Shown: positions 1 to 64,000 of the stretch, in pieces
How the letters are laid out: each line of letters starts with the position of its first letter
Position numbering within the stretch: the stretch's first letter is position 1
Origin: Styela clava
Lineage: Eukaryota
Assembly: GCF_964204865.1 (NCBI RefSeq)
Contig: NC_135250.1
Span: 8,866,001-8,930,000 of the forward strand
Length of the DNA: 64,000 bases
Direction: 5' to 3'
Notes under the pieces: generated by a model
What the model saw: only the letters and a program-made list of their open reading frames with translations
Told to the model about the DNA's origin: nothing
Database searches by the model: none
Program-made: the position numbers and the translations under genes

Positions 1-2651
1 AATAAGGTTTAAAACGTTACTATGAAGAAAGGAAAGGTAATGCAAAGATAAGGACATGCGTCGCTCACTCATAGGTATATATGCTGCTAGACTTCTACTG
101 CTTGAACATATATGCAACACGCCGCGGTTTCTTGGAAGCAAAATGCTCAATAACGCGCTGGTTAAAGTCATGCATCCCAGAAATAACGTCTCTGTGAATG
201 GATAAAACAGCCAAGGAATTTAATCTATCTTGCTTCATTGTGTTTCTGAGATACGTTTTAATACGCTTCAGCGTGCTGAATGTTCGCTCTGCGTCGGCGG
301 AAGAAATAGGCGTCGTCAAAATGATGTCCCGAAATTTTGCAGACGCCGCAAAGGTAGTTACTAGAGTGTTATCTATGAGGAACCCATAGAGCGCGCAAGT
401 TGATGTGATGTTCAAAAAAGTTTGATTGGTGTATATACATCGCAATTCATTTTCCAATTTACCCACGTTCATCATGGGGTAAAATTTGGAGACAGTAGCC
501 AACAAATGGATGGGAAATTGACGTGCAAATTTTGAAAAAATTTTGGGGTTCATCAAAGAGAACGCGGCAAGGTGTTCAGTGCGCAGACGATCGCCTATTC
601 GATTCACCAGAATGTCACAGCATTTCTTTGCAGACAAAATCAAACGCTGCGTTGTTTGCCCGCGGCGTAAAGAAGCACTTCATGTGTCGTCGTATTTTAT
701 TGTTTCCCGGATACGAGATACAGCATCGCAGAAGTCTGAAATACACGACTGCACAGACGCTCCATCCATTAGCCTTGACTGCAATGCGCCGTATAATACA
801 TCCACGTGATAGAATATTGTGGAGAAAAAATGAAAACTCACCATCTTCTAGCAGACGCTTTAGACCTGCCGCCTCCCTCACAGAGCGTTCGTCCCAAACC
901 GGAGAGCTCTGAATGCCATTGAAACACTCAATGAGCTCAGACTTAATTTCGGACACGCCCTGCACCACGCGTGATTGGAAGTTCCAACGTGTTGGTGCAC
1001 AAGCTGGGAGACGGCGGCTACATATCTGGCGAAGGAGGTCAGAGCGCTTCGGCGAAACGGAAAAAAATGAAGAAGACCCCGAGACATTTGCAAAACATAT
1101 ACGGACGAGAGGGGTATCAAGACACATATTTTTAATAACGAGGTTAAATTGGTGTGCATAACAATGTAAAAAATGCGCATGAGGAAAATCTTCTTTTATA
1201 TAAGCTTGAACACCATGTTTCGACCCACTCATGACTGCCGCGCCGTCATAAGTTTGAGCTATCAATTTTGACTTCGCGTTGTAAGGCTGTAACACTTCTT
1301 TCAGTACAGCCGATATCCCGCAAGCCGTGCGATCAACGATTGGTACAAAGCTGTGAAATCTCTCGGTAGATTTACCATCTTTCACAAACCGAAAAATCAC
1401 AGCCAGTTGGGAAACGCACGTGATGTCAGTTGTCTCGTCAGACTGAATCGAAAGGAACTGGCAAATCTCAATTTCCAGAGCCAAATGTTGTAAATAAATT
1501 TTATACATTGAGTCGAGCAAATCATTTTGGATATCCTTAGATGTCCCTTTCCAAACAGTTGCGGCATCAAGATGATTTCTCAATACTGTATCTAGGGATG
1601 CGGTGTATTCCATCATATCCAAAAATACCCCTCTATTAGAAGAGCCAGCCTGTTCATCGTGCCCACGGAGGGACAGCTCGTGACAACCAATGAACTTCAA
1701 AACATCTATCAATCGACCGAGAACATGGCGGTTTTTCTCGACGTTTTGGTTGTGCCGACGAATAGAAACCGCGCGTCCTTCATCCATCTGTGCTGCAATA
1801 TTAACATTTCCGAATGTTCGGTATTTTACTGCATTGTCCAGATGCTCCATGGAAGATTGATGATCCCTGGCACGCTCGGAAAGATGTTTAAGATCTCTAA
1901 AACCAAATTTACACCAACGTGAGTCACGGGCGGTAGCAAAAAGTAGGCAATAAAAACAAAAAAGTGCATTTTTGTCCTCGCTGTAACACAACCATTCGTG
2001 TTTTTTATACGAAGTTTCTGCGCAGAATGTACGCCGACGTTGTACCTCTAATTTTTGTTCCAGCGGCAACTGCGAAAACGGAGTGCGAAGTAGTGCATCA
2101 ACCTTATTCATTATGAGGACTAAGGCTAAGAAATGCGAAGCCGGAAAGAAGTGAGGAGCTCAAAAGGAATGTGGAAAATCGAAAGCAAATGGACTAAAGG
2201 TCTCTAACTGATTCAAATAGCGAAACAAGCGACAAAAACGAAGGCGAGGAAACTATCAACTCTTCAAGCAACCAACGAACGAGAAGGAATGCGTGAATAG
2301 GTCAACACGTTGTCGTAAGAAACGTCGGCATTGTGTCGTCATAATTTCGGGGCTAGCCCCGATCGGCCCCGATGATTTAGTAAAAGAAACAGAAAACAAA
2401 CGAGACAAACGCGGCGAGTGGAAGATAAATGAGAGAATACGATATACAATGAGCAACCGGGGCAAAATCGGCGTCGCCCCGTCGACGTTCGGCGAAGGCT
2501 TTGCGAGCGAAAAATGAACCATGTCGGGAGAATATGGCTAGTGTAGACAGTCTGTGCAACCGATATTGAGGTACTTTTCGAATATTTTTTATTATACCGA
2601 AAAAACAACCGGGGCATTGCCCCGGTTGGCCCTATTGACGCGCCGCCACTG
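1..2651 (-). mobile_element. hAT DNA transposon (ZMYM1/DUF4371-type); other end lies left of the window
   Basis: Minus-strand terminus CAGTGGCGGCGCG at 2651, perfect subterminal palindrome CAACCGGGGCA-T-TGCCCCGGTTG at 2606-2628, GC-richer than host DNA, encloses a transposase ORF. TSD cannot be checked because the second end is missing. Confidence 0.85.
95..2111 (-). pseudogene. Disabled hAT transposase (TTF zinc finger, DUF4371, C-terminal hAT dimerisation domain)
   Basis: Motifs WLCYS..FCFYC, LRGHDE, DETTD..QL, YDGAAVMSG, HCYAH, TRW and AERTFSTLKRIKTYLRNTMKQDRLNSLA. Frameshift near 820 (the continuing frame reads STIFYHVDVLYGALQS) and an in-frame TGA at 680-682. Confidence 0.9.
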
Positions 2652-4148
2652 GGTAGGGGGATTGTATTATGATCATTATTTGATATATTTAATGTTTTGC
2701 AAATTGTTGTTGCTTGTATTGTTTTTGTTTAGGAAAAACAACCACTTTTCTGTGTAACTACTAGACTGATTTTTCAAATTATCAGTAGGCGAAATTAGAA
2801 GATTCCAATAGGAAGTTTTTGCTATTATATTTCTTCTGGGTTGGTCTGAGGTTAGAGGTTTGTCATGTTTTTGTCAGTTTTAAAGTAAATTACTTGATGT
2901 GTTGGCAAGACAATGCGTTATTTTTTGTAGGATTTGTCACCAAAACTGATCTTTTTGATTCGTTGAAATGTCATATTTTGTATACCGGGTGACCTTCAAA
3001 AACCAGGTTGTAATTCAATATAATATATTATTACGTCCAAGAGCGTCATCACAATTCTAGCTTTCGAGTTTGGACGAAACTTGTCATGTAAGTCTGGGAT
3101 GGAGTCAACAAAACCCGTACAATTTTTCATTGCGATTGGACCAGAAAAAGGGGGTTATCTGCTTTTGGTACATCAGATTTGCATGTGAGTTGAAGAACTG
3201 CAGCAGAAATCACCCGAATTAACTGAATTATTATGAACAGTCGATCAGCATGAAACTGATAATTTGCTAAATGAACTGAGTGACTAAATATAGAATAAGA
3301 GTGCCAGAATGATACTTAATTGTCATAGTTATACAATACTTTCGAATTTTAAAGATGGCAAAATCAATGAATTTTGTCGTTTTAGCCATATTTAATAAAG
3401 TTTCTAAGTTTAGTGATTTTGATTGAATTGTATTCCAATGGGAATCTCATGGGATAGGACAGGCATAAATTGCTATGAGATGAGACCAAAAAATATTTTC
3501 CATGGGCAAGCCTGCTAAACCTAAGTCATTTGAAACATATTCCAGATAGAACATTACCTTGGTGCAAAGTGTCCTATATTACGGAAACCTTTGGGAACAT
3601 TCATACACAAACCGAATTTAAATGAATTTCTCCATTATCAAAGAAGAAATCAAGAAATGTATTGGTTCTGTTTGTTGGGGTCAACCTTTACATCGGTCTA
3701 GTATAAATATCACCTTTTTATTGCGAACTGAAATTCTAACATGCAAAATGGTTTCCTTGCTTCAGGAAATATCACATCGCTGGAGTTACCCTTTAAACTC
3801 GTTGCTTTGTTTTGCTATTTTATAGGTATATAGGAGAGCCAACAAATGGCCAATTTTGACCCCAATCAATTACTGGCATGAAAACATAATATTAGAAATA
3901 ACAATTGCTGAACGTTAAAGAGCTTGATTATTGTTCGATGGACCCAAAAGTTTCAATTAATCTTTTTCTTCCAACTAGTTATTTATCATCCCGAAAGTTC
4001 AAATTCAACAAATTGCAAATATATTATTTCATTATATCATATTGTAAGTGAAATTGAATTGAAACACGTTTTATTATTCTTGTCCACAACGAAAGTAATT
4101 AAAAAGGGACCAGTATGTGTAAATCTGGCGTTTGGGTGCTGTTGTGAA

Positions 4149-5988
4149 TTACTTTGCAAGTTCTTTCAATTTTTCTCTACACATCTGTATTTCTTTCCGC
4201 CTTGTATCCTCGTCGTCGAAATCTTGGGCATCTTCTATCGCAACAATAGCTTTTTCATAAGTCTCTTTCGATTTTGATCGCTTGTTTAGGATATCATACC
4301 CTACCCCTAAGTTATACAGCATGTTTCCATAAATCCGTCGTTGCGAAGCATGCTTTCCAAATTGTTTCTCCATAGCTGCTACTGCTTGTTCACGGAACCT
4401 GACTCCTTTGGAATTGTCTTTTATCATCCAGTAGTTGTAAGATATCAGGGTTATGGCTAATGCTTGCTTCATTACCCGTTTTTCGGGGTCAGCTTTGGTC
4501 TGCTGTTTTATTTCACCAAGTAATTCCACCATATAATCGATACCAAAGTCAATGGCTAGGACACGAGACCTATCACCAGCATTGATCATAGGGCGTGCAC
4601 AATCATTAGCTTTGTGAATACATCTAAAAAGTCCATCTAGTATCTCATCAGGTTCTTTACCCATCAGGTAGATTTCACTGGCTATGGGGAGCATAATCAA
4701 TGCACTGGTAAAGGAAGAATTCCCAATAAGATCGTCTATCAATGCCATTATGTCATCGACATCGGGAAAAGGATCAGATAGAATAATTTTTTTAATTTCT
4801 TTAATAGCTTTCGATGCTTTATTTTCTCTTCCTAGTTGCAAGTAACACACCGCCATGAGTAGCTTAATTCCTAATGTTGTTTCTTCATCTTCTACTGATA
4901 CTTCTTCGAGAGTTGAGATTGCTTCGTAATATTTTGACTGGGATGCTAATGCTCTAGCTTTTTCTGAACAAATAGTAAAACTTGATTAGCAAACAGCCAA
5001 TGTGCGTCGCAACAATAACAATATATATATAGGCTATCACTCTTTGAAAAAACAATATTGTTGTAGTAGACATAATTTTTATCAGGTGCAAAAAACTGGT
5101 TATTCTATTTCAACAATTACAGTCTATTCCATTCAATTTATTAAAAAAAAAACACTTAATTTCTTAGGGCAGTAAACTGCCAAAGTTTGTCCACTTTAAA
5201 TTTATTTCGCATTATACTTGGGTAATTGGATTTGACACTTTCACGTCATTACAGCAACTTTCGAATGCAAAGTACTTTATTTGGAGTAACTTTTGATGGT
5301 GAAAATCAACGAAGTTATACGTATTGATTGATACATTTCGAATGACATTTTATTTTTTTATCATCGTATTATTGACTTGGTTTTACCTCTTTGAAGAGCC
5401 CGAGTCCTTGCCTTTCGACTGTTTGCACCTGCTTCGTCTTTGGAAAGAGTGCTTGGAGACGAAGCGCCTTCTGAAAAAGTATGTGTTCTTATACTGTAAA
5501 AATTTTCAGTGTTTTCTAGTGCATGATCTAGCGTTACAAACTTTGAAATGCTAGATGGATATGTGTGTAGATGTGTTAGCAAATAGGCTGAACAAATCAG
5601 TTTAAAAAAGTAAAATACTTTTGTTGAATGTTGATACCAGCAATCGGCTTATCACTCAGATAAATAGATATAAAACCGGACTCAAGTACACCATATTACT
5701 TACCAATTACTGCTTCCTCAGTGCTTTCAGTTTCTTGTCTGTAGAAAAATTTGAAAATTGATCTCACTCATGATTTTTTCGTATTTGACAATGCATTGCG
5801 TTCACAGGACTAAGTTCTGTCACTGAGTGTGAAAACTCACTGTTATCACTTTATTAGTGTGATTTTCCAATACAGGCTTAATTAAAAGTCGCAGTCATTA
5901 TGAAAGTACCATGCCATTATGTAGCTAACCTGATTGAAACGTTGGAAGCTTCGATCTCGATGTTTTCAATGTTATCTTCAGTAGTCAT
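4149..5988 (-). CDS. TPR-like helical repeat protein A, 302 aa, 3 exons
   Basis: complement(join(4149..4963,5704..5738,5930..5988)); GT-AG junctions, phases 2 and 1, 909 nt in frame. Starts MTTEDNIENIEIEASNVSIRQETESTEEAVIEKARALASQSKYYEA; C-terminal TPR YGNMLYNLGVGYDILNKRSKSKETYEKAI. Paralog of B and C. Confidence 0.85.
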
Positions 5989-7915
5989 TTTGATGAGAGG
6001 ATTGAGGTAAATTTTAATAAGATAAATATTCCACGCCGATCAATCGATGTTGTCGTTCACGTACATTCCCATACAGTTTACAAATGAAATATAACGATAA
6101 CCTTATTCCCTTTATATCTGACATTGAATTATCAAACACAATATTAAATTCAACAATGACCTACACTTGTCTGGAAAGATTATGCGCACAAAAACAAGCA
6201 TGTGAAAACCTGTCAAAACAAAGACTGGATTTCTCGATATGGCGTGTTGCGCAGGTCGGGTCGAGCGTTCATTGTGTTTCATGGTTTACGAGTAATTTGA
6301 ACCATGTCGCCGTGGGCACACAATACAATACAATTCACGTTTTCAATACGCGTCACAATACAATTCACATTTTAGTATGAGAATATAAAAAAGCTATATC
6401 AATCTGCTCTATAGAAACGTTTTTTTTTACAAAATAGTCAAACTTCGCTGCCTCTTTTTACTTGCCATGGTTTTATTCGAATTTCATCGCAGATGGTTCA
6501 CAACATTTCAGTTGTATTATCGTCTATTTACCTAGACATTAATCATTTACTGTTATCCAACAAAAACTAAATTAATGATTAACATACTGTTAGATTTTGG
6601 TATGGCTTGGGGTATGCTGAATGGGTTGATTCAGCAAACAACTAGAATACATTGGGAGGGTGAATTAATCAGCTTACTAGTTTTAACCACTCGATTGGGA
6701 AAAGTTGTAATAAACGTTGTGGCATGCCTTAAGTACCCCTTGGGGATGCAATGTCACTGTTGTCCTGTTAAAAATTCCGTTATATATATATATATAGATC
6801 TGCGAAAAATCGTACCATTTTCAAGTTTTTTTTTATACAAATAACGGAATCCGTAAGCCAGAGTTTATCAGCCGATTAAGAATTCCTCTAATAAGAGAAC
6901 TCTAACTGTTCAGGGGAGGAATAGTATAACTAACATTATATACTTATTTTGTATTCTTTTAACGCATATTAATACACATATAATAAACTATTTAAACTGT
7001 ACAAAAATCACAGCGCGATGTGTACATATCACTAGCTAATGATACAATATTGTAAAATAAACGGTAATAGAGAGTTTATGCTCTCACCTAGGGGCGAAAT
7101 AAACAGTTCCTGAACAGGAAAAGTGGGGCAAATAGCAAAAAAGGTTGGAGACTACCACACTGAACTATCTGTTCTATTAAAATTGTGACTTACAATGATT
7201 TTGTGAAAAAGAAACATAAGAAGCTGGTCTGATTACGACAAAATAAGCTTGTTAGGGTATAATGTATGTGGCTAAGTTAAAGTTGGAAAAAAAATTGAGT
7301 AATCCTCAAATTTTGAATATAATTTTCCATTAACATAATTTTTTTTATAAATAAGCATTCTCGGTAACGTTATTTGATCTAAAGTTATTCAGAGAATATA
7401 GGCACACAACACAGTAATATTTAATTTATAAAGGATTAAAGTTTTATATCAAACTACACAAATGTGTTATACCTATAATTTCCGAGACAAATTAAAGCAA
7501 GACCGAATAAAATACAAACACAACCTTATACCTGTTTATAAAGTAAACAATTGTAAACTAATATTGGCCATGGGAATACATCATATGCATTCAATCTGTA
7601 GTATTAATGTCATACAACAGGATGCTGCTATAATTTAACCCTTCACTCCTTCAAAACTACAGAAAAAAAAATATTATCCATGTCTTATAGTAATTAATAT
7701 CTTATTTATTCATTGGAATAAAAGGAACGTAGTATTTTTTGTTCGTGTTTGCGACATTGCTGTTAAATTACACATATTTTATACTTTCCACTCACATAGC
7801 TTAGTAGTTATAAATTAAAATTGAAAAATCGAAATTAAAATTGATGATAAAAAGAATATAATTAACCAAATAGTATGTTTCGACTCTTTCAAAATAAGTT
7901 TATATACTCATTATA

Positions 7916-9085
7916 TTAAAGGTCGACTTGTTTCAACTTTTTCTTGCACTCTTGTATGTCATTGTTTCTCTCCATTTCGGTATCATAATCTTTGGCATCC
8001 TCATATGCTTGAACAGCGTTTTCGTAAGCTTGCTTCGCAAGATCCTTTTTATTCAATATATCGTATCCAACACCCGTGTTGTAGTACAATTTTCCGAGAA
8101 CCCTTTGTTTTGAAGCATTTTTGCCGAATTGCTTTTTCAGTGATGCAATCGCTCGTTCTCGAAGTTTAACCCCTTTATGGTTATCGTTAATCTTCCAGTA
8201 GTCAAACGCCAATAAAATTGTAGCTAAAGCCTCCTTAGTTACTTGTTTTTCTGGATCACATCCTGATGTTTCTCTCAAATCGTCAAGCAATTCCGCCATA
8301 TATTCAATTCCGAAATCTATCGCAATGATACGCGATCTTCCCTCCTTTTCTATCATCGGAGTGGTGCATTCGCTCGCTGCGTGAATACAGCGAAAAAGCT
8401 TATCTATCACATCGTCTGGTGAATCTAACTTTTTGTACATATCACTTGCTATCGGAAGCAGAATTAATGCACATGCATATGATTTACTTTGTATGAAATC
8501 GTATATTAACCCCATGATATCCTCAACATCTGGATTGGGTGCAGAAAGCAAGGCTTTTCTGACGTCCTTCACATATTTCATTGCTTTATTTTCTCTACCA
8601 AGGTACAAATAGCAATGTGCCATCATCAGTTTGGTACTGATTGAGGTTTCCTCATCTGGTATTCCTGTGTCATCAATTAATGAAGCAGCCTCGTAATATT
8701 TTGATTGAGATGCAAGAGCTCTCGCACGTTCTACAAAGTAGAAAAATAGTGTAACATCAGTATAATTTCCAAATCCGTTTGCTATTTACTTGCGATCGTT
8801 ACACTGCTTTTGGAAAATTCCTTGCTAATTGAACATCGTTATTTGTCATAAATCGATCACGAATAGCAAATCAATTTAAACTGAGAAATGCTGATAAATG
8901 CATATTATTTTATATCATACAGATAGAAAATAATATGAAGAGGGTTTTATTAAACATTTTCTTTGAGCTATTTTGAATCCGCGCATCGCAATTATGGCTA
9001 ATGATAATTATCGATTTGAATTACACAGACAAACAAACTTACCTTGTCGTAGAGCAAGTAAAATTGAGTCATCCTTATCCTCCAT
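7916..9085 (-). CDS. TPR-like helical repeat protein B, 285 aa, 2 exons
   Basis: complement(join(7916..8730,9043..9085)); MEDKDDSILLALRQ-ERARALASQSKYYEA. Last exon is 815 nt, the same length and phase as in paralog A. Confidence 0.87.
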
Positions 9086-9745
9086 TTGGGTGAGATTTAA
9101 TTTGAAAATTCACTATACTTTTATCTGAGCCTCCGAAATCAGCAAGAGCACTGCCACCAACATCTAGCTTGAAAGTTTAATTCTACTCTGAAACCGTTTA
9201 CGCTAGTAATAAGAGGAACTGAATAAAGAAAGCACAATTGTCTATGACGTACGTTGAAATAAACACCCTGTTACGAGGTGTTCGTTTGGGTGCCTAAGCC
9301 TTATGTGAGTGTTTCTACAAACGGTAAAATCTAAAATGTTTATTTCTATTTTTAAAAGAATTATATGCCCCCCATATCAAATACAATCAACTTTTATTTT
9401 GACATACTTCGATAAATAACAAAATATCTATTGTTCGTTGTTCTCTCTCAAACATTGTGTGGAACGGTACATGATTCGCCTCATTGAACAGTGGCGACTG
9501 CGATATGACATTGCCTAAGCACAGTGTAAATAAGAAACCAACGAACAGACACGAAGTGAATTGAAAGAATTTTATTCGCTCGTTCATAGCGAGTAATTCT
9601 AACTAGCCATGTGTAAGGTTTTTGAAACTAGGTGATGTAATTTTATTGGTAGTAGTATGATACAGATATCAGCGTAATTTACATTAATTTGTATTTTTTC
9701 ACAAATGAAGCGAGGAAAGTGGTCTAAATTTCTCCCAGGATAGCA

Positions 9746-11387
9746 ATGGATAATAACTGCAGAGGTAAGTTACTTGATGTAGGTAAAAAAATATCTTCTT
9801 ATGTATATAGCAAGGATATCTGAAGGGCAGGGTTTTTATTTTTAAATTGGTTGTTATAAATCTAAAACCAGGGCGCCGTTTTGGAATGATTATTTATCAA
9901 TACGGATATAACAGTAAAATGTATCCAAATTAAACGATCTCTAAAAATCTATTTAAAAACTTAATTCTGTACTTTGTATTAGGGTAAGTATTCAGGGTAA
10001 AAATGAGAACTTTTTGCGCGTAGTGCAACGTATTAGACGGAAATTATCGAAATTGAGTCTGTCGCCTAGATTGACATTTCATGTAAGTTTGCTCACAGTA
10101 ATTCGGAAGCTCTCGAATGGTAAATGTTGAGGCGAATACAACCACTGACGCACAGCTAATAAGGCGTTTTCATTTTAGAAAATTAATCTATTTCGTGTGA
10201 TATATATTCTACGAAATAGGTTAATTTTCTGATATATATATTCCATTGAGTGCAGAAAACTTAATCCGCATTCTGATTTTTTTTTCATTTTCGGTTCATG
10301 TTCAGACTCGGAAGAAAAGCATGGCATGGTACAAGATTTTATTTTGGAAGGTAATTTAATCATGTAATATGTTTTGATATAAAGTAACGCGCGTTTTCCC
10401 TCTGCCTCCCCATTTTAAACTTCCTAATACTTCCTAGAAAGAGCCCGAGCTCTCGTGGGTAAATGCAAATATTATGAAGCCTCGTCTCTGCTTGATAATC
10501 TTCGTGATGTGGACAGTGCAGATTTGGATTTAAAACTTCTAATGGCAGAATGTTATTTACAATTGGGAAGAGAAAATAAAGCAGAGAAAATAGAAGGAAG
10601 CATCAGAAAATATTTTATTGGATCAGGATTGGATGTTATGGATGAGATTATTGCCATCGTCGATGTATTAACTGCTGGTCAAGCCATACTTTTGCTTCGC
10701 ATTGCCTGTGATATAGTATTTGCTTCTGCAAAGTCACCTGATGAAGTGATAGAAGGGGTGTACCGCTGCATCGATAAAATGAGAACGTCTATTAGAAAAC
10801 TCCTAGACTCACAAGGCTTGTCATCCCTGTCGATAGAGGGTTTAATTGGGCAACTACAAGGGCAATTTTCAAATCTATTAAGGCCTTTAAAGGCATTGAA
10901 CTCGATCGATTTATTGTCAGAAAGCAACCAAAAACCTATGAATCCAGATTCGACCCGTCTCCAAGTCATTGGATTAGATTTCGGCGTTGATTATATGATT
11001 GAAATGCTAAACAAATTACTCGGAATAGAAGTTGAGAATACGGAGAAAAAAGCTATCAAATTAGCTTGGATTTGCAGTCATATTGGCTATAATCTTGCCA
11101 TTATCAATGACAACACACGTAGCATTAACTTTCGTAAACGTGGTGTCAGTATACTTGAGTCTGAATTCAGAGAGCATGCAAACAAACATAACGTGTATGG
11201 TGTTTTGCTACATAATATTGGAATTGTGCTTGCAAATTCTGGAAGACGTGACGAAGCTGAATACTTCTACATTGAAGCTATAAAAGCTAAAGAGACAGCT
11301 ATTGATTATGGCGACACGAATGAGCAGCAGAAAGATATCAAATTGTCAAGAGATGCTTTAACACGCGTGCGCTCAGGGCCCATTTAA
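9746..11387 (+). CDS. TPR-like helical repeat protein C, 337 aa, 3 exons
   Basis: join(9746..9764,10306..10350,10438..11387); MDNNCRDSEEKHGMVQDFILEERARALVGKCKYYEA. Same phase-1 acceptor before RARAL as A and B; TPR YGVLLHNIGIVLANSGRRDEAEYFYIEAI; about 45-aa insertion relative to A/B. The first two exons are less certain. Confidence 0.8.
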
Positions 11388-11689
11388 AAACAATGTTCAG
11401 CCAAACGACGACATATTCAACATTTTTCTCACTTGTTAAACTTACCAAAAACTTTGCTATCTGCCCATCGACCTCATTAAATTGAGTCAATTTGAGGTAA
11501 CTTTAAAGTAGGAATTTGTCACAACATTTATAGAATATTTGACTTTGCCATCTTATATATAAGTAACATTTGGTAAATGATGGGTACGATTCCCAAAACA
11601 GTTGCAGATTGGCATTAACTTTGCATATATAAGTCAAAAACCAGTTTACCACGTTTCGTAGGAGGTACAAAATACAAATCATACATATT

Positions 11690-12483
11690 TAGTACTTGAG
11701 CACATAGGTTTTCCAGGTGCAAAAAACAGACAAACGAAAAATTCCGCTCCAGAGATGGAGCATCTCTCCGAGCATTCAATATGTTTGCTAATCAAAGTAA
11801 CAGATCCCATATTTTTCCTATCATCGACGCTGCTCGATCTGTTGCGATGTCAATAAGATGTTTCACATTAAGTTTATGATCTTCCATCGCAGCTGTTTTT
11901 TCTTGTTGTTGTAGTTTTTAAACTCAGAAAGTAGAAGATTTTTCCCGTCACTTTCATTTGGCAAGTTGAGATTCATCGACTATATCTGTTGACTAATCAA
12001 ATGCCAGAGTGAAATAAACAAACGTTTATGTGGTTATTTTGGTGTGAAAGACTAATTTGAATTCTCTAATCTTTTTCGGCGCAATTTCTTCCGCAGAAAT
12101 AAGCAAGCATTCTTTTATATATTCACCATCTGTAAAAGGTTTCATTTGATTGACAATAGTATCAGATATGCGCAAATAAGATTTTTCAATTGCGGTTGCT
12201 TCTGCTGAAGATTTCAGAAAAATATGTTGCTGAGCCTTCAGATTGCTTTTCAGCAACTGTAACTTGACTTTTCGCTCCCCACACATAGGTTAATAATTTC
12301 ACTGTGCATGAGATCAAAGTGTATATTCAAATTATAATATTTCAAGCTCGAAACAGATTTGCGGCAAATTAAGCAACAGCGTTGTCTTTTACTTAAACAA
12401 AAAAGTAGGCTACTCCTCCTAATCCTTTTTGTATTTCCGATTTTCATCCTCACGCTTCATCTTCTCCTCACGTTCCAGACATA
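11690..12483 (-). pseudogene. Decayed SPIN/Charlie (GTF2IRD2/EPM2AIP1-like) hAT transposase
   Basis: Collinear fragments across frameshifts: LICRKSVSSLKYYNL..H, KPFTDGEYIKECL, LALD*STD..QL, ATDRAASMIG, CFLHLENLCA. Confidence 0.75.
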
Positions 12484-13609
12484 CCGATAGAGTTTGGTTT
12501 GTGGTTTATTTTTAGTAGACTGAAATTAAATTCAAAAAGAGAGCTATGCTCGAATATGTGAAAACGGGGACAAAAGTAAGTTATTTTATCGTCAATTCCC
12601 CGATAATCATATGCGGTAACTTACCAAGCGGACAACTCGACTACCCAGGGTACCGTTTACGGTACAGGGATTGTCATAGCTTTTTCAGGCACTGTGACTA
12701 TGATTCAGTTCAACGTGAATTGAAATGCCAACAGAATAATAACAAAACGACCCATGGGTCCCACTCTGTGTCCAATATCCGTCGATAAAACACGGTAAGT
12801 AGTAGAGTTGAGCACAAACAGCATTCAGGTCTCCAAAAAACAGGACTCTGTTTCAACAAACAGGATCGGATCAGGAGTGGGAATATTCTCGGTTGCTCGA
12901 AGTCAATCAGGAGTACCAACTAAATCTATAATATAAGCGATAGAAGTATCGTACGTACTTGCATAATTTAAGCGGAATTAAATTATCCGTACATAACTAT
13001 TAAAACATAATCGTGCCTCGTTTGGATGATACCGGGTGGATCCGAGTTTACCACTGTTGGACAAGTCTGAACGTGGTGTTTTGTAATTTTTAACAGTGTT
13101 TGGATGCTGTTGTCGGGTTGCGGCGAATAACTCACATGCCTGTATGTTTTAATAATTTGTTGCGCATTACCAAAGAAATGAATATGTAGGTGTCTTCAAA
13201 ATGAAATGTTTAAATGTGATTGTAGTGAATACTGGAACCATGGATGACCAAGCCTCGCGTAAGCTATTATTCCCATGCTTTGGTAAAAATTGTTTTAGCG
13301 TATGGGTCATAAAATATGCTTTAGTTTAAATTGAGTCATGCTTAATAGACAGCGCTTAGATATTTAGTTTGAATTAGAATATGCATAAAGTTTTGGTTGG
13401 ATGCCTATTGTTCATATGTATGTATGTATGTTTATTAGTCTCGTAAAATAAATATATATATATAAAAGAGTTAAAGTAATTATCAATACTGAAGACGGAA
13501 TGTATGTACAAGACCATACTGACCTAAAACACACGAATGTGCGGCATGCACCCCTTATGATAAGCGTAAAATATGATAAGTCAAATACGTATAATACGGT
13601 CATTTATAC

Positions 13610-14525
13610 CAGTGGTTACCAACCTTCCTACCCTGGCGGACCGGTAAAATTAAATGTATTCGCGGACCGGCAAAAAACTGAAATCACCGGAACAGAAAAG
13701 AATAGCATATATTTGCGCAATGACATGCAGTGCTGGGCACCCATTATGCGTAAGAAATGCACGCATAAAACATCTCACATGAAAAACATGTACATGCCCA
13801 ATCATGTACAAACACAGTTAACTCTAGTGATAATTTTGCTGCTGTTTCGTTTCCAATATGGGGTTGCAAACGAGGCCTCAGAGAAGTTTCTGCAACACGT
13901 AGCTCTGCAGCGGCGTGCAGCCGATTTCTTTGCTTCGTTTTTATTAAAGCTAGTGATGAAATTTTTTTCTCATAACGCCGTAACTGGTTGAAAATGCGGA
14001 CAACAGTTTGATTGCTCGATTACTTAGCGAGGGTATTCGTTATCATTGTGACAGTGATTCTTTTCTAAATCTAGACTGTAAATTAAAATCACAATTTCAA
14101 TCAAGCGTTTTTGTTTTCATCGTATTCATCATATTAAAATCTGCAGTTGATCGACGCCTCAAACGAAATGGATTTACATTACAATGACAAAATCGTCGGT
14201 AACTTGACCCCATGCTCGAAGTCCTATATGTCAGCGGCCCATGCTTTTTTGCGCGTCTCGTGACCACCGCAGGGTGGAGCAACAAGTTCATATCTTACTA
14301 GAATCGGGGCCGAAAAAGCGAAAATTGTGATTACTCGGCGCCAAGATGCCGTGAAGGACATCGCCAAGACGTCGCAATATGACGCAATATGAGAAATTGC
14401 GTAATAAACCAACGCAACGTCGTCATCAAAGCGACTGAGACGGCATAAAGACAACAAAACAACGAAATTTCTCGCGGACCGGCAAAAAAGCTTGGCGGAC
14501 CGGCACCGGCGGTTGGGAACCACTG
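13610..14525. mobile_element. Non-autonomous hAT (Charlie-like) element
   Basis: TIRs CAGTGGTTACCAACC / GGTTGGGAACCACTG; 8-bp flanks ATTTATAC / CTTTATAC (7/8); repeated GCGGACCGG subterminal motifs. Its left end recurs inverted at about 54060-54163. Confidence 0.85.
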
Positions 14526-15827
14526 CTTTATACAGACAGTTGTGCGAGGAGGGTGGGTGGGTGTGGTAACAGGGGCAAGGGTGGTATGCACCATTCAAGG
14601 GTGAGTGTTTCTAGTAATATAAGGATATTGTAGCGTGAATGCGTTCCTACAGGTCTTGGTGAAATGCGTTGTAATAAATAAATTCTCTCAAGTTATTCGT
14701 TTTTCCAAGGTACTTTGTATTTTCTAGTTCTAAATACAGCCAAAAGAGACGAGGATCCACAAAACCTATCATGATCGCATTTCAGCCATCATAGTTTTCC
14801 AGAATTGGATAAATGCATTTTTCAATCATACTGTGGACCTTGGATTATTCCAAATAAAAAAAATTCAAATGGAACTCCTAAATATTCCTGCAATAAAAAC
14901 TATAAATAATTTTGAATCTTTTATACGATCCCTGGCTATAATGCACGCATATCACTATAAGGGCTCGTAACCATTTTTGATGACGCGGTTCTTTTCTGAT
15001 ATTGTTCTCTCAAAGTTCAAAACGATTGTCCAAAGATGTTTATTGTTGAATAATTTAGTCGAAAAGTTGGTGAAATAGTAATCAAACAGAAATCCGGTAA
15101 AATACAGTGCTATTACACAGGAGGGACCAATTATAACTATACAAATTTACACGTCCTACCTTCAAGCGACCCGCACCGAAGGGTCAAGGTTCAATGCCCA
15201 GAGTTACCGTTGCCAGTTTACAAACACAATAAGAGCGGTCACTGCTTAGAATCATGGACGCTACAGCAACATAGTTTTAAATGCGGTGCTATTTTATTTT
15301 CATAGTGTTTTGGTGTGCTGGCGCCTAGCAGTAAACCTGATAATACATACAGACATAAGTGCCACTTGATCTCACAAGTCACAATATAATTTTGATGTTT
15401 TGTTGGACATAGTAATGAGTGTGTGCTAGTGTACGTAATACAGCAGACTTCGCAATGTTTATATGCGGTTGTACTGAGCACTATAATTGTATAAAACAGT
15501 CCCCTATGTAGTTCTAGATTCGGCAATGTTTAAATGTGAGTTTGGGAAACATGATAATGCATATTTTCAAGTGTTCAGATGTGTGTCTAATGAACATGAA
15601 ATTCGTCAGAGTCTTAAAATTCTGACTCCGCTCATCTCTTGTAAGTACTTCTATGTAACTCCAACAGTGACTATGTCTGGGAGGGGTCACACTCACAGGT
15701 CACGAGATAAACAACAGCAACTAAAATTTCAAGCGAGCCACACGAATCCTCCAGGATTGGACATCCCTGTCCCAGGATTGGATCATCCCTTTCTAGAAAA
15801 CGTTCTTTTTTTTAGATGAAAATATTT

Positions 15828-16016
15828 GGGTGCTTCTGAAGTATGCGTACCAAGATGGCGGACACCGGGCGTATCATGTGTACCGGGTTAGGGTTAGGCC
15901 ATAATTTTATTCTAATTTTCCTTATTTTTTTTTTCCTTAGTTCGGGACTAGCCAAGTGACTACCGTAGTATTTGTATCTAAATTATGGTTTAACCTGGTA
16001 CACATACTACGTTCCG
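15828..16016. repeat. Truncated foldback/MITE family member containing GGGTTAGGGTTAGG
   Basis: Begins GGGTGCTTCTGAAGTATGCGTACCAAGATGGCG, matching the arm of the foldback at 35259-35368; internal inverted segment TGTGTACC(G/A)GGTTA. Confidence 0.6.
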
Positions 16017-17710
16017 GCAACAAATTCGCAGTTCTCATGGTCCAAAAACCAGTTTTACGTTGATCAGCAGGCCTGAAAATTCCCAATAAAAATTGCTCTG
16101 GATAGTTACAGCATTTTTCAACGCCGTCTCGATAAACATTTGTTGTGTGTGTGTGTTGTCAGGTTGCTCAATAGCTGCGTTTATGATTTGTTTGAATGAC
16201 CATACCTCACAATCAAGCGTATGCGTGTTAGAAGTTATTCTATGTTTACCTCCATATTGATATGTCGTACAAAGTTTTTTTCAGATATCAGTGCCGGGGA
16301 TAAAATGACATTTTTTATATCAGAATGGTAAATTGTAATTATAGTAGCTCTGTCTTTCGATTGCTACCGAAACTGCAAAATATACTGAAGTACTACTTCA
16401 GGAATTAATACCGAGATAATTTCTAATGTCCAGAACCACGTAACCCATTAATAAATGTAGATACGCATATAATTAAAGCTGTTTATTTTGATCCATACTC
16501 AATCTCTAGAATGAAATTTATTTCAGGTAAGATTGATTGCTTTTCACCAAATACTGAAAATCGAGACACAAATTGGTGAACATTAGTTTTGACCTTGTTT
16601 CAAGAACAAGCCGTAACAAATCATGATGGAAACATTATTTCTAATTGTACTGATAATGAATGGTGTTTCCCAATCTCTCATCGTTTGGGTTGTTTCGGGA
16701 AACCACTTGAACTTGTGTATGACTCCCTCGTTTACGTTATGTTGAATATAACTGCTTCTGTTGCCTCTCATTCGAATCGCATTCCGAGGAAATTTGTATT
16801 TATTTTGCGCACTCAAGAAGGGTTTCATCGGCAGTTTTGTTTATGCAACACAATTTTACTTTGTAAAGTTAGCTTGCGTTTATATGAGATCATTTCGTTT
16901 CTTCGTCAAACAATTTTCTTAGTTCCGTTATATAAGAATGGTTAATATAGTATGTAAGTAGGTAGGTATTTCGAATCAAAGTCCCGAAATGGGACACGAG
17001 AGTAAGATACCCATTTCTGAAGACATTCACTTCGGCGGAAACGCGAAATATATTGCAAATATCGAGGGAATACCCCAGACTGACTGCCTGCCAGATATAA
17101 GCCCAGTTTTGGAAACTACCTCAAAATTCAGTAGCGCGTTGGTGTAAAGGCAGGTAAGGTATGCTTTTTATGTCGATTATCCGACCCGGGGCGTAATAAA
17201 TTTGGTAGAGTTAAACGTTTCCGATGAGAAATCAGAATGGTGTTCAAGTCAGTTTGAATAAAAAGCTGGTTCTTTCACTCTCACACGGACAAAAATATGA
17301 ACTCGTATACACACAAATCGGAATGTACTGTTTGTTTGCGTAATGTTGCGAACGGGTCAGTCATATTACGCTTTATTTAATTTCCGCTTGGTTGACCACC
17401 ACTTCAAAACGATGAAAACCAGTTTCCGGATACCTAGCCAACATTCATGTTAGTCGCAACGAAAAGAGAATATCGATAACGACGGAAGATTTGGGGTGAT
17501 CTCCCCTGGCTGTCGTGCACAGTTGCTTATCATCAAAAAGTTGTAAAACAACGAAAGTTATAATTCCCTAGCAGTTCTCTATAATCTCAGTTCTCTATAT
17601 AAGATGGATTTCGAGATGCTAGAAACCAGTATGATTGAATTTGCGAAACTTGAATGGTTAACATCGTACGATATAAAAGATCTCCATCTTGGCAACTCTG
17701 AATAAATAAA

Positions 17711-18733
17711 ATGTCAAAGGTAAGTTTGCTTTACTTGAATTTAAAAATTCTCGGAAGAATACTATAGAGCAAAATTTATAGACTTTTGAATCAAGATCGC
17801 TAAAATAGTCATGCAGGCCAAATAGAGGCTATGCGATGTGAGTTGCCAGTAGATCTAACTACTTATAGAAGTACCAGTAGACACTTTTGCATTCTATTAG
17901 ATGGGAGTAAAAAAAATCCTGGAACTTTTTTAGGGTATTCACTATGATTTGTTATATCAGTCTATGAACAAAATAAATTAAAAAATAAATTTTCTTTAAT
18001 TTATTTTAATGTGGTAATCTGGTAAATATTTCTAACATTAAATCATAATAATCTTGTTTTAGGTAACATGTATAATTCAACTGCTTTTTATCACAATCGT
18101 AGCGGTCTCCGTCCAAGATGTTACATGTTGGGATCCATTGTAAGAAATTATATTATTTTGAGAAACTAGTTCTTGTGTAGAACAAAATATCGTGCGGATA
18201 GCCTATATATCTATTCATATTAGAGAAGAGTTTACAAAATCTGGCTTTAGATTTGAATGTATTTTCGCCATTTTGTTTCTTTAGTTGCCATGCGGATTTT
18301 AACAACCCAAATCAAGTTTGGATTTTCATTTGGTTTATGTTATGCGAGTACACCATAAAGGTTTTGCTGATATTTGTCAAGAGCCCGAATAATCAAAACT
18401 TAGCCTACATTCATGATCATGTTATTCAGTTCAGATGAATCATTGCTTTTTGGCTGTCACATTAAGAAAGAAAGCGAAGTCGCCTTAAACCTGAACTCGT
18501 TCGAACCAAAGTTGGAAATAAAAGTTGAATGCAAAGAAGGGATCGAATTTACTACTTTCATGTGTCTGCAGTTTTGCTACGATCCAGTCAATCAAAATTC
18601 TCCCAGATCGATTCCAGGCAAAGTCCTCAGAAACAAAGATTTGTTTGAGCAAAAAACGTTTAATACAACGACTCATAAACAAAGAAGAATAAAAGTTACC
18701 TATGGATGTAGATGTGTGTTGGAAGATAAATAG
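17711..18733 (+). CDS. Secreted IL-17-like cystine-knot protein 1, 129 aa
   Basis: join(17711..17719,18063..18139,18430..18733); phases 0 and 2. Signal peptide MSKVTCIIQLLFITIVAVSVQDVTC, then WDPF...FGC-x24-C-x10-C-x3-C-x43-CRCV. The gene model is strongly supported by two paralogs; the family call is an inference from P-x7-C and VTYGCRCV. Confidence 0.8.
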
Positions 18734-18787
18734 GCTTTTAAAGACCAACATACAATGTCCAATAATACTTCGCTATTTCTGCTGTCC

Positions 18788-18835
18788 TATTTATTTATTT
18801 ATTGCAACATAATTTAATTTATTATCGTATTTATA
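18788..18835 (+). promoter_or_regulatory. AU-rich element cluster in 3' UTR of IL-17-like 1
   Basis: Overlapping ATTTA pentamers (TATTTATTTATTTATT) about 55 nt after the stop; also present in paralogs 2 and 3. The AT-rich background weakens the signal. Confidence 0.5.
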
Positions 18836-19606
18836 ACATTTGCCAACTACATTATTTACTATTTTCCTACTTGAACAATCATGTTTGTTCACAATTAATT
18901 ATTTTTTGGGTATGCAATGAATATAGGTAATTATGGCTGCGTGTTAGTTATATGGTCCATCAATGTCTCTTCTCTACATGAGTACACAAACAGATGCGTC
19001 TCGGTGAACCAAAGTAAAAGTTCATTCCCTGGGTCAATTAAGCGCCATCATAACATGCTGTGAATCAAGTGCCATGCTAACGGGTATTCTGAGTTCTTGT
19101 CATGCCTAGATGGTTATGTGATCAATACTTCGTCACGGCTAATTAAATATATAGGTAGATTGTGGGAATCTTAAAAGAGAATATTTGAGCCAGACTAAAA
19201 GTTCAGTTTCATCAAATTTCATAATATTCAAATCCTCCTCTTTATAAATTGAAAATAGATTGCTCATTAGTCAGAAAATGGCGTCATATATTCTGATATT
19301 ATTTGAAAAATCCTCGAATGTATAAATCCCAATTTCATATTGGATTAACCTCATGGACTATGTGAATCTTTGATTAGAATAGTGTAAGAAATAATGAATA
19401 TTTTTATAGATCCGACTTTTATTATTAGATCGTGCCTATACGTTCATATTTAGACAGGGGCTTTATAGAAAAGAATTATTCATTTTACTAAACGATGTTA
19501 CCAAGAGTCACTTTCCATTTTTCTATTTAATTTACGCATACCTTATAAATACTAACCAACACAGATCCATTTTGATATCATTATAGACTATAGAGACTGG
19601 GGTCAT

Positions 19607-20126
19607 CAGTGGCGTAGCATCCACCCCCGCAACCTCCGCGGTCGCGGGAGGGCCCACATCGCAAAGGGGCCCATGCGGTTAGAATTTAGAAATTGAAGCC
19701 GCAAAACCAAAAGCTGCATTGCAAAACCATTGATGCACATCTTATAACGTTGATGTTAGTTCTGCTCAAATCGTTTTGTCACGTAACAATGCCAGGGAGT
19801 CGTCGATTTTCGGCATGTTGCGGTTTGATCGCACCGGCAAAATTACGAAGGCTGTCTGAATGATGTCGAAAGCAAAACCTCTCAGTGGCGCACAGAAACG
19901 CAGAAAAGGGGCAGAAGAGGAAGCACGTATGAAAAAATTTAAGTAACCAATAAGTAACCAAGATAAACGGCAAATTTTAGGTTTTTTAATAGCGACATGT
20001 TATGCTTTTTGACGAAATGAAAAAAGCGTTGTTTTAGCCTATGTCCGAGAGTTTTTTGGGTCATTTCCACGAAATATTTTTGCGGGGGGGGGGGGGGGGG
20101 GGCACGAGAGTCTTGCTACGCCACTG
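19607..20126. mobile_element. hAT MITE, 520 bp
   Basis: Perfect 13-bp TIR CAGTGGCGTAGCA; perfect 8-bp TSD GGGGTCAT; absent at the paralogous site near 30610. Confidence 0.93.
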
Positions 20127-20330
20127 GGGGTCATGAGCGCGAAATCCCATTCTCCAATAATAACAACAACGGAATATGCCATTGTATTTCCTCACTCTTT
20201 CGTTTGGCTAGTCGAATACGAAACATACTAGGAAGTAGTTGTCAGAAAATTGGAAAAAATAAAAAAACTTCGAAGGAAACAAATCTGGCTCTCGATTATA
20301 ATTAATCATCTATTTATACAATGAAGTAGT

Positions 20331-20597
20331 TATTATTTATCGATTTTAATCGGTAAGTATGTTGATAGGTATTTGTCTACTTGATAGGTATATTTAATCT
20401 ACTCCAGATTTTGCATATGCATTCATCATATGTCGTACCAGAAGCCTATTGATTTTGGATAAATTATGTCAAATAATTAGCGAGTTATCAATTAATTAGT
20501 GATGGGACACAAGGTGTCACTATGGAGTAAGAGCGCTGTTTTGGGGGATCCCCTAACTTTCGATCGATAAGTCTTTGGTCTCTCACCGATTTCTCGT
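20331..20597 (-). mobile_element. Helentron-associated (HINE/pearl-like) short insertion
   Basis: Absent from the paralogous site near 30785. Minus strand starts ACGAGAAATCGGT, has an internal GGGGATCCCC palindrome and ends in hairpin TTACCGAT-TAAA-ATCGATAA; no TSD. Superfamily is inferred. Confidence 0.5.
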
Positions 20598-20866
20598 AAT
20601 ATATCGCACTGTCACTGATTTAACTCCTATTCATTTTTGTGCTTTCAAGAACGTCGTAAAACTGCAGGGCATATTTCGGGTGCACATATCGGGACTCAAC
20701 ACATGGAAAACTTCAAATTAAATTTGTGATGTTACTTTAAACAAAACTTTTACGTGTCAAAATAACATCGGAATATAAGTTTACTAAAGAATTAGATATC
20801 AACGTCATTTACAGCTACATCTGTTGTACATCTGGGAAATGTATAAATGATAAGTGATTTCATGAC

Positions 20867-21177
20867 CCCTTGCATAGTATTATTATCTAAATTTTTAGGA
20901 TTTATTTCGCACCTATACATTTCCCCTAAATTTTCGTTATTGATTACGTAAACATCTATAGCTATGCGTGCTCAAACGTCATGACATGGACTGACGTCAT
21001 AGTATAATAACGGGTTCCCCTTGAATAGTATCATGATCTAAATTTTTATGATTTATTTAGCACCTATACATTTCCCTAATTTTTCAATATTAATTACGTA
21101 AACAAATATATCTATGGGTGCTCAAACTGCATGACATCATTCTATTGACTGACGTCATAGTATAACGATGAGTTCTC
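20867..21177 (+). repeat. Local tandem duplication of about 150 bp carrying TTACGTAA and TGACGTCA
   Basis: Two diverged units (20867-21017, 21018-21177); single copy in unit B (31141-31300). Confidence 0.8.
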
Positions 21178-21899
21178 ATTTTCGTCACAACAATAGAAAA
21201 ATCGTGTTGTGTGTGAAGCATAAGCGGAAGTGTTGTCAAATGACCAGGTTTAACTTCAAAGCAAATCAAGCTAGCTGTCGGTTGAAATAAATTGTAGAAT
21301 TGCACAATTAGGTTAATATTTAAAATACATCACCCTGCGGACACAATGAATAGATGTGTTTTCTGTTACAACATTCCTCTTTTCGTCTCTGTTATTGTAA
21401 TGAATGGTGATATTTATATCAGGCGCAGATTAGTTATTAGCATTAATATCCTGCAGTTCGAAGTTTTTACAGTCTATTATTTGAAGGCTAGCGTCAGAAA
21501 ATCATAAACTTACTTAAAAAATTGATAACAACATCGTTTTCAACTACTATAAATAAACAAACGAAATAGTACTTGTTGTGTAATTAATTGGTATAAAATG
21601 TTCACGGTGCCTGCATTGAAGTGTAGTTTTTTATATCTTTACATTCCGAACACAATTATTTCAATCTATGATTCTCATTCAGGATTCGAAATATAAAAAA
21701 TTGGGATCCGGGATGAACAAGGAAAGTTGAATTTTTTGCCAAGTCACGATTTTTTCGATGAGTTCGAAGAGTATGGCGCTTAGTATTTTATTAGCAAATG
21801 ACTTTTTTTTAGTCATTATCAAGTGTTTATGTTAATAACAATCAAATACATTTTTTTGTTCAACTACTAAACGAATAAGGTGTTCTAAGTATAATGTGA

Positions 21900-22210
21900 G
21901 ATTTTTTTATCGAGAAATATCATGATATAGTTGTCATAAACTAAACATATCAATCCAATTGGTAATATAAAACTGGGTGTCTATTGCATTACATGAATAA
22001 GAGGCATTTTGGCGATCTATAATCAGAACGGTGATTTCTGACAGATAAGGAGTTTTGTGAGGGGAATAACCTGGTAAACGGGACATATATGTGTTCCTCG
22101 ACATTCCGCGATTTCACGATTTTATCAGAATGGTGATTTTCGACGAATCGGGGGTTAGGTGCGGGGAAGAATAAATTTATTATCTTTTGGTATGTCCCTA
22201 TTGTTTAGAT
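21900..22210 (+). pseudogene. Candidate decayed cystine-knot (IL-17/Trunk-like) exon, unit A copy
   Basis: Homologous to 24620-24935 and 31750-32105; KTGCLLHY...IIRTVIS...FCEGNNLVNGTYMCSSTF with stops and frameshifts. Confidence 0.3.
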
Positions 22211-22601
22211 AAAAATGTGAAAAGAAAGGAAAATAAACTGGTTATGGTAAAATCATGATTGATAAATTACCCTTTCCAATTGGACTTAATTTAGGGCTTT
22301 AGGCTATAAAACTGTACCATCGCTTCATTCCGCTGACAGCCAATCAGGTTTTCTTCCTGCAAAAATGCCTTTTTTAATTTTGTCTTTTAAATGTAATGTA
22401 CATCTCCCCCCAAATTATTACCAAACTAAAACAGCCATTTTACCATAAGTTATATACATATCTATAATAACGATGATGATAAAATATGTCAAAATATTGA
22501 TTCGGTTCAATTCTTTTTCAACAGTCAACACCTGTTATTATTAGCACACAACCTATGACTTCAAATTTGTCCTATATTATATGTAGTAAAGTGAAAGTAT
22601 C

Positions 22602-22980
22602 CTAAATAAAGAACGGACGACGTGGCTTAACACAACTACATTGTTGTAATTTTGCGTCGCTTACGTTCAGATTGCTCAGCGGTATTTTCATTCATGAAGC
22701 ATAAAAGGAATATATCATGAGACTCAATGGCCCAAAAATAATATGCTTGACATAGTTGAACCCATAATTCGAGGGAGATAAATTGACAGCATAAATTCAA
22801 TCGTTTGCGAAAACTTTCCCACACGAAAAAATGTCAAGTAACGTCATAGATCCTGAAAATTCTTGAAATTTTCTCTTTGTTATAGCCTTCTTAATTTTAT
22901 TTTAAATTTGAAAAATGAGACAACAGAACTAACTCTGTGCGATGATGTGCGGAACTCCTTCGGGGTGAGAACACACTTGT
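22602..22980 (-). pseudogene. Candidate decayed IL-17-like exon, unit A copy
   Basis: Acceptor, then QVCSHPEGVPHIIAQ...; ends QCSCVKPRRPFFI*. Homologs at 25330-25641 and 32440-32610; multiple disablements. Confidence 0.3.
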
Positions 22981-24348
22981 CTAAAAAATCCAAATAAATG
23001 AATGAAATAATTAAATACGATTTCAACATTGCGTAACATTCGATTATGATGTCAACAGTATGTTGGCATCGGTCGTTAGATTTGAGGAAGAAAATGGCTG
23101 CTATCAAATTAAATAAATAGTCAACATTACGTAATTACTTTGTCTTAGCCTTTAGACCATATTCATTACATCACAGTCACAATTCTCAGTACTGTAGACT
23201 CAAATATTTTAGGGAATTGTCTATGCAATTTTCACAAACTGGTTGATGGGAATGGACTACTGTAAGGATGAATTCGATTTATTTGATTTGTTTCAAATTA
23301 CGTAATCAACTTACCATTTTAATGTTTGCCGTTACTTACTAAAGTTGTTCCCCTTTCCTGAACTCACGAAAAAAGTCTTCCGCGGTTGGTAGTCCTGTCA
23401 TTTTCTGAATTTATGTGTTCAGGACAGGATAACAAGTGGGGTAAAAATATCCGACCTTACTGTAAGATGTTTTAACCATTGAATGGGGGTTTTCAATCAG
23501 AACAATACTGAACAACGACCACCACCCCAAGTTATAGCAATGTATTAAATATTCATGGTGCAAGTATTTATTAGAAAACGAAAACGAATTCATAAAAAAA
23601 ATGTTTTCAAATAAATATAAATGAATAAAAAACCAGAATCAAGAGAATGTATGAAAGTATTTTCAAATATTTAAATAAACACTTTATATATATTTTACAT
23701 TTATATGACGTGTATGATTTTGTATAATAAGACAGGGCGAAGCATAACCATTGATAACTCAAGTTAAATCGAGGTTATTTTACTAAAGCAAATTTGGAAT
23801 TGCTTGAAATGTCTACTTGAAAAAAATTCCAAGTGTAGAGTTTTTAATCACCACATCAGTGTCAGCAACATGAATTTAAGCGTTTTAGCAGGGTTAAGCT
23901 AAAAATGAAATTAATATTAAATTTCATAGTGACACATAAAAAAGACCGAAAATATATTTTCTGAGGAATTAAAATGCAATGAACAACAAAGTTTTTTGCA
24001 ACCATATCTTACGTTTATTCCTCTCTACTTTCCACCAAACAAAACAAAAGTTTTTTTTCTGACAAATCAACATTTTTAAATACTTTTCTTGGTTATAAAT
24101 TTGGCTACCCTTCTTGCTGGAAAGGGTTAAAACGTTTATTATTATCATTCTTGCATTCATTATATCTGTCAGTAATAATTAACACCCATAAAATATCCCC
24201 ACAGCTGATGCGGGTTGTTTTGAATTCCGTGCTTACTCGAGTGCAAACAGGTAAATGCAGCCGAGATATCCTGCAAAAGTCGGGATCAATATTTACATTA
24301 CCTAAGCCAGCTTATAAGCGTATGGGCTGTCTATCTAACCTTGAATGT

Positions 24349-26490
24349 TCACGGCTAATTAAATATATAGGTAGATCGGTGGGAATCTTAAAAGAGAATA
24401 TCTAAAAGTTCAGTTTCATCAAATTTCATAATATTCAAATCCTCCTCTTTATAAATTGAAAATAGATTGCTCTTTAGTCAGAAAATTGCGTGACATATTC
24501 TGATATTGTACGAAAAATTCTCTAATATATAAATCCCAATCTTATATTAGATTAACCACATGGAACATACCAAATAATTACAGTCTACTTGGCATCATGT
24601 GAAATTGCTTTACCGCCAAACATCATGATATGGTTGTCATAAAAAAGTATATCAACCCAATTGGTAATACAGAGCTAAGTGAAAAGCATTTTTGCCCAGC
24701 TATTAAAAAACGGTGATTTCTGACAAATATAGAGTGTTGTGAGGGGAATAACCTGGTAAACGTGACATATGACGTGTTCCTCGACATTCCGTGATTTCAC
24801 GAATTTATCAGAATGGTGATTTTCGACGAATCGGGGGTTAGCTGCGGGGAAGAACCTGGTTATCGTTACGGTTACATCCGTCGAGGTCCAATAAGTTATA
24901 TTATCCTTTGTTATGTTCTATCCCTCTGTTTAGATAGAAACATTAATTTAAAAAAAATAAACTGGTTATGGTATAACCATGAGTGATGAATTACACCTTG
25001 TAATCGAACTTCAATAAGGCTGTTGAACTGTACGATCGCTCAATTTTACTGACGTTCAATCAGGTTTTCTTCCTGCGAAAATGCCTTGTTTATTTTGGCT
25101 TTAAAATGTAGTGTACATCTCCTCCCAATTTATCACCAAACTAAAATAGCATAATTCACCCTAAGTTATATATACATATTTATTTAACGATGATGATGAA
25201 ATATGTCAAAATATTTATTTGTTTTTCACTTCATTTTGAATAGTTAACTCTTGCACAGTCAACACCAAACAACCTATCACTCCAAATTCGTCCCATACTA
25301 TATATAGTAAAGTGAAAGTATCTTGAATAAAAAATGAACGACGTGGTATACCATAACTACATTGCGACTCTTACATTCAAATTAATCAGCGGTATTTTTA
25401 TTCATAAAGCACTAAAGAAATGTACCATAATACTCAATGGCCCAATAATACTATATTTTGAACAGAACACTTTTCTACATGAAAAAATATCAAGTAACGT
25501 CATAGACTCTGAAAATTCTTGAAAGTTTCCGTTCTCTTTTGTTAAAGCTTCTTTAATTACCTTTAAATTTCAAAAATAATACAACAGAACTGGCTTTGTG
25601 TGATGAAGTGCGAAACTCATTCTGGGTTAGAACAAACTTGTCTAAAAAATCAGAATAAAAAAAAAATAAATTAAATACGATTTCGACATTGCAAAATTAT
25701 TCGATTATTATTTTTACAGTATGTTGACATCAGTCGTTATATTTGAGGAAGAAAATGGCTGCTATCAAATTAAATAAATAGGCAACATTACGTTATTACA
25801 TTGTCTTAGAATTAGTGTAAGATGGTTTACCCATTGAATGGGGATTTTCAATTAGAACGATACTGAACAACAAACACCCAATTTTTTGCAATGAAGTAAA
25901 TATTCATAGTGCAGGGATTCATTAGAGAAACGAAAACGAATTCATAAAAAAATTAGTTCGAATGAATAACAATAATTTAAAAAACGAGAATAAAGAGAAT
26001 GTATGAAAGTATATTCAAATATATATTTAAGTAAACACTATGTTGCGCTTATTCTTCTCTACTTTCCATCAGACAAATCAACATTTTTAAATATTTTTCT
26101 TGGTTATAAATTTGGCTACCCTTCTTGCTGGATAGGGTTAAAACATTTATTATCATCATTCTTGCATTCATTATAACTGTCAGTAATAATTAATACCCAT
26201 AATATATCCCCACAGCTGATGCGGGTTGGTTTGAGTTTCGTGCTTACTCGAGTGCAAACAGGTAAATGTAGCCGAGATATCCTGCAAAAGTCGAGATCAA
26301 TATTTACATTACCTTAATCAGCATAAAAACGTATGGGCTGTCTGTTTAACCTGGAATTTTGACAGTTGCGATGAATCTCCGATTTTCTCGCGCACTCTTT
26401 TCTGAAGCGCCTTCTGCTTTCGGTCCATCGACATGCATACCGGCTATATGCACAAAATCACACCCGAACTAATATTTGCTCTATCCCAAA
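24349..26490 (+). repeat. Partial tandem copy A' of 19133-24346 with internal deletions
   Basis: Junction TCACGGCTAATTAAATATATAGGTAGAT matches 19133; blocks match about 19133-19355, 21915-23145, 23460-23680 and 24010-24345. Confidence 0.88.
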
Positions 26491-26491
26491 A

Positions 26492-26585
26492 CAGGGGTGT
26501 ACAACCCTCGGCCCGCAAGGAAAAATTGTGCAGCCTGCGGAAACGTGCCAATTCTGAATTGTGTGTAGCCTGCGAAGCGAGGTTT
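26492..26585 (+). mobile_element. hAT MITE left end (right end not identified)
   Basis: CAGGGGTGTACAACC..CGGCCCGC terminus that interrupts homology with 34170; similar terminus at 54172. Confidence 0.55.
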
Positions 26586-28964
26586 CAATTCATTTTAATT
26601 TGGTACGTGCGAAGAATTGCGATCCCTTTGCGTTGAGGGGTTATACCTGAGTCAAACAAATAATCTAGCACTCAACTTATTCGCTGAGTGTTTACACAGA
26701 ATAAGAAACATGTTAAATCAGTAACTGACTAGAGAGAAAAAAGTCATATGTCAGAATTACGTTTTTAAAATTTGGTTCCAATAAAAAAAAATCAGACATT
26801 CAGCTCGACCTTTGGCGGACATAAAATAAACAAAATGGCGGCGATTCGAAATATTTGTTTGAACCGATTCGAATAATTTACTTTGTTCATTTTGCAGACC
26901 CAAACACTCCATTTTTGAGTTTTGTCCATATGAGGGACCCGATAGCATTGTACGAATCCCCTTACAGCTACATAAAGTATATATACATTTTTTGTAAAAT
27001 TCACAAAAATTCTTTTCAAATATTGTTACGTTGATTTGGCCACATTTAATCCAAAGATTTAGAAAGTACAAGTGATTGCGATGGAATAAATAAAATTTCC
27101 TTTTTTTTCCAAAATCAGAATAATTTGTTGAAGCAAATACCACGTAAAATTCGTATGCTGGATGGTCAATTTGGCTGGCCAGAAAGAAAACTCTGTTATC
27201 ATCTATGTCAGTCAAAAATTCCGCCGTGGGGGAGTCTCTGGTAATAAATGACTGTAAAGTATCTCATTCAGTTATAATCGCATAAACACGAAAAACACGG
27301 ATCTAGTAAGGCCCAAGATTGGAAGGTGGGTCATTATATCAATAATACTTGGATCTATCACTCAACCGAATCATGCGTACAAATGGAATCGATAACAACG
27401 ACAACAGCGATCATGAAAATAAAACCGTTATATCTGTATTGGCTGAAACGAACGAGATCGTTATTAAAATTATTTCAATACCTTTTGTCTTTTATTGCGA
27501 GTAAACGGTGTTTTTACCGATCCCGAGTCGCTTGAATATGCCTTGTACCTTAGACGCACTTGCGGACAAGTCATTATCAATTTGATTTTTTGTTAAAACA
27601 ATTTCCCTTTTTTTATTCTATTAGAATATTTAATTATATTATTTAAATAAAGTAACCCCGTCTCGTGTTACCGAAACTGCAAAATATACCGAAGTACTAC
27701 TGGTATTCAATCCGAGGTTATTTCTGATGGTTGAAACCACGGAACTATTAAATGAAGCTGTATCTTTTGACTAAATTTTATTTCAGGTAAAATTGCTTTT
27801 TAACAAATAAAGAATTGAAAATCGAGACGCAAATTGGTGAAGATTAGTTTTGACTATGTTTCAAAAACACCTCATTACAAATCATGATTGAAAACATTAT
27901 TTCGAATTTTACCTAAAATGAATGATGTTTCCCAAACTCTCAGCGTTTGGGTTGATTGTTTTGGGAAACTACTTGAACCTGTTTAATTGAGGTTTCTTCG
28001 TTTACGTTATGTTGAATATAACACATTCAGTTGCTTGTTGTTATTGTGCGAAAGGTTCCATCGGCAAGTTTTGTTTATCCAAAACAATTGTATTTTGTAA
28101 ATTCTGCTTGCGTTTATATGAGATCATTTCGTTTCTTCAGCAAAACAATTTTCTTAGTTTCGTTATATGAGAAAGGGTGATATGGTGTGTAATTGGATGG
28201 GTATTTCGAATCAAAGTTTTCAAACGGGACACGAGAGTAAGATACCCAGAACTAAGGACATTCATTTCTGTGGTAACGCAAAATATATTACAAACTTCGA
28301 GGCAATATCCAAGTTATAAGACCTGGTATTGGAAACTACCTCAATATCACGGTAACGCATTAGTGTATAGGCAGGTAAGGTACTTGATAATGTTACAGTC
28401 AAAGAGGTGTCGGTCGCCATGCCCGGTCCTGCTTTTCATGTATATTATCCGACCCAGGGCATAATAAATTTGACGAGGCTGAACGTTTTCGATGTGAAAG
28501 CAAAATGATGTTCGAGTCAGTTCGATTGTAAAGCTGGTTATCCCAATCTCACACACGAACAAAGATATACACACGTATACACACATGTTTGAATGTACGG
28601 GTTGTTTGTGTAAACTTTAGGGTCAATCATATTCCGCTTTGTTTAATTTCCGCTTGGTTGACCACCGCTACAAAACGATGTAAACCAGTTTCGAGGTAGC
28701 TAGCATTCATATCAGTCGATACGAAGAAAGAATATCGATAACGACGAAAGATTTGAGGTGATCTCCCCTGGCTGTTGTGCATAGTTACTCATCATTATAG
28801 AATTGTAAAACAACGAAATTTATAATTTCGTAGCAGTTCTCCAGAAAGGTACATAAGATGGATTTCAAGAAGGTAGTAATCAGTCTGAATGAATTTGCGA
28901 AACTTGAATGGTCAACATCGCATAGTATAAAAGAATTCCACCTAGGCAACTCTGAAAGAATAAA

Positions 28965-29979
28965 ATGTCTAAGGTAAGTTCGCTTCACTTGATATTGAAT
29001 ATACTTTGGAGAATACTACAGAAAAAAAATTATAGAGTTTTGAATCAAGCTGGCGAAAAATAGTGAAACAGGTTATGAGTCGCCAGTAGATCTAACTCCT
29101 TATAGAAGTACCAGTAGAAACCTTTGTATTCTCTTAGATGGTAATAAAGATGAAGTACTGGAGCTTTTTGGGGGATTCATTGTGATGTGCTTTATTAGTC
29201 TAAGAACAAAATAAATTTAGTTGATTTATTTTTATTTTAAATATTTTTAACATCAAATAATTTTCATCGTCTTTTAGGTAACATGTATGATCCAACTGCT
29301 TTTTCTGGCAATCGTGGCGGTCTCTGTCAAAGACGTTACATGTTGGGATCCCTAGTAAGAAAACATTATGTACTTATTTTATTTTAATGAGATAGTTTTA
29401 GTGCATAACAAACTATCGCGGAATAGTTTATTCAATTTTTTACACTATGGAGATCATATTTCATCCTTTGTTCTGCCAGATTTGAAATTATTTTCGCCAT
29501 TTTTTTTATACCATTGTTGATTTTTTTTTAGTTGCCTAGTGGGCTTTAAAAACCTAAGTCAAGTTTGGATTTTGATTTGTTTCATGTTGTGATATCATAA
29601 TAGTTTTATTAATATTTGTCAAAAGCCCCAAATATTCGAAAATTATTTTACACTCATCATGATCATGTTATTCAGTTCAGATGAATCATTGCTTTTTGGC
29701 TGTCACATAAAGAAAGAAAGCAAAATCGCTTTAAACCTGAACTCGTTCGAACCAAAGTTGGAAATAAAAGTTGAATGCAAAGAAGGGATCGAATTTACTA
29801 CTTTCATGTGTCTGCAGTTTTGCTACGATCCAGTCAATGAAAATTCACCAAGGTTGCTTCCAGGCAAAGTTCTCAGAAACAAAGATTTGTTTGAGCAAAA
29901 AACTTTTAATACAACGACTCAAAAACAGAGAAGAATAAAAGTGACATATGGATGTAGATGTGTATTGGAAAATAAATAG
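28965..29979 (+). CDS. Secreted IL-17-like cystine-knot protein 2, 129 aa
   Basis: join(28965..28973,29278..29354,29676..29979); same exon sizes as paralog 1 (9/77/304); 117/129 aa identical by manual count; AATAAA at 30185. Confidence 0.8.
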
Positions 29980-30036
29980 GATTTGAAGACCGATTAACAT
30001 TGTACAATAATACGTCGTTATTTATGACTGATGTCC

Positions 30037-30105
30037 TATTTATTTGTTTATTTATTTATTTATTTATTTTTTGTAAGAGTAATTAATTTATTGTCATATT
30101 TATAA
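30037..30105 (+). promoter_or_regulatory. AU-rich element cluster in 3' UTR of IL-17-like 2
   Basis: (TTTA)n run giving four overlapping ATTTA plus further copies. Confidence 0.5.
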
Positions 30106-31749
30106 CATTTGCCAACTACATTATTTACTATTTTTCTACTCAAACAATCATGTTTCTTCACTATTATTAATTTTTTGCTTATGCAATAAATATAGTTATT
30201 TATTGCTGAATATTAGTTATATAGTCCGCCATAATCACAATTTCATATTAGATTAACCACATAGACTATGTGAATTTTAAGTAAACTGAGTGTGAAAAAT
30301 TATATATATTATTTTATAGATCCTAATTTATATTATTAGACCATGGCTTATTGGGTAATTCCGAAACAATTTTACTTGAAACAGCATTAGAATTTGACTT
30401 ATTGGGATTTATTCTCCATTTTTTTAAATTTATTATATGGATTACGTAAGCATTAATGGTGTCATTATGAGTAATGTTTTTAAACACGTTCATATTTAGA
30501 CAGGAACGCTTTAATGAAAATAAATATTTAATTCTACAAAAGAGGATTTACGCATACCTTGTAAATATGAACCAACACATATCCTTTTTGACATCAATAT
30601 AAAGACTGGAGTGAGCACAAGTTCCTATTCTCCCATCACAACATTTTGTTTTCCTTTTCTCATTCTGTCGCCTGGCTAGTCAAATAAGAAACATACCAAG
30701 ACGTTGTTACTTTGAAACGAACAAATCTGGCTGTCGATTGTAATTGATCGTCTATTTAGTATTTATACAATAAAGTACATGTTTAATATATCACACTGTC
30801 ACTGGTTTAACACGTAATTATTTTTTTGCTTTAAATAACGTCGTAAAACCCCAGTATATATTTCGGGCTCAGATATCGGGGCTTAACATATGGAATACCC
30901 CAAATCAAATTTGTGATTCTATTTTGAACAAAACTGTTACGTGTCACAGTAACACCGGAATATAAATTAGCTGAAGAATTAGATATCAACCCCATTTACC
31001 GCTACATCTGTAGAAGTTGAATATACCCAAAAAAATTCAACAAGGGGGAATATTTGAAATATTCTCGATCGTACAAATTCCAATTTGTAGATCCTGGCTC
31101 ATATTATATTGTACCTGATGGGTGATTTCGTGAAAAATTACCCCTTGAATAGTATGATTATCTATATTTTTATGATTCATTTCGCATCTAAACATTTCCC
31201 CAAATTATCAATATTGATTACGTAAACATCTATCGCTATGGGTGCTCAAACGTCTTGACATCATTCTGTGGACTGGCGTCATAGTATAAAAAATGGGTTC
31301 TCATTTTTGTCACAACAATAGAAAAATTTATGTCTGTGTGTGAAGCATATGCGGAAGAGTTATCAGATGACTAGATTCAACTTCAAAACAAATAAAGCTA
31401 GCTGCCGTAAATAAATACACGAAACAGAAACATCTAATTAATTGGTATAAAATATTAGGTATGGTGCATAGAAGTGTAGTTCTTAATATCGTTACATTCC
31501 GAACACAGTTATTTCAATCTTTGATTCTCATTCAAGATTTGAAATATAAAAAAAATTGGGCTCCGGGATGAACAAGGAAAATTGTCAAGTCACGATTTAT
31601 TCAATGAGTTCGAAGAGTATGGACTTTTGTATTTTAATAACAAATGACTTTCTTTCAGTTATTATTTAGTGTTTATGTTAATAACAATCAAACATATTTT
31701 TTTGTTCATCTACTAAACGGATATGGTGTTCTAAGTATAATGTGGCTTT

Positions 31750-32105
31750 TATCGTGAAATATCATAATATAGTTGTCATAAACTAATCATATCAATCCAA
31801 TTGGTAATATAGAACTGTATGTCCATTGCATTTCATTAATGAAAATCCTTTTTGCCGAGCTATAATCAGAACGGTGATTTCTGACAAATATGGAGTTTTG
31901 TAAGGGGAATAACCTGGTAAACGGGACATATTTGTGTTCCTCGACATTCCGTGATTTTTACGTATTTATCAGAATGGTGATTTTCGACGAATCGGACGTT
32001 AGCTGCGAAAAAGAACCTGGTCGGTCAACGGGGCGTATACGTTTGTCAGGGTCCAATAAATTACATTGTTATGTTTGTTGTGTTCCTATTCCTCTGTTTA
32101 GATAA
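31750..32105 (+). pseudogene. Candidate decayed cystine-knot (IL-17/Trunk-like) exon, best-preserved copy
   Basis: From 31811 RTVCPLHFINENPFCRAIIRTVISDK; after a frameshift EFCKGNNLVNGTYLCSSTFRDFYVFIR...SCEKEPG...LHCYVCCVPIPLFR*. Confidence 0.38.
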
Positions 32106-35100
32106 AGGAAAATAAACTTGTTATGGTATAACCATGCGTGATAAATTACACCTTCTAATCGAACTAATTCAAGCTGTTAGTACGATCGCTTTATTCCACT
32201 GACGGCAAATTAGGTTTTCTGTCTGCGAAAATGCCTTGTTCAATTTTATCTTTAAAATGTATTGTACATCTTCACCCAACTTATTAACAAAATAAGACAG
32301 CTATTTCACAATAATGCATGATACTTATAATAACGATGATGATAAAATATGTCAAAATATTTATTCGGTTCAATTCATTTTTAACAGTCAACACCTGTTA
32401 TTTTTGAATATATTTACCGTGATAGTAGATACGTTGGAGAACACATCCCCACATGCAAAATATCATGTTACGTCATAAATTTAAAAAAATTCTTGAAAAC
32501 GTTCTCTTCGTCATAGCTTCTTCAATTAACTTCGAGTTTGAATAGGAAGACAACAGAACTGGCGTTGTGCAATGATGTGCGGAACTCTTTCGGGGTGAGA
32601 ACAAACTTGTCTAAAATATCAGAATAAATAAAAAATAAAAATTAAATACGATTTCAACATTGCGATATCATTCGATTATGATAGCTACAGTATGTTAACA
32701 TCGGTGGATTCATTTGAGGAACAAAATGGCTGCAATCAACTTAAATAAATAGACAATATTACGTAATTAGTTTGTCTTACAAAGTAGATCCTATTCATTA
32801 CATCACAGTCACAATTCTCAGTACTGTAGACTGTTAACATTTTAGGGAATTGTCTATGTAATTTTCACCAACTAGTTGTCGGGAATGGACTATTGTAATG
32901 ATGAATTTGGTTTATTTGATTTGTTTCAGATTATGTAATCAACTGACCATCTCAATGTTCGCCGTTAGTTAGTGATTGAAGTTGTTCCCCTTTCCAGAAA
33001 TCACGAAAAGAGTCTTCCGCGGTTGGTATTTCAGTCATTTTCTGAATATGTGTGTTTGGGACAAGGTAACATCACAAGTGAAGTAAGAATATCCGATCTT
33101 ACTGTAAGATGTTTTAATCATTTAATGGGTTTTTTTAATTAGAACGATACACTCACTTTGTGGAGTCCAACGAACTATTCTGAACAACAATCACCCCAAG
33201 TTATAACAATGTAGTAAATATTCATAGCGCAAGTATTTATTAGAAAAATGAAAACGAATTTATAAAAAAAATGATATCAAATAAATAACAATAAATTAAA
33301 AAACAAGAATAAAAGGATGTGTGAAAGTATTTTCAAATAAATATTCAAATGAACACTTTATATACATATTACATATTCAAGACGTATTTATAGATTTTAT
33401 ATAATAAGGAAGGGCGAAGCATAATCATTGATAACTCCAGTTAAATCGAGGTTATTTTTGAATTGCTTTAATGATTTTATAATTTTCAAATTAATATTTT
33501 TTCATCATATGTTGAAGGAAGTAATGTACGCGTAAAAAAGTGTAGAGTTTTTTAATCACCATATCAGTGTCAGCAACATGAATTGCAGCAAAAAATGAAT
33601 TCAATATTAAATTTTACAGTGACACATAAAAATAATTCAATAAATATCTTCTGAAGAATCAAAATGCAATAAACAACAACGTTTTTTGTAATCATATGTT
33701 TTATATTTAATTTCGTGTCGGGACCGCGTCTAAGAACATCGCTCCTGGTTTTGGTTTCAGTTTAAAAACCAAAATCTGTTATGCTTTTCACCCATGGGTT
33801 CTATTTTTGTTCATGCCGCTGTTACCTGTATACTATTGATTTCTACGCTTCACTTCAATGCTTTTTCACTATATATATTGCTTCGATACGGATAATATAT
33901 ACCCACAGCTGATGCGGTTTTGTTTTAAATTCCGTACTTACTCGAGTACAAACAGAAAAATGCAGCCGAAAATACCGTGTACAATTCGAGGTCAATATTT
34001 TACATTACCTGAGCCATCTTATAAACGTATGGGCTGGAATTTTGACAATCACGGCGATTCCCCGATTTTCTCGCGCACTCTTTCCTAATGCGCCTACTGG
34101 TTTCGGTCTATCGAAATGCATACCGGCTATTTGCACAAAATTAACCTTGATCTACCATTTGCTCTATCCTGAATCGTCGTCAAAGCTACCGTTTGGCGGT
34201 ATTTGAGCAAATATAAAACTAAGTGAGTGTAAACAATTACCAACGTATAAGCAATTGATGCCCCTGTATGTACAGCGCCTGGGCAGGATGAGATTTGTGC
34301 AAGATGTTTTTTAATTTTGGGTTGGCCAGTCCGCTTATATCTGCAATTATTACGGCGCACAAGGTAAGAAAACAAAATACGTTGACCAATCTTTCAAATG
34401 TCGAGATCGTTGTAAGCCCAATGAAGCAGTCAATATCATCAATGGCTGAAGATGTTTTTCGTTCGCAAATATTGCACAGAGGTATACTATTATTCATCGC
34501 GATTTGGTCAAATGTGCTTAAATTACTCTGGAACTATTTCAAATCATCTGTTACCTGTGAACTCCCGAATTAAAGGCACGAAGGTATGTGACCTCTCGAT
34601 TATATTTATTCAATCATGTTGATGATGTAACGGTGCTAAAACAGTACTCCTGTAACACAAATCCTTCATCAAATTTACTCAATGAAAGAACAATTTAATA
34701 CCGCAATAAAACACAAATAAGGAAACAATCAACTTTCATTGTACAAATATTCTGTCTATACTGTAGGTAACCTAATAAAAGTATACGGACGAGTCCACTC
34801 AAATGGCGACTAACGTCGTAGATCAATCCACCTTTTATTAATCCTTCACAGCGGGAAGTCCCCTAACTTACTCATTGCGCAAATAACTTACAATTTGGAT
34901 ATTTACCTCTAAATATAAGCTAGTGTTGTTCCCTTTCTCGAAAAAGACCGCGATGAGTTTTTCGAGATCTCGGAAATTTCTACGTTAACGAGTCATGGCA
35001 AAGCATGATGCAGGAGTATATTAGAAAAATGTACACAAATTCGTAAAAATATTTTAAATAAATAATTTGGTAATTAATTTATGATTAGATTATTTACATA

Positions 35101-35258
35101 TATGTGGCTTATTTTTATTATTGTTAAGGCAGGCAGGGCTAAGTAGAATTAATAATAATTAGAGTGTAATCGAATTTATTAAGTCGACATAAATTTCATA
35201 TGGCATAATTTTTTTCTATTTTAGTTTAAATGTTGATACAAGTCATGGTAGAAAAATT

Positions 35259-35368
35259 GAACTTCCTGAAGTATGCGCACCAAGATGGCGCACAACCTGA
35301 ACTCAGGTTATGTACCAGGTTAGGGTTCAGGTTGTGCGACATCTCGGTGCTCACACTTCAGGAGTACC
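35259..35368. mobile_element. 110-bp foldback MITE
   Basis: 39-bp inverted arms 35264-35302 / 35325-35363 (35/39 match); flanking direct repeat GAAAAATT; related copy at 15828. Confidence 0.8.
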
Positions 35369-35615
35369 GAAAAATTACATACTGTGCAAAAAAGAAGTAA
35401 CATAAACCTGAAATACGGCATTGTCCTTTCAATAAAAATGAAATATTGGTCTGCGGGCATTCTCAACATCGTATAATATTACATCGGGAATTTTAGCAGT
35501 AAACTATGATTGAAATCCAAAATACAACAACTCAAAAATATGCTGACAACGATAAATATACATAAATAAATATATAAATATTCTGCGAATAAATATAATA
35601 ATAGCCAAAATGAAG

Positions 35616-36771
35616 TTAATTGTCACGTTTCCGAGGTCTATCTACCAGGACACATCGGCAGCCATATGTGACGTTTACCCTTCTTTGCGTTCCATTAGGC
35701 AAATCGAAAGTTTTTTCTTCAGACAGATCAACATTTTCGAAAACTGTGTCTGTTTTCGAAACGGGTGACGCTTGTTGAACAGGGTCGTAGCAGAAGTTTA
35801 AGCACATGAACGTTTGGAACTCTATACCGCCATCGCATTCAACATTAACCATCAGTTGCGGTTCAAACGAGTTCATGTTCAACTTGACCTCGCTGTCTTT
35901 TGTTAAGTTACATCCAAATCTTATCGCTTCGGGCGAACTGAAAAAAAATAGAATATTCGTGTTTCTATTTCAAAATTTCAAAAATCACGGATGGGATTAG
36001 TATTTCCGATGTTCAAGCTAGAACAAAACGTCCAGATTGGAATTTTATTCCGTGTGATCCAGCGCCTAAAATTGATTCCAACCAAGACCAAACAGTTCAT
36101 ATTGTAGTTTAGAATAAATGACACATCTACTCTGAAAAACACCTGCAAGAAGTACCACACTAGAATTTTTCAAGTTTATTTATCTGGACATTAATTGGGC
36201 CAGAATTTAAAAATCCAGCTCGAATCACAATTGTATGCAACTTTTCGTTGATAGTGGAATTCAGTACCTCAGCTCAGTTGATTTCCTGTTTCTATTGACG
36301 CAAACGGCTTTAAATCTTGCGTCAATCGGTGGTATTTACCAATGCGCGGTCCTACATTATAACGCTTTTAGTGGCTCTTGGCCTTTTAGTGGTCACCGTA
36401 GCTTCGCTCAGTGATTATCTTTTAAATTGATTGTGTGATTTCTCGTTACTTTGCTTTGAGTGATTTTTCTTAAAAAACATCTCACGCCTTCTTATGTTTG
36501 AACTTTCGAAAATAATAGAAATAAATGGTTTATTTAATATGTTATACCTTTTTCACAATGTAAATACTTGGTAAACTCTAACTAGAAAAATATCTGAATT
36601 ATACATACTTGGGGTCCCAACATGCAACGTATATCGGACCAAAAATCGACATCAACATTGCCATCAGCGGTAAATTGAAAATGCTCCTTATCTGTTAAAC
36701 AATGTTGAAATATATTGCATATTCTAAGTTGAAGGTGACGCTGATTTTGTTTCAACACTTACTTGAGCCAT
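35616..36771 (-). CDS. Secreted IL-17-like cystine-knot protein 3, 137 aa
   Basis: complement(join(35616..35937,36609..36691,36763..36771)); MAQIRSIFNLPLMAMLMSIFGPIYVAC-WDPNSPEAIRFGC...VTYGCRCVLVDRPRKRDN. Same intron phases and Cys spacing as paralogs 1 and 2; N-glycosylation sequons NLT, NGT, NVT. Confidence 0.8.
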
Positions 36772-39700
36772 TTTGAAATTTTCTTTTACAATTGATAGAA
36801 AATATATTTCAACGCCGTTAGGTTTCCAGTACAATTATCAGTAATTAACTTTTGTTGTCTCCTTTTTTTTCCGGAAAATATAAATTTTGTCTCGCTGTTC
36901 CCTTCTGTTTTCTTTCAGATGTTAGCTCTTACTATTTTCTGTACGGTATAACATCTCTTTTTATACTGTCCACTATCTCCGCAAAATGGGCATATATATC
37001 GCATTATAGTAACCACCTATTATTCTACCTGTTGAATTCCGAAATAATGTAATTACGAAGTTTTTGGTTCTCCAATTGTTGACTATCTATGTATTATGGA
37101 ATTTGGACTTAGGTGGAAGCCAAGGTGATTCCCCGAATTCACACACACCCGTAAAGCGCCCACTGGTTTCGGTCTATTAAATTCCGTGGCCGTGTGTACA
37201 CTTACGCCAATTGATCTAATATTTGCTATATGTTTGAGCTACCGTTTAGCCATATCTAAATAAGTATGATAATACGAAATGAATGTAAACAATTTTTTTT
37301 GTAAATAATTATTGTTCGTATTAGGAACTGACCTCGGCGTACAATTTCCAAACTTATTAATTGATGTCACCCCTTATAAAATGATATATTCGTTTTATTT
37401 CGGAAGTATATATCCGCCAAAGTATCGACTATAACCCGACAATGATGCAAATTTTTGGAATTTAAAAAAATTCGTTGTTTTTCTTTATCTATACTCATTG
37501 CTTCATCGATACTGGCCCTGTTTGAAAACAATGGTCAAAACAGATAACTGGTATATCGAAAATTCATGCTCATTTTGAAGACAACTAACTGTTCGTAAAC
37601 ATATTCAAAATTGGATGTTAAATACAAAACTAATTAGAATTGTATTTCGTAGGTGTTATAAATTAGCATCTAATATTCCTTCGTGATATCAACCAAAAAG
37701 TGATTGCCATCTAATAAAAACAAACTTGCGATAATTAGACCAAGTTATTTTCAAATTAAAACGTATAAGCACAAGTTCAATTGAGCCCTTCATAATATAC
37801 CTTGCGTATGGGTGATTCTATTCGCATACTTGGCATTGAATAGACTTCAATTGTTCTTGATTTTCTTCTCAAGTGGTTGGTAAATATTCACAAGTCAATA
37901 AATTTTCTAATTCTGATGATCTTATGATTTAACTCTTAAACGTTTAATTGAAGATGAGAAAATGGCTCACGCAGTCCATAAGAATGTAATCAAAACTCTT
38001 TTGTTTGGTTAAGTTAAGTCATGATTTGATGAATAAAGTATATATTTAAATCTAAATACTGTGAAACAATAAGATTACGAAACGATTACAGGGCATGATC
38101 GTATATTGTGAGGGAGCAGGAGATTTTGCTGTGGTTTCAAGGATTAGTGAATTATAAGCCGTTAAGAACAATTATTCGTGAAAAGATTAGAATGAAAAAC
38201 TTTTATTTATGGATCAATAGATATGGTTCACCAAACAATACTAGAATTTCTTGAAGCGTCTGATGATGGCTTCTAATTTTAATTGTATTGAATATTAGTC
38301 CTTTTTAATTTGAAACTGTGTGAAATGAGTTTTTATATTTCGAATCCACTTGGCTTCGTAATAAATATTACAAATTGTTTATAGACTTACTTGTTAACTT
38401 GTACTTATTAGCGACACATAACCTGCCAAACAAACCTATTATCGTCGAAGGACGAACGAGAATATGTAAACGGTAACGTAATGGAGGAAGCTGAGAGTCC
38501 TCTCAGTACGCCATTGTCTATAATCATAAGTTGGAAACCACCATTCCCATATCTTACAAGGAATATAGCACTAGTCCAGTTTACCACCTACTCAAACAAA
38601 GATGGATATTGCGAAATGTTCTTTTCTGAATTTATAAGTCATTTATGACTGTCACTCAAAACATACTTCCTTTTAAGTGATTTGGAATTTTTCCAACCAT
38701 CAAATTTTATAATGATAAAATTTATACAGCGTGAATTGAGACATTCCAATGTTCCAATATGTTGTAATAGTTAAACCTCTAATCAAAAATGGGATTTTAC
38801 ACAGAATACGATATTTTATTTTTAGCTTCGATTTATATCTTATAAATATTGTATTATTATAAATAATCAAGAATATGATGACATCTCCAATGTATTAGGA
38901 GTAATTTCGAAATTATTGTTCGATAAAAATGAATTTCACTAAATAAACGTGTTAATGCACTCAAAAACATGTTACTGTCGTTAAAAATAGATAAAACGTA
39001 GTTATACCTTATTTTATAGAATTTGAATTATATTTTAAAAGCAGTGATCAGCATTATTTTCCTCTTTCTAGTTTATTGCACTATTTAATATTTCAAGAAA
39101 TTGCGTCATCTGGTTTTTGAATTATTTATGCCGTAATGTGTTCAAATACATTACATTATAAGTTGTCCACGATTTATAAATACCCCATTAAATATTAGTA
39201 AAGTAAATATTTGTTAAAAAATACCCATATGTTGGACTAGGTATGGGCAATATGGTTCATTCATTGCGCAGAGGTATAGGTTTGAGAATATTCGATTCAC
39301 ATATACAATAGTTGCCCGTTTGTTTAGCCAAACTTCTTTACACGCAAATCATACAAAACCATGTTACGACACGCGTGGTCCGGATGCTGAACAGATTGAA
39401 TTACTGAACAATTCAAAATTGGAAAATACGCGTTTCCATACAGCTATACATACATAGAAAAATTCTTTGTTTAGAATTTGTTTGGGAAGTGTTGCTCACT
39501 GTTACAAAAACAGTATATTTAAGGCATTGGAACTAGGAAATACGTATGATATTCGGGGCTTAATTTGCAGATGATTCTTCTAATAAAAGTTTATATGAAA
39601 ACAGAATAATTCATCGAAAACAAAACAATTTTAGTATGAATTCTCGCAGGCAATTAGCAAGGCGAAATCTAGTGAAACGTTTCTTATAATGATGATCTAT

Positions 39701-41074
39701 TCTTTATTTATGCCGGATAGCAGTCATATACGAAAGGATAGCCGGGCCAACTTAACGTTACTTTCATAAAACCTTTCGAATATCATGTATATTTGTACAA
39801 TTTACGATGTTATTCAATTATTTTTGAATTGTAAAACTGTAGATATATCGATAGACATTATCCTTTTTGTGTTTTTTTTTATTACTATTCATGTGTATAA
39901 AAACAGTAAGCGAACTATTGTGCAGTGGTAAAATAAAAAATCGTTAACGTTGTTTAAATTGTATTGGTATGTTTACATATATATTAAATATAAGATGACA
40001 GTATACGTAGAATGCATTTTTTTTGTCGATCGCTCAGTTCCCTAAAAAGTTCTATAATGATAGGTATTTCATCAATCTTAGAAAAAAATCCAAAATGGGG
40101 AAAATGTATTTTCTACTAAAAGGAAAGCTGTCAAAGCTTTTTCATTCAGAAAACTTATCGTTTTGAAAGAAAACGTAGTGGGTGCAGGGTAACTAAATAA
40201 ATATAAATATGTCCTCAAGTCGACTATATAAAACATCGAACAATGGCGGAGAGTCCAGCACTGGTTTATATTCAACTAAGTTTTGCGTTACTCTGAGATA
40301 AAGCAGAACCGGATGCTCTATTTTAGCATCAGTGATTGAGGAGAAACGGCTTTAACACTCAGATGATGGGGAAATCTGGATGTCCATTTAATAGCTTTCT
40401 TCAGTTGCCGAAAACCACCACTTACGTTTGCCATCGGTAATCTATATCCATTCATTGTGATTTAAATAGGGAATTTTTTTCATAAAATATTTCCCACATT
40501 ATTCAAGACATATAATTCATAAGTCATACTTTCTTGTGTTGACTAAATCTTAAATGTTGACATGGTCCAGGTATATTGTAATAAAATAAAAATCCCGTTC
40601 CCAAAAGGATATATAATGTTATATATAATGTCACCTTTGCGACTGCTTCGCCTTTTTTGCCAAATATGGTAAAATACCTAAAATGGTATCATAAGATAAA
40701 TGTAATGCTAATCACGTATATACCAACATTCTGACTCGATACAATTTTGATTTCTGGTATCTAACACAGTCAGTAAAAAAATGAGGAAAAGGTTATATAC
40801 ATCTTGGAAGACCAGAAATTCATTATTATAATATTCGCGAACCCATATGCATTGAGTATTTATGAAACGAATTGTTCAATATTTATATTTTGACCATGTT
40901 TTGACAACTCAATATCATTTAAAACACTTTGACATCACTACCAAGCATATTTATAACGGAAGTACATTATAGTTGAAAAATTATGACATACTCAACTTGA
41001 TTGAATGATCTTGTGATGGGTTGCATTTTCAATCTGATAATTTGTTTAGTTCCCCAACGCAAACTGCAAATAAA

Positions 41075-41277
41075 GGTTCCATTACATTTGAACCCACGTA
41101 CATTTGAACCCATGACAATTGCACCTGTATGCTATTGCACCTATGGAATTTTTTGTGTTTCACGGATAGTTAAATCCATACTAACCCTAACCCATGGGTT
41201 TTAGCACCCGCATATAGATTGAACCCGTGGATATACGCATGGGTTCAAATGTACATGGGTTCAAATGTACGGTCACC
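41075..41277. mobile_element. Mutator-like MITE, 203 bp
   Basis: Perfect 9-bp TSD GCAAATAAA; GG..CC termini; arms built from tandem TACATTTGAACCC repeats; internal CTAACCCTAACC. Confidence 0.85.
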
Positions 41278-43112
41278 GCAAATAAATGCATACCGGTAAG
41301 CGTAATTGGGTTCAGGCGATCAAACTACACACTAAGATGGAGGGCAAACACGGCCAGAGTTCATCTTCCGAAGATAAATATCGTCACGCTAATAACCGAA
41401 TTGCGTAAGTCATTTTAAGCAGTTCTGAGAAAAACGTAAAAAACTTCCTAATGATATTGCTAGTCCATTGAGAGTCAATAATTTGCCATAGTTCAATTTT
41501 TTGATCGTAGCCGGATTTAAGTTAATTTGTATGATGCAGTCATGTGACGTCATAATGGCGCACTGTGACTTAGGCAAAATGTGTCTATGACTATTTCCTA
41601 ATAAAAATATTCATTGTTAATCACTATTGTAGTTTATGTTTCTTAAAGCGATTTGCATCTTTATGCATGATATGCTCACGAAATGAAGGCCTTTCAATAA
41701 AACAGGTAAACGTTGAGCATATGTATTTTATTTCTGTCACGACGAGAGCACTAATTAATGAAGCAATCCTTCACGTAGAATATTCTTCATTTAATTGTTT
41801 TTAGTCTTAACGTAACAATTGATAAATAAAACTTTGTATCAGGCATAAATTCGAGACAAGTTGATTATCAGTGAGATTTATTAATACAAACTAACTGTTT
41901 GGTTCCGTTCAATGTCAAGACATGAATGCAAATATTTGCTTTCATTGTAAATATATATGACAGAATAGGAAATGAGTAAATAATATCATATCAAGTAAAT
42001 ACCAAACGAATATTTGTGATTATATATATATATATATATATGTGTGTTTGCATATTTTGACGTTGAGGTTCATCAGGTAGTTTTGTAACAACGTATTGAT
42101 GCATTGTTTTTGTTATAGAATGTCTTTCAGGTTTCGGGAAGTTCAACGGCGGCATCCCACCTCGAAAGAAGTGGGCGGTGATGATAGTTGAAAAAGTTAA
42201 ATTATAGTTGCAAGTTTCGTGTTCAGTTGTGGCCCCCTCAATTCAAATTAGTTGCTTTCAATCAAGCGAAACACATGCATAGCTAACCCCAGTCAATTCT
42301 GACTACCGACAGCATATATATATATATCTCGCTTTCTATGTAGCTAGCATACATAAGTGGAAATGGATCATAAGTGTACATTCTCACATGTTTATTTTTG
42401 TGGCACTATCGTCTCAAACTTTTGGTGTACATCTCCGGCGCTTTGTAGTACAAGAAGAGAGCAATGCTCGACTATATTGAAATGAATGCAAGTTCTTACC
42501 TGGAGCTGAATAACTAGTTTGCGGAAAACATCAACGCACAAACATGACAGAATAAGGCGTTCCCGTATTTTATATAAAAAAAAGTGTTTGTTGAAATATT
42601 GGGTCGTATAGGACTCGTAACCATCTAATATAGAGCAAAAGCATTTTTGATCAATGGGTCAAAAATCATATTTTTAATGTGGAAAAGAAGACGGTAGGTA
42701 ACTAATATTCAATCAATGAGATACCAGCTGTTGTATTTTTTCTGTGAGTGGTATCATCCTTGAATGGTATTGAGTAGTTTTGAGCTTTACACACGCAACA
42801 CTTACGTCGTCTCAAATTTACGAAATTTACGTGCAAAACACGGGTTCACATACATATAAATTACCGAAAAACGTTCATAATACCATGGCAAATATTATCA
42901 ATATTATCCGCTTTTAGAGCATTATATTTTTTTATGCGAGTCTTTCAAATTTTGTTTTTCAATCGTCACTACACGCGAAAAAAAATAATAAACTGCAAAA
43001 TAGCACATGTAGTACCTCTCGTACACCCCGGCTATTTTCTACGGTCTCCTCTGGTTCATCAATGAGAATTCTCATCGGGTCCATGCGCCTCCGAAATCGA
43101 ATCATTGTAGCG

Positions 43113-44061
43113 CATGGGTCAGCAACCCTTTGTCGCTTGCGGGCCCAAATTAGGGGTTGTGGGCAGTGGTGGGATTCAAATTTTTTGTCAGCTGGTTTCA
43201 TCACAAAAGTCATATTTTTCAGCCGGTTCTGTTACAAACAAAACATTGACAGTAACCAGTTAAGCTAACCGGTTCGCTGATCTCATAAAATTTCATGAGA
43301 GGGTTCTATAGAAGCGGTGCGAACCGGCTGAATCATATATATTTAAAGAGTTAAAAACCGAACGGATGGCCGATGAATCACAATGTTTTTTTACACAGAT
43401 CATAAATTGAAATTTTACATTTTAAACAGCGCGCGAAGACTGTGACAACTAGTGAACTCAAAATTACAAATGTCATTTAATGTGACACTTGTTGTTGCAT
43501 CACGATTGATAGCTTTTCAATATCTGGCTGCACACTGTATGGGCATCCGAGTTCTCAGCTTGTTCATTGTAATGTTCAATTTCGAAAATAATTTAAACAT
43601 TTCTTCTATTTTCCGAGTCACGGTTCTAGCAGAAAGGCTCATATTGGAGAATAAATTTTCTTCTTCATGGCATACAATACCGACTACGGTCATCAACGAT
43701 TTTGAAATGCTTCTATTCATAATGACGTATAGTGTTCTATACCTCTTGGCCCAAGTGTTCTGCGCCCTTAAACACTCTACATTCAGCTTCAACTTTTTTG
43801 CGTTTTTCTTTTTTGCCATTTGTCAATTTATATTTAAACTGCAGGCTCTTGATACTAGTATCTGTTCAAATTGTTAGGCTATAATATAATTTAGACTACA
43901 TGTGTCTCACAATAAATTCTGATACGTGGAAAGAATATAATCGACTCCTCAAACGTAGATTATAAAATTAATTCTTCTTCAAAACCGCAGTTTTGTCGCT
44001 ATATTTCAGTGAAGCGTCGCTGGCCGGATCTGACCCGCGGGCTGTAGGTTGCCGACCCCTG
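43113..44061. mobile_element. Internally deleted SPIN/Charlie hAT element with nested MITE fragment (43163-43334)
   Basis: TIR CATGGGTCAGCAACC / GGTTGCCGACCCCTG; perfect TSD TTGTAGCG; minus-strand relic ...VCHEEENLFSNMSLSARTVTRKIEEM. Confidence 0.88.
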
Positions 44062-45239
44062 TTGTAGCGAGACAAGATGTGAGAAGTGAGATCCGTGATT
44101 TTGTTATGTCCTAAAAGTTGTAACAGACATGTTGCCATTAAGTGCATACCGTGTGCTATATTTCACCCATTCTTGGATTAAACTAATTCTCTTTGCTTGA
44201 ACTAAGGCTGGGTTCATTACCAATTTCAAGACTGAGAAGTTAGTATGTTCTTTGCATTAATTTGTCACTTGGCGGGCGCACCAAAAAACAAACATAATGT
44301 GTCGCTTTGTGATCCGCGAGCCGAGAGTTTGTCATACCTACGCTGCAGTAGGTGATTGACGTCTGTGCTTGTACGCTTCATACCGTTGACTTAGCACTGC
44401 GTCTTGAAGATGTCATTTGCAAAGCTGCCTTGGTTTTGTAAAATAAGGTATGTATTATTTTGGAATGAGCGAAGCCCTTGAATTATAGTGCATCTGTTGT
44501 AATAATCTGTTGAACTAGGCCTAGTTGTAAATAACCCCAAAACTTACTAAAAAGTCCAAACATCTACCGACAGTCAGTCACTGTGGCCGAGCGAGAGCTG
44601 ATAAAATTAGATATGTAACAGACTATATATATTATGCTGACTGGTTTCTACGCTAAAACCAATTATTTGAAGGTCAAGCTAGTCTATTAGGCTACGAGAC
44701 AAAGTCTTGAAGACCAGTTTCGTAGCGACCATGAGATGAATAAGTAAAATATAGGGGTTTTGTATGAAAATGTACGCGTGTCAGCTCGACTCCCGATAAT
44801 ATTCGTTTAAATCTACAATGCAAAGCCTGCTTTCAAAACGATTCTTTTAACAACATGCAGCTGCTGTAATTAATTTTCAGTTAGCACAGACCTGGCAATG
44901 GAAGATAATTTTGTATGAAAAATACCTCTTAATTTGATGCAATTTTATTGCAATGAAAATGTGGGTGCTTGAATTAGTAATGAATGAGTGAGAATAATTT
45001 TGAAGACATTTGTACGTTTACGTATAGTTACTTATGACAGGTTGAGGTTCCAAAAAACATGCCACAAGGTATGATGCAGGCCAAACCGACGAATGAGTCA
45101 CATACATGCTATATTTGAAATGACTTAAAATGGTACTTTACAACAGACTTTTGTGTGTGTACTTTTGTTTTAAATGACGTTGAATAAAACCTAAAACAAT
45201 GTACGACTGTCATTAGATATTTTCGGACTAAAATATCAT

Positions 45240-48200
45240 TTATAGTTCAATTTTAGTATGGCCAGGATTTTGGTAGGATGCAGACAATCGTTTGCAATCT
45301 GTTGGGTATAGCTTCAACAGCTCCCATCCACCACCGATTTCTTCAAGTTCGTTTGTTGCAGCGGCGACCTGTTCCGGTTGAGATTCAGGCGACGGCACAA
45401 AAACAGTTACGACTCTTTTACCTGCAACGAAAGTATGTCTGATTCGTGTAAGTTGATAAATTATCTATATTGTGAAATTTTATTCATAGGGTGTTATTTT
45501 GTTTGTTAGTTTATTCATCCAAGTTAATATATACACATAACATACCTGTATGGCCACAACATGTAAGCTTCATTGCGTAGTTTTTGTAGTCAGATACCAT
45601 CACAAAGTCTGAGCTTTCTCTGTCATCTTGGTATAAGGTGGGAAAGAAATATGTCAGAATTGAAGGAAATGAATGTAAAAAAGCAAAGAAGTCTGAAACA
45701 CAAAATACAAAAATATGCTGGCAAACGTGTGAACGCAGTCCGAAATTTCAGTTGGCATCAAAGCGTTTAAATTAATTTCAATTTTGATATGTGATATGTC
45801 GGGAGGCAAAGTCAGTTAGGGGTTCAAACAATATATATTACAATCAGACCCAGTTAAAATCTTGATCTCTGCTATTGGGCCGAGGCCCCAAAACAACCCC
45901 CTTTGCTTTATTACACTTCAAGTCCAAGATATCGTATTGTAGTATAATATGTATTGTGTTATATATGGCTACAAGCCTAATCACAATACAATTATTACGC
46001 ACATTTTCGATAAAAGAAAAACTGAATCAAGTGGAATAGGCCGATAAAATAGAGCTCTTGTTTACAAGGTGCAACTAAATCCTATTATGTACACGCTGTT
46101 TAATTAAATCTCTAATCATATAAAAAATAGCATCCAGACTCGACAAAAATTCAAAAAAACTTACTGCCACCCTGTTTCTCCGTAAATCTAGAATTTCCAA
46201 CTTTCTTGTATTCCTTGTGATCTTCGCTATGGGAGTGTTCATCTCTGAAACAAAGATGCAACATAATTTAAGAAGTTGAGCGCACAAACAGAAGAAGCGA
46301 GCCAGTGTTATAAGAAAGAGAAAAGAACTTTTCAAAGTGCAAAAGATGAAGGAAAATAAAAAGAGACTAATAAAATTAAATTCGGTTTAATTTTATTTTT
46401 CGTTTTGAATGCTCAGACAAATCAAGTATGCTGCTCAAATGTATTGCTGTTATAAAATTCCAGGTTTTTCAATTTATATATAATAGGTTTTTAGTGATAT
46501 TCAATTTAAACCAAAAAGGTAATAAAGGCGAAAGTTTAAGAGAATGATGAACTGAGACAATACAAAAAACGATTGTATATATACCCAAATTTGGTGTGTT
46601 CTATTGCGACTTTTCCGCCGTCACTTGTTCCTCCAATATCTTTGTATGCAGTACAGCCACTAATTTCATGGGACTTTCCAGCGGTGTACCAGGTACCTAG
46701 AAGCTGATATGCGGTATTAATAATATTAATTACAAGTCAAAGCGCGAATTAGAGAATTTAATCCTAACTGAACAACTTTACAAACCTTTTCAAATTGAAA
46801 TCCTTTGGTAACATCTGGTAGAGTACATTTTGAGTGTCCATGGTTTTCACTTTCAACAACCACATCGTGAATGTCATAATTAACATTTGGTAGGTTTTTG
46901 CATTCAGTAGGATATAATTTCACCAGTTCCCAGTCATGTCCGATTTCTTCTAGACGATTAGTTGCTGCTGCAACTTGTTCGGGGAATGATTCTGGATTCG
47001 GTGAAAAAATATCTACAACCTTTTCGCCTTGAAATAGAAAAAATATCCAGATCAGTCTTGATCTACATGTATATTATATTTTTAAAATATTTGTCTTTTA
47101 CCTCGACACAAAAATTGAGACTCCTTATTTTTATTAATACTTTTATACTTATATTATATTGTTCAATTGTATAGGGCAAACATACATTCTACCGATATTC
47201 AACTACTCGATTTTGATACTTAATATGTCGTATTTGAAATTGCGTCAAAATTTTTCCACCAATAAAACTGTAATACGAATTAAATTCTATAAGATTATTA
47301 CTGGTGATGAAGGGATTGGCAAAATGAAATCGATTTGCCTAAAAACTGAATTTGGTGGTACACAAATCTATTGAGATATATATAATTAGAGTTTCTACAA
47401 TTCCAACAGGCTCCAAACAACTAAAATAATATGATCAATTTCTAAACTCACCACTGTGATGATCGCATATCAGTTGCAATAAATAGTTTTCGTAGTCAGA
47501 AAATAAAACAACTTCTACAACATTTCCTGAAAAAAAAACTATCAAATTTACTAGGATGAAAATTATTCTGATTGATTGGTAGTCCATTGCCCAGCCTGAC
47601 GCATGAAGGATTATGGATACAATATAAACGAAACGCAAGTAACAACGTATTAGCATGATTCCCTCCTTAAAACATGTTTTGTAACCCAAGCGCTGCCACA
47701 TGAAATCAGACATTTGAATAATAGAGGATATTTGCATGAATGCATGATGCAAAAAATACATGAATGTTATATTTTTTCCGACACGAAAGTGTGCTTAACG
47801 ACATTTTTTTATTTTTTTCATTTCCACACAAGTTTCGGTAAACTGCATTCATGTGATACAGTGAGAATTTGCAATTTTGAATGCAAGCTAATTGATTTAT
47901 ATATATAAATTATTATTTCAAATATTATTTTCATAATATCTTACCCAAATGTGACGTCTTTACAAATCTTGAAGGTCCAACTTTCTTTAAATCATAATGT
48001 GTCAACGTGTTTTGAGTTTCATCACTGCATAATGATAAAATTCATAAATAAATTGTTAGGTTACGTTAACACGGTGTCCAGGAAAGGCATAAATAAATAC
48101 AGGACGATTCAGATGACTAGCGACCAAAACATGTAAACGAAATACGGGATTTAAAACGCTACCAAAAAAGTGAGTGAACATATCGGAAAGAATGAAATCT

Positions 48201-51200
48201 TTACTTTATATTGAAATAGTCCGAATCAACTTTTCCAGGACTGACTCCTCTAATGGCAGTACAACCTTTGAGTTGTGTAGATTGTCCAACCATGTACCAT
48301 CTTCCCTTGAGCTGTTTTAAAAATAAATACATTTTTTAAAAGTAAATAAATTTTATCATGCTGCGACCCGGCTCATTTATCCTAATCGGCATAGATTCGA
48401 GCCTGATCTTAATATAAAAAAATGCTGTTCAAAATTATCTGATGTCTGTCAATCAGGTACAGCTAATTCGAAATGCTTCAAAAATAAAATCCGAGTTGTG
48501 GAGGTATGTTGGAGCAGTGATTTTCAACCGGTGTTCCGCGGGGACCTCCAGGTGTTCCGCGAAAAATTGCTTTTTCGAAGTATTATGACGTCTTTCGAAT
48601 AATATAAATAGAGTCGATTTGAAAACGGCGAGTCAGAGTTTTAAAAAGTCGGTATAAAAAACTTGTAACCAGATAAGAAATGACAGGCCATATTCCCTTT
48701 TAATAGACTTTATCTCGACGAGTATTTTTAGTGACCCATTCCATTCTTGACCAAATAATGTTTCGAAAATGTGAACATTATACTCGACCATGAATGGAGT
48801 CATCATCGGAGTTGATTACATTCGTTGCATTTTGAAGCTTTTCTTGCAGTAATAATTAGGGTGTGGCATCATCAAAATCGTCAAGTGAAGTGTTAAATTT
48901 GCAAATTCCGTAAATAAAATTGTGAATTTGTAGGTAACGATTTTAGCTATGATAATGGTCGCGGTATTGTTTTGTTGGGAAAGAAAACGTTAAAACTCGA
49001 GGTGGTTAATTCTAATCAGCATGTAAGATATCGTTAAAGAAGTGCTCTTTATCGTCATCTCGCCTAATGACCACGTAGAAATGTCTTTATTTCAGCTTTT
49101 AAATCAACATTCAGGATTCACGCAATCACAGATTTATCTAATCACAGTATCTAATTGATTTATTCCGGAAATAACACTGACACCAATGTGGTGCATAAGA
49201 AACTCAATTATTGTCTTAATAAATGTGTGCATCCCGTTGTCGATAATGATAATATTATTCGCTAAACTGGGACGTTTAATTTGCAAACGGCGATAAGTTA
49301 GATCTAAGCCAGCGCAAAAGATAAAAATCAGAATAAAATTAAGTTGGAATTTAAAAGCGCTCCATTAATGTCATTAACATCTGTGTCCGATGTGAACGCA
49401 TATAGTTCTACCAAAATATGAAACTTCGATCTCCGCCGATCGACAAGAATTAATACTTGCGCACAAGAACAGTGGCGGTAATATGATAACGTTCAGGGGG
49501 CAAAAAAAGTAGCGATTATGACGAAATTAAACAGTAAAAATCGCTTTGCTGCCAATTTTCAATGTTTCTATTAATTTCCAAATCGACCTCCGACCTTCTG
49601 GACTCCTGTTGCGTATAAAAAAAACGCGAGAAATTGAGAGACGTTGAGAAAGAGCTGCGTGTTTGTCTCTCCTCAATTACAGAATAAAATATTTGAAACT
49701 ATTCGAAACAGACCCAAATATCACACTAAAATACTATTTCTGTTTCTAGCTACCGTAATCATAGTATTCATGAGCAAACTTGCAAAAACATATATTTGTG
49801 CCGTACTTTAGCTCTCGTAGCTCTGAATCGGAATGTGTCACGTCTTTTCCTGAAGTTGACAAGCTATATTACTGATTTCGTTATTTTATTTTCATGCCGA
49901 AATGATCGACGTCAGTTAATTGCATAATATAGTTTATTTCCAAAAATTCCGTTTGGTGTTCCGCCACAATTTCAGATTAAAAAAAGTGTTCCTCGGTACA
50001 AAAAAGGTTGAAAATCAATGTGTTGGAGGTTCAGTCTCTAAAAATATGCTTATACCACTGGTATAAGGACTCATTAGTGTTTTAGACTCGGGTTTACCTG
50101 TTATCAAGACCATTATGAATACGAACCTGGTGTGAAATATACTGCTCCGACACTTCAGGCAATTCACAACTGTTTTTCGAATACGGTATTTTTTTGCAAT
50201 CAGTGGGATAAAGTTTCACTAGTTCCCAACCCTCACCGACATCTTCTAGAGCGTTGGTAGCCGCAGCGACTTGTTCGGGATGAGATTCCGGATTGGGTAC
50301 AAGAACTTCAATGACCTTTTTTCCTGAATATGCATAGTATTTGAATTCAATGTTGAAATTTTTAAGTTACTAGTTTTAATAAAGACGCATCGCGCATTTG
50401 TGATTGAAAAGTTAATAATATTGTAGCAAACGTTTTCATTCCCCACTACTAAAACTAAAAATGTTGGAACGGTAGGACACTGGCCTTCCTGCATTTATTG
50501 CACCGTCCTACCTTTATTATAGCTATAAAGGCAAACTCAAGAAGGTTTTTAAAATTCTCTGTAAATATATTATGAAACATATAACATTGTCATCGTCAAA
50601 ATTGTTTGCCATTGAGTGAGCAGAATACTTCAATATGTTGAATACATAATAACAAACGTGAAATTTACCTGTTTTAGCGTCACAGAACAATTTCATTATG
50701 TATTGCTTAGAATCAGAAACGATTACGAATTCCGGAGAAAATTCTTTATCTGCCAAATAAATAAAAAATGTTTTATAATCAATCTTAAGAAAATTGAAAA
50801 TAGTAGTTAAATTTAGGATAAAATGATTTTGACTATACTAGAGGTGGACGAAATTTTTTTTATAAAGTGCATTATATGTAGCAAAGTACGAATTATATCA
50901 TGTACATAAAAACAAACATATCATCGCTTCAAATATTTTAACTTTCTAATTCAAATCATTGGAATACCAAAATGTATGTTGACCACAAGTCCTACCTTTG
51001 CTAGATTTTACTGCAAATCTGGATTTGCCAACCTTTTTGTACTCGTATTGGAGAATCTCAGTTTTGTGCGAAGCATCACTAAATAATTTAAAAAAATGAA
51101 ATATGCATTTTGGGGTAGATTGTATTTTGTCCAATATGACCAACCCCGTGATATTGTTGACCTTACATCAAAGTCACAAATCGATGTAAATGTTGGCATT

Positions 51201-52640
51201 CGTTATTTTCAGACGTCTAGCTGGTACCTGACATCTTTTGGCGAGAAACAAATTACTTATATTACCGTGAGTTCTCATATTTTTTATTGATCCAAATTAC
51301 CGTGAATACATGCTTATATATCAATTTGTCTTTTATATCAGCTATTTAATTAAGTCTTTAATGCAAATATATATTGATTTATTTTGAAAAATAAGTTGTC
51401 AAAAGACGGACTCTCTGCATTATTGATCAAATATACAAATTGCATCTCACGCAAAATTGTGCAATTCGATATTCACAGTGCCAGTTGTGGTAGTTTGTGC
51501 GTGAAATTGACTGTCGACTCTGCATCTAGAACCTTCAGTATACGACACTCCGACTGTGTACCATTTCCCTTCAATCTGTAATTTTGAGTTGGAGTTCGTG
51601 AAAAATAAACGTAAAATATTTCATTTGGAAATAATACATTTAACATTGAGTTTGTGCACCGCAAATTAACATGATCAAGAACACTAAGGACTAAATTATT
51701 GTATTATATTTGAATATATTCCCCACTGTTTTTTTAAAAAAAAATAGTTTGTCGTATTATATACATTCCATTAAGTATAGTATTGCATATAATACCTGTT
51801 ATTATTCATTGTCCATATTCAATTCATATGTACGGAAAAAAAATTACAGTACATTACATTCAAAGCGTCCCAATTGTTCAGAATGAGGGCAACTTGTTAT
51901 ATAAAACAGGGATAATCAACTATTTTCACTAGAGGTCCGTACACAAAATATTTATTAAATATCACGGTGATCCGGTGATTCCACAAATACATTTTAACTA
52001 TGCAAACAAAATTTCAAATGTATCGTTTGATAAAATACAAGAGCAATGCTCAATATCGCGCTTCGGTGTCAATATAACAAGGTTTCAGTTGTTCAGCTGA
52101 GCGCCGACTTTGCTTGAAAGATGTGAAACATTTGCCACAATAGCACACGTAAATAAATATTTTAAAATCTATATTTGGAATATATTAGTTGCTGAGAGAA
52201 GCGATTTTTCTCCAAGTAATATTAAGAAAACCCACAACGTCCACGAGAATTTCATCAAAACGATTTTTTTTAGTTGTTCACCGAAAAATGCATTACATCA
52301 CGATTGTGAAATAAAAAGAAAACGGTGCATTCAAAGTCAAGAAGCAACTGCGGTCCAAATTTAATACTCGAACGGTCCGGATTCGGACCGCCAGTTGAGT
52401 AGCCCTGATGTAGAAAACTAAATGTTTAATAGTCGAATAAGATTATAATATTATTCCATAATGCATAATATTGTTGATTTGCATGATTTCCACCGACACA
52501 AATTCATTAAAAGTTGGGCTTACTTTGTCAAAATTTAAATCTTCCTTCACATGAGGTAGCGCACAATTTGTGCTTCCATAAACTACGCTGGGAACAGAAG
52601 CTATACACAACAAAACTGCTAATTTTGCCATAGAATCCAT
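45240..52640 (-). CDS. Triple-domain lipocalin (ApoD-like), about 522 aa, 13 exons, signal peptide, C-terminal KIEL
   Basis: Minus-strand exons 52524-52640, 51451-51575, 50996-51078, 50669-50749, 50127-50323, 48205-48311, 47945-48024, 47452-47526, 46786-47027, 46585-46703, 46165-46244, 45546-45626, 45240-45421 = 1569 nt in frame. Each domain has C-x-LP-x-V, G-x-WY, SD(Y/S)xxY..C and PEQVAAATNxLE..WEL.KLYPTxC; intron phases 0,2,1,1 repeat three times. Confidence 0.85.
48515..50020. mobile_element. Non-autonomous hAT (Charlie-like) element, 1.5 kb, in lipocalin intron 5
   Basis: TIR CAGTGATTTTCAACC / GGTTGAAAATCAATG; perfect TSD TGTTGGAG; subterminal GTGTTCCGC repeats. Confidence 0.92.
51907..52407. 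mobile_element. Older hAT MITE in lipocalin intron 1
   Basis: TIR CAGGGATAATCAAC / GTTGAGTAGCCCTG; flanks ATATAAAA / ATGTAGAA (6/8). Confidence 0.7.
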
Positions 52641-53763
52641 CTTCGTTCAATGACCTCCACACTAAAATAGAGGTTTATCGGACAGCAATATTTAACTCTT
52701 GCACTGACACAGGTATTGCGGAAATGTGCTCACTGACTGACCCGTATCTACGTGTGGCAAAGTCGAATATCTCTTTTTCAGACGTGCACGTTTGAAATTA
52801 ATGATCAAATTTACGTTTTATTTGATGTTAAATAACATTTGTACTATTAAGAATTACGTGAACATAAGCATTTTTCTGCGTATGCATCAGAGAGTATTAA
52901 CGCTTCGGTGTTGCAGTTACACCGAGTGTCATGTATCGGAGTAATGCTTTAATTTACACAAATAAAATAAAAATTTCGTAGTATATGGCATATTTAAAAT
53001 CAATCATTTTATGCAAAGGAAGCAGTCGATCATGATCATAAATCATCCTGCAAATAAATGGCATGGGTACCCAGACGAAAACGATAGGTTTCGTAATGAA
53101 AGATACATATACACGTGATATTTTATAACAATTAATGTCGCAATTAATTGGATTGATCATCTTTTCATGCACCAACATCTTGATTACACCGGTTTTAAAT
53201 GATCGATAGTTTGAAAATCAGTACCTGGGCTTGTTTGGATGATTTCGAAGTGCCGAGGTTGTTATGGGTACCTTCAATCTTGCGGACACCAATATTTGAC
53301 CACAATTTTAAAGAGTTTGGTATTTTTGATGTAGCATAACCTATTTTTGGCACAATCACAAATATACATTAGCTATCACATAGTGAAAGCCTGTTACGAT
53401 TACGATGGTAAAAGCCAAATTGACTGTTTACCATATCGAAAACAAATATTGCAAATACTTATTTAACAATGCTACATTTTACAGAGTACAAGTCGAATAG
53501 TGTTCATTCGGTCATCTTCAATATCGTTAACGGCCAATCAAGCTCAACAGTTACTCAATTTCAATATTAAACTCTTACTAGCGCGAGATAGCATTCGAAC
53601 ATGAATGCTTGGGCCACATTGTTGTCAGTGATAGGTTAGTTAATGGGTGGGCAGGGTTTTCAGAATGGCGAGCCATGTAAGTGTGACGTAATAATTTAGC
53701 TATCAATCTTTACGAATTAGGATGTAAATTATTAGAATTCATCCGGAAACGATAGACTATAGT

Positions 53764-54163
53764 CAGTGGTTCCCAAACTTTTTTGTATCATCGCCCCCTT
53801 ACAACTTTTGTAATTTATACAACTTTTTCGCCCCGCAGCATTAAGAAAATTTTAAAGTCAGAAACGATAATTTTAATATTTGCGTAATATAATGCAATGT
53901 CGGGCACTATGCTTTAAGACAAAAAAGGCACACTCGAAAACATTTCACACGAAGAAAAACTATCAAATAATGTGTCGGCCAAAAATTGAAATAGGTGAAA
54001 CATAAAATAATACCATATATTTGCGTAATAAAATTGCAGTGCGGGACACTCATTATTATATGCTATTCTTTTCTTTTCCACTCATTTTTAATTTCTGCCA
54101 GTCCGCGAGTACAATTTATTTAATTTTACCGGTCCGCCAGGGTAAAAAGGTTGGGTACCACTG
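53764..54163. mobile_element. hAT MITE (possibly chimeric)
   Basis: Ends CAGTGGTTCCCAAAC / GGTTGGGTACCACTG; right end belongs to the same family as the 13610 element; flanks do not match as a TSD. Confidence 0.7.
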
Positions 54164-54171
54164 CTTTAAAC

Positions 54172-54732
54172 CAGGGGTGTGCAACCTTTAATACAGGAGG
54201 GCCAGATATAAATAACTGAGTAAAACCGCGGGCCGTACTTTTATTTAACATAGGCTTTCTAGTAGTAGCAAGCACGAAAATTTTGGTTAGTGATGTTATG
54301 ACATGGGTTATCAGTGCCGAGATATAGGCGTGTCAATATCAGATCAGTACCCCGGTATCGGCGATAAAAGCCGTATCGGTATATCTCTAGTGTATGTATC
54401 CCCATTCAAAAATTCAAATTAAGAAATAGTGAGACACGACGCGGCAAACCCCATCAAGATTGTGTTGAACAATCAAGTATTTTAGACACAATGTTGAACA
54501 TCCGCCTCTCATATTCAACCTTCGTTTTTAACTGTCTGGATTTTAACTTTAAAACCATCAAATAAATATCACGATATTGAATATTTTAACAGACGAATTT
54601 TTATTCCAGTGTGACACAACAAAACTCTAAAACGTCGATGGTGCCGTTATTCCATAAAAAAATACCAAGTCCCTTCGAGCCACGGAAATAGGTCCCACGG
54701 GCCGGGCCACTGGTCGTATGTTGCACCCCTCT
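54172..54732. mobile_element. hAT MITE abutting the previous element
   Basis: CAGGGGTGTGCAAC ... GTTGCACCCCTCT; starts exactly 8 bp (CTTTAAAC) after the preceding TIR. Confidence 0.65.
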
Positions 54733-56032
54733 AATTGAAAGCAAATACAGTAGGCGATGGATGCAAGGCCTATACGCCACACCATCTAGTCCAGTGGGAG
54801 CAATACAGATCACAATACCACTACGCTGTTTTTTGTGGTTGGTTGGCAGATTGTCTGTTTTAGATAGTCTTGGAGAATCTGCAATTTTCGATGCAGTACA
54901 ACTGATTGTTTGGCACAATCACACATATAAGCTATCACAAAGTAAATGTCTACTTAAATGAGGGCAACATAATGGGAGATGAAAACCAAACTGGACAACG
55001 ACCCGACTGTTGCAGTTGAATCACACTGAAAACAAATATATATATATACCGATGAGATAAGAAAATAATTATTTCACAATGCTACATTTAATAGAATACA
55101 ATCCAAATGTTCTTCAACAACAAACGTGACTGGAAAAGCCGCCATTTCCCAAATCTTTCACAACCAATGAAGCTTAACGGTTTCGAATTTTCATATTAAA
55201 ATTTTACCTGCGCGAGAGAATATTTTTTGTTTTGTTTGCTATCTCTTAAGAATTTATGCCACAACAAATAGGAGTAGTATAAATGAGACGATTTCCCGAT
55301 TTTGATTGGTTCTTTCGCCCGAGAAGCCGCTGCACAATGTGTTCGTTCCATAGTTGGTCGGCGTAATAATTAGTTAACTAAATCGGGAACATAAACGCTT
55401 ACAATCGTACTGTTGAGGCACCATTGAAAGTAGTACAAAAAAATCTGCAATTAGCTCAAAATAACTTTACTTCTTCTTATTTAAAATCTATGCTCTGGAG
55501 AAAAATAGAATACATCAAATGTGCATTGTTTGGTGAGTGTAGGCACATAGTGAAGTGTAATTACAAAGTGATTCGTGTAAAATAAAAGTGATAAACGCGC
55601 AAGCAGTAATCAACGCCATGGCTTCGTGCAGTTTGTATAGCAATTTATTATTAAATAGAAATTTCCGCCTTAACATTCATGGTTTTTTTTCTACGTTTTT
55701 CAAAGTTTCTGAGTTTTAAAATAATTACCATGTTGTCGCTATCTAAACAACGCTATTGAGTATAGATAGATTGTGGAAAAATTGAAAGCTTAGCGTCGTA
55801 TTCAAAATTCCACTTAATAAAACTGCCGTCTTCTAATAAAAAAAAATGACCTGTAAAGAGATTTATCTTGTTTCCTGGTTTGTTAATCCGATGTATTTTT
55901 TATTCAAAGTGAATGAACATAGTTAATATAGTGTCATATAGTGTGAAATTTTCAATATATATATATATTTTAATCTACTTCGATATTTTAATAAGAAATA
56001 CCGATATTCTACATTGAACTCACAGCTGTAAA

Positions 56033-58480
56033 ATGAAAGTTATCAATCAATTCAATAAACAACCGCATCTAAATTATGGGAAGAACGACTTATTTTGTCG
56101 CAAAACATGCTCAAAAAGAAAACATAAGACAAGAGGAGATCCAAACAATGCAGCCAGAGAAAGGTAATTTTAGTTTTTTCTAATGAATTCTTAACAGGAG
56201 ATTTGCTGCAATTTGATAATATTCCATTTTCATGATTTCAGGAATAGAGTTAAAACGTTGCGAAATGCGTTTACGCAGTTACAGCACACCCTACCATTCA
56301 TTCCTCCAGATACAAAGCTTTCGAAGTTGGACATACTCATCCTTGCCACAACGTATATAAGACAACTTTCAAAAGAATTAGGGACTGACCGTTCTACCAA
56401 GCGATTAGGTGAACTATCGATCCAAATATACCTATTTCATGCAGAATAATTTCCATAAAACTAGAACGTCCTGTTTGTTATTCCGAATTTCTATTTCTGT
56501 CCTAATGTTTTATTTTTATGATGATAAAAATTTTAAAAGTGTAATGTATTCTGAAAATAGTCCTTTCCCCGCTTTATTTCGATTATGACTATGTAGTTTC
56601 GTTTTTGCTGATATTTTGGACAAGAACGTAAGAATTTTGTATTTTTTCCACCTATCTAAATTAATTCGGCAGATCAATTGGAAAAATCTTCGGCTCAGAT
56701 TCGAGAAAGAAAAAGACTTCGTCAGGCCTTACTCCATCCCGTTAAGGTAATTTACAATAACCCACTAACTTATATTCTTTTCAAAAAATAAAGGTTTCAT
56801 ATGTGTTGTAATTGTACAGCTGCACGGCAAAACATATCAATAATTTAATTTTCGAAAGTACTTTCAGGTGTTTAATTCATTGGGCTAAGCACGGGGGCTT
56901 CCACAATAATATGCTGTTTTTTGATGTGACAATTACAAGTAAAACGCGAAGGAGTGTATAGCATCAAATAAGTACATGGATCTTACGCCATTTTTAACAT
57001 TTCTCCATGGATAGGCGTTTTTGATACTATTTTAATGTACAATAAATATTGAAGCAATATATTCCTTTTGATTATCCTAAATCAGTAAATAAAATAACGT
57101 GTACAATAGCAATCGCAAATGGAATAAAAACCACTAATATTTACAATCCATAGTCAATGATGCAAATATGTTTTGATAGATCCGCGTATCTTTCAAAACG
57201 ATCTTTGATTTTAACATTTTGTCCTGTCATCGCTACTCACTTGATCAAACAAAATTACAAAAACTTGCCCCAATGGTTCCAAGTCAGTCGTATTACTTTG
57301 AAGAATGACGAAAACCTATCACGAAAATGGAAATTGAATGATATGTTTTTCCACACATCCATTGATTAGAAACTACTCAGATGTTGCGATTAAAACTAGG
57401 AAACTTACATGGGCATTAAACTGTGACAAAACGGAAGCAACCATCAGAGACTTATAGTTGTGCCCGTCACCAGTGCGCGTGCGAGTAAGAGGCGTCACAG
57501 TCACGTTAGGGATTAATGTTTCGCGGTTCTATAGGCCTGTAAACGTTGCCTACTGTAGCTGGTGTAATGAGCCGTATAAATAAATAGTGCGGTTTTGAAA
57601 TGATGTAATCTTTTTTCTTCGCAGTCCTTTTAAAAACTTGATCATATACTTGTATTCTCTATAGATTTGTATATACAAAATATAAAATAGGTAATACAAA
57701 CCTAAACAAAAAAGCATTTGCATTATTTTTTTTTTGTGCGTGTGTATATATATCGAGGTACGTCAAAGGAATATCGCTTTTGTTCACTTCTTTTATTAGT
57801 GATTTAAACAAGCCAAATTTGATTAACTTGTATGAACATCAGAGAAGTCAAAAATAGTCATTTTTTGAGAATATTCGGAAATCAAACAAGAAATTCAATT
57901 GGTTTTCTCATATTGTGGAAATCGTGGCATATAGCTCATAAACGTTACTCAATAATCTGACTAGTTCTGTGCGACTAATTCTCCCCGTTTGGACATTTTA
58001 TTCATTTTTATTTTTATTTTTTACGGTTTTCCGAACTGGAACAGTGATGGTTTATGCGTGGTATGACTATATTATGTTGGTAGAGTTCCTACTTATATTT
58101 CCTTGATGTCCATTTGTTATCTTTATGTGATTAAATATAATTCAAAATGATTTCTTCAGAAATGGCCGATGAGATCTGCAATTTATTCGAGTATGTCACA
58201 GAAAACTGAAAGTTTCAAAGTGGAATCTATAAACTCAGTTGCTGTCACGGACATAGAATGTGAAACAGTATCAACAATCCATGCAAACATTCCAAACGAG
58301 ACACATAAACTGTCAAATCAGTCTAAACGTATGAGCTGCCATTCAAAATATGAACATTTATACAGAAAAGAGCATGATACGGAAGAATACAACTTACTTG
58401 AATCAATTAATGTTGAATACAAAACATTTGATAACTTTGAGATTTCGTTGGGGCAGGTACCACACAACTTTGTCTGCTAA
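56033..58480 (+). CDS. TCF24: bHLH transcription factor of the TCF24/TCF23 family, 230 aa, 4 exons
   Basis: join(56033..56163,56242..56408,56673..56746,58160..58480) = 693 nt. [45 protein letters not shown] plus the family motif LHPVKKWPMRS, which is restored across the last intron. Confidence 0.9.
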
Positions 58481-59069
58481 CTGTCATTCTGCTTCCTTCC
58501 ATTAAATATTATGATATCCTAAAAAAAGATTGAAAAAAAAGCTGATCTCTCAACTCTAGCGGATCACGCGACACAATCATAAGAGTCCGAGACACTGACC
58601 TCGTATCCTAAGGACGTTGTGTAAAAACTGTCGCGTTATTGTAAACTCAAAGCTTTCGGAAACTTGATATATCTTCTGTTTCTAGTTTATTCAATAAATT
58701 TAACACGGCCTTCGGAAAGTGTTCATTAAAATATTTTCAATTATTTTATCTGGTCTTCTCAAAATAGTGTAGCAAAAATTCTATTCTACAGACATTTAGA
58801 AATATTTAAACGTATATTTTGAAATTATTGTGGTGGTTATTGCTCTACTAGAGGTGCGGTTGACGTGTTGTGGAGTAGGAATTCTTGAAATGGGCGAAGT
58901 AGATACGAAAAAGCGAAAAAAACTCGGATGGGGAGATTCATTCAAGAACATTGCAAAAGATTAAAAATATGGAAACTTGTTTTGGGTATGTGCCAGTTGT
59001 AAAAGCCCTCAGAAATAGAAGCTCAAAGTTAGGCTGTTAGGGAGAAGTCAATTAAGCTATAGTATAAGG

Positions 59070-60070
59070 CCGGCCTGCCCAACCCTTTTAGTGTCGCGGG
59101 CCACTTTCACATAAAGAATTCATTGCGGGCCACAATCGTTTTTACCAAGCTTAAATACCAGCCAAGTTCTGTTTTACGTCGTTTTGTAAAATTCGAATGA
59201 TCAATACAAGTACCTAATAAAGCAACGTTTTTAGGATTTCCGAACGGATATATTGAATATGTAGGAATGCCATCAAGTCAATGTTATCACAATTTTGAAC
59301 GGATACGCAGTAACTAAATTTCAGAATTTTTATTTAACGCAAAATTAGCATGACCACAATAGAAAAATACAAACAGAAAAATAAACGAATCCCGAACCCA
59401 GTAGCAAATATATTGTTCACTTTTTTTACGGCGGCGATAAGGAATATCAAAACCGACACGAATAATATGTAATAAGAATGAAATTAATTTCGACAATAGC
59501 TTTCGAGTTTGTCAAACAAAACGCGCAGTTCCGCAAGATATGAAAAACCTAAACATCCAAGTCCACCAGAGCGCAAGACGTGATATCTGCGTGATATGGA
59601 GAACCGACATTTAGATAAAGATGGCCGGAACGAACACAGCAAAATCACGAAACATATCTTTCTAGTCTACATAAAATATCTGTATCTGAAATCCCAATTG
59701 TCATTCACGGCTCGTTGGAAATTGACGGTTGAATACATTCAATACAACACACTGGAATAGGCAAATCGTTCGTATCACTAATTGAAAGCGATGTCTCGAA
59801 AATTGTCATTTCAAGACTGACTATGATAAAAAGGAAGTCCAGATATCTCTCTCCGACAATCACGTCCGCAAAGAGAGTTTTAAAAAGTGGCATTTCTCGA
59901 CCGTTTAAACAAGGAATAATGTTTTTATGGCATGTGTCAATATTTTCTTAGGTTTGTGGGAGACATCGAGATAAGTTTAGTATACCAAATTCTGGAAAAT
60001 GCCGCGCGGCCACTTGGAACCCTTCAGTGGGCCACATGTGGCTCCGCGGGCCAGGTGTTGGACGACCCTT
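59070..60070. mobile_element. Non-autonomous hAT element, about 1 kb
   Basis: Degenerate TIRs CCGGCCTGCCCAAC / GTTGGACGACCCTT; GCGGGCCAC subterminal repeats; flanks GTATAAGG / GTATAGGT. Confidence 0.7.
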
Positions 60071-60338
60071 GTATAGGTTCTCCGCCACGGGTTTAGTCGA
60101 AAAAACGAGTTTTGGAGTCTATTTCGCAACTCAAGACCAAGGAGTTCATACTCGACTGTCAGTACAATGTAAATTCATACTATCTGCTGGCGTTTGCAAA
60201 TTTGTGTGCGTATTGAAATATTATAGAGAATGACAAAAAGTCGTTTTCCAATCATAAGGCAGTTAAACATGGAGATTCCCGAGATATTTATTGAGATTTC
60301 CAGTTTGTTTCGAGTGGTTAAAATCATTACTGACTAAT

Positions 60339-63290
60339 TAGGCCGCGAGCCGAGGCCATTTATCTTTCAGTTTCGTAGCGCACATCAGGTAACTACCTGA
60401 AAATGATTTTAAAATGTTCCTTAGAAATTTAGTAACAAATATTGCCTTGTTCCCACTTCCAAAAGTTGCACGTTTTACAGAAAAGACGCTTTTACTACAA
60501 TAAATATGTGTTACCATCTGTCCTATTTTCTCTGCTTTTCCGGTATCATGGGCCAATGAACGCAGACTTCTGCATGACGTAACAGTCAAGTTAGTCAGCT
60601 GTAGGTGGATCCCCAGTGGTCGGATGAATATCAGATGTACTCAACTGCTCGCTTTTGCGTTGAGTAGCCTTTCCATAGTTTTTTTCAGTTACCGGTAATA
60701 TTAGTCCAGTTATTCTAAGGAGGTGTTGAAAAGTATAGGTAAGATATTAAACACTTGTATATCCTTGCCATAAATAGCAATTTTAGTTGAGCACTAGCTC
60801 ATAAGACGTTGTTAAATAGGTACCGTACGGTGCGGTAACTCCAAGGAAGGCTAGACCTAGAATAATATGTCACAAACAACGATATTTTCTGGCTTGCATG
60901 AAATGTTTATGATTAATTTAATGACTCTTCTTGACTATTCAGCAGACTTATACTACTATAGAGGCCACAGCATATCTGGAAATAGAAAGGAATGGCTGTT
61001 TCTGTAATGCACGGTTGTGTGAAAGAGAAGAAATTAATCAATTTTACTAATGTCGGTTGGTCTAAATCTGAATTCATAGAGTCGACAAGAACCTGGGAAG
61101 CAATGATAAGTTATGCCGGAGTGGAAAGAAAGGTAGCATTGGGAATGATTGAGAGGTGAGAAATTAAGTTGTAGACAAACAGTTGATGTTTCAAAATATA
61201 GTCTATAGTCCATACTCATACTGTCATAGGACATTTCAGACTGTGATATATCAAAATTTAGTGTAGATATAGTCTAGTAATGGTATGCAAACACTGCTGG
61301 ACTGTAGAACATGCAATGAGCATATATACGCTCATTTAGTACATCAGATAAAATGCATTATGTATTCAAGGTATTAGTTAGTATTTAGGGGTATTTTTAA
61401 AATCATGCTGCTCCAAATATTATTTTCTTCCTTATTTTAGATACTGTACTACAAAAGAAAACGGCAATGTTCCATCAATCCGACCTAACGCAGGCTCTGA
61501 TCCCTGCTGCTATCAGTGCTATAAAATGGATTAAACAAGAAGTCTTGAAGCTTAAAGGTATATGAGAATCATAATAGTTGCAAACAGCTTAGATGGGCTA
61601 TTCATATTGAAATACTTTAGCACTTTTCTGCAATTGGAACTGCCCATCAAATTCATGTTGGAGACTTCATTGAGATTTTCAATTCATTTTTTTCCCTCGA
61701 CTATGAAGATCTTTTGAGGTTAACGAGGTATTAATAAATAAAGCTGAGGAATTTGAAGAGGATATGAAGAATGTAAATGATACCAGGGCACGTCTATTTA
61801 ACACTGTCAAACATAAGGATTATACTCTCCACCCAACAATGATTCACTGAAGAAGCATGTGGCCCTCAAATCAGTTCTTGAGTTGGCAAACTGCAAAGAA
61901 AAATAGTCAAAATAATTTATGAAAGTGTGCCAAAATCAACTTAAATTGCACAGATTTTTGTTTTTGTATTGACTGCAGAAATCACAGTACACCTATAGAG
62001 GAAAAGTCGATTTTTGAGATAGTGGATTTCGAAAACAATTCAGAAGAAAGTGAATTAGATATTACAGTTGATTTAATAAGTATCATATATTTGTTTTTTT
62101 TTCGGACATTTGTTAGTGTCGTAGTCCTGTTTCTAGAAATATTATTGCCTTTGTTCAAATACATAACCACATAAACTAAAAAAAGATTAATTGTAAATTG
62201 TAATATTTCTGTTCACTATGTTATGTACATATTGTACATTCATTTAATTTTCTTGACTTTTGCGGTAAATTTCTAAGTGAGAAATAACTGATTTATTTGT
62301 GTTTTCGTGCTCACGATGTTAATTTGTGACTTCATTGCTTAAAAATAAATACGTTTGATACTTGATAGCTTCTATAAAATGGATGTAGCTTTTTATGCTG
62401 TTCTTGTTGTAAACTGCTTGTGGTTATTACATAAAATTTATTCTCAAATGTGAATCAGCGTTGTTGGTGTCGCTGCTTTCGAGGTCACTCCCGACTCCTG
62501 TCACACAATTAAAGTATTTTTTGTTGTTGGTTACATGTATGCCATATTTTTCGTAATCTACCTAATAAATTATGATTGACTGAGGAAGTCCGATTTTGGT
62601 CAGGCAAAACATTACAGGAATACATTTGTGTTAGTGTGCTGTAGGGCTCTCGAATTGTATAGTTCTTATGTATGCGTTGTAAACTTATGGTTATTGAATT
62701 TCCGGGAACCTCTTATATTCAATTTCGCACCAGGATTGTGGAACAAGCTGTAATGCGTTCATTATGTTCGTTTTCACACAAAACTGAAGAATTTATTTAG
62801 TTACCAGATGTGCGCTACGAAACTCATTTTCTGGGCGTTTTCATGGTTTCGTCTCACGGCCCATATCCGTGGTAAGGATCTACAAGTGTTTAATAATTTA
62901 CTTATACATTTTTCAACAACGTCTTAGCATAACTTAACTAATAATAACTAAACAGGGCTATGGAAAGCCTGCCCAACTCAGCGCAAGGTCGAGCAGAAAT
63001 AACTAATATATTCATCCGCTCGCTAACAGCTGGTTTAATTCAATTGTTACGTCATGCAGAAGTCATTGTTCAGTGCCGACAATGTAGAGAATATAGGACA
63101 GATCGTAGCACATATTTCTTGTAGTAAAAGCGTCTTTTCCGTAAAACGTGCAACTTTTGTAAGTGGGAACAAGGCAATATTTGTTACTAAATTTTTAAGG
63201 AACATTTTAAAATCATTTTCAGGTAGTTACCTGATGTGCGCTACGAAACTCACTTTCTAGGCGTTTTTCAGGGCCTCGGCTCGCGGCCTA
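60339..63290 (+). mobile_element. Academ-type DNA transposon, internally deleted, 2952 bp
   Basis: TIRs of about 430 bp beginning TAGGCCGCGAGCCGAGGCC and ending CTA; perfect 3-bp TSD AAT; internal relic (about 61730-61990) KAEEF..VNDTRARLF..PTNDSLKKH..LNCTDFCFCIDCRN, resembling the XPG/Cys-rich C-terminus of Academ proteins. Confidence 0.75.
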
Positions 63291-63621
63291 AATCATACCT
63301 CCCGCGGTGTAGATATATTTTATCAACTTTCTCACTTGCCTTTGCATCTTATTTGATCAACGGAGAATAATTACTAGAGATATTTATTAAGGGTCCGTTA
63401 AATGAATGTTTCTGATAAATTTCTCCGAATGGATTCATTTCTCATGACAATATTTCTGTTTGGATCACTGACCATGACCTTTTGTAACATGGCAACTACC
63501 GATTACATAACAATGGTTCAACAATGCCCTTGGCAACCTTGGTATCCATGAGAACCAGAGACAACCAATCATGTACCTCTGTACTTTTGCAATTAGTCTT
63601 GTAGTCTGTTCTGTCGAGTCT

Positions 63622-63707
63622 TTACTCGTTCGGTCGAGGGGGTTTAAGTTTCAATCGTACGATGTTTTCGATAGATCTTTCTGCGTGGCTTGTTATGTAA
63701 CACTTTC
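63622..63707 (-). CDS. Possible terminal exon of a gene extending beyond the window
   Basis: Acceptor TTTCTCACCAG, then (G)KCYITSHAERSIENIVRLKLKPPRPNE*, with minus-strand AATAAA at 63383-63388; no recognisable homology. Confidence 0.25.
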
Positions 63708-64000
63708 CTGGTGAGAAATGATAATAATGTTGGGCTATATGTGCCGATGCAATATTACTTCATGGTAACGTTATATTTAATGACTCAATCTGACGGATCG
63801 AATACCGATGCAAAATCGAACACTTATTGTCTAATCCGATTTTAATTTTCCGAGTTCTGTCAAATCCAAGTTTTTATAGTAATCAGACTTAATCAATATG
63901 TTATATTTTATAGCCTTGGAATAATACAATCAATTACGTTACATCCCATTCTTGCTAGCCAATTTCAATATGGGGATAGCGTGCTGTAAATGCACAAATG

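What the first reader, a model, noticed from the sequence alone, without database searches (positions are those of the whole stretch)
17711..36771. Family of three divergent secreted cystine-knot proteins with an incomplete knot: candidate novel IL-17-like cytokines
Seen: three intact genes with the same structure (9-nt first exon, signal-peptide exon, phases 0/2), mature N-terminus WDP and invariant C-x24-C-x10-C-x3-C-x43-C-R-C-V. Known: IL-17, PTTH/Trunk and noggin share P-x7-C before knot Cys II (IL-17A RYPSVIWEAKC; here FEPKLEIKVEC). IL-17 ends V-x-V-G-C-T-C-V (here VTYGCRCV) and lacks the penetrating I-IV disulfide. Inference: the Cys IV position is Asn here (RNKDL/ENVDL), Cys I is kept, and a 10-residue insert plus an extra Cys sits between Cys II and III. 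This implies a rewired disulfide or an inter-chain bond that I do not recognise from described IL-17s. An alternative reading takes CLQFC as a glycine-less CxGxC of the glycoprotein-hormone class. The ORF track shows only fragments, so automated annotation could miss these genes.
Basis: partly seen in the sequence, partly recalled or inferred. Interest (0 to 1): 0.85.

Follow-up and report, generated by a model that had tools for sequence, protein, structure and literature searches.

The report
Divergent IL-17-fold secreted proteins, sea squirt
Three real, spliced genes in this Styela clava (sea squirt) window belong to a ten-gene family of small secreted proteins whose predicted shape best matches the cytokine IL-17, although standard sequence profiles do not recognise them and NCBI lists them as uncharacterized.

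Summary
Genes A and B (+ strand) and C (- strand) each have three coding exons: 9 nt, then a signal-peptide exon, then one exon for the whole mature domain. All introns are GT-AG. The cysteine spacing C-x24-C-x10-C-x3-C-x43-C-R-C-V is invariant. Each model equals an NCBI Styela clava "uncharacterized protein" exon by exon, so annotation did not miss them. Spliced contigs from two studies show both junctions of gene C.

The family is larger than reported. The genome holds 10 paralogs in three clusters, apart from at least 32 canonical Pfam-IL17 exons elsewhere. This scan had already noted the pair at C1:7.73 Mb as IL-17-like (s1-812127).

Sequence searches do not place the family: Pfam IL17 reaches E 0.26, and PDB sequence searches give nothing significant. 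Two AlphaFold models (pLDDT 85 and 79) give a cystine-knot growth-factor fold. IL-17A, IL-17F and IL-25 are the best structural matches both times (Z 7.5 and 5.5); NGF is next (6.0 and 4.3).

The structural alignment puts C-L-Q-F-C and C-R-C on the four IL-17 knot cysteines. Lack of the Cys I-IV bond is normal for tunicate and vertebrate IL-17s.

Verdict: a divergent IL-17-like variant. Receptor, dimer state and function are untested.

The parts
17672..17679 (+). TATA-like box (tataaaag) about 32 nt upstream of the gene A start codon
   Evidence: Direct reading. The same octamer sits upstream of gene B. Promoter function is inferred, not shown.
17711..17719 (+). Gene A, coding part of exon 1 (MSK), followed by GT
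   Evidence: Matches residues 1-3 of XP_039251744.2 (P0007).
18063..18139 (+). Gene A exon 2: hydrophobic signal-peptide segment ending C-W-D-P, phase 0 to 2
   Evidence: Exact match to P0007 residues 4-28. Flanked by AG and GT.
18430..18733 (+). Gene A exon 3: the whole mature IL-17-fold domain (100 aa plus stop)
   Evidence: AlphaFold model m764e9c5a5bec has pLDDT 85. IL-17A/F are the best structural matches.
28926..28933 (+). TATA-like box upstream of gene B
   Evidence: Direct reading.
28965..28973 (+). Gene B, coding part of exon 1 (MSK)
   Evidence: Matches P0001 (XP_039251733.2).
29278..29354 (+). Gene B exon 2 (signal peptide, ends C-W-D-P)
   Evidence: Exact match to P0001 residues 4-28.
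29676..29979 (+). Gene B exon 3 (mature domain)
   Evidence: It is 95% identical in nucleotides to gene A exon 3, within an 11.25-kb tandem duplication.
36763..36870 (-). Gene C exon 1: about 100 nt of 5' UTR plus 9 coding nt (MAQ, 36771-36763)
   Evidence: Spliced contigs reach 36865-36870 and join 36763 to 36691. Sequence read.
36609..36691 (-). Gene C exon 2 (signal peptide, ends C-W-D-P)
   Evidence: The joints 36691|36763 and 35937|36609 appear in contigs of runs X1, X3 and X4. Exact match to P0010.
35616..35937 (-). Gene C exon 3 (mature domain, 106 aa plus stop). The transcript continues as 3' UTR to at least 35400.

Best explanation
The three genes encode small secreted proteins (129, 129 and 137 aa). 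They belong to a ten-gene Styela clava family that is a strongly diverged branch of the IL-17 cytokine superfamily.

Structure. After the signal peptide, one exon encodes a cystine-knot growth-factor domain made of two long beta-hairpins. I infer that two disulfides tie the hairpins together, C45-C93 and C49-C95, matching IL-17A C94-C144 and C99-C146. The third, ring-penetrating Cys I-IV bond is absent, as in all vertebrate and tunicate IL-17s. Two further conserved cysteines sit in the N-terminal arm (C9) and in the turn of hairpin 1 (C34). They probably form an extra bond, either within one chain or between the two chains of a dimer.

Function. The most likely role is a dimeric extracellular signal read by the animal's FN3-SEFIR (IL-17R-type) receptors.

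Shown: the genes, their splicing, purifying selection, family size, and the predicted fold with IL-17 as its nearest structure.

Inferred: common descent with IL-17, the disulfide pairing, dimerisation, the receptor, and a cytokine role.
For: Gene reality:
- The gene models equal RefSeq proteins exon by exon.
- Spliced contigs from two studies carry both junctions of gene C.
- dN/dS between A and B is 0.14.
- The genome holds 10 paralogs. For two of the C13 copies (L005, L009) I mapped the same three-exon layout.

Fold:
- AlphaFold model 1 (gene A): pLDDT 85.4, pTM 0.69. Model 2 (paralog L008): pLDDT 79.4.
- Foldseek against PDB ranks IL-17F and IL-17A on top, with probability 0.97-0.99 and TM 0.53-0.63. 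NGF chains score 0.3-0.6 probability and TM 0.3-0.44.
- VIA-align against 48,161 PDB representatives, model 1: IL-17A Z 7.2 (78 aa, 3.4 A), IL-25 6.6, NGF 6.0, then about 30 other cystine-knot factors.
- The same search with model 2 gives IL-17A 5.5, IL-25 5.1, IL-17A 5.0 and NGF 4.3.
- In the second-look alignment of model 1, all 50 best entries are IL-17A, IL-17F or IL-25, with Z 6.1-7.5.
- The alignment ranges superpose the four knot cysteines of the two folds.

Weak sequence signals pointing the same way:
- Pfam IL17 aligns residues 65-97 to profile positions 53-81, at E 0.26.
- hhalign against canonical Styela IL-17 exons aligns the C-terminal V-T-x-G-C-R-C-V with I-x-V-G-C-T-C. Probability is 44% over 12 columns.
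- Language-model features put IL-17 clusters first for two paralogs only about 30% identical to each other (scores 0.91 and 0.89; 179-183 shared features).

Context:
- The genome holds at least 7 SEFIR matches and at least 32 canonical IL-17 exons, so the pathway is present and expanded.
Against: - No sequence search gives a significant link to IL-17. Pfam scores 12 bits against a 24-bit cut-off. The PDB profile searches return no IL-17. The genome-wide PF06083 scan does not pick up these loci.
- Structural Z-scores of 5.5-7.5 are middling. NGF lies within about 1 Z unit of IL-17. The fold is shared by many unrelated-function ligands.
- The ring is C-x3-C, not the C-x4-C of IL-17.
- The S-P-W and R-Y-P motifs of IL-17 are absent.
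- Gene structure differs. Canonical Styela IL-17 genes appear to split the domain just before R-F-P, whereas this family encodes it in one exon.
- The homodimer test gave no verdict.
- No model coordinates were available, so disulfide pairing was not inspected.
- There is no functional, induction or receptor evidence.
Confidence: 0.6

Rival explanations
1. This is a lineage-specific cystine-knot ligand family that is not derived from IL-17. It could be a remnant of a Trunk/PTTH-, Spaetzle/NGF- or noggin-like gene, or a convergent loss of the Cys I-IV bond. It would signal through a non-SEFIR receptor such as a receptor tyrosine kinase or an LRR receptor.
For: - Only the generic fold is shown with confidence.
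- NGF scores Z 6.0 and Gremlin-1 scores 5.5, within 1-2 units of IL-17.
- The 8-membered ring, C-x3-C plus C-x-C, is that of the TGF-beta, PDGF and DAN classes rather than IL-17 (my own knowledge).
- There is no significant IL-17 sequence match.
- The gene structure differs from canonical Styela IL-17 genes.
Against: - IL-17 chains take every top place in four structural rankings, on two models from paralogs about 29% identical.
- A two-disulfide knot without Cys I/IV is the stated hallmark of olfactorean IL-17 (PMC11087794).
- Three weak sequence signals all point to IL-17 and to nothing else.
- PTTH scores only Z 4.2 and 3.8, and Spaetzle 4.8 and 3.2.
Confidence: 0.25
2. This is a secreted knot-scaffold protein with a non-signalling role, for example an antimicrobial or defensive effector, a binding antagonist of other ligands as in the DAN/noggin proteins, or a tunic or matrix component.
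For: - Rapid tandem expansion to 10 genes in three clusters is typical of effector families.
- Gremlin-1, NBL1, sclerostin and noggin, all ligand antagonists, appear among the structural hits at Z 3.4-5.5.
- There is no functional evidence for signalling.
Against: - The antagonist families carry many more cysteines and a complete knot.
- IL-17 ranks above them consistently.
- Canonical IL-17 genes are also tandemly expanded in this genome, so expansion does not tell the two readings apart.
Confidence: 0.1
3. The N-terminal half is chemokine-like. It has C or CC, then about 24 residues, then C, then a further stretch ending in I-C-x-D-P. On this reading the proteins act as chemoattractants through GPCRs.
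For: The family profile's best PDB sequence matches are the CC chemokines CCL7 and eotaxin, over profile positions 8-58 at E 0.33-0.76. The paralogs L008 and L010 carry an N-terminal C-C pair.
Against: - The E-values are at chance level.
- Both AlphaFold models lack the chemokine C-terminal helix. They show a long C-terminal beta-hairpin instead.
- No chemokine appears in any structural ranking.
Confidence: 0.03

Closest known systems
IL-17 family cytokines (Pfam PF06083): human IL-17A/F and IL-25, Ciona Il17-1/2/3, and the 'T2' knot type of PMC11087794
   Same: - Small secreted proteins.
- A cystine-knot growth-factor fold with two long beta-hairpins.
- Four knot cysteines at structurally equivalent places: C...C, about 43-44 residues, then C-x-C-V near the C-terminus.
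- No Cys I-IV bond.
- An N-terminal arm that carries an extra cysteine.
- A C-terminal V-x-x-G-C-x-C-V motif.
- Tandemly expanded genes in a genome that also holds SEFIR receptors.
   Different: - No significant profile match (12 bits against a 24-bit cut-off).
- The ring spacing is C-x3-C, not C-x4-C or C-x-C-x2-C.
- F-E-P stands where S-P-W lies, and there is no R-Y-P motif.
- The extra cysteine pair is C9 with C34 in the hairpin-1 turn. In IL-17A/F (from memory) it is the N-arm with the strand 3-4 loop.
- The whole domain lies in one exon.
- Dimerisation and receptor binding are untested.
Neurotrophins and Spaetzle (NGF fold)
   Same: The same fold class. NGF scores Z 6.0 and 4.3; Spaetzle scores 4.8 and 3.2. 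Both are parallel-dimer ligands.
   Different: NGF and Spaetzle keep all three knot disulfides and have a much larger ring (C-x9-C in NGF, from memory). There is no Pfam NGF or Spaetzle hit. They rank below IL-17 in every search.
Eight-membered-ring knot families (TGF-beta, PDGF/VEGF, DAN/gremlin, glycoprotein hormones, CTCK)
   Same: The ring spacing is C-x3-C plus C-x-C.
   Different: Those families have Gly in the middle (C-x-G-x-C) to let the third disulfide pass, and they carry 7 to 11 cysteines. Here the middle residue is Gln or Pro and no third knot disulfide exists. Z-scores are 3-5.5.
PTTH / Trunk (Torso ligands)
   Same: Cystine-knot ligands, which PMC11087794 regards as the closest relatives of IL-17.
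   Different: Z is only 4.2 and 3.8. By PMC11087794, Trunk is conserved from cnidarians to amphioxus, with tunicates not included. Its knot is complete.

Membership tests
IL-17 (Pfam PF06083) | Significant match to the IL17 sequence profile (gathering cut-off 24 bits) | tested here: not met
   Only gene A matched, at 12.2 bits and E 0.26 over residues 65-97. The other 12 family members did not match. The genome-wide PF06083 scan lists 32 other loci and none of these.
IL-17 (Pfam PF06083) | Cystine-knot growth-factor fold, closest to solved IL-17 structures | tested here: met
   Two AlphaFold models have pLDDT 85 and 79. IL-17A, IL-17F and IL-25 are top in Foldseek (probability 0.97-0.99, TM up to 0.63) and in VIA-align (Z 7.5 and 5.5), ahead of NGF. 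The Z values are middling.
IL-17 (Pfam PF06083) | Four knot cysteines (C..C ... C-x-C) with Cys I and IV missing, the 'T2' type of olfactoreans | tested here: met
   C45, C49, C93 and C95 are invariant. No cysteine lies between C49 and C93 in 12 of 13 members. The alignment ranges put them on IL-17F C72, C77, C122 and C124 (IL-17F numbering from memory). The spacing is x3, not x4. The actual disulfide bonds were not seen.
IL-17 (Pfam PF06083) | Conserved S-P-W and R-Y/F-P strand motifs | tested here: not met
   Canonical Styela IL-17 exons carry R-F-P-x7-C. This family has F-E-P at about the structural position of S-P-W, and nothing at R-Y-P.
IL-17 (Pfam PF06083) | Forms a parallel homodimer | tested here: inconclusive
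   The two-copy complex scored 0.46 and one unrelated control scored 0.45, so there was no verdict.
IL-17 (Pfam PF06083) | Binds a double-FN3/SEFIR receptor and signals through CIKS/Act1 | not testable with these tools
   At least 7 SEFIR matches exist in the genome. No binding test was possible.
Neurotrophin / Spaetzle | Complete three-disulfide knot and a match to the NGF or Spaetzle profile | tested here: not met
   No Cys IV. No Pfam NGF or Spaetzle hit. They rank below IL-17 structurally.
Glycoprotein-hormone / DAN / CTCK class | C-x-G-x-C ring with Gly, a penetrating disulfide and 8 or more cysteines | tested here: not met
   The ring reads C-L-Q-F-C or C-L-P-I-C, without Gly. Only six domain cysteines are present. 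LH-beta, FSH and GPA2/GPB5 score Z 3.1-3.9.
CC chemokines | Chemokine fold (three strands plus a C-terminal helix) and a significant profile match | tested here: not met
   E is 0.33 at best. The models have no C-terminal helix. No chemokine appears in the fold searches.

The most novel reading that the evidence does not exclude
The family is a separate cytokine class that kept the IL-17-type two-disulfide knot but rewired its dimer lock. The conserved C9-C34 pair would form inter-chain bonds between the N-arm and the tip of hairpin 1, an arrangement not described for IL-17. Such a dimer might engage a receptor other than the canonical IL-17R pair. Tunicates would then have a second, parallel IL-17-like signalling axis.
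Probability: 0.15. Interest if true: 0.65.

Novelty: new variant of a known kind. Interest (0 to 1): 0.45.

Why it matters
Tunicates are the closest living relatives of vertebrates. IL-17 is one of the few cytokine systems shared across animals. A ten-gene family with the IL-17 fold that standard profiles cannot see means that domain-based IL-17 counts for tunicates are underestimates. Ciona is said to have three IL-17 genes, and Styela shows at least 32 canonical exons in this scan.

The family also offers a natural experiment in how far the ligand can drift. It has a smaller ring and a relocated extra cysteine pair, yet keeps the fold. The practical gain is that ten 'uncharacterized' RefSeq loci receive a testable functional hypothesis.

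Tried and rejected
- **Pfam on the three last exons and on all 13 family members:** nothing significant.
- **PDB sequence profile searches with 3 and 13 sequences:** only chance-level hits, to HerA at E 0.23 and CC chemokines at E 0.33. I rejected the chemokine reading on fold grounds.
- **hhalign of the family against 12 canonical Styela IL-17 last exons:** only 12 C-terminal columns aligned, at 44% probability. This is suggestive, not proof.
- **Profile search of 1.84 billion representative proteins:** five hits only. Two are Styela proteins. Three are unnamed Logan/ENA proteins, P0004-P0006. The word-index search with the 13-sequence profile added one more Styela protein.
- **Homodimer prediction:** no verdict, since a control scored as high as the query. 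It counts neither for nor against dimerisation.
- **Model coordinates:** not available to scripts, so I could not measure cysteine-cysteine distances in the models.
- **Literature:** no paper in the held library links Styela clava to this family. The supplement of PMC11087794 is not held.
- **Spliced proteins:** I built no joined protein of my own and sent none to any search. Searches used exon references or proteins returned by the databases.
rejected. The motif exists in both families, but the structural alignment puts it on different strands.
Full report
**What is there**

The window is Styela clava chromosome-scale contig C1:8,866,001-8,930,000. Three small genes sit at the reported places.

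- Gene A (+): coding exons 17711-17719, 18063-18139 and 18430-18733.
- Gene B (+): coding exons 28965-28973, 29278-29354 and 29676-29979.
- Gene C (-): coding exons 36771-36763, 36691-36609 and 35937-35616.

All six introns are GT..AG, with phases 0 and 2. Exon 1 contributes three codons. Exon 2 holds a hydrophobic signal-peptide segment ending in C-W-D-P. Exon 3 holds the whole mature domain. A tataaaag box lies about 32 nt upstream of the start codons of A and B.

The last exons align without gaps over 100 residues. A and B are 93% identical and A and C are 60% identical.

**The genes are real, and they are already annotated**

Exon by exon, the three models equal three RefSeq proteins. These are XP_039251744.2 (LOC120329243, gene A), XP_039251733.2 (LOC120329234, gene B) and XP_077971770.1 (LOC120348655, gene C). 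All three are named 'uncharacterized protein'.

Contigs from three public runs in two studies skip exactly 35937|36609 and 36691|36763, with GT..AG ends on the minus strand. They extend about 100 nt upstream of the ATG. So gene C is transcribed and spliced as modelled, and the '9-nt exon' is the coding tail of a first exon of about 108 nt. The runs are only guessed to be RNA, but intron-less contigs with canonical splice boundaries are hard to explain otherwise.

A and B lie in an 11.25-kb tandem duplication. Exon 3 is 94-95% identical between them, against about 70% for the introns and 81-85% for the flanks. dN/dS is 0.14. This indicates purifying selection.

Searches used exon references or proteins the databases returned.

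**The family is larger than three**

A six-frame profile search of the whole genome finds ten intact last exons:

- the three in this window;
- two at C1:7.735-7.742 Mb;
- five at C13:8.015-8.042 Mb.

Two of the C13 copies were mapped against their RefSeq proteins and have the same layout: a short first coding exon, a signal-peptide exon and a phase-2 last exon. I did not map the other three C13 copies or the C1:7.73 Mb pair. The C13 copies do not have the W-D-P motif.

Across 13 sequences the invariant residues are V-x-C (C34), T42, C45, C49, D51, P52, and T-x-x-C-R-C-V-L at the end. C9 is present in every sequence that reaches that far.

Outside Styela, a search of 1.84 billion representative proteins finds only three unnamed Logan/ENA proteins.

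My own search independently recovers that pair as paralogs.

**What the proteins are**

Sequence methods are nearly blind here.

- Pfam gives nothing significant. The best hit to IL17 is 12.2 bits, E 0.26, on residues 65-97 aligned to profile positions 53-81.
- PDB sequence profiles give only chance-level hits.
- The same genome holds at least 32 canonical Pfam-IL17 exons elsewhere. None coincides with this family.
- hhalign against twelve of those canonical exons aligns only the C-terminal ...V-T-x-G-C-R-C-V with ...I-x-V-G-C-T-C. Probability is 44% over 12 columns.

Structure prediction is clearer. The model of gene A's last exon, built with the 13-sequence alignment, has pLDDT 85.4 and pTM 0.69. 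Its strands are 27-33, 39-45, 64-78 and 84-99, forming two hairpins. A second model of the distant paralog L008 (29% identical) has pLDDT 79.4 and the same topology.

- Foldseek against PDB ranks IL-17F and IL-17A first, at probability 0.97-0.99 and TM 0.53-0.63. The E-values are only about 0.3, as is usual for such small proteins.
- VIA-align against 48,161 PDB representatives gives IL-17A Z 7.2, IL-25 6.6, NGF 6.0 and Gremlin-1 5.5. About thirty more cystine-knot factors follow.
- For the second model the order is IL-17A 5.5, IL-25 5.1, IL-17A 5.0, NGF 4.3 and PTTH 3.8.
- In the second-look alignment, all fifty best entries are IL-17A, IL-17F or IL-25. Z is 6.1-7.5, with 75-82 residues aligned at 2.5-4.7 A.
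- Language-model features independently put IL-17 clusters first for both gene A and a C13 paralog.

So the knot fold is well supported. IL-17 is consistently, though not overwhelmingly, the nearest known family.

**Which cysteine is which**

The alignment ranges are model 18-99 on IL-17F 43-128, with 76 residues aligned, and model 17-100 on IL-17A precursor 64-151. These are compatible only with C45/C49 lying on the IL-17 C-x4-C pair and C93/C95 on C-x-C. Putting C34 on the first knot cysteine would leave too few residues to align.

It is therefore not supported. F-E-P falls at about the S-P-W position at the start of strand 1, and C34 sits in the turn of hairpin 1. The P-x7-C motif does exist in canonical Styela IL-17s, but on the other strand.

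It does not imply glycoprotein-hormone kinship (Z 3.3 or less).

The ring is one residue smaller than in IL-17 and has Gln or Pro where eight-membered-ring families have Gly. That fits the absence of a penetrating disulfide. No member but one has any cysteine between C49 and C93, so Cys IV is indeed missing.

This is not unusual. [quoted passage not shown]

What is particular to this family is the conserved C9/C34 pair. By inference these two bond to each other within a chain or across a dimer. The Cys in C-W-D-P, and the extra Cys in the C-C of L008 and L010, could add an unpaired cysteine.

**How it most likely works**

- Shown: secretory-type gene products under purifying selection with an IL-17-like fold.
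- Inferred: they act as dimeric extracellular ligands for IL-17R-type receptors. The genome has at least 7 SEFIR matches. In the related ascidian Ciona, three IL-17 genes and an IL-17R are known and respond to LPS (PMC6707023).
- Not settled: the homodimer test returned no verdict. No expression-pattern or induction data were available.

I put 0.6 on 'diverged IL-17-superfamily ligand' and 0.25 on an independent knot-ligand family with another receptor. I put about 0.1 on a non-signalling knot-scaffold protein and about 0.03 on a chemokine-like reading. The last rests only on E 0.3 matches and is contradicted by the models.

**Novelty and verdict**

This is a new variant of a known kind: an unannotated, profile-invisible, tunicate-restricted branch with the IL-17 fold. 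It has altered ring spacing, a relocated accessory cysteine pair and a one-exon domain.

Interest is moderate. The finding gives ten 'uncharacterized' loci a testable role. It also shows that domain-based IL-17 counts in tunicates are too low. However, PMC11087794 already reports that many IL-17-related sequences are too divergent for standard detection.

Noticed in passing
window 16900-19000 and 28140-30230: Genes A and B sit in a tandem segmental duplication with a period of about 11.25 kb. The flanks are 81-85% identical and exon 3 is 95% identical. The duplicated upstream part includes a short ORF, GHESKIP...GNAKYI (16989-17147 and 28167-28319), of unknown meaning.
   Followed up: partly
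window 21934-22104, 24623-24787, 31792-31947; repeat families D2, D3, D7 and D9: Several interspersed repeat copies of 160-300 nt, 69-92% identical, lie between the three genes. Some carry a recurring short ORF, MSRNT..SRLPGYSP..LSEITVLII. They are probably transposon remnants.
   Followed up: no
G000 C3:14.84-14.87 Mb, C3:2.19-2.23 Mb, C5:15.02-15.08 Mb, C2:18.35-18.38 Mb (loci L011-L022): Canonical Pfam-IL17 last exons are strongly expanded in Styela clava. There are at least 32 matches, mostly in tandem clusters, against the three IL-17 genes reported for Ciona (PMC6707023). They share R-F-P-x7-C-L-C-K-G-C-I-D-P ... G-C-T-C.
   Followed up: partly
L008 and L010 (G000 C1:7,735,974-7,742,001): The two most divergent paralogs have an adjacent C-C pair at the N-terminal cysteine position, giving seven domain cysteines. 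The family profile also shows a chance-level resemblance to CC chemokines over its N-terminal half (E 0.33).
   Followed up: partly
P0002 against window 36609-36691: The older RefSeq model of gene C (XP_039251853.1, 125 aa) starts at an internal Met. It differs by one residue in the signal peptide, Asn for Ile. This is probably an allele or an assembly-version difference.
   Followed up: no

Follow-up and report, generated by a model that had tools for sequence, protein, structure and literature searches.

A Styela clava gene encoding three lipocalin domains in one chain that ends in the KDEL-like sequence KIEL

The window analysed here is a stretch of 64,000 nucleotides from the Styela clava genome (contig NC_135250.1, positions 8,866,001 to 8,930,000 of the forward strand), and all positions below are those of the window. 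On the minus strand lies a gene that begins with an ATG at 52640 and whose stop codon ends at 45240, and a model built from the coordinates joins 13 exons into one open frame of 522 codons (Table 1). The introns are GT-AG in 12 of 12 cases and their phases run 0,2,1,1 three times over, the longest being intron 5 at 1815 nt. A triplicated four-intron module fused within exons 5 and 9 had been proposed in the initial annotation, and it was reproduced from the coordinates: each of these exons is stop-free and codes across a domain border, finishing one domain and opening the following one, and no second signal peptide occurs at the borders. The 522-residue product is identical, letter for letter, to XP_039251560.2 (P0003), isoform X2 of Styela clava LOC120329013, a match that is not independent of the DNA because the record was probably annotated on the same assembly.

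A signal peptide was assigned by eye and by hydropathy to approximately residues 1-22 (best 19-residue window 1.77), and past it there is no hydrophobic segment of membrane length. The predicted protein has no N-glycosylation sequons. Four cysteines per domain are conserved, as had been described, but domain 3 carries a fifth, Cys459, bringing the mature chain to 13. In the coordinate-built model the protein does end in KIEL, and the three His/acidic patches that had been pointed out are in place.

Table 1. Exons and other features of the three-lipocalin gene (window coordinates).
Feature	Position	Strand	Basis
Exon 1: ATG, signal peptide (inferred, residues ~1-22) and domain 1's first Cys; then phase 0 intron	52524..52640	-	model, protein record, hydropathy
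Exon 2: domain 1 strands A-C and G-x-W motif; phase 2	51451..51575	-	model, predicted fold, motif check
Exon 3: domain 1 strands D-E; phase 1	50996..51078	-	model, predicted fold
Exon 4: domain 1 strands F-G; phase 1	50669..50749	-	model, predicted fold
Exon 5, fused: domain 1 end (strand H, helix, last Cys) and domain 2 start; phase 0	50127..50323	-	model, protein record
Exon 6: domain 2 strands A-C; phase 2	48205..48311	-	model; RNA junction to exon 7 in 3/4 runs
Exon 7: domain 2 strands D-E; phase 1	47945..48024	-	model; RNA junction to exon 8 in 3/4 runs
Exon 8: domain 2 strands F-G, His286, His287; phase 1	47452..47526	-	model; RNA junction to exon 9 in 3/4 runs
Exon 9, fused: domain 2 end, His/acidic linker, domain 3 start; phase 0	46786..47027	-	covered in 4/4 runs; junction to exon 10 in 4/4
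Domain 2-3 linker, residues 335-354, three His, predicted disordered (pLDDT <50)	46831..46890	-	model, predicted fold
Exon 10: domain 3 strands A-C, His381 in A-B loop; phase 2	46585..46703	-	model, RNA, predicted fold
Exon 11: domain 3 C-D loop with His/acidic patch (residues 410-418, ~46217-46243), strands D-E; phase 1	46165..46244	-	model, RNA, predicted fold
Exon 12, alternative 5' extension of 66 nt, adding 22 hydrophobic residues to the domain 3 E-F loop in isoform X1	45627..45692	-	RNA in 2/4 runs, database entries
Exon 12, short form: domain 3 strands F-G, conserved Cys458, extra Cys459 (codon 45556-45558), His461; phase 1	45546..45626	-	short acceptor in 3/4 runs
Exon 13, coding part: domain 3 end, 17-residue tail past last Cys, stop	45240..45421	-	RNA junction from exon 12 in 3/4 runs
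Codons for the last four residues, KIEL; preceding codon polymorphic (Thr or Ala)	45243..45254	-	model, database entries, RNA
Candidate poly(A) signal: sole AATAAA/ATTAAA within 540 nt past the stop	44944..44949	-	motif scan; contigs cover the 3' UTR

Transcript evidence was taken from Logan contigs of four runs from three studies, out of nine runs presumed to be RNA; the RNA status was guessed, with none on record, and the contigs are assemblies as opposed to single molecules. RNA across all 12 junctions had been suggested as a check, and seven were seen: in the contigs exons 6 to 13, stop exon included, are spliced together where the model places their junctions, with the introns nearly empty, an observation that covers those exons only. 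Exon 9 is spliced on both sides in three of the four runs, and one contig of 1581 nt extends 663 nt past exon 6, the coding total of exons 1-5 being 603 nt. An upstream second acceptor for exon 12 (exon start 45692), used in two of the four runs, adds 22 hydrophobic residues and gives the 544-residue isoform X1. This insert was considered as a membrane anchor, which is unlikely given a best hydropathy window of 1.25.

The data support three lipocalin domains in one spliced, transcribed gene. It could be argued that each domain has a gene of its own, or that annotation has joined them into a read-through model, as the RNA junctions seen are those of exons 6-13 and not junctions 1-5, intron 5 is the longest, and members of the Styela family are mostly single-domain and often in tandem. 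However, the stop-free domain borders within exons 5 and 9 that lack a second signal peptide, the presence of exon 9 in all four runs with splicing on both sides in three, and the contigs that pass the top of exon 6 with lengths fitting exons 1-5 make such an arrangement highly improbable.

Pairwise identity of the three domains is 47, 53 and 49%, domain 3 being 49-53% identical to domains 1 and 2. Pfam Lipocalin (PF00061, calycin clan) matched the protein over two stretches at 34.7 bits (cut-off 23, E 2.5e-8) and isoform X1 at 41.2 bits, and with exons taken singly the sole match was exon 8 (E 0.12). An AlphaFold model (pLDDT 72.7), made on the three domains together with alignment rows for domain 1 only, has eight strands and a helix predicted by DSSP in every domain. 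In the fold searches, predicted domain 1 (residues 21-184) matched ApoD with Z 15.9, an rmsd of 2.8 over 154 and 21% identity, and predicted domain 2 (189-338) matched L-PGDS with Z 14.7 and an rmsd of 2.8 over 142; domain 3 was not among the best 50 matches listed and has an Atlas feature score of 0.90 to a lipocalin cluster. The AlphaFold check for three barrels that had been proposed gave the predicted strands and helix throughout, and the fold-search matches listed were to domains 1 and 2. Several other results were discarded: a single-sequence AlphaFold model of isoform X1 (pLDDT 35.9) was set aside, transferrin-binding protein B (Foldseek rank 1 and several rows) was spurious at TM 0.12 and an rmsd of ~24, P0010, an Ig/PKD repeat protein among the nine representative protein matches, was rejected as a homologue, and an NCBIfam Sp36 match was below its cut-off with no single stretch passing. 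With the gene model, Pfam, AlphaFold and the fold searches in agreement, the original description of one signal peptide (by eye and hydropathy) followed by three lipocalin domains stands, and by the latter three lines the domains are filed as ApoD/bilin-binding-type lipocalins. A multivalent small-molecule carrier is a reasonable inference from the predicted folds.

Kernel lipocalins are defined by three conserved motifs. The first, G-x-W on strand A, is found in all three domains, and the second, T/S-D-Y in the F-G turn, is exact in two of the three, domain 1 having Ser in place of Tyr. The Arg of motif 3, after strand H, is present in paralogs P0016 and P0013 and is replaced by Pro in 3/3 domains here, which makes the protein an outlier-type lipocalin. 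The four conserved cysteines occupy ApoD-like positions; ApoD pairs its first cysteine with the third and its second with the fourth, and by analogy the same disulfides are predicted in each Styela domain. Human ApoD also has a spare Cys adjoining the third conserved one. A profile of the Styela paralogs matches bilin-binding protein (E 1.5e-7) and ApoD (E 3.3e-5), and the resemblance to ApoD and to bilin-binding protein, crustacyanin and sandercyanin lies in the barrel and helix, G-x-W and x-D-Y, the four-Cys layout and the best profile matches. The Styela protein differs from the ApoD group in having three domains per chain, Pro in motif 3, no sequons, a KDEL-like end and four introns per domain.

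The genome of Styela clava contains over 100 places of a divergent lipocalin family, and among the 158 other places examined none is multi-domain and none ends in xxEL; 65 of the 158 are intronless. Pfam detects four of 25 family members at E up to 0.1, and a six-frame search of the genome with Pfam Lipocalin gave no matches, so it cannot count the family, as it misses this gene too. In a tree made without any ApoD sequence the three domains form one clade (support 99/93) inside this large family. The paralogs (P0008, P0009, P0011-P0014 and loci L017-L130) share a C-terminal helix motif and invariant Trp, Cys, Tyr, Asn and Trp columns. The 0,2,1,1 phases had been called the usual animal lipocalin pattern, and they are lipocalin-like; however, two spliced paralogs have phase 0, 2, 1, 1 introns at matching places and one more phase-1 intron, and amphioxus, ApoM and PTGDS genes are 0,2,1,1,1. 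The paralogs also carry an E-F loop insert of ~30 residues, partly from an extra phase 1-1 exon.

Nine representative protein matches included no orthologue from any other tunicate. Domain 3 was found in none of 11 shorter candidates, and exon 9 in one of 14 longer ones, which was the protein itself. A word-based search with the family alignment returned 0/904 candidates and is uninformative, since the collection contains the alignment's own members. A literature search, with most subscription papers outside its reach, turned up no description of a lipocalin family in ascidians or in Styela.

The lepidopteran polycalin-type P0007 (Mythimna separata, 1470 aa), the best non-Styela match (E 2e-13 summed over seven stretches, 24% identity), likewise has lipocalin domains in tandem behind a single signal peptide, with eight Pfam Lipocalin stretches. 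Polycalins are GPI-anchored gut proteins, and P0007 ends in a hydrophobic tail whereas the Styela protein ends in xxEL. The P0007 and Styela domains fall in separate clades (99/96; midpoint root, with a long-branch warning), suggesting that the multiplication was independent of that in insect polycalins. Among chordates, pufferfish PSTBP, a saxitoxin- and tetrodotoxin-binding protein, is likewise made of tandem lipocalin-family units, being described as two tandem TBT-bp2 units (PMC6071046); TBT-bps are classed elsewhere as lipocalins. It differs in having two units and in being a plasma glycoprotein, and no sequence match to it was obtained in the protein searches, those with exon 9 and with the paralog profile included. 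Multi-domain lipocalins, known in insects and fish, had been called rare, which somewhat overstates the case: one Atlas cluster of 91 members, mainly from arthropods, is represented by a lipocalin of 534 residues.

The KIEL end falls outside the Prosite motif [KRHQSA]-[DENQ]-E-L, having Ile at -3, and matches the extended form K-x-E-L (x not Pro), as the ending of a predicted soluble protein with a signal peptide. When all AKXEL variants were tried in HeLa cells, position -3 took any residue except proline, and in human cells a reporter carrying K-x-E-L variants was localised to the ER (PMC2140024). AGR2 (KTEL), ERp27 (KVEL) and MSRB3 (KAEL) are ER-luminal proteins with natural K-x-E-L ends (PMC2140024 Table I, where KIEL is missing from the natural human examples); like the Styela protein they have a signal peptide and no membrane anchor, but none is a lipocalin, and most such non-Prosite proteins did not leave the ER when they lacked the motif (PMC2140024). 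KIEL is kept in six of six database entries, all near-identical and from one species, no change is listed in its codons in the three runs covering them, and a KDEL receptor gene is present in the genome. The literature search, again with most subscription papers outside its reach, did not find a lipocalin with a KDEL-type ending. ER retrieval through KIEL is plausible.

The protein could also be a three-domain carrier of the ordinary, secreted kind in blood or tunic, with KIEL a chance ending or too weak to act and triplication serving avidity or size, and we regard this as a real though tentative possibility. Lipocalins are extracellular as a rule (PMC3184775), the known multi-domain members are plasma or gut-membrane proteins, and an x-x-[ED]-[LFM] end occurs in none of 158 paralogous C-terminal segments. 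In addition, the -3 Asp of KDEL makes a salt bridge to the receptor's R169 (PMC8248988), and KIEL is without this contact; over 60 distinct family endings, a broad motif (0.004 each) could also turn up by chance about one time in five. On the other hand, [KHR]-non-P-E-L has a chance of 0.0007-0.0009 (~1 in 1,200 per protein), less than 1 in 1,000. The reporter held in the ER by K-x-E-L variants also speaks against simple secretion, as does the position of KIEL at the end of a 17-residue tail predicted to be flexible; with residues 509-522 at pLDDT <50, the C-terminus is likely free.

His residues and the extra Cys459 cluster at the predicted mouth of barrel 3. If barrel 3 were mainly a metal or haem site, the residues to hold zinc, copper, iron or haem at its open end would be His381, His412, His414, His418, His461 and the unpaired Cys459. 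Such a role would be compatible with either location of the protein, and would be somewhat comparable to alpha-1-microglobulin or nitrophorin. The odd cysteine count fits such a site, as does the enrichment of His in the open-end loops (8 in 76 residues vs 13 in 424 elsewhere, one-sided Fisher p 0.008), but this test was made after the pattern had been noticed, with loop limits from the predicted model and mouth-facing loops assigned by textbook topology. Overall, His makes up 4.2% of the mature chain, which is inside the paralog range (mean 2.6%, maximum 6.8%, n=25), the His/acidic patches are not common to the three domains, with two of the three in loops of pLDDT <50, His positions differ between alleles at residues 200 and 338, and no metal-binding family was matched in Pfam or NCBIfam. 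We consider a main role of this kind quite unlikely, and of the earlier suggestion that the patches hint at metal binding, the patches are confirmed and the case for metal binding is weak.

The explanation we favour, held with about even confidence, is one gene for a chain of 522 or 544 residues with three predicted ApoD-like barrels that likely bind small hydrophobic ligands, and with a KIEL end through which the KDEL receptor likely returns some of the protein to the ER. The triplication of a four-intron block would have taken place in tandem inside the family of the Styela lineage, merging each last exon with the first exon that follows. The chain would be directed into the ER by its signal peptide, and retrieval may be leaky because KIEL has Ile where KDEL has Asp. 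In the early secretory pathway the three cups could serve to buffer lipids, pigments or oxidised lipids or to sort them, and the alternative 22-residue loop and free Cys459 may tune or tether barrel 3. A more elaborate version, which we think improbable, is a KDEL-receptor-retrieved ER lipocalin, its three barrels fused after a hidden expansion of >100 lipocalin genes, whose barrel 3 has a His/Cys metal or haem site with its mouth opened or capped by alternative splicing.

If KIEL works, this lipocalin would carry a KDEL-type address, and a stay in the ER would be unusual for a normally secreted family. If KIEL fails, the gene still encodes a chordate lipocalin of three domains, as yet undescribed, in which splicing switches a loop. 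In a recent family survey a lone Ciona lipocalin serves as the root of chordate lipocalin evolution (PMC8420045); Styela has over 100 places that are barely visible to Pfam, with one member triplicated. If the more elaborate version is true, tunicates, credited with one lipocalin, would have evolved their own large family, and one member would have moved to an intracellular job.

The LOC120329013 model, built from coordinates, lies on the minus strand; it begins with an ATG at 52640 and closes with a stop codon whose last base is 45240, and it has 13 exons, GT-AG borders at 12 of 12 introns, and a single open frame of 522 codons in which intron phases 0,2,1,1 occur three times. Exons 5 and 9 each span a domain border, encoding the last part of one domain and the first part of the following one, which upholds the initial annotation's view of one chain with three lipocalin domains and a triplicated, exon-fused module. 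The predicted product is identical to XP_039251560.2 (isoform X2); isoform X1 is 544 residues long, gaining 22 residues via an upstream exon 12 acceptor, and both records are uncharacterised and probably derived from the same assembly as the window. Four conserved cysteines per domain had been proposed, and all three domains keep them; domain 3 has a fifth, Cys459.

RNA was compared over 44900–48312 (exons 6–13) using four of the nine sequencing runs tentatively classed as RNA; the four come from three studies. Contig joints coincide with 7 of the 12 proposed junctions, each in three or four of the four runs, with splice ends present and introns nearly empty. A 1581-nt contig of run X2 has 918 nt within exons 13 to 6; the 663 nt left over compare with 603 coding nt for exons 1–5, a length that fits one transcript across exons 1–13, short of proof. 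Separate genes instead of one seem extremely improbable. The short exon 12 acceptor was found in runs X2, X5 and X6 and the long one in runs X1 and X5 (runs, not isoforms); in run X1 a contig lies in the extension at depth 134 versus 230 in adjoining exons, and acceptor choice may vary with tissue or allele.

Gene structure, splicing and homology are observed here, and the fold is predicted. The protein scores 34.7 bits against Pfam Lipocalin (cut-off 23), with 47–53% pairwise identity among its domains. AlphaFold, given 26 rows in which paralogs covered domain 1 only, produced a model (pLDDT 72.7, pTM 0.45) with eight strands and one helix in each domain. A structure search matched model domain 1 to human ApoD (Z 15.9, rmsd 2.8 over 154 residues) and domain 2 to L-PGDS (Z 14.7); domain 3 was absent among the 50 rows listed. 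Foldseek placed ApoD at rank 2, below a TbpB row rejected as spurious. A profile of 25 Styela paralogs matches bilin-binding protein, ApoD, crustacyanin and insecticyanin. By the usual naming of lipocalin motifs 1–3, the domains keep motifs 1 and 2 and have proline for the motif 3 arginine, which makes them outlier-type lipocalins whose predicted structures are closest to the ApoD group.

In the S. clava genome the protein matches 57 places, 13 being its own exons, and a single paralog as query matches all 150 scored places, from 287 candidates. Across the paralog loci (L017–L130), 158 places carry the C-terminal part of a lipocalin domain, 65 as full domains in a single ORF, with 51 in a dispersed repeat and 107 outside; the figures are minimum values in which pseudogenes are counted too, and spliced genes among them may have further exons. 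With E allowed up to 0.1, Pfam Lipocalin detects only 4 of 25 members of this divergent family. Every one of the 158 places reaches 26 residues or fewer beyond the profile, so there is no sign among them of a further multi-domain gene. In a 41-row tree, midpoint-rooted with a long-branch warning and unsettled deep nodes, the three domains form a single clade (99/93) nested in the Styela family; three domains from lepidopteran polycalin, which also has tandem lipocalin domains, fall separately, outside that clade. Two spliced paralogs carry one extra intron (0,2,1,1,1 in the single-domain P0016), delimiting a 19–23 residue exon inside an E-F loop insert that is missing from all three LOC120329013 domains. 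At the equivalent domain 3 junction, the alternative acceptor inserts 22 hydrophobic residues unrelated to the paralog insert.

The places outside the repeat, at least 107, include tandem clusters on contigs C1, C4, C5, C10, C13 and C18, and many members are intronless, possibly retrocopies. One intronless lipocalin gene occurs as 20 dispersed copies (L072–L091) within a repeat ~95–97% identical, of roughly at least 25 kb, in which both 10-kb flanks (L131–L138) are mostly alike in the four copies extended and an inverted partial second copy is present. The printed ORF starts lack a start codon or signal peptide, no ORF of at least 200 codons was found in the flanks, and the copies look like pseudogene cargo in a giant non-autonomous mobile element.

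HMMER, searching 1.84 billion representative sequences, returned nine matches: the protein itself, six Styela paralogs, one moth multidomain lipocalin and an Ig-repeat protein judged spurious; no tunicate orthologue was among them. Multi-domain lipocalins had been called rare, but an Atlas lipocalin cluster of 91 members, mainly arthropod, has a 534-residue representative, and therefore long multi-domain lipocalins are not unique. One lipocalin is reported as detected in Ciona (PMC8420045), six lipocalins in amphioxus are described along with the phase pattern 0,2,1,1,1 (PMC3184775), and PSTBP and polycalin are treated in PMC6071046 and PMC4985599.

Whether KIEL addresses the protein to the ER has to be weighed against plain secretion. 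KIEL does not satisfy the Prosite ER-retention motif, an x-x-[ED]-[LFM] ending occurs in 0 of the 158 paralog places, and, given the 60 different endings in the family, a broad ER-type motif (computed chance 0.004) would turn up by chance in some member about 1 time in 5. According to PMC8248988, Asp at −3 pairs with KDEL receptor R169; KIEL lacks that contact but could still make those of Lys at −4, Glu at −2 and the terminal Leu. The computed chance of a [KHR]-non-P-E-L ending is 0.0007–0.0009, the tail is predicted to be flexible, and a genome search found a single KDEL receptor locus, at C13:4751140–4751952 (L139–L141). In PMC2140024, every AKXEL variant was made and position −3 tolerated all residues except proline; Ala, the residue before the motif in that assay, also stands before KIEL in two of the six database records and in two runs. 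Plain secretion is a real possibility, if not the one we would choose, and we lean slightly toward meaningful ER retrieval through KIEL.

A mainly metal or haem role seems unlikely. The mature chain of 500 residues contains 21 His, a share that falls inside the range of the paralogs (mean 2.6%, maximum 6.8%, n = 25). These His are concentrated in open-end loops (8 of 76 residues versus 13 of 424; p 0.008, test chosen post hoc). In the predicted model three loops at the mouth of domain 3 contain His, and metal binding there, with Cys459, is a lead and no more. We infer the ligand, cellular location and role of the protein.

Other features of the window are tabulated below. The ends of the Cys-rich exons are reminiscent of IL-17 or cystine-knot proteins; the two scanned had no such Pfam match, none of the three had an NCBIfam match, and the one searched against PDB had no significant match. 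The pair of minus-strand ORFs, which we take to resemble hAT-type transposase, had no significant NCBIfam match.

Features of the window and of the exon 12 acceptor, with window coordinates
Feature	Coordinates	Strand	Evidence
Two ORFs	98-2159	-	
Paralogous single-exon ORF	4152-4985	-	TPR matches below cut-off
Paralogous single-exon ORF	7919-8785	-	
Paralogous single-exon ORF	10428-11384	+	
Related Cys-rich exon	18404-18730	+	No NCBIfam match
Related Cys-rich exon	29593-29976	+	No NCBIfam match
Related Cys-rich exon	35619-35969	-	No NCBIfam match
Long exon 12 acceptor extension	45627-45692	-	Runs X1 and X5, absent from X2 and X6
bHLH exon	56195-56446	+	Pfam HLH, E 7e-13
Likely next exon after bHLH exon	58151-58477	+	

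A literature search that reached few subscription journals found nothing relevant on an ascidian lipocalin family or a KDEL-bearing lipocalin. The lipocalin fold and the tandem multi-domain layout are already known. What appears to be undescribed is the domains' independent triplication, a possible ER address for the protein, and the Styela family that Pfam mostly misses.
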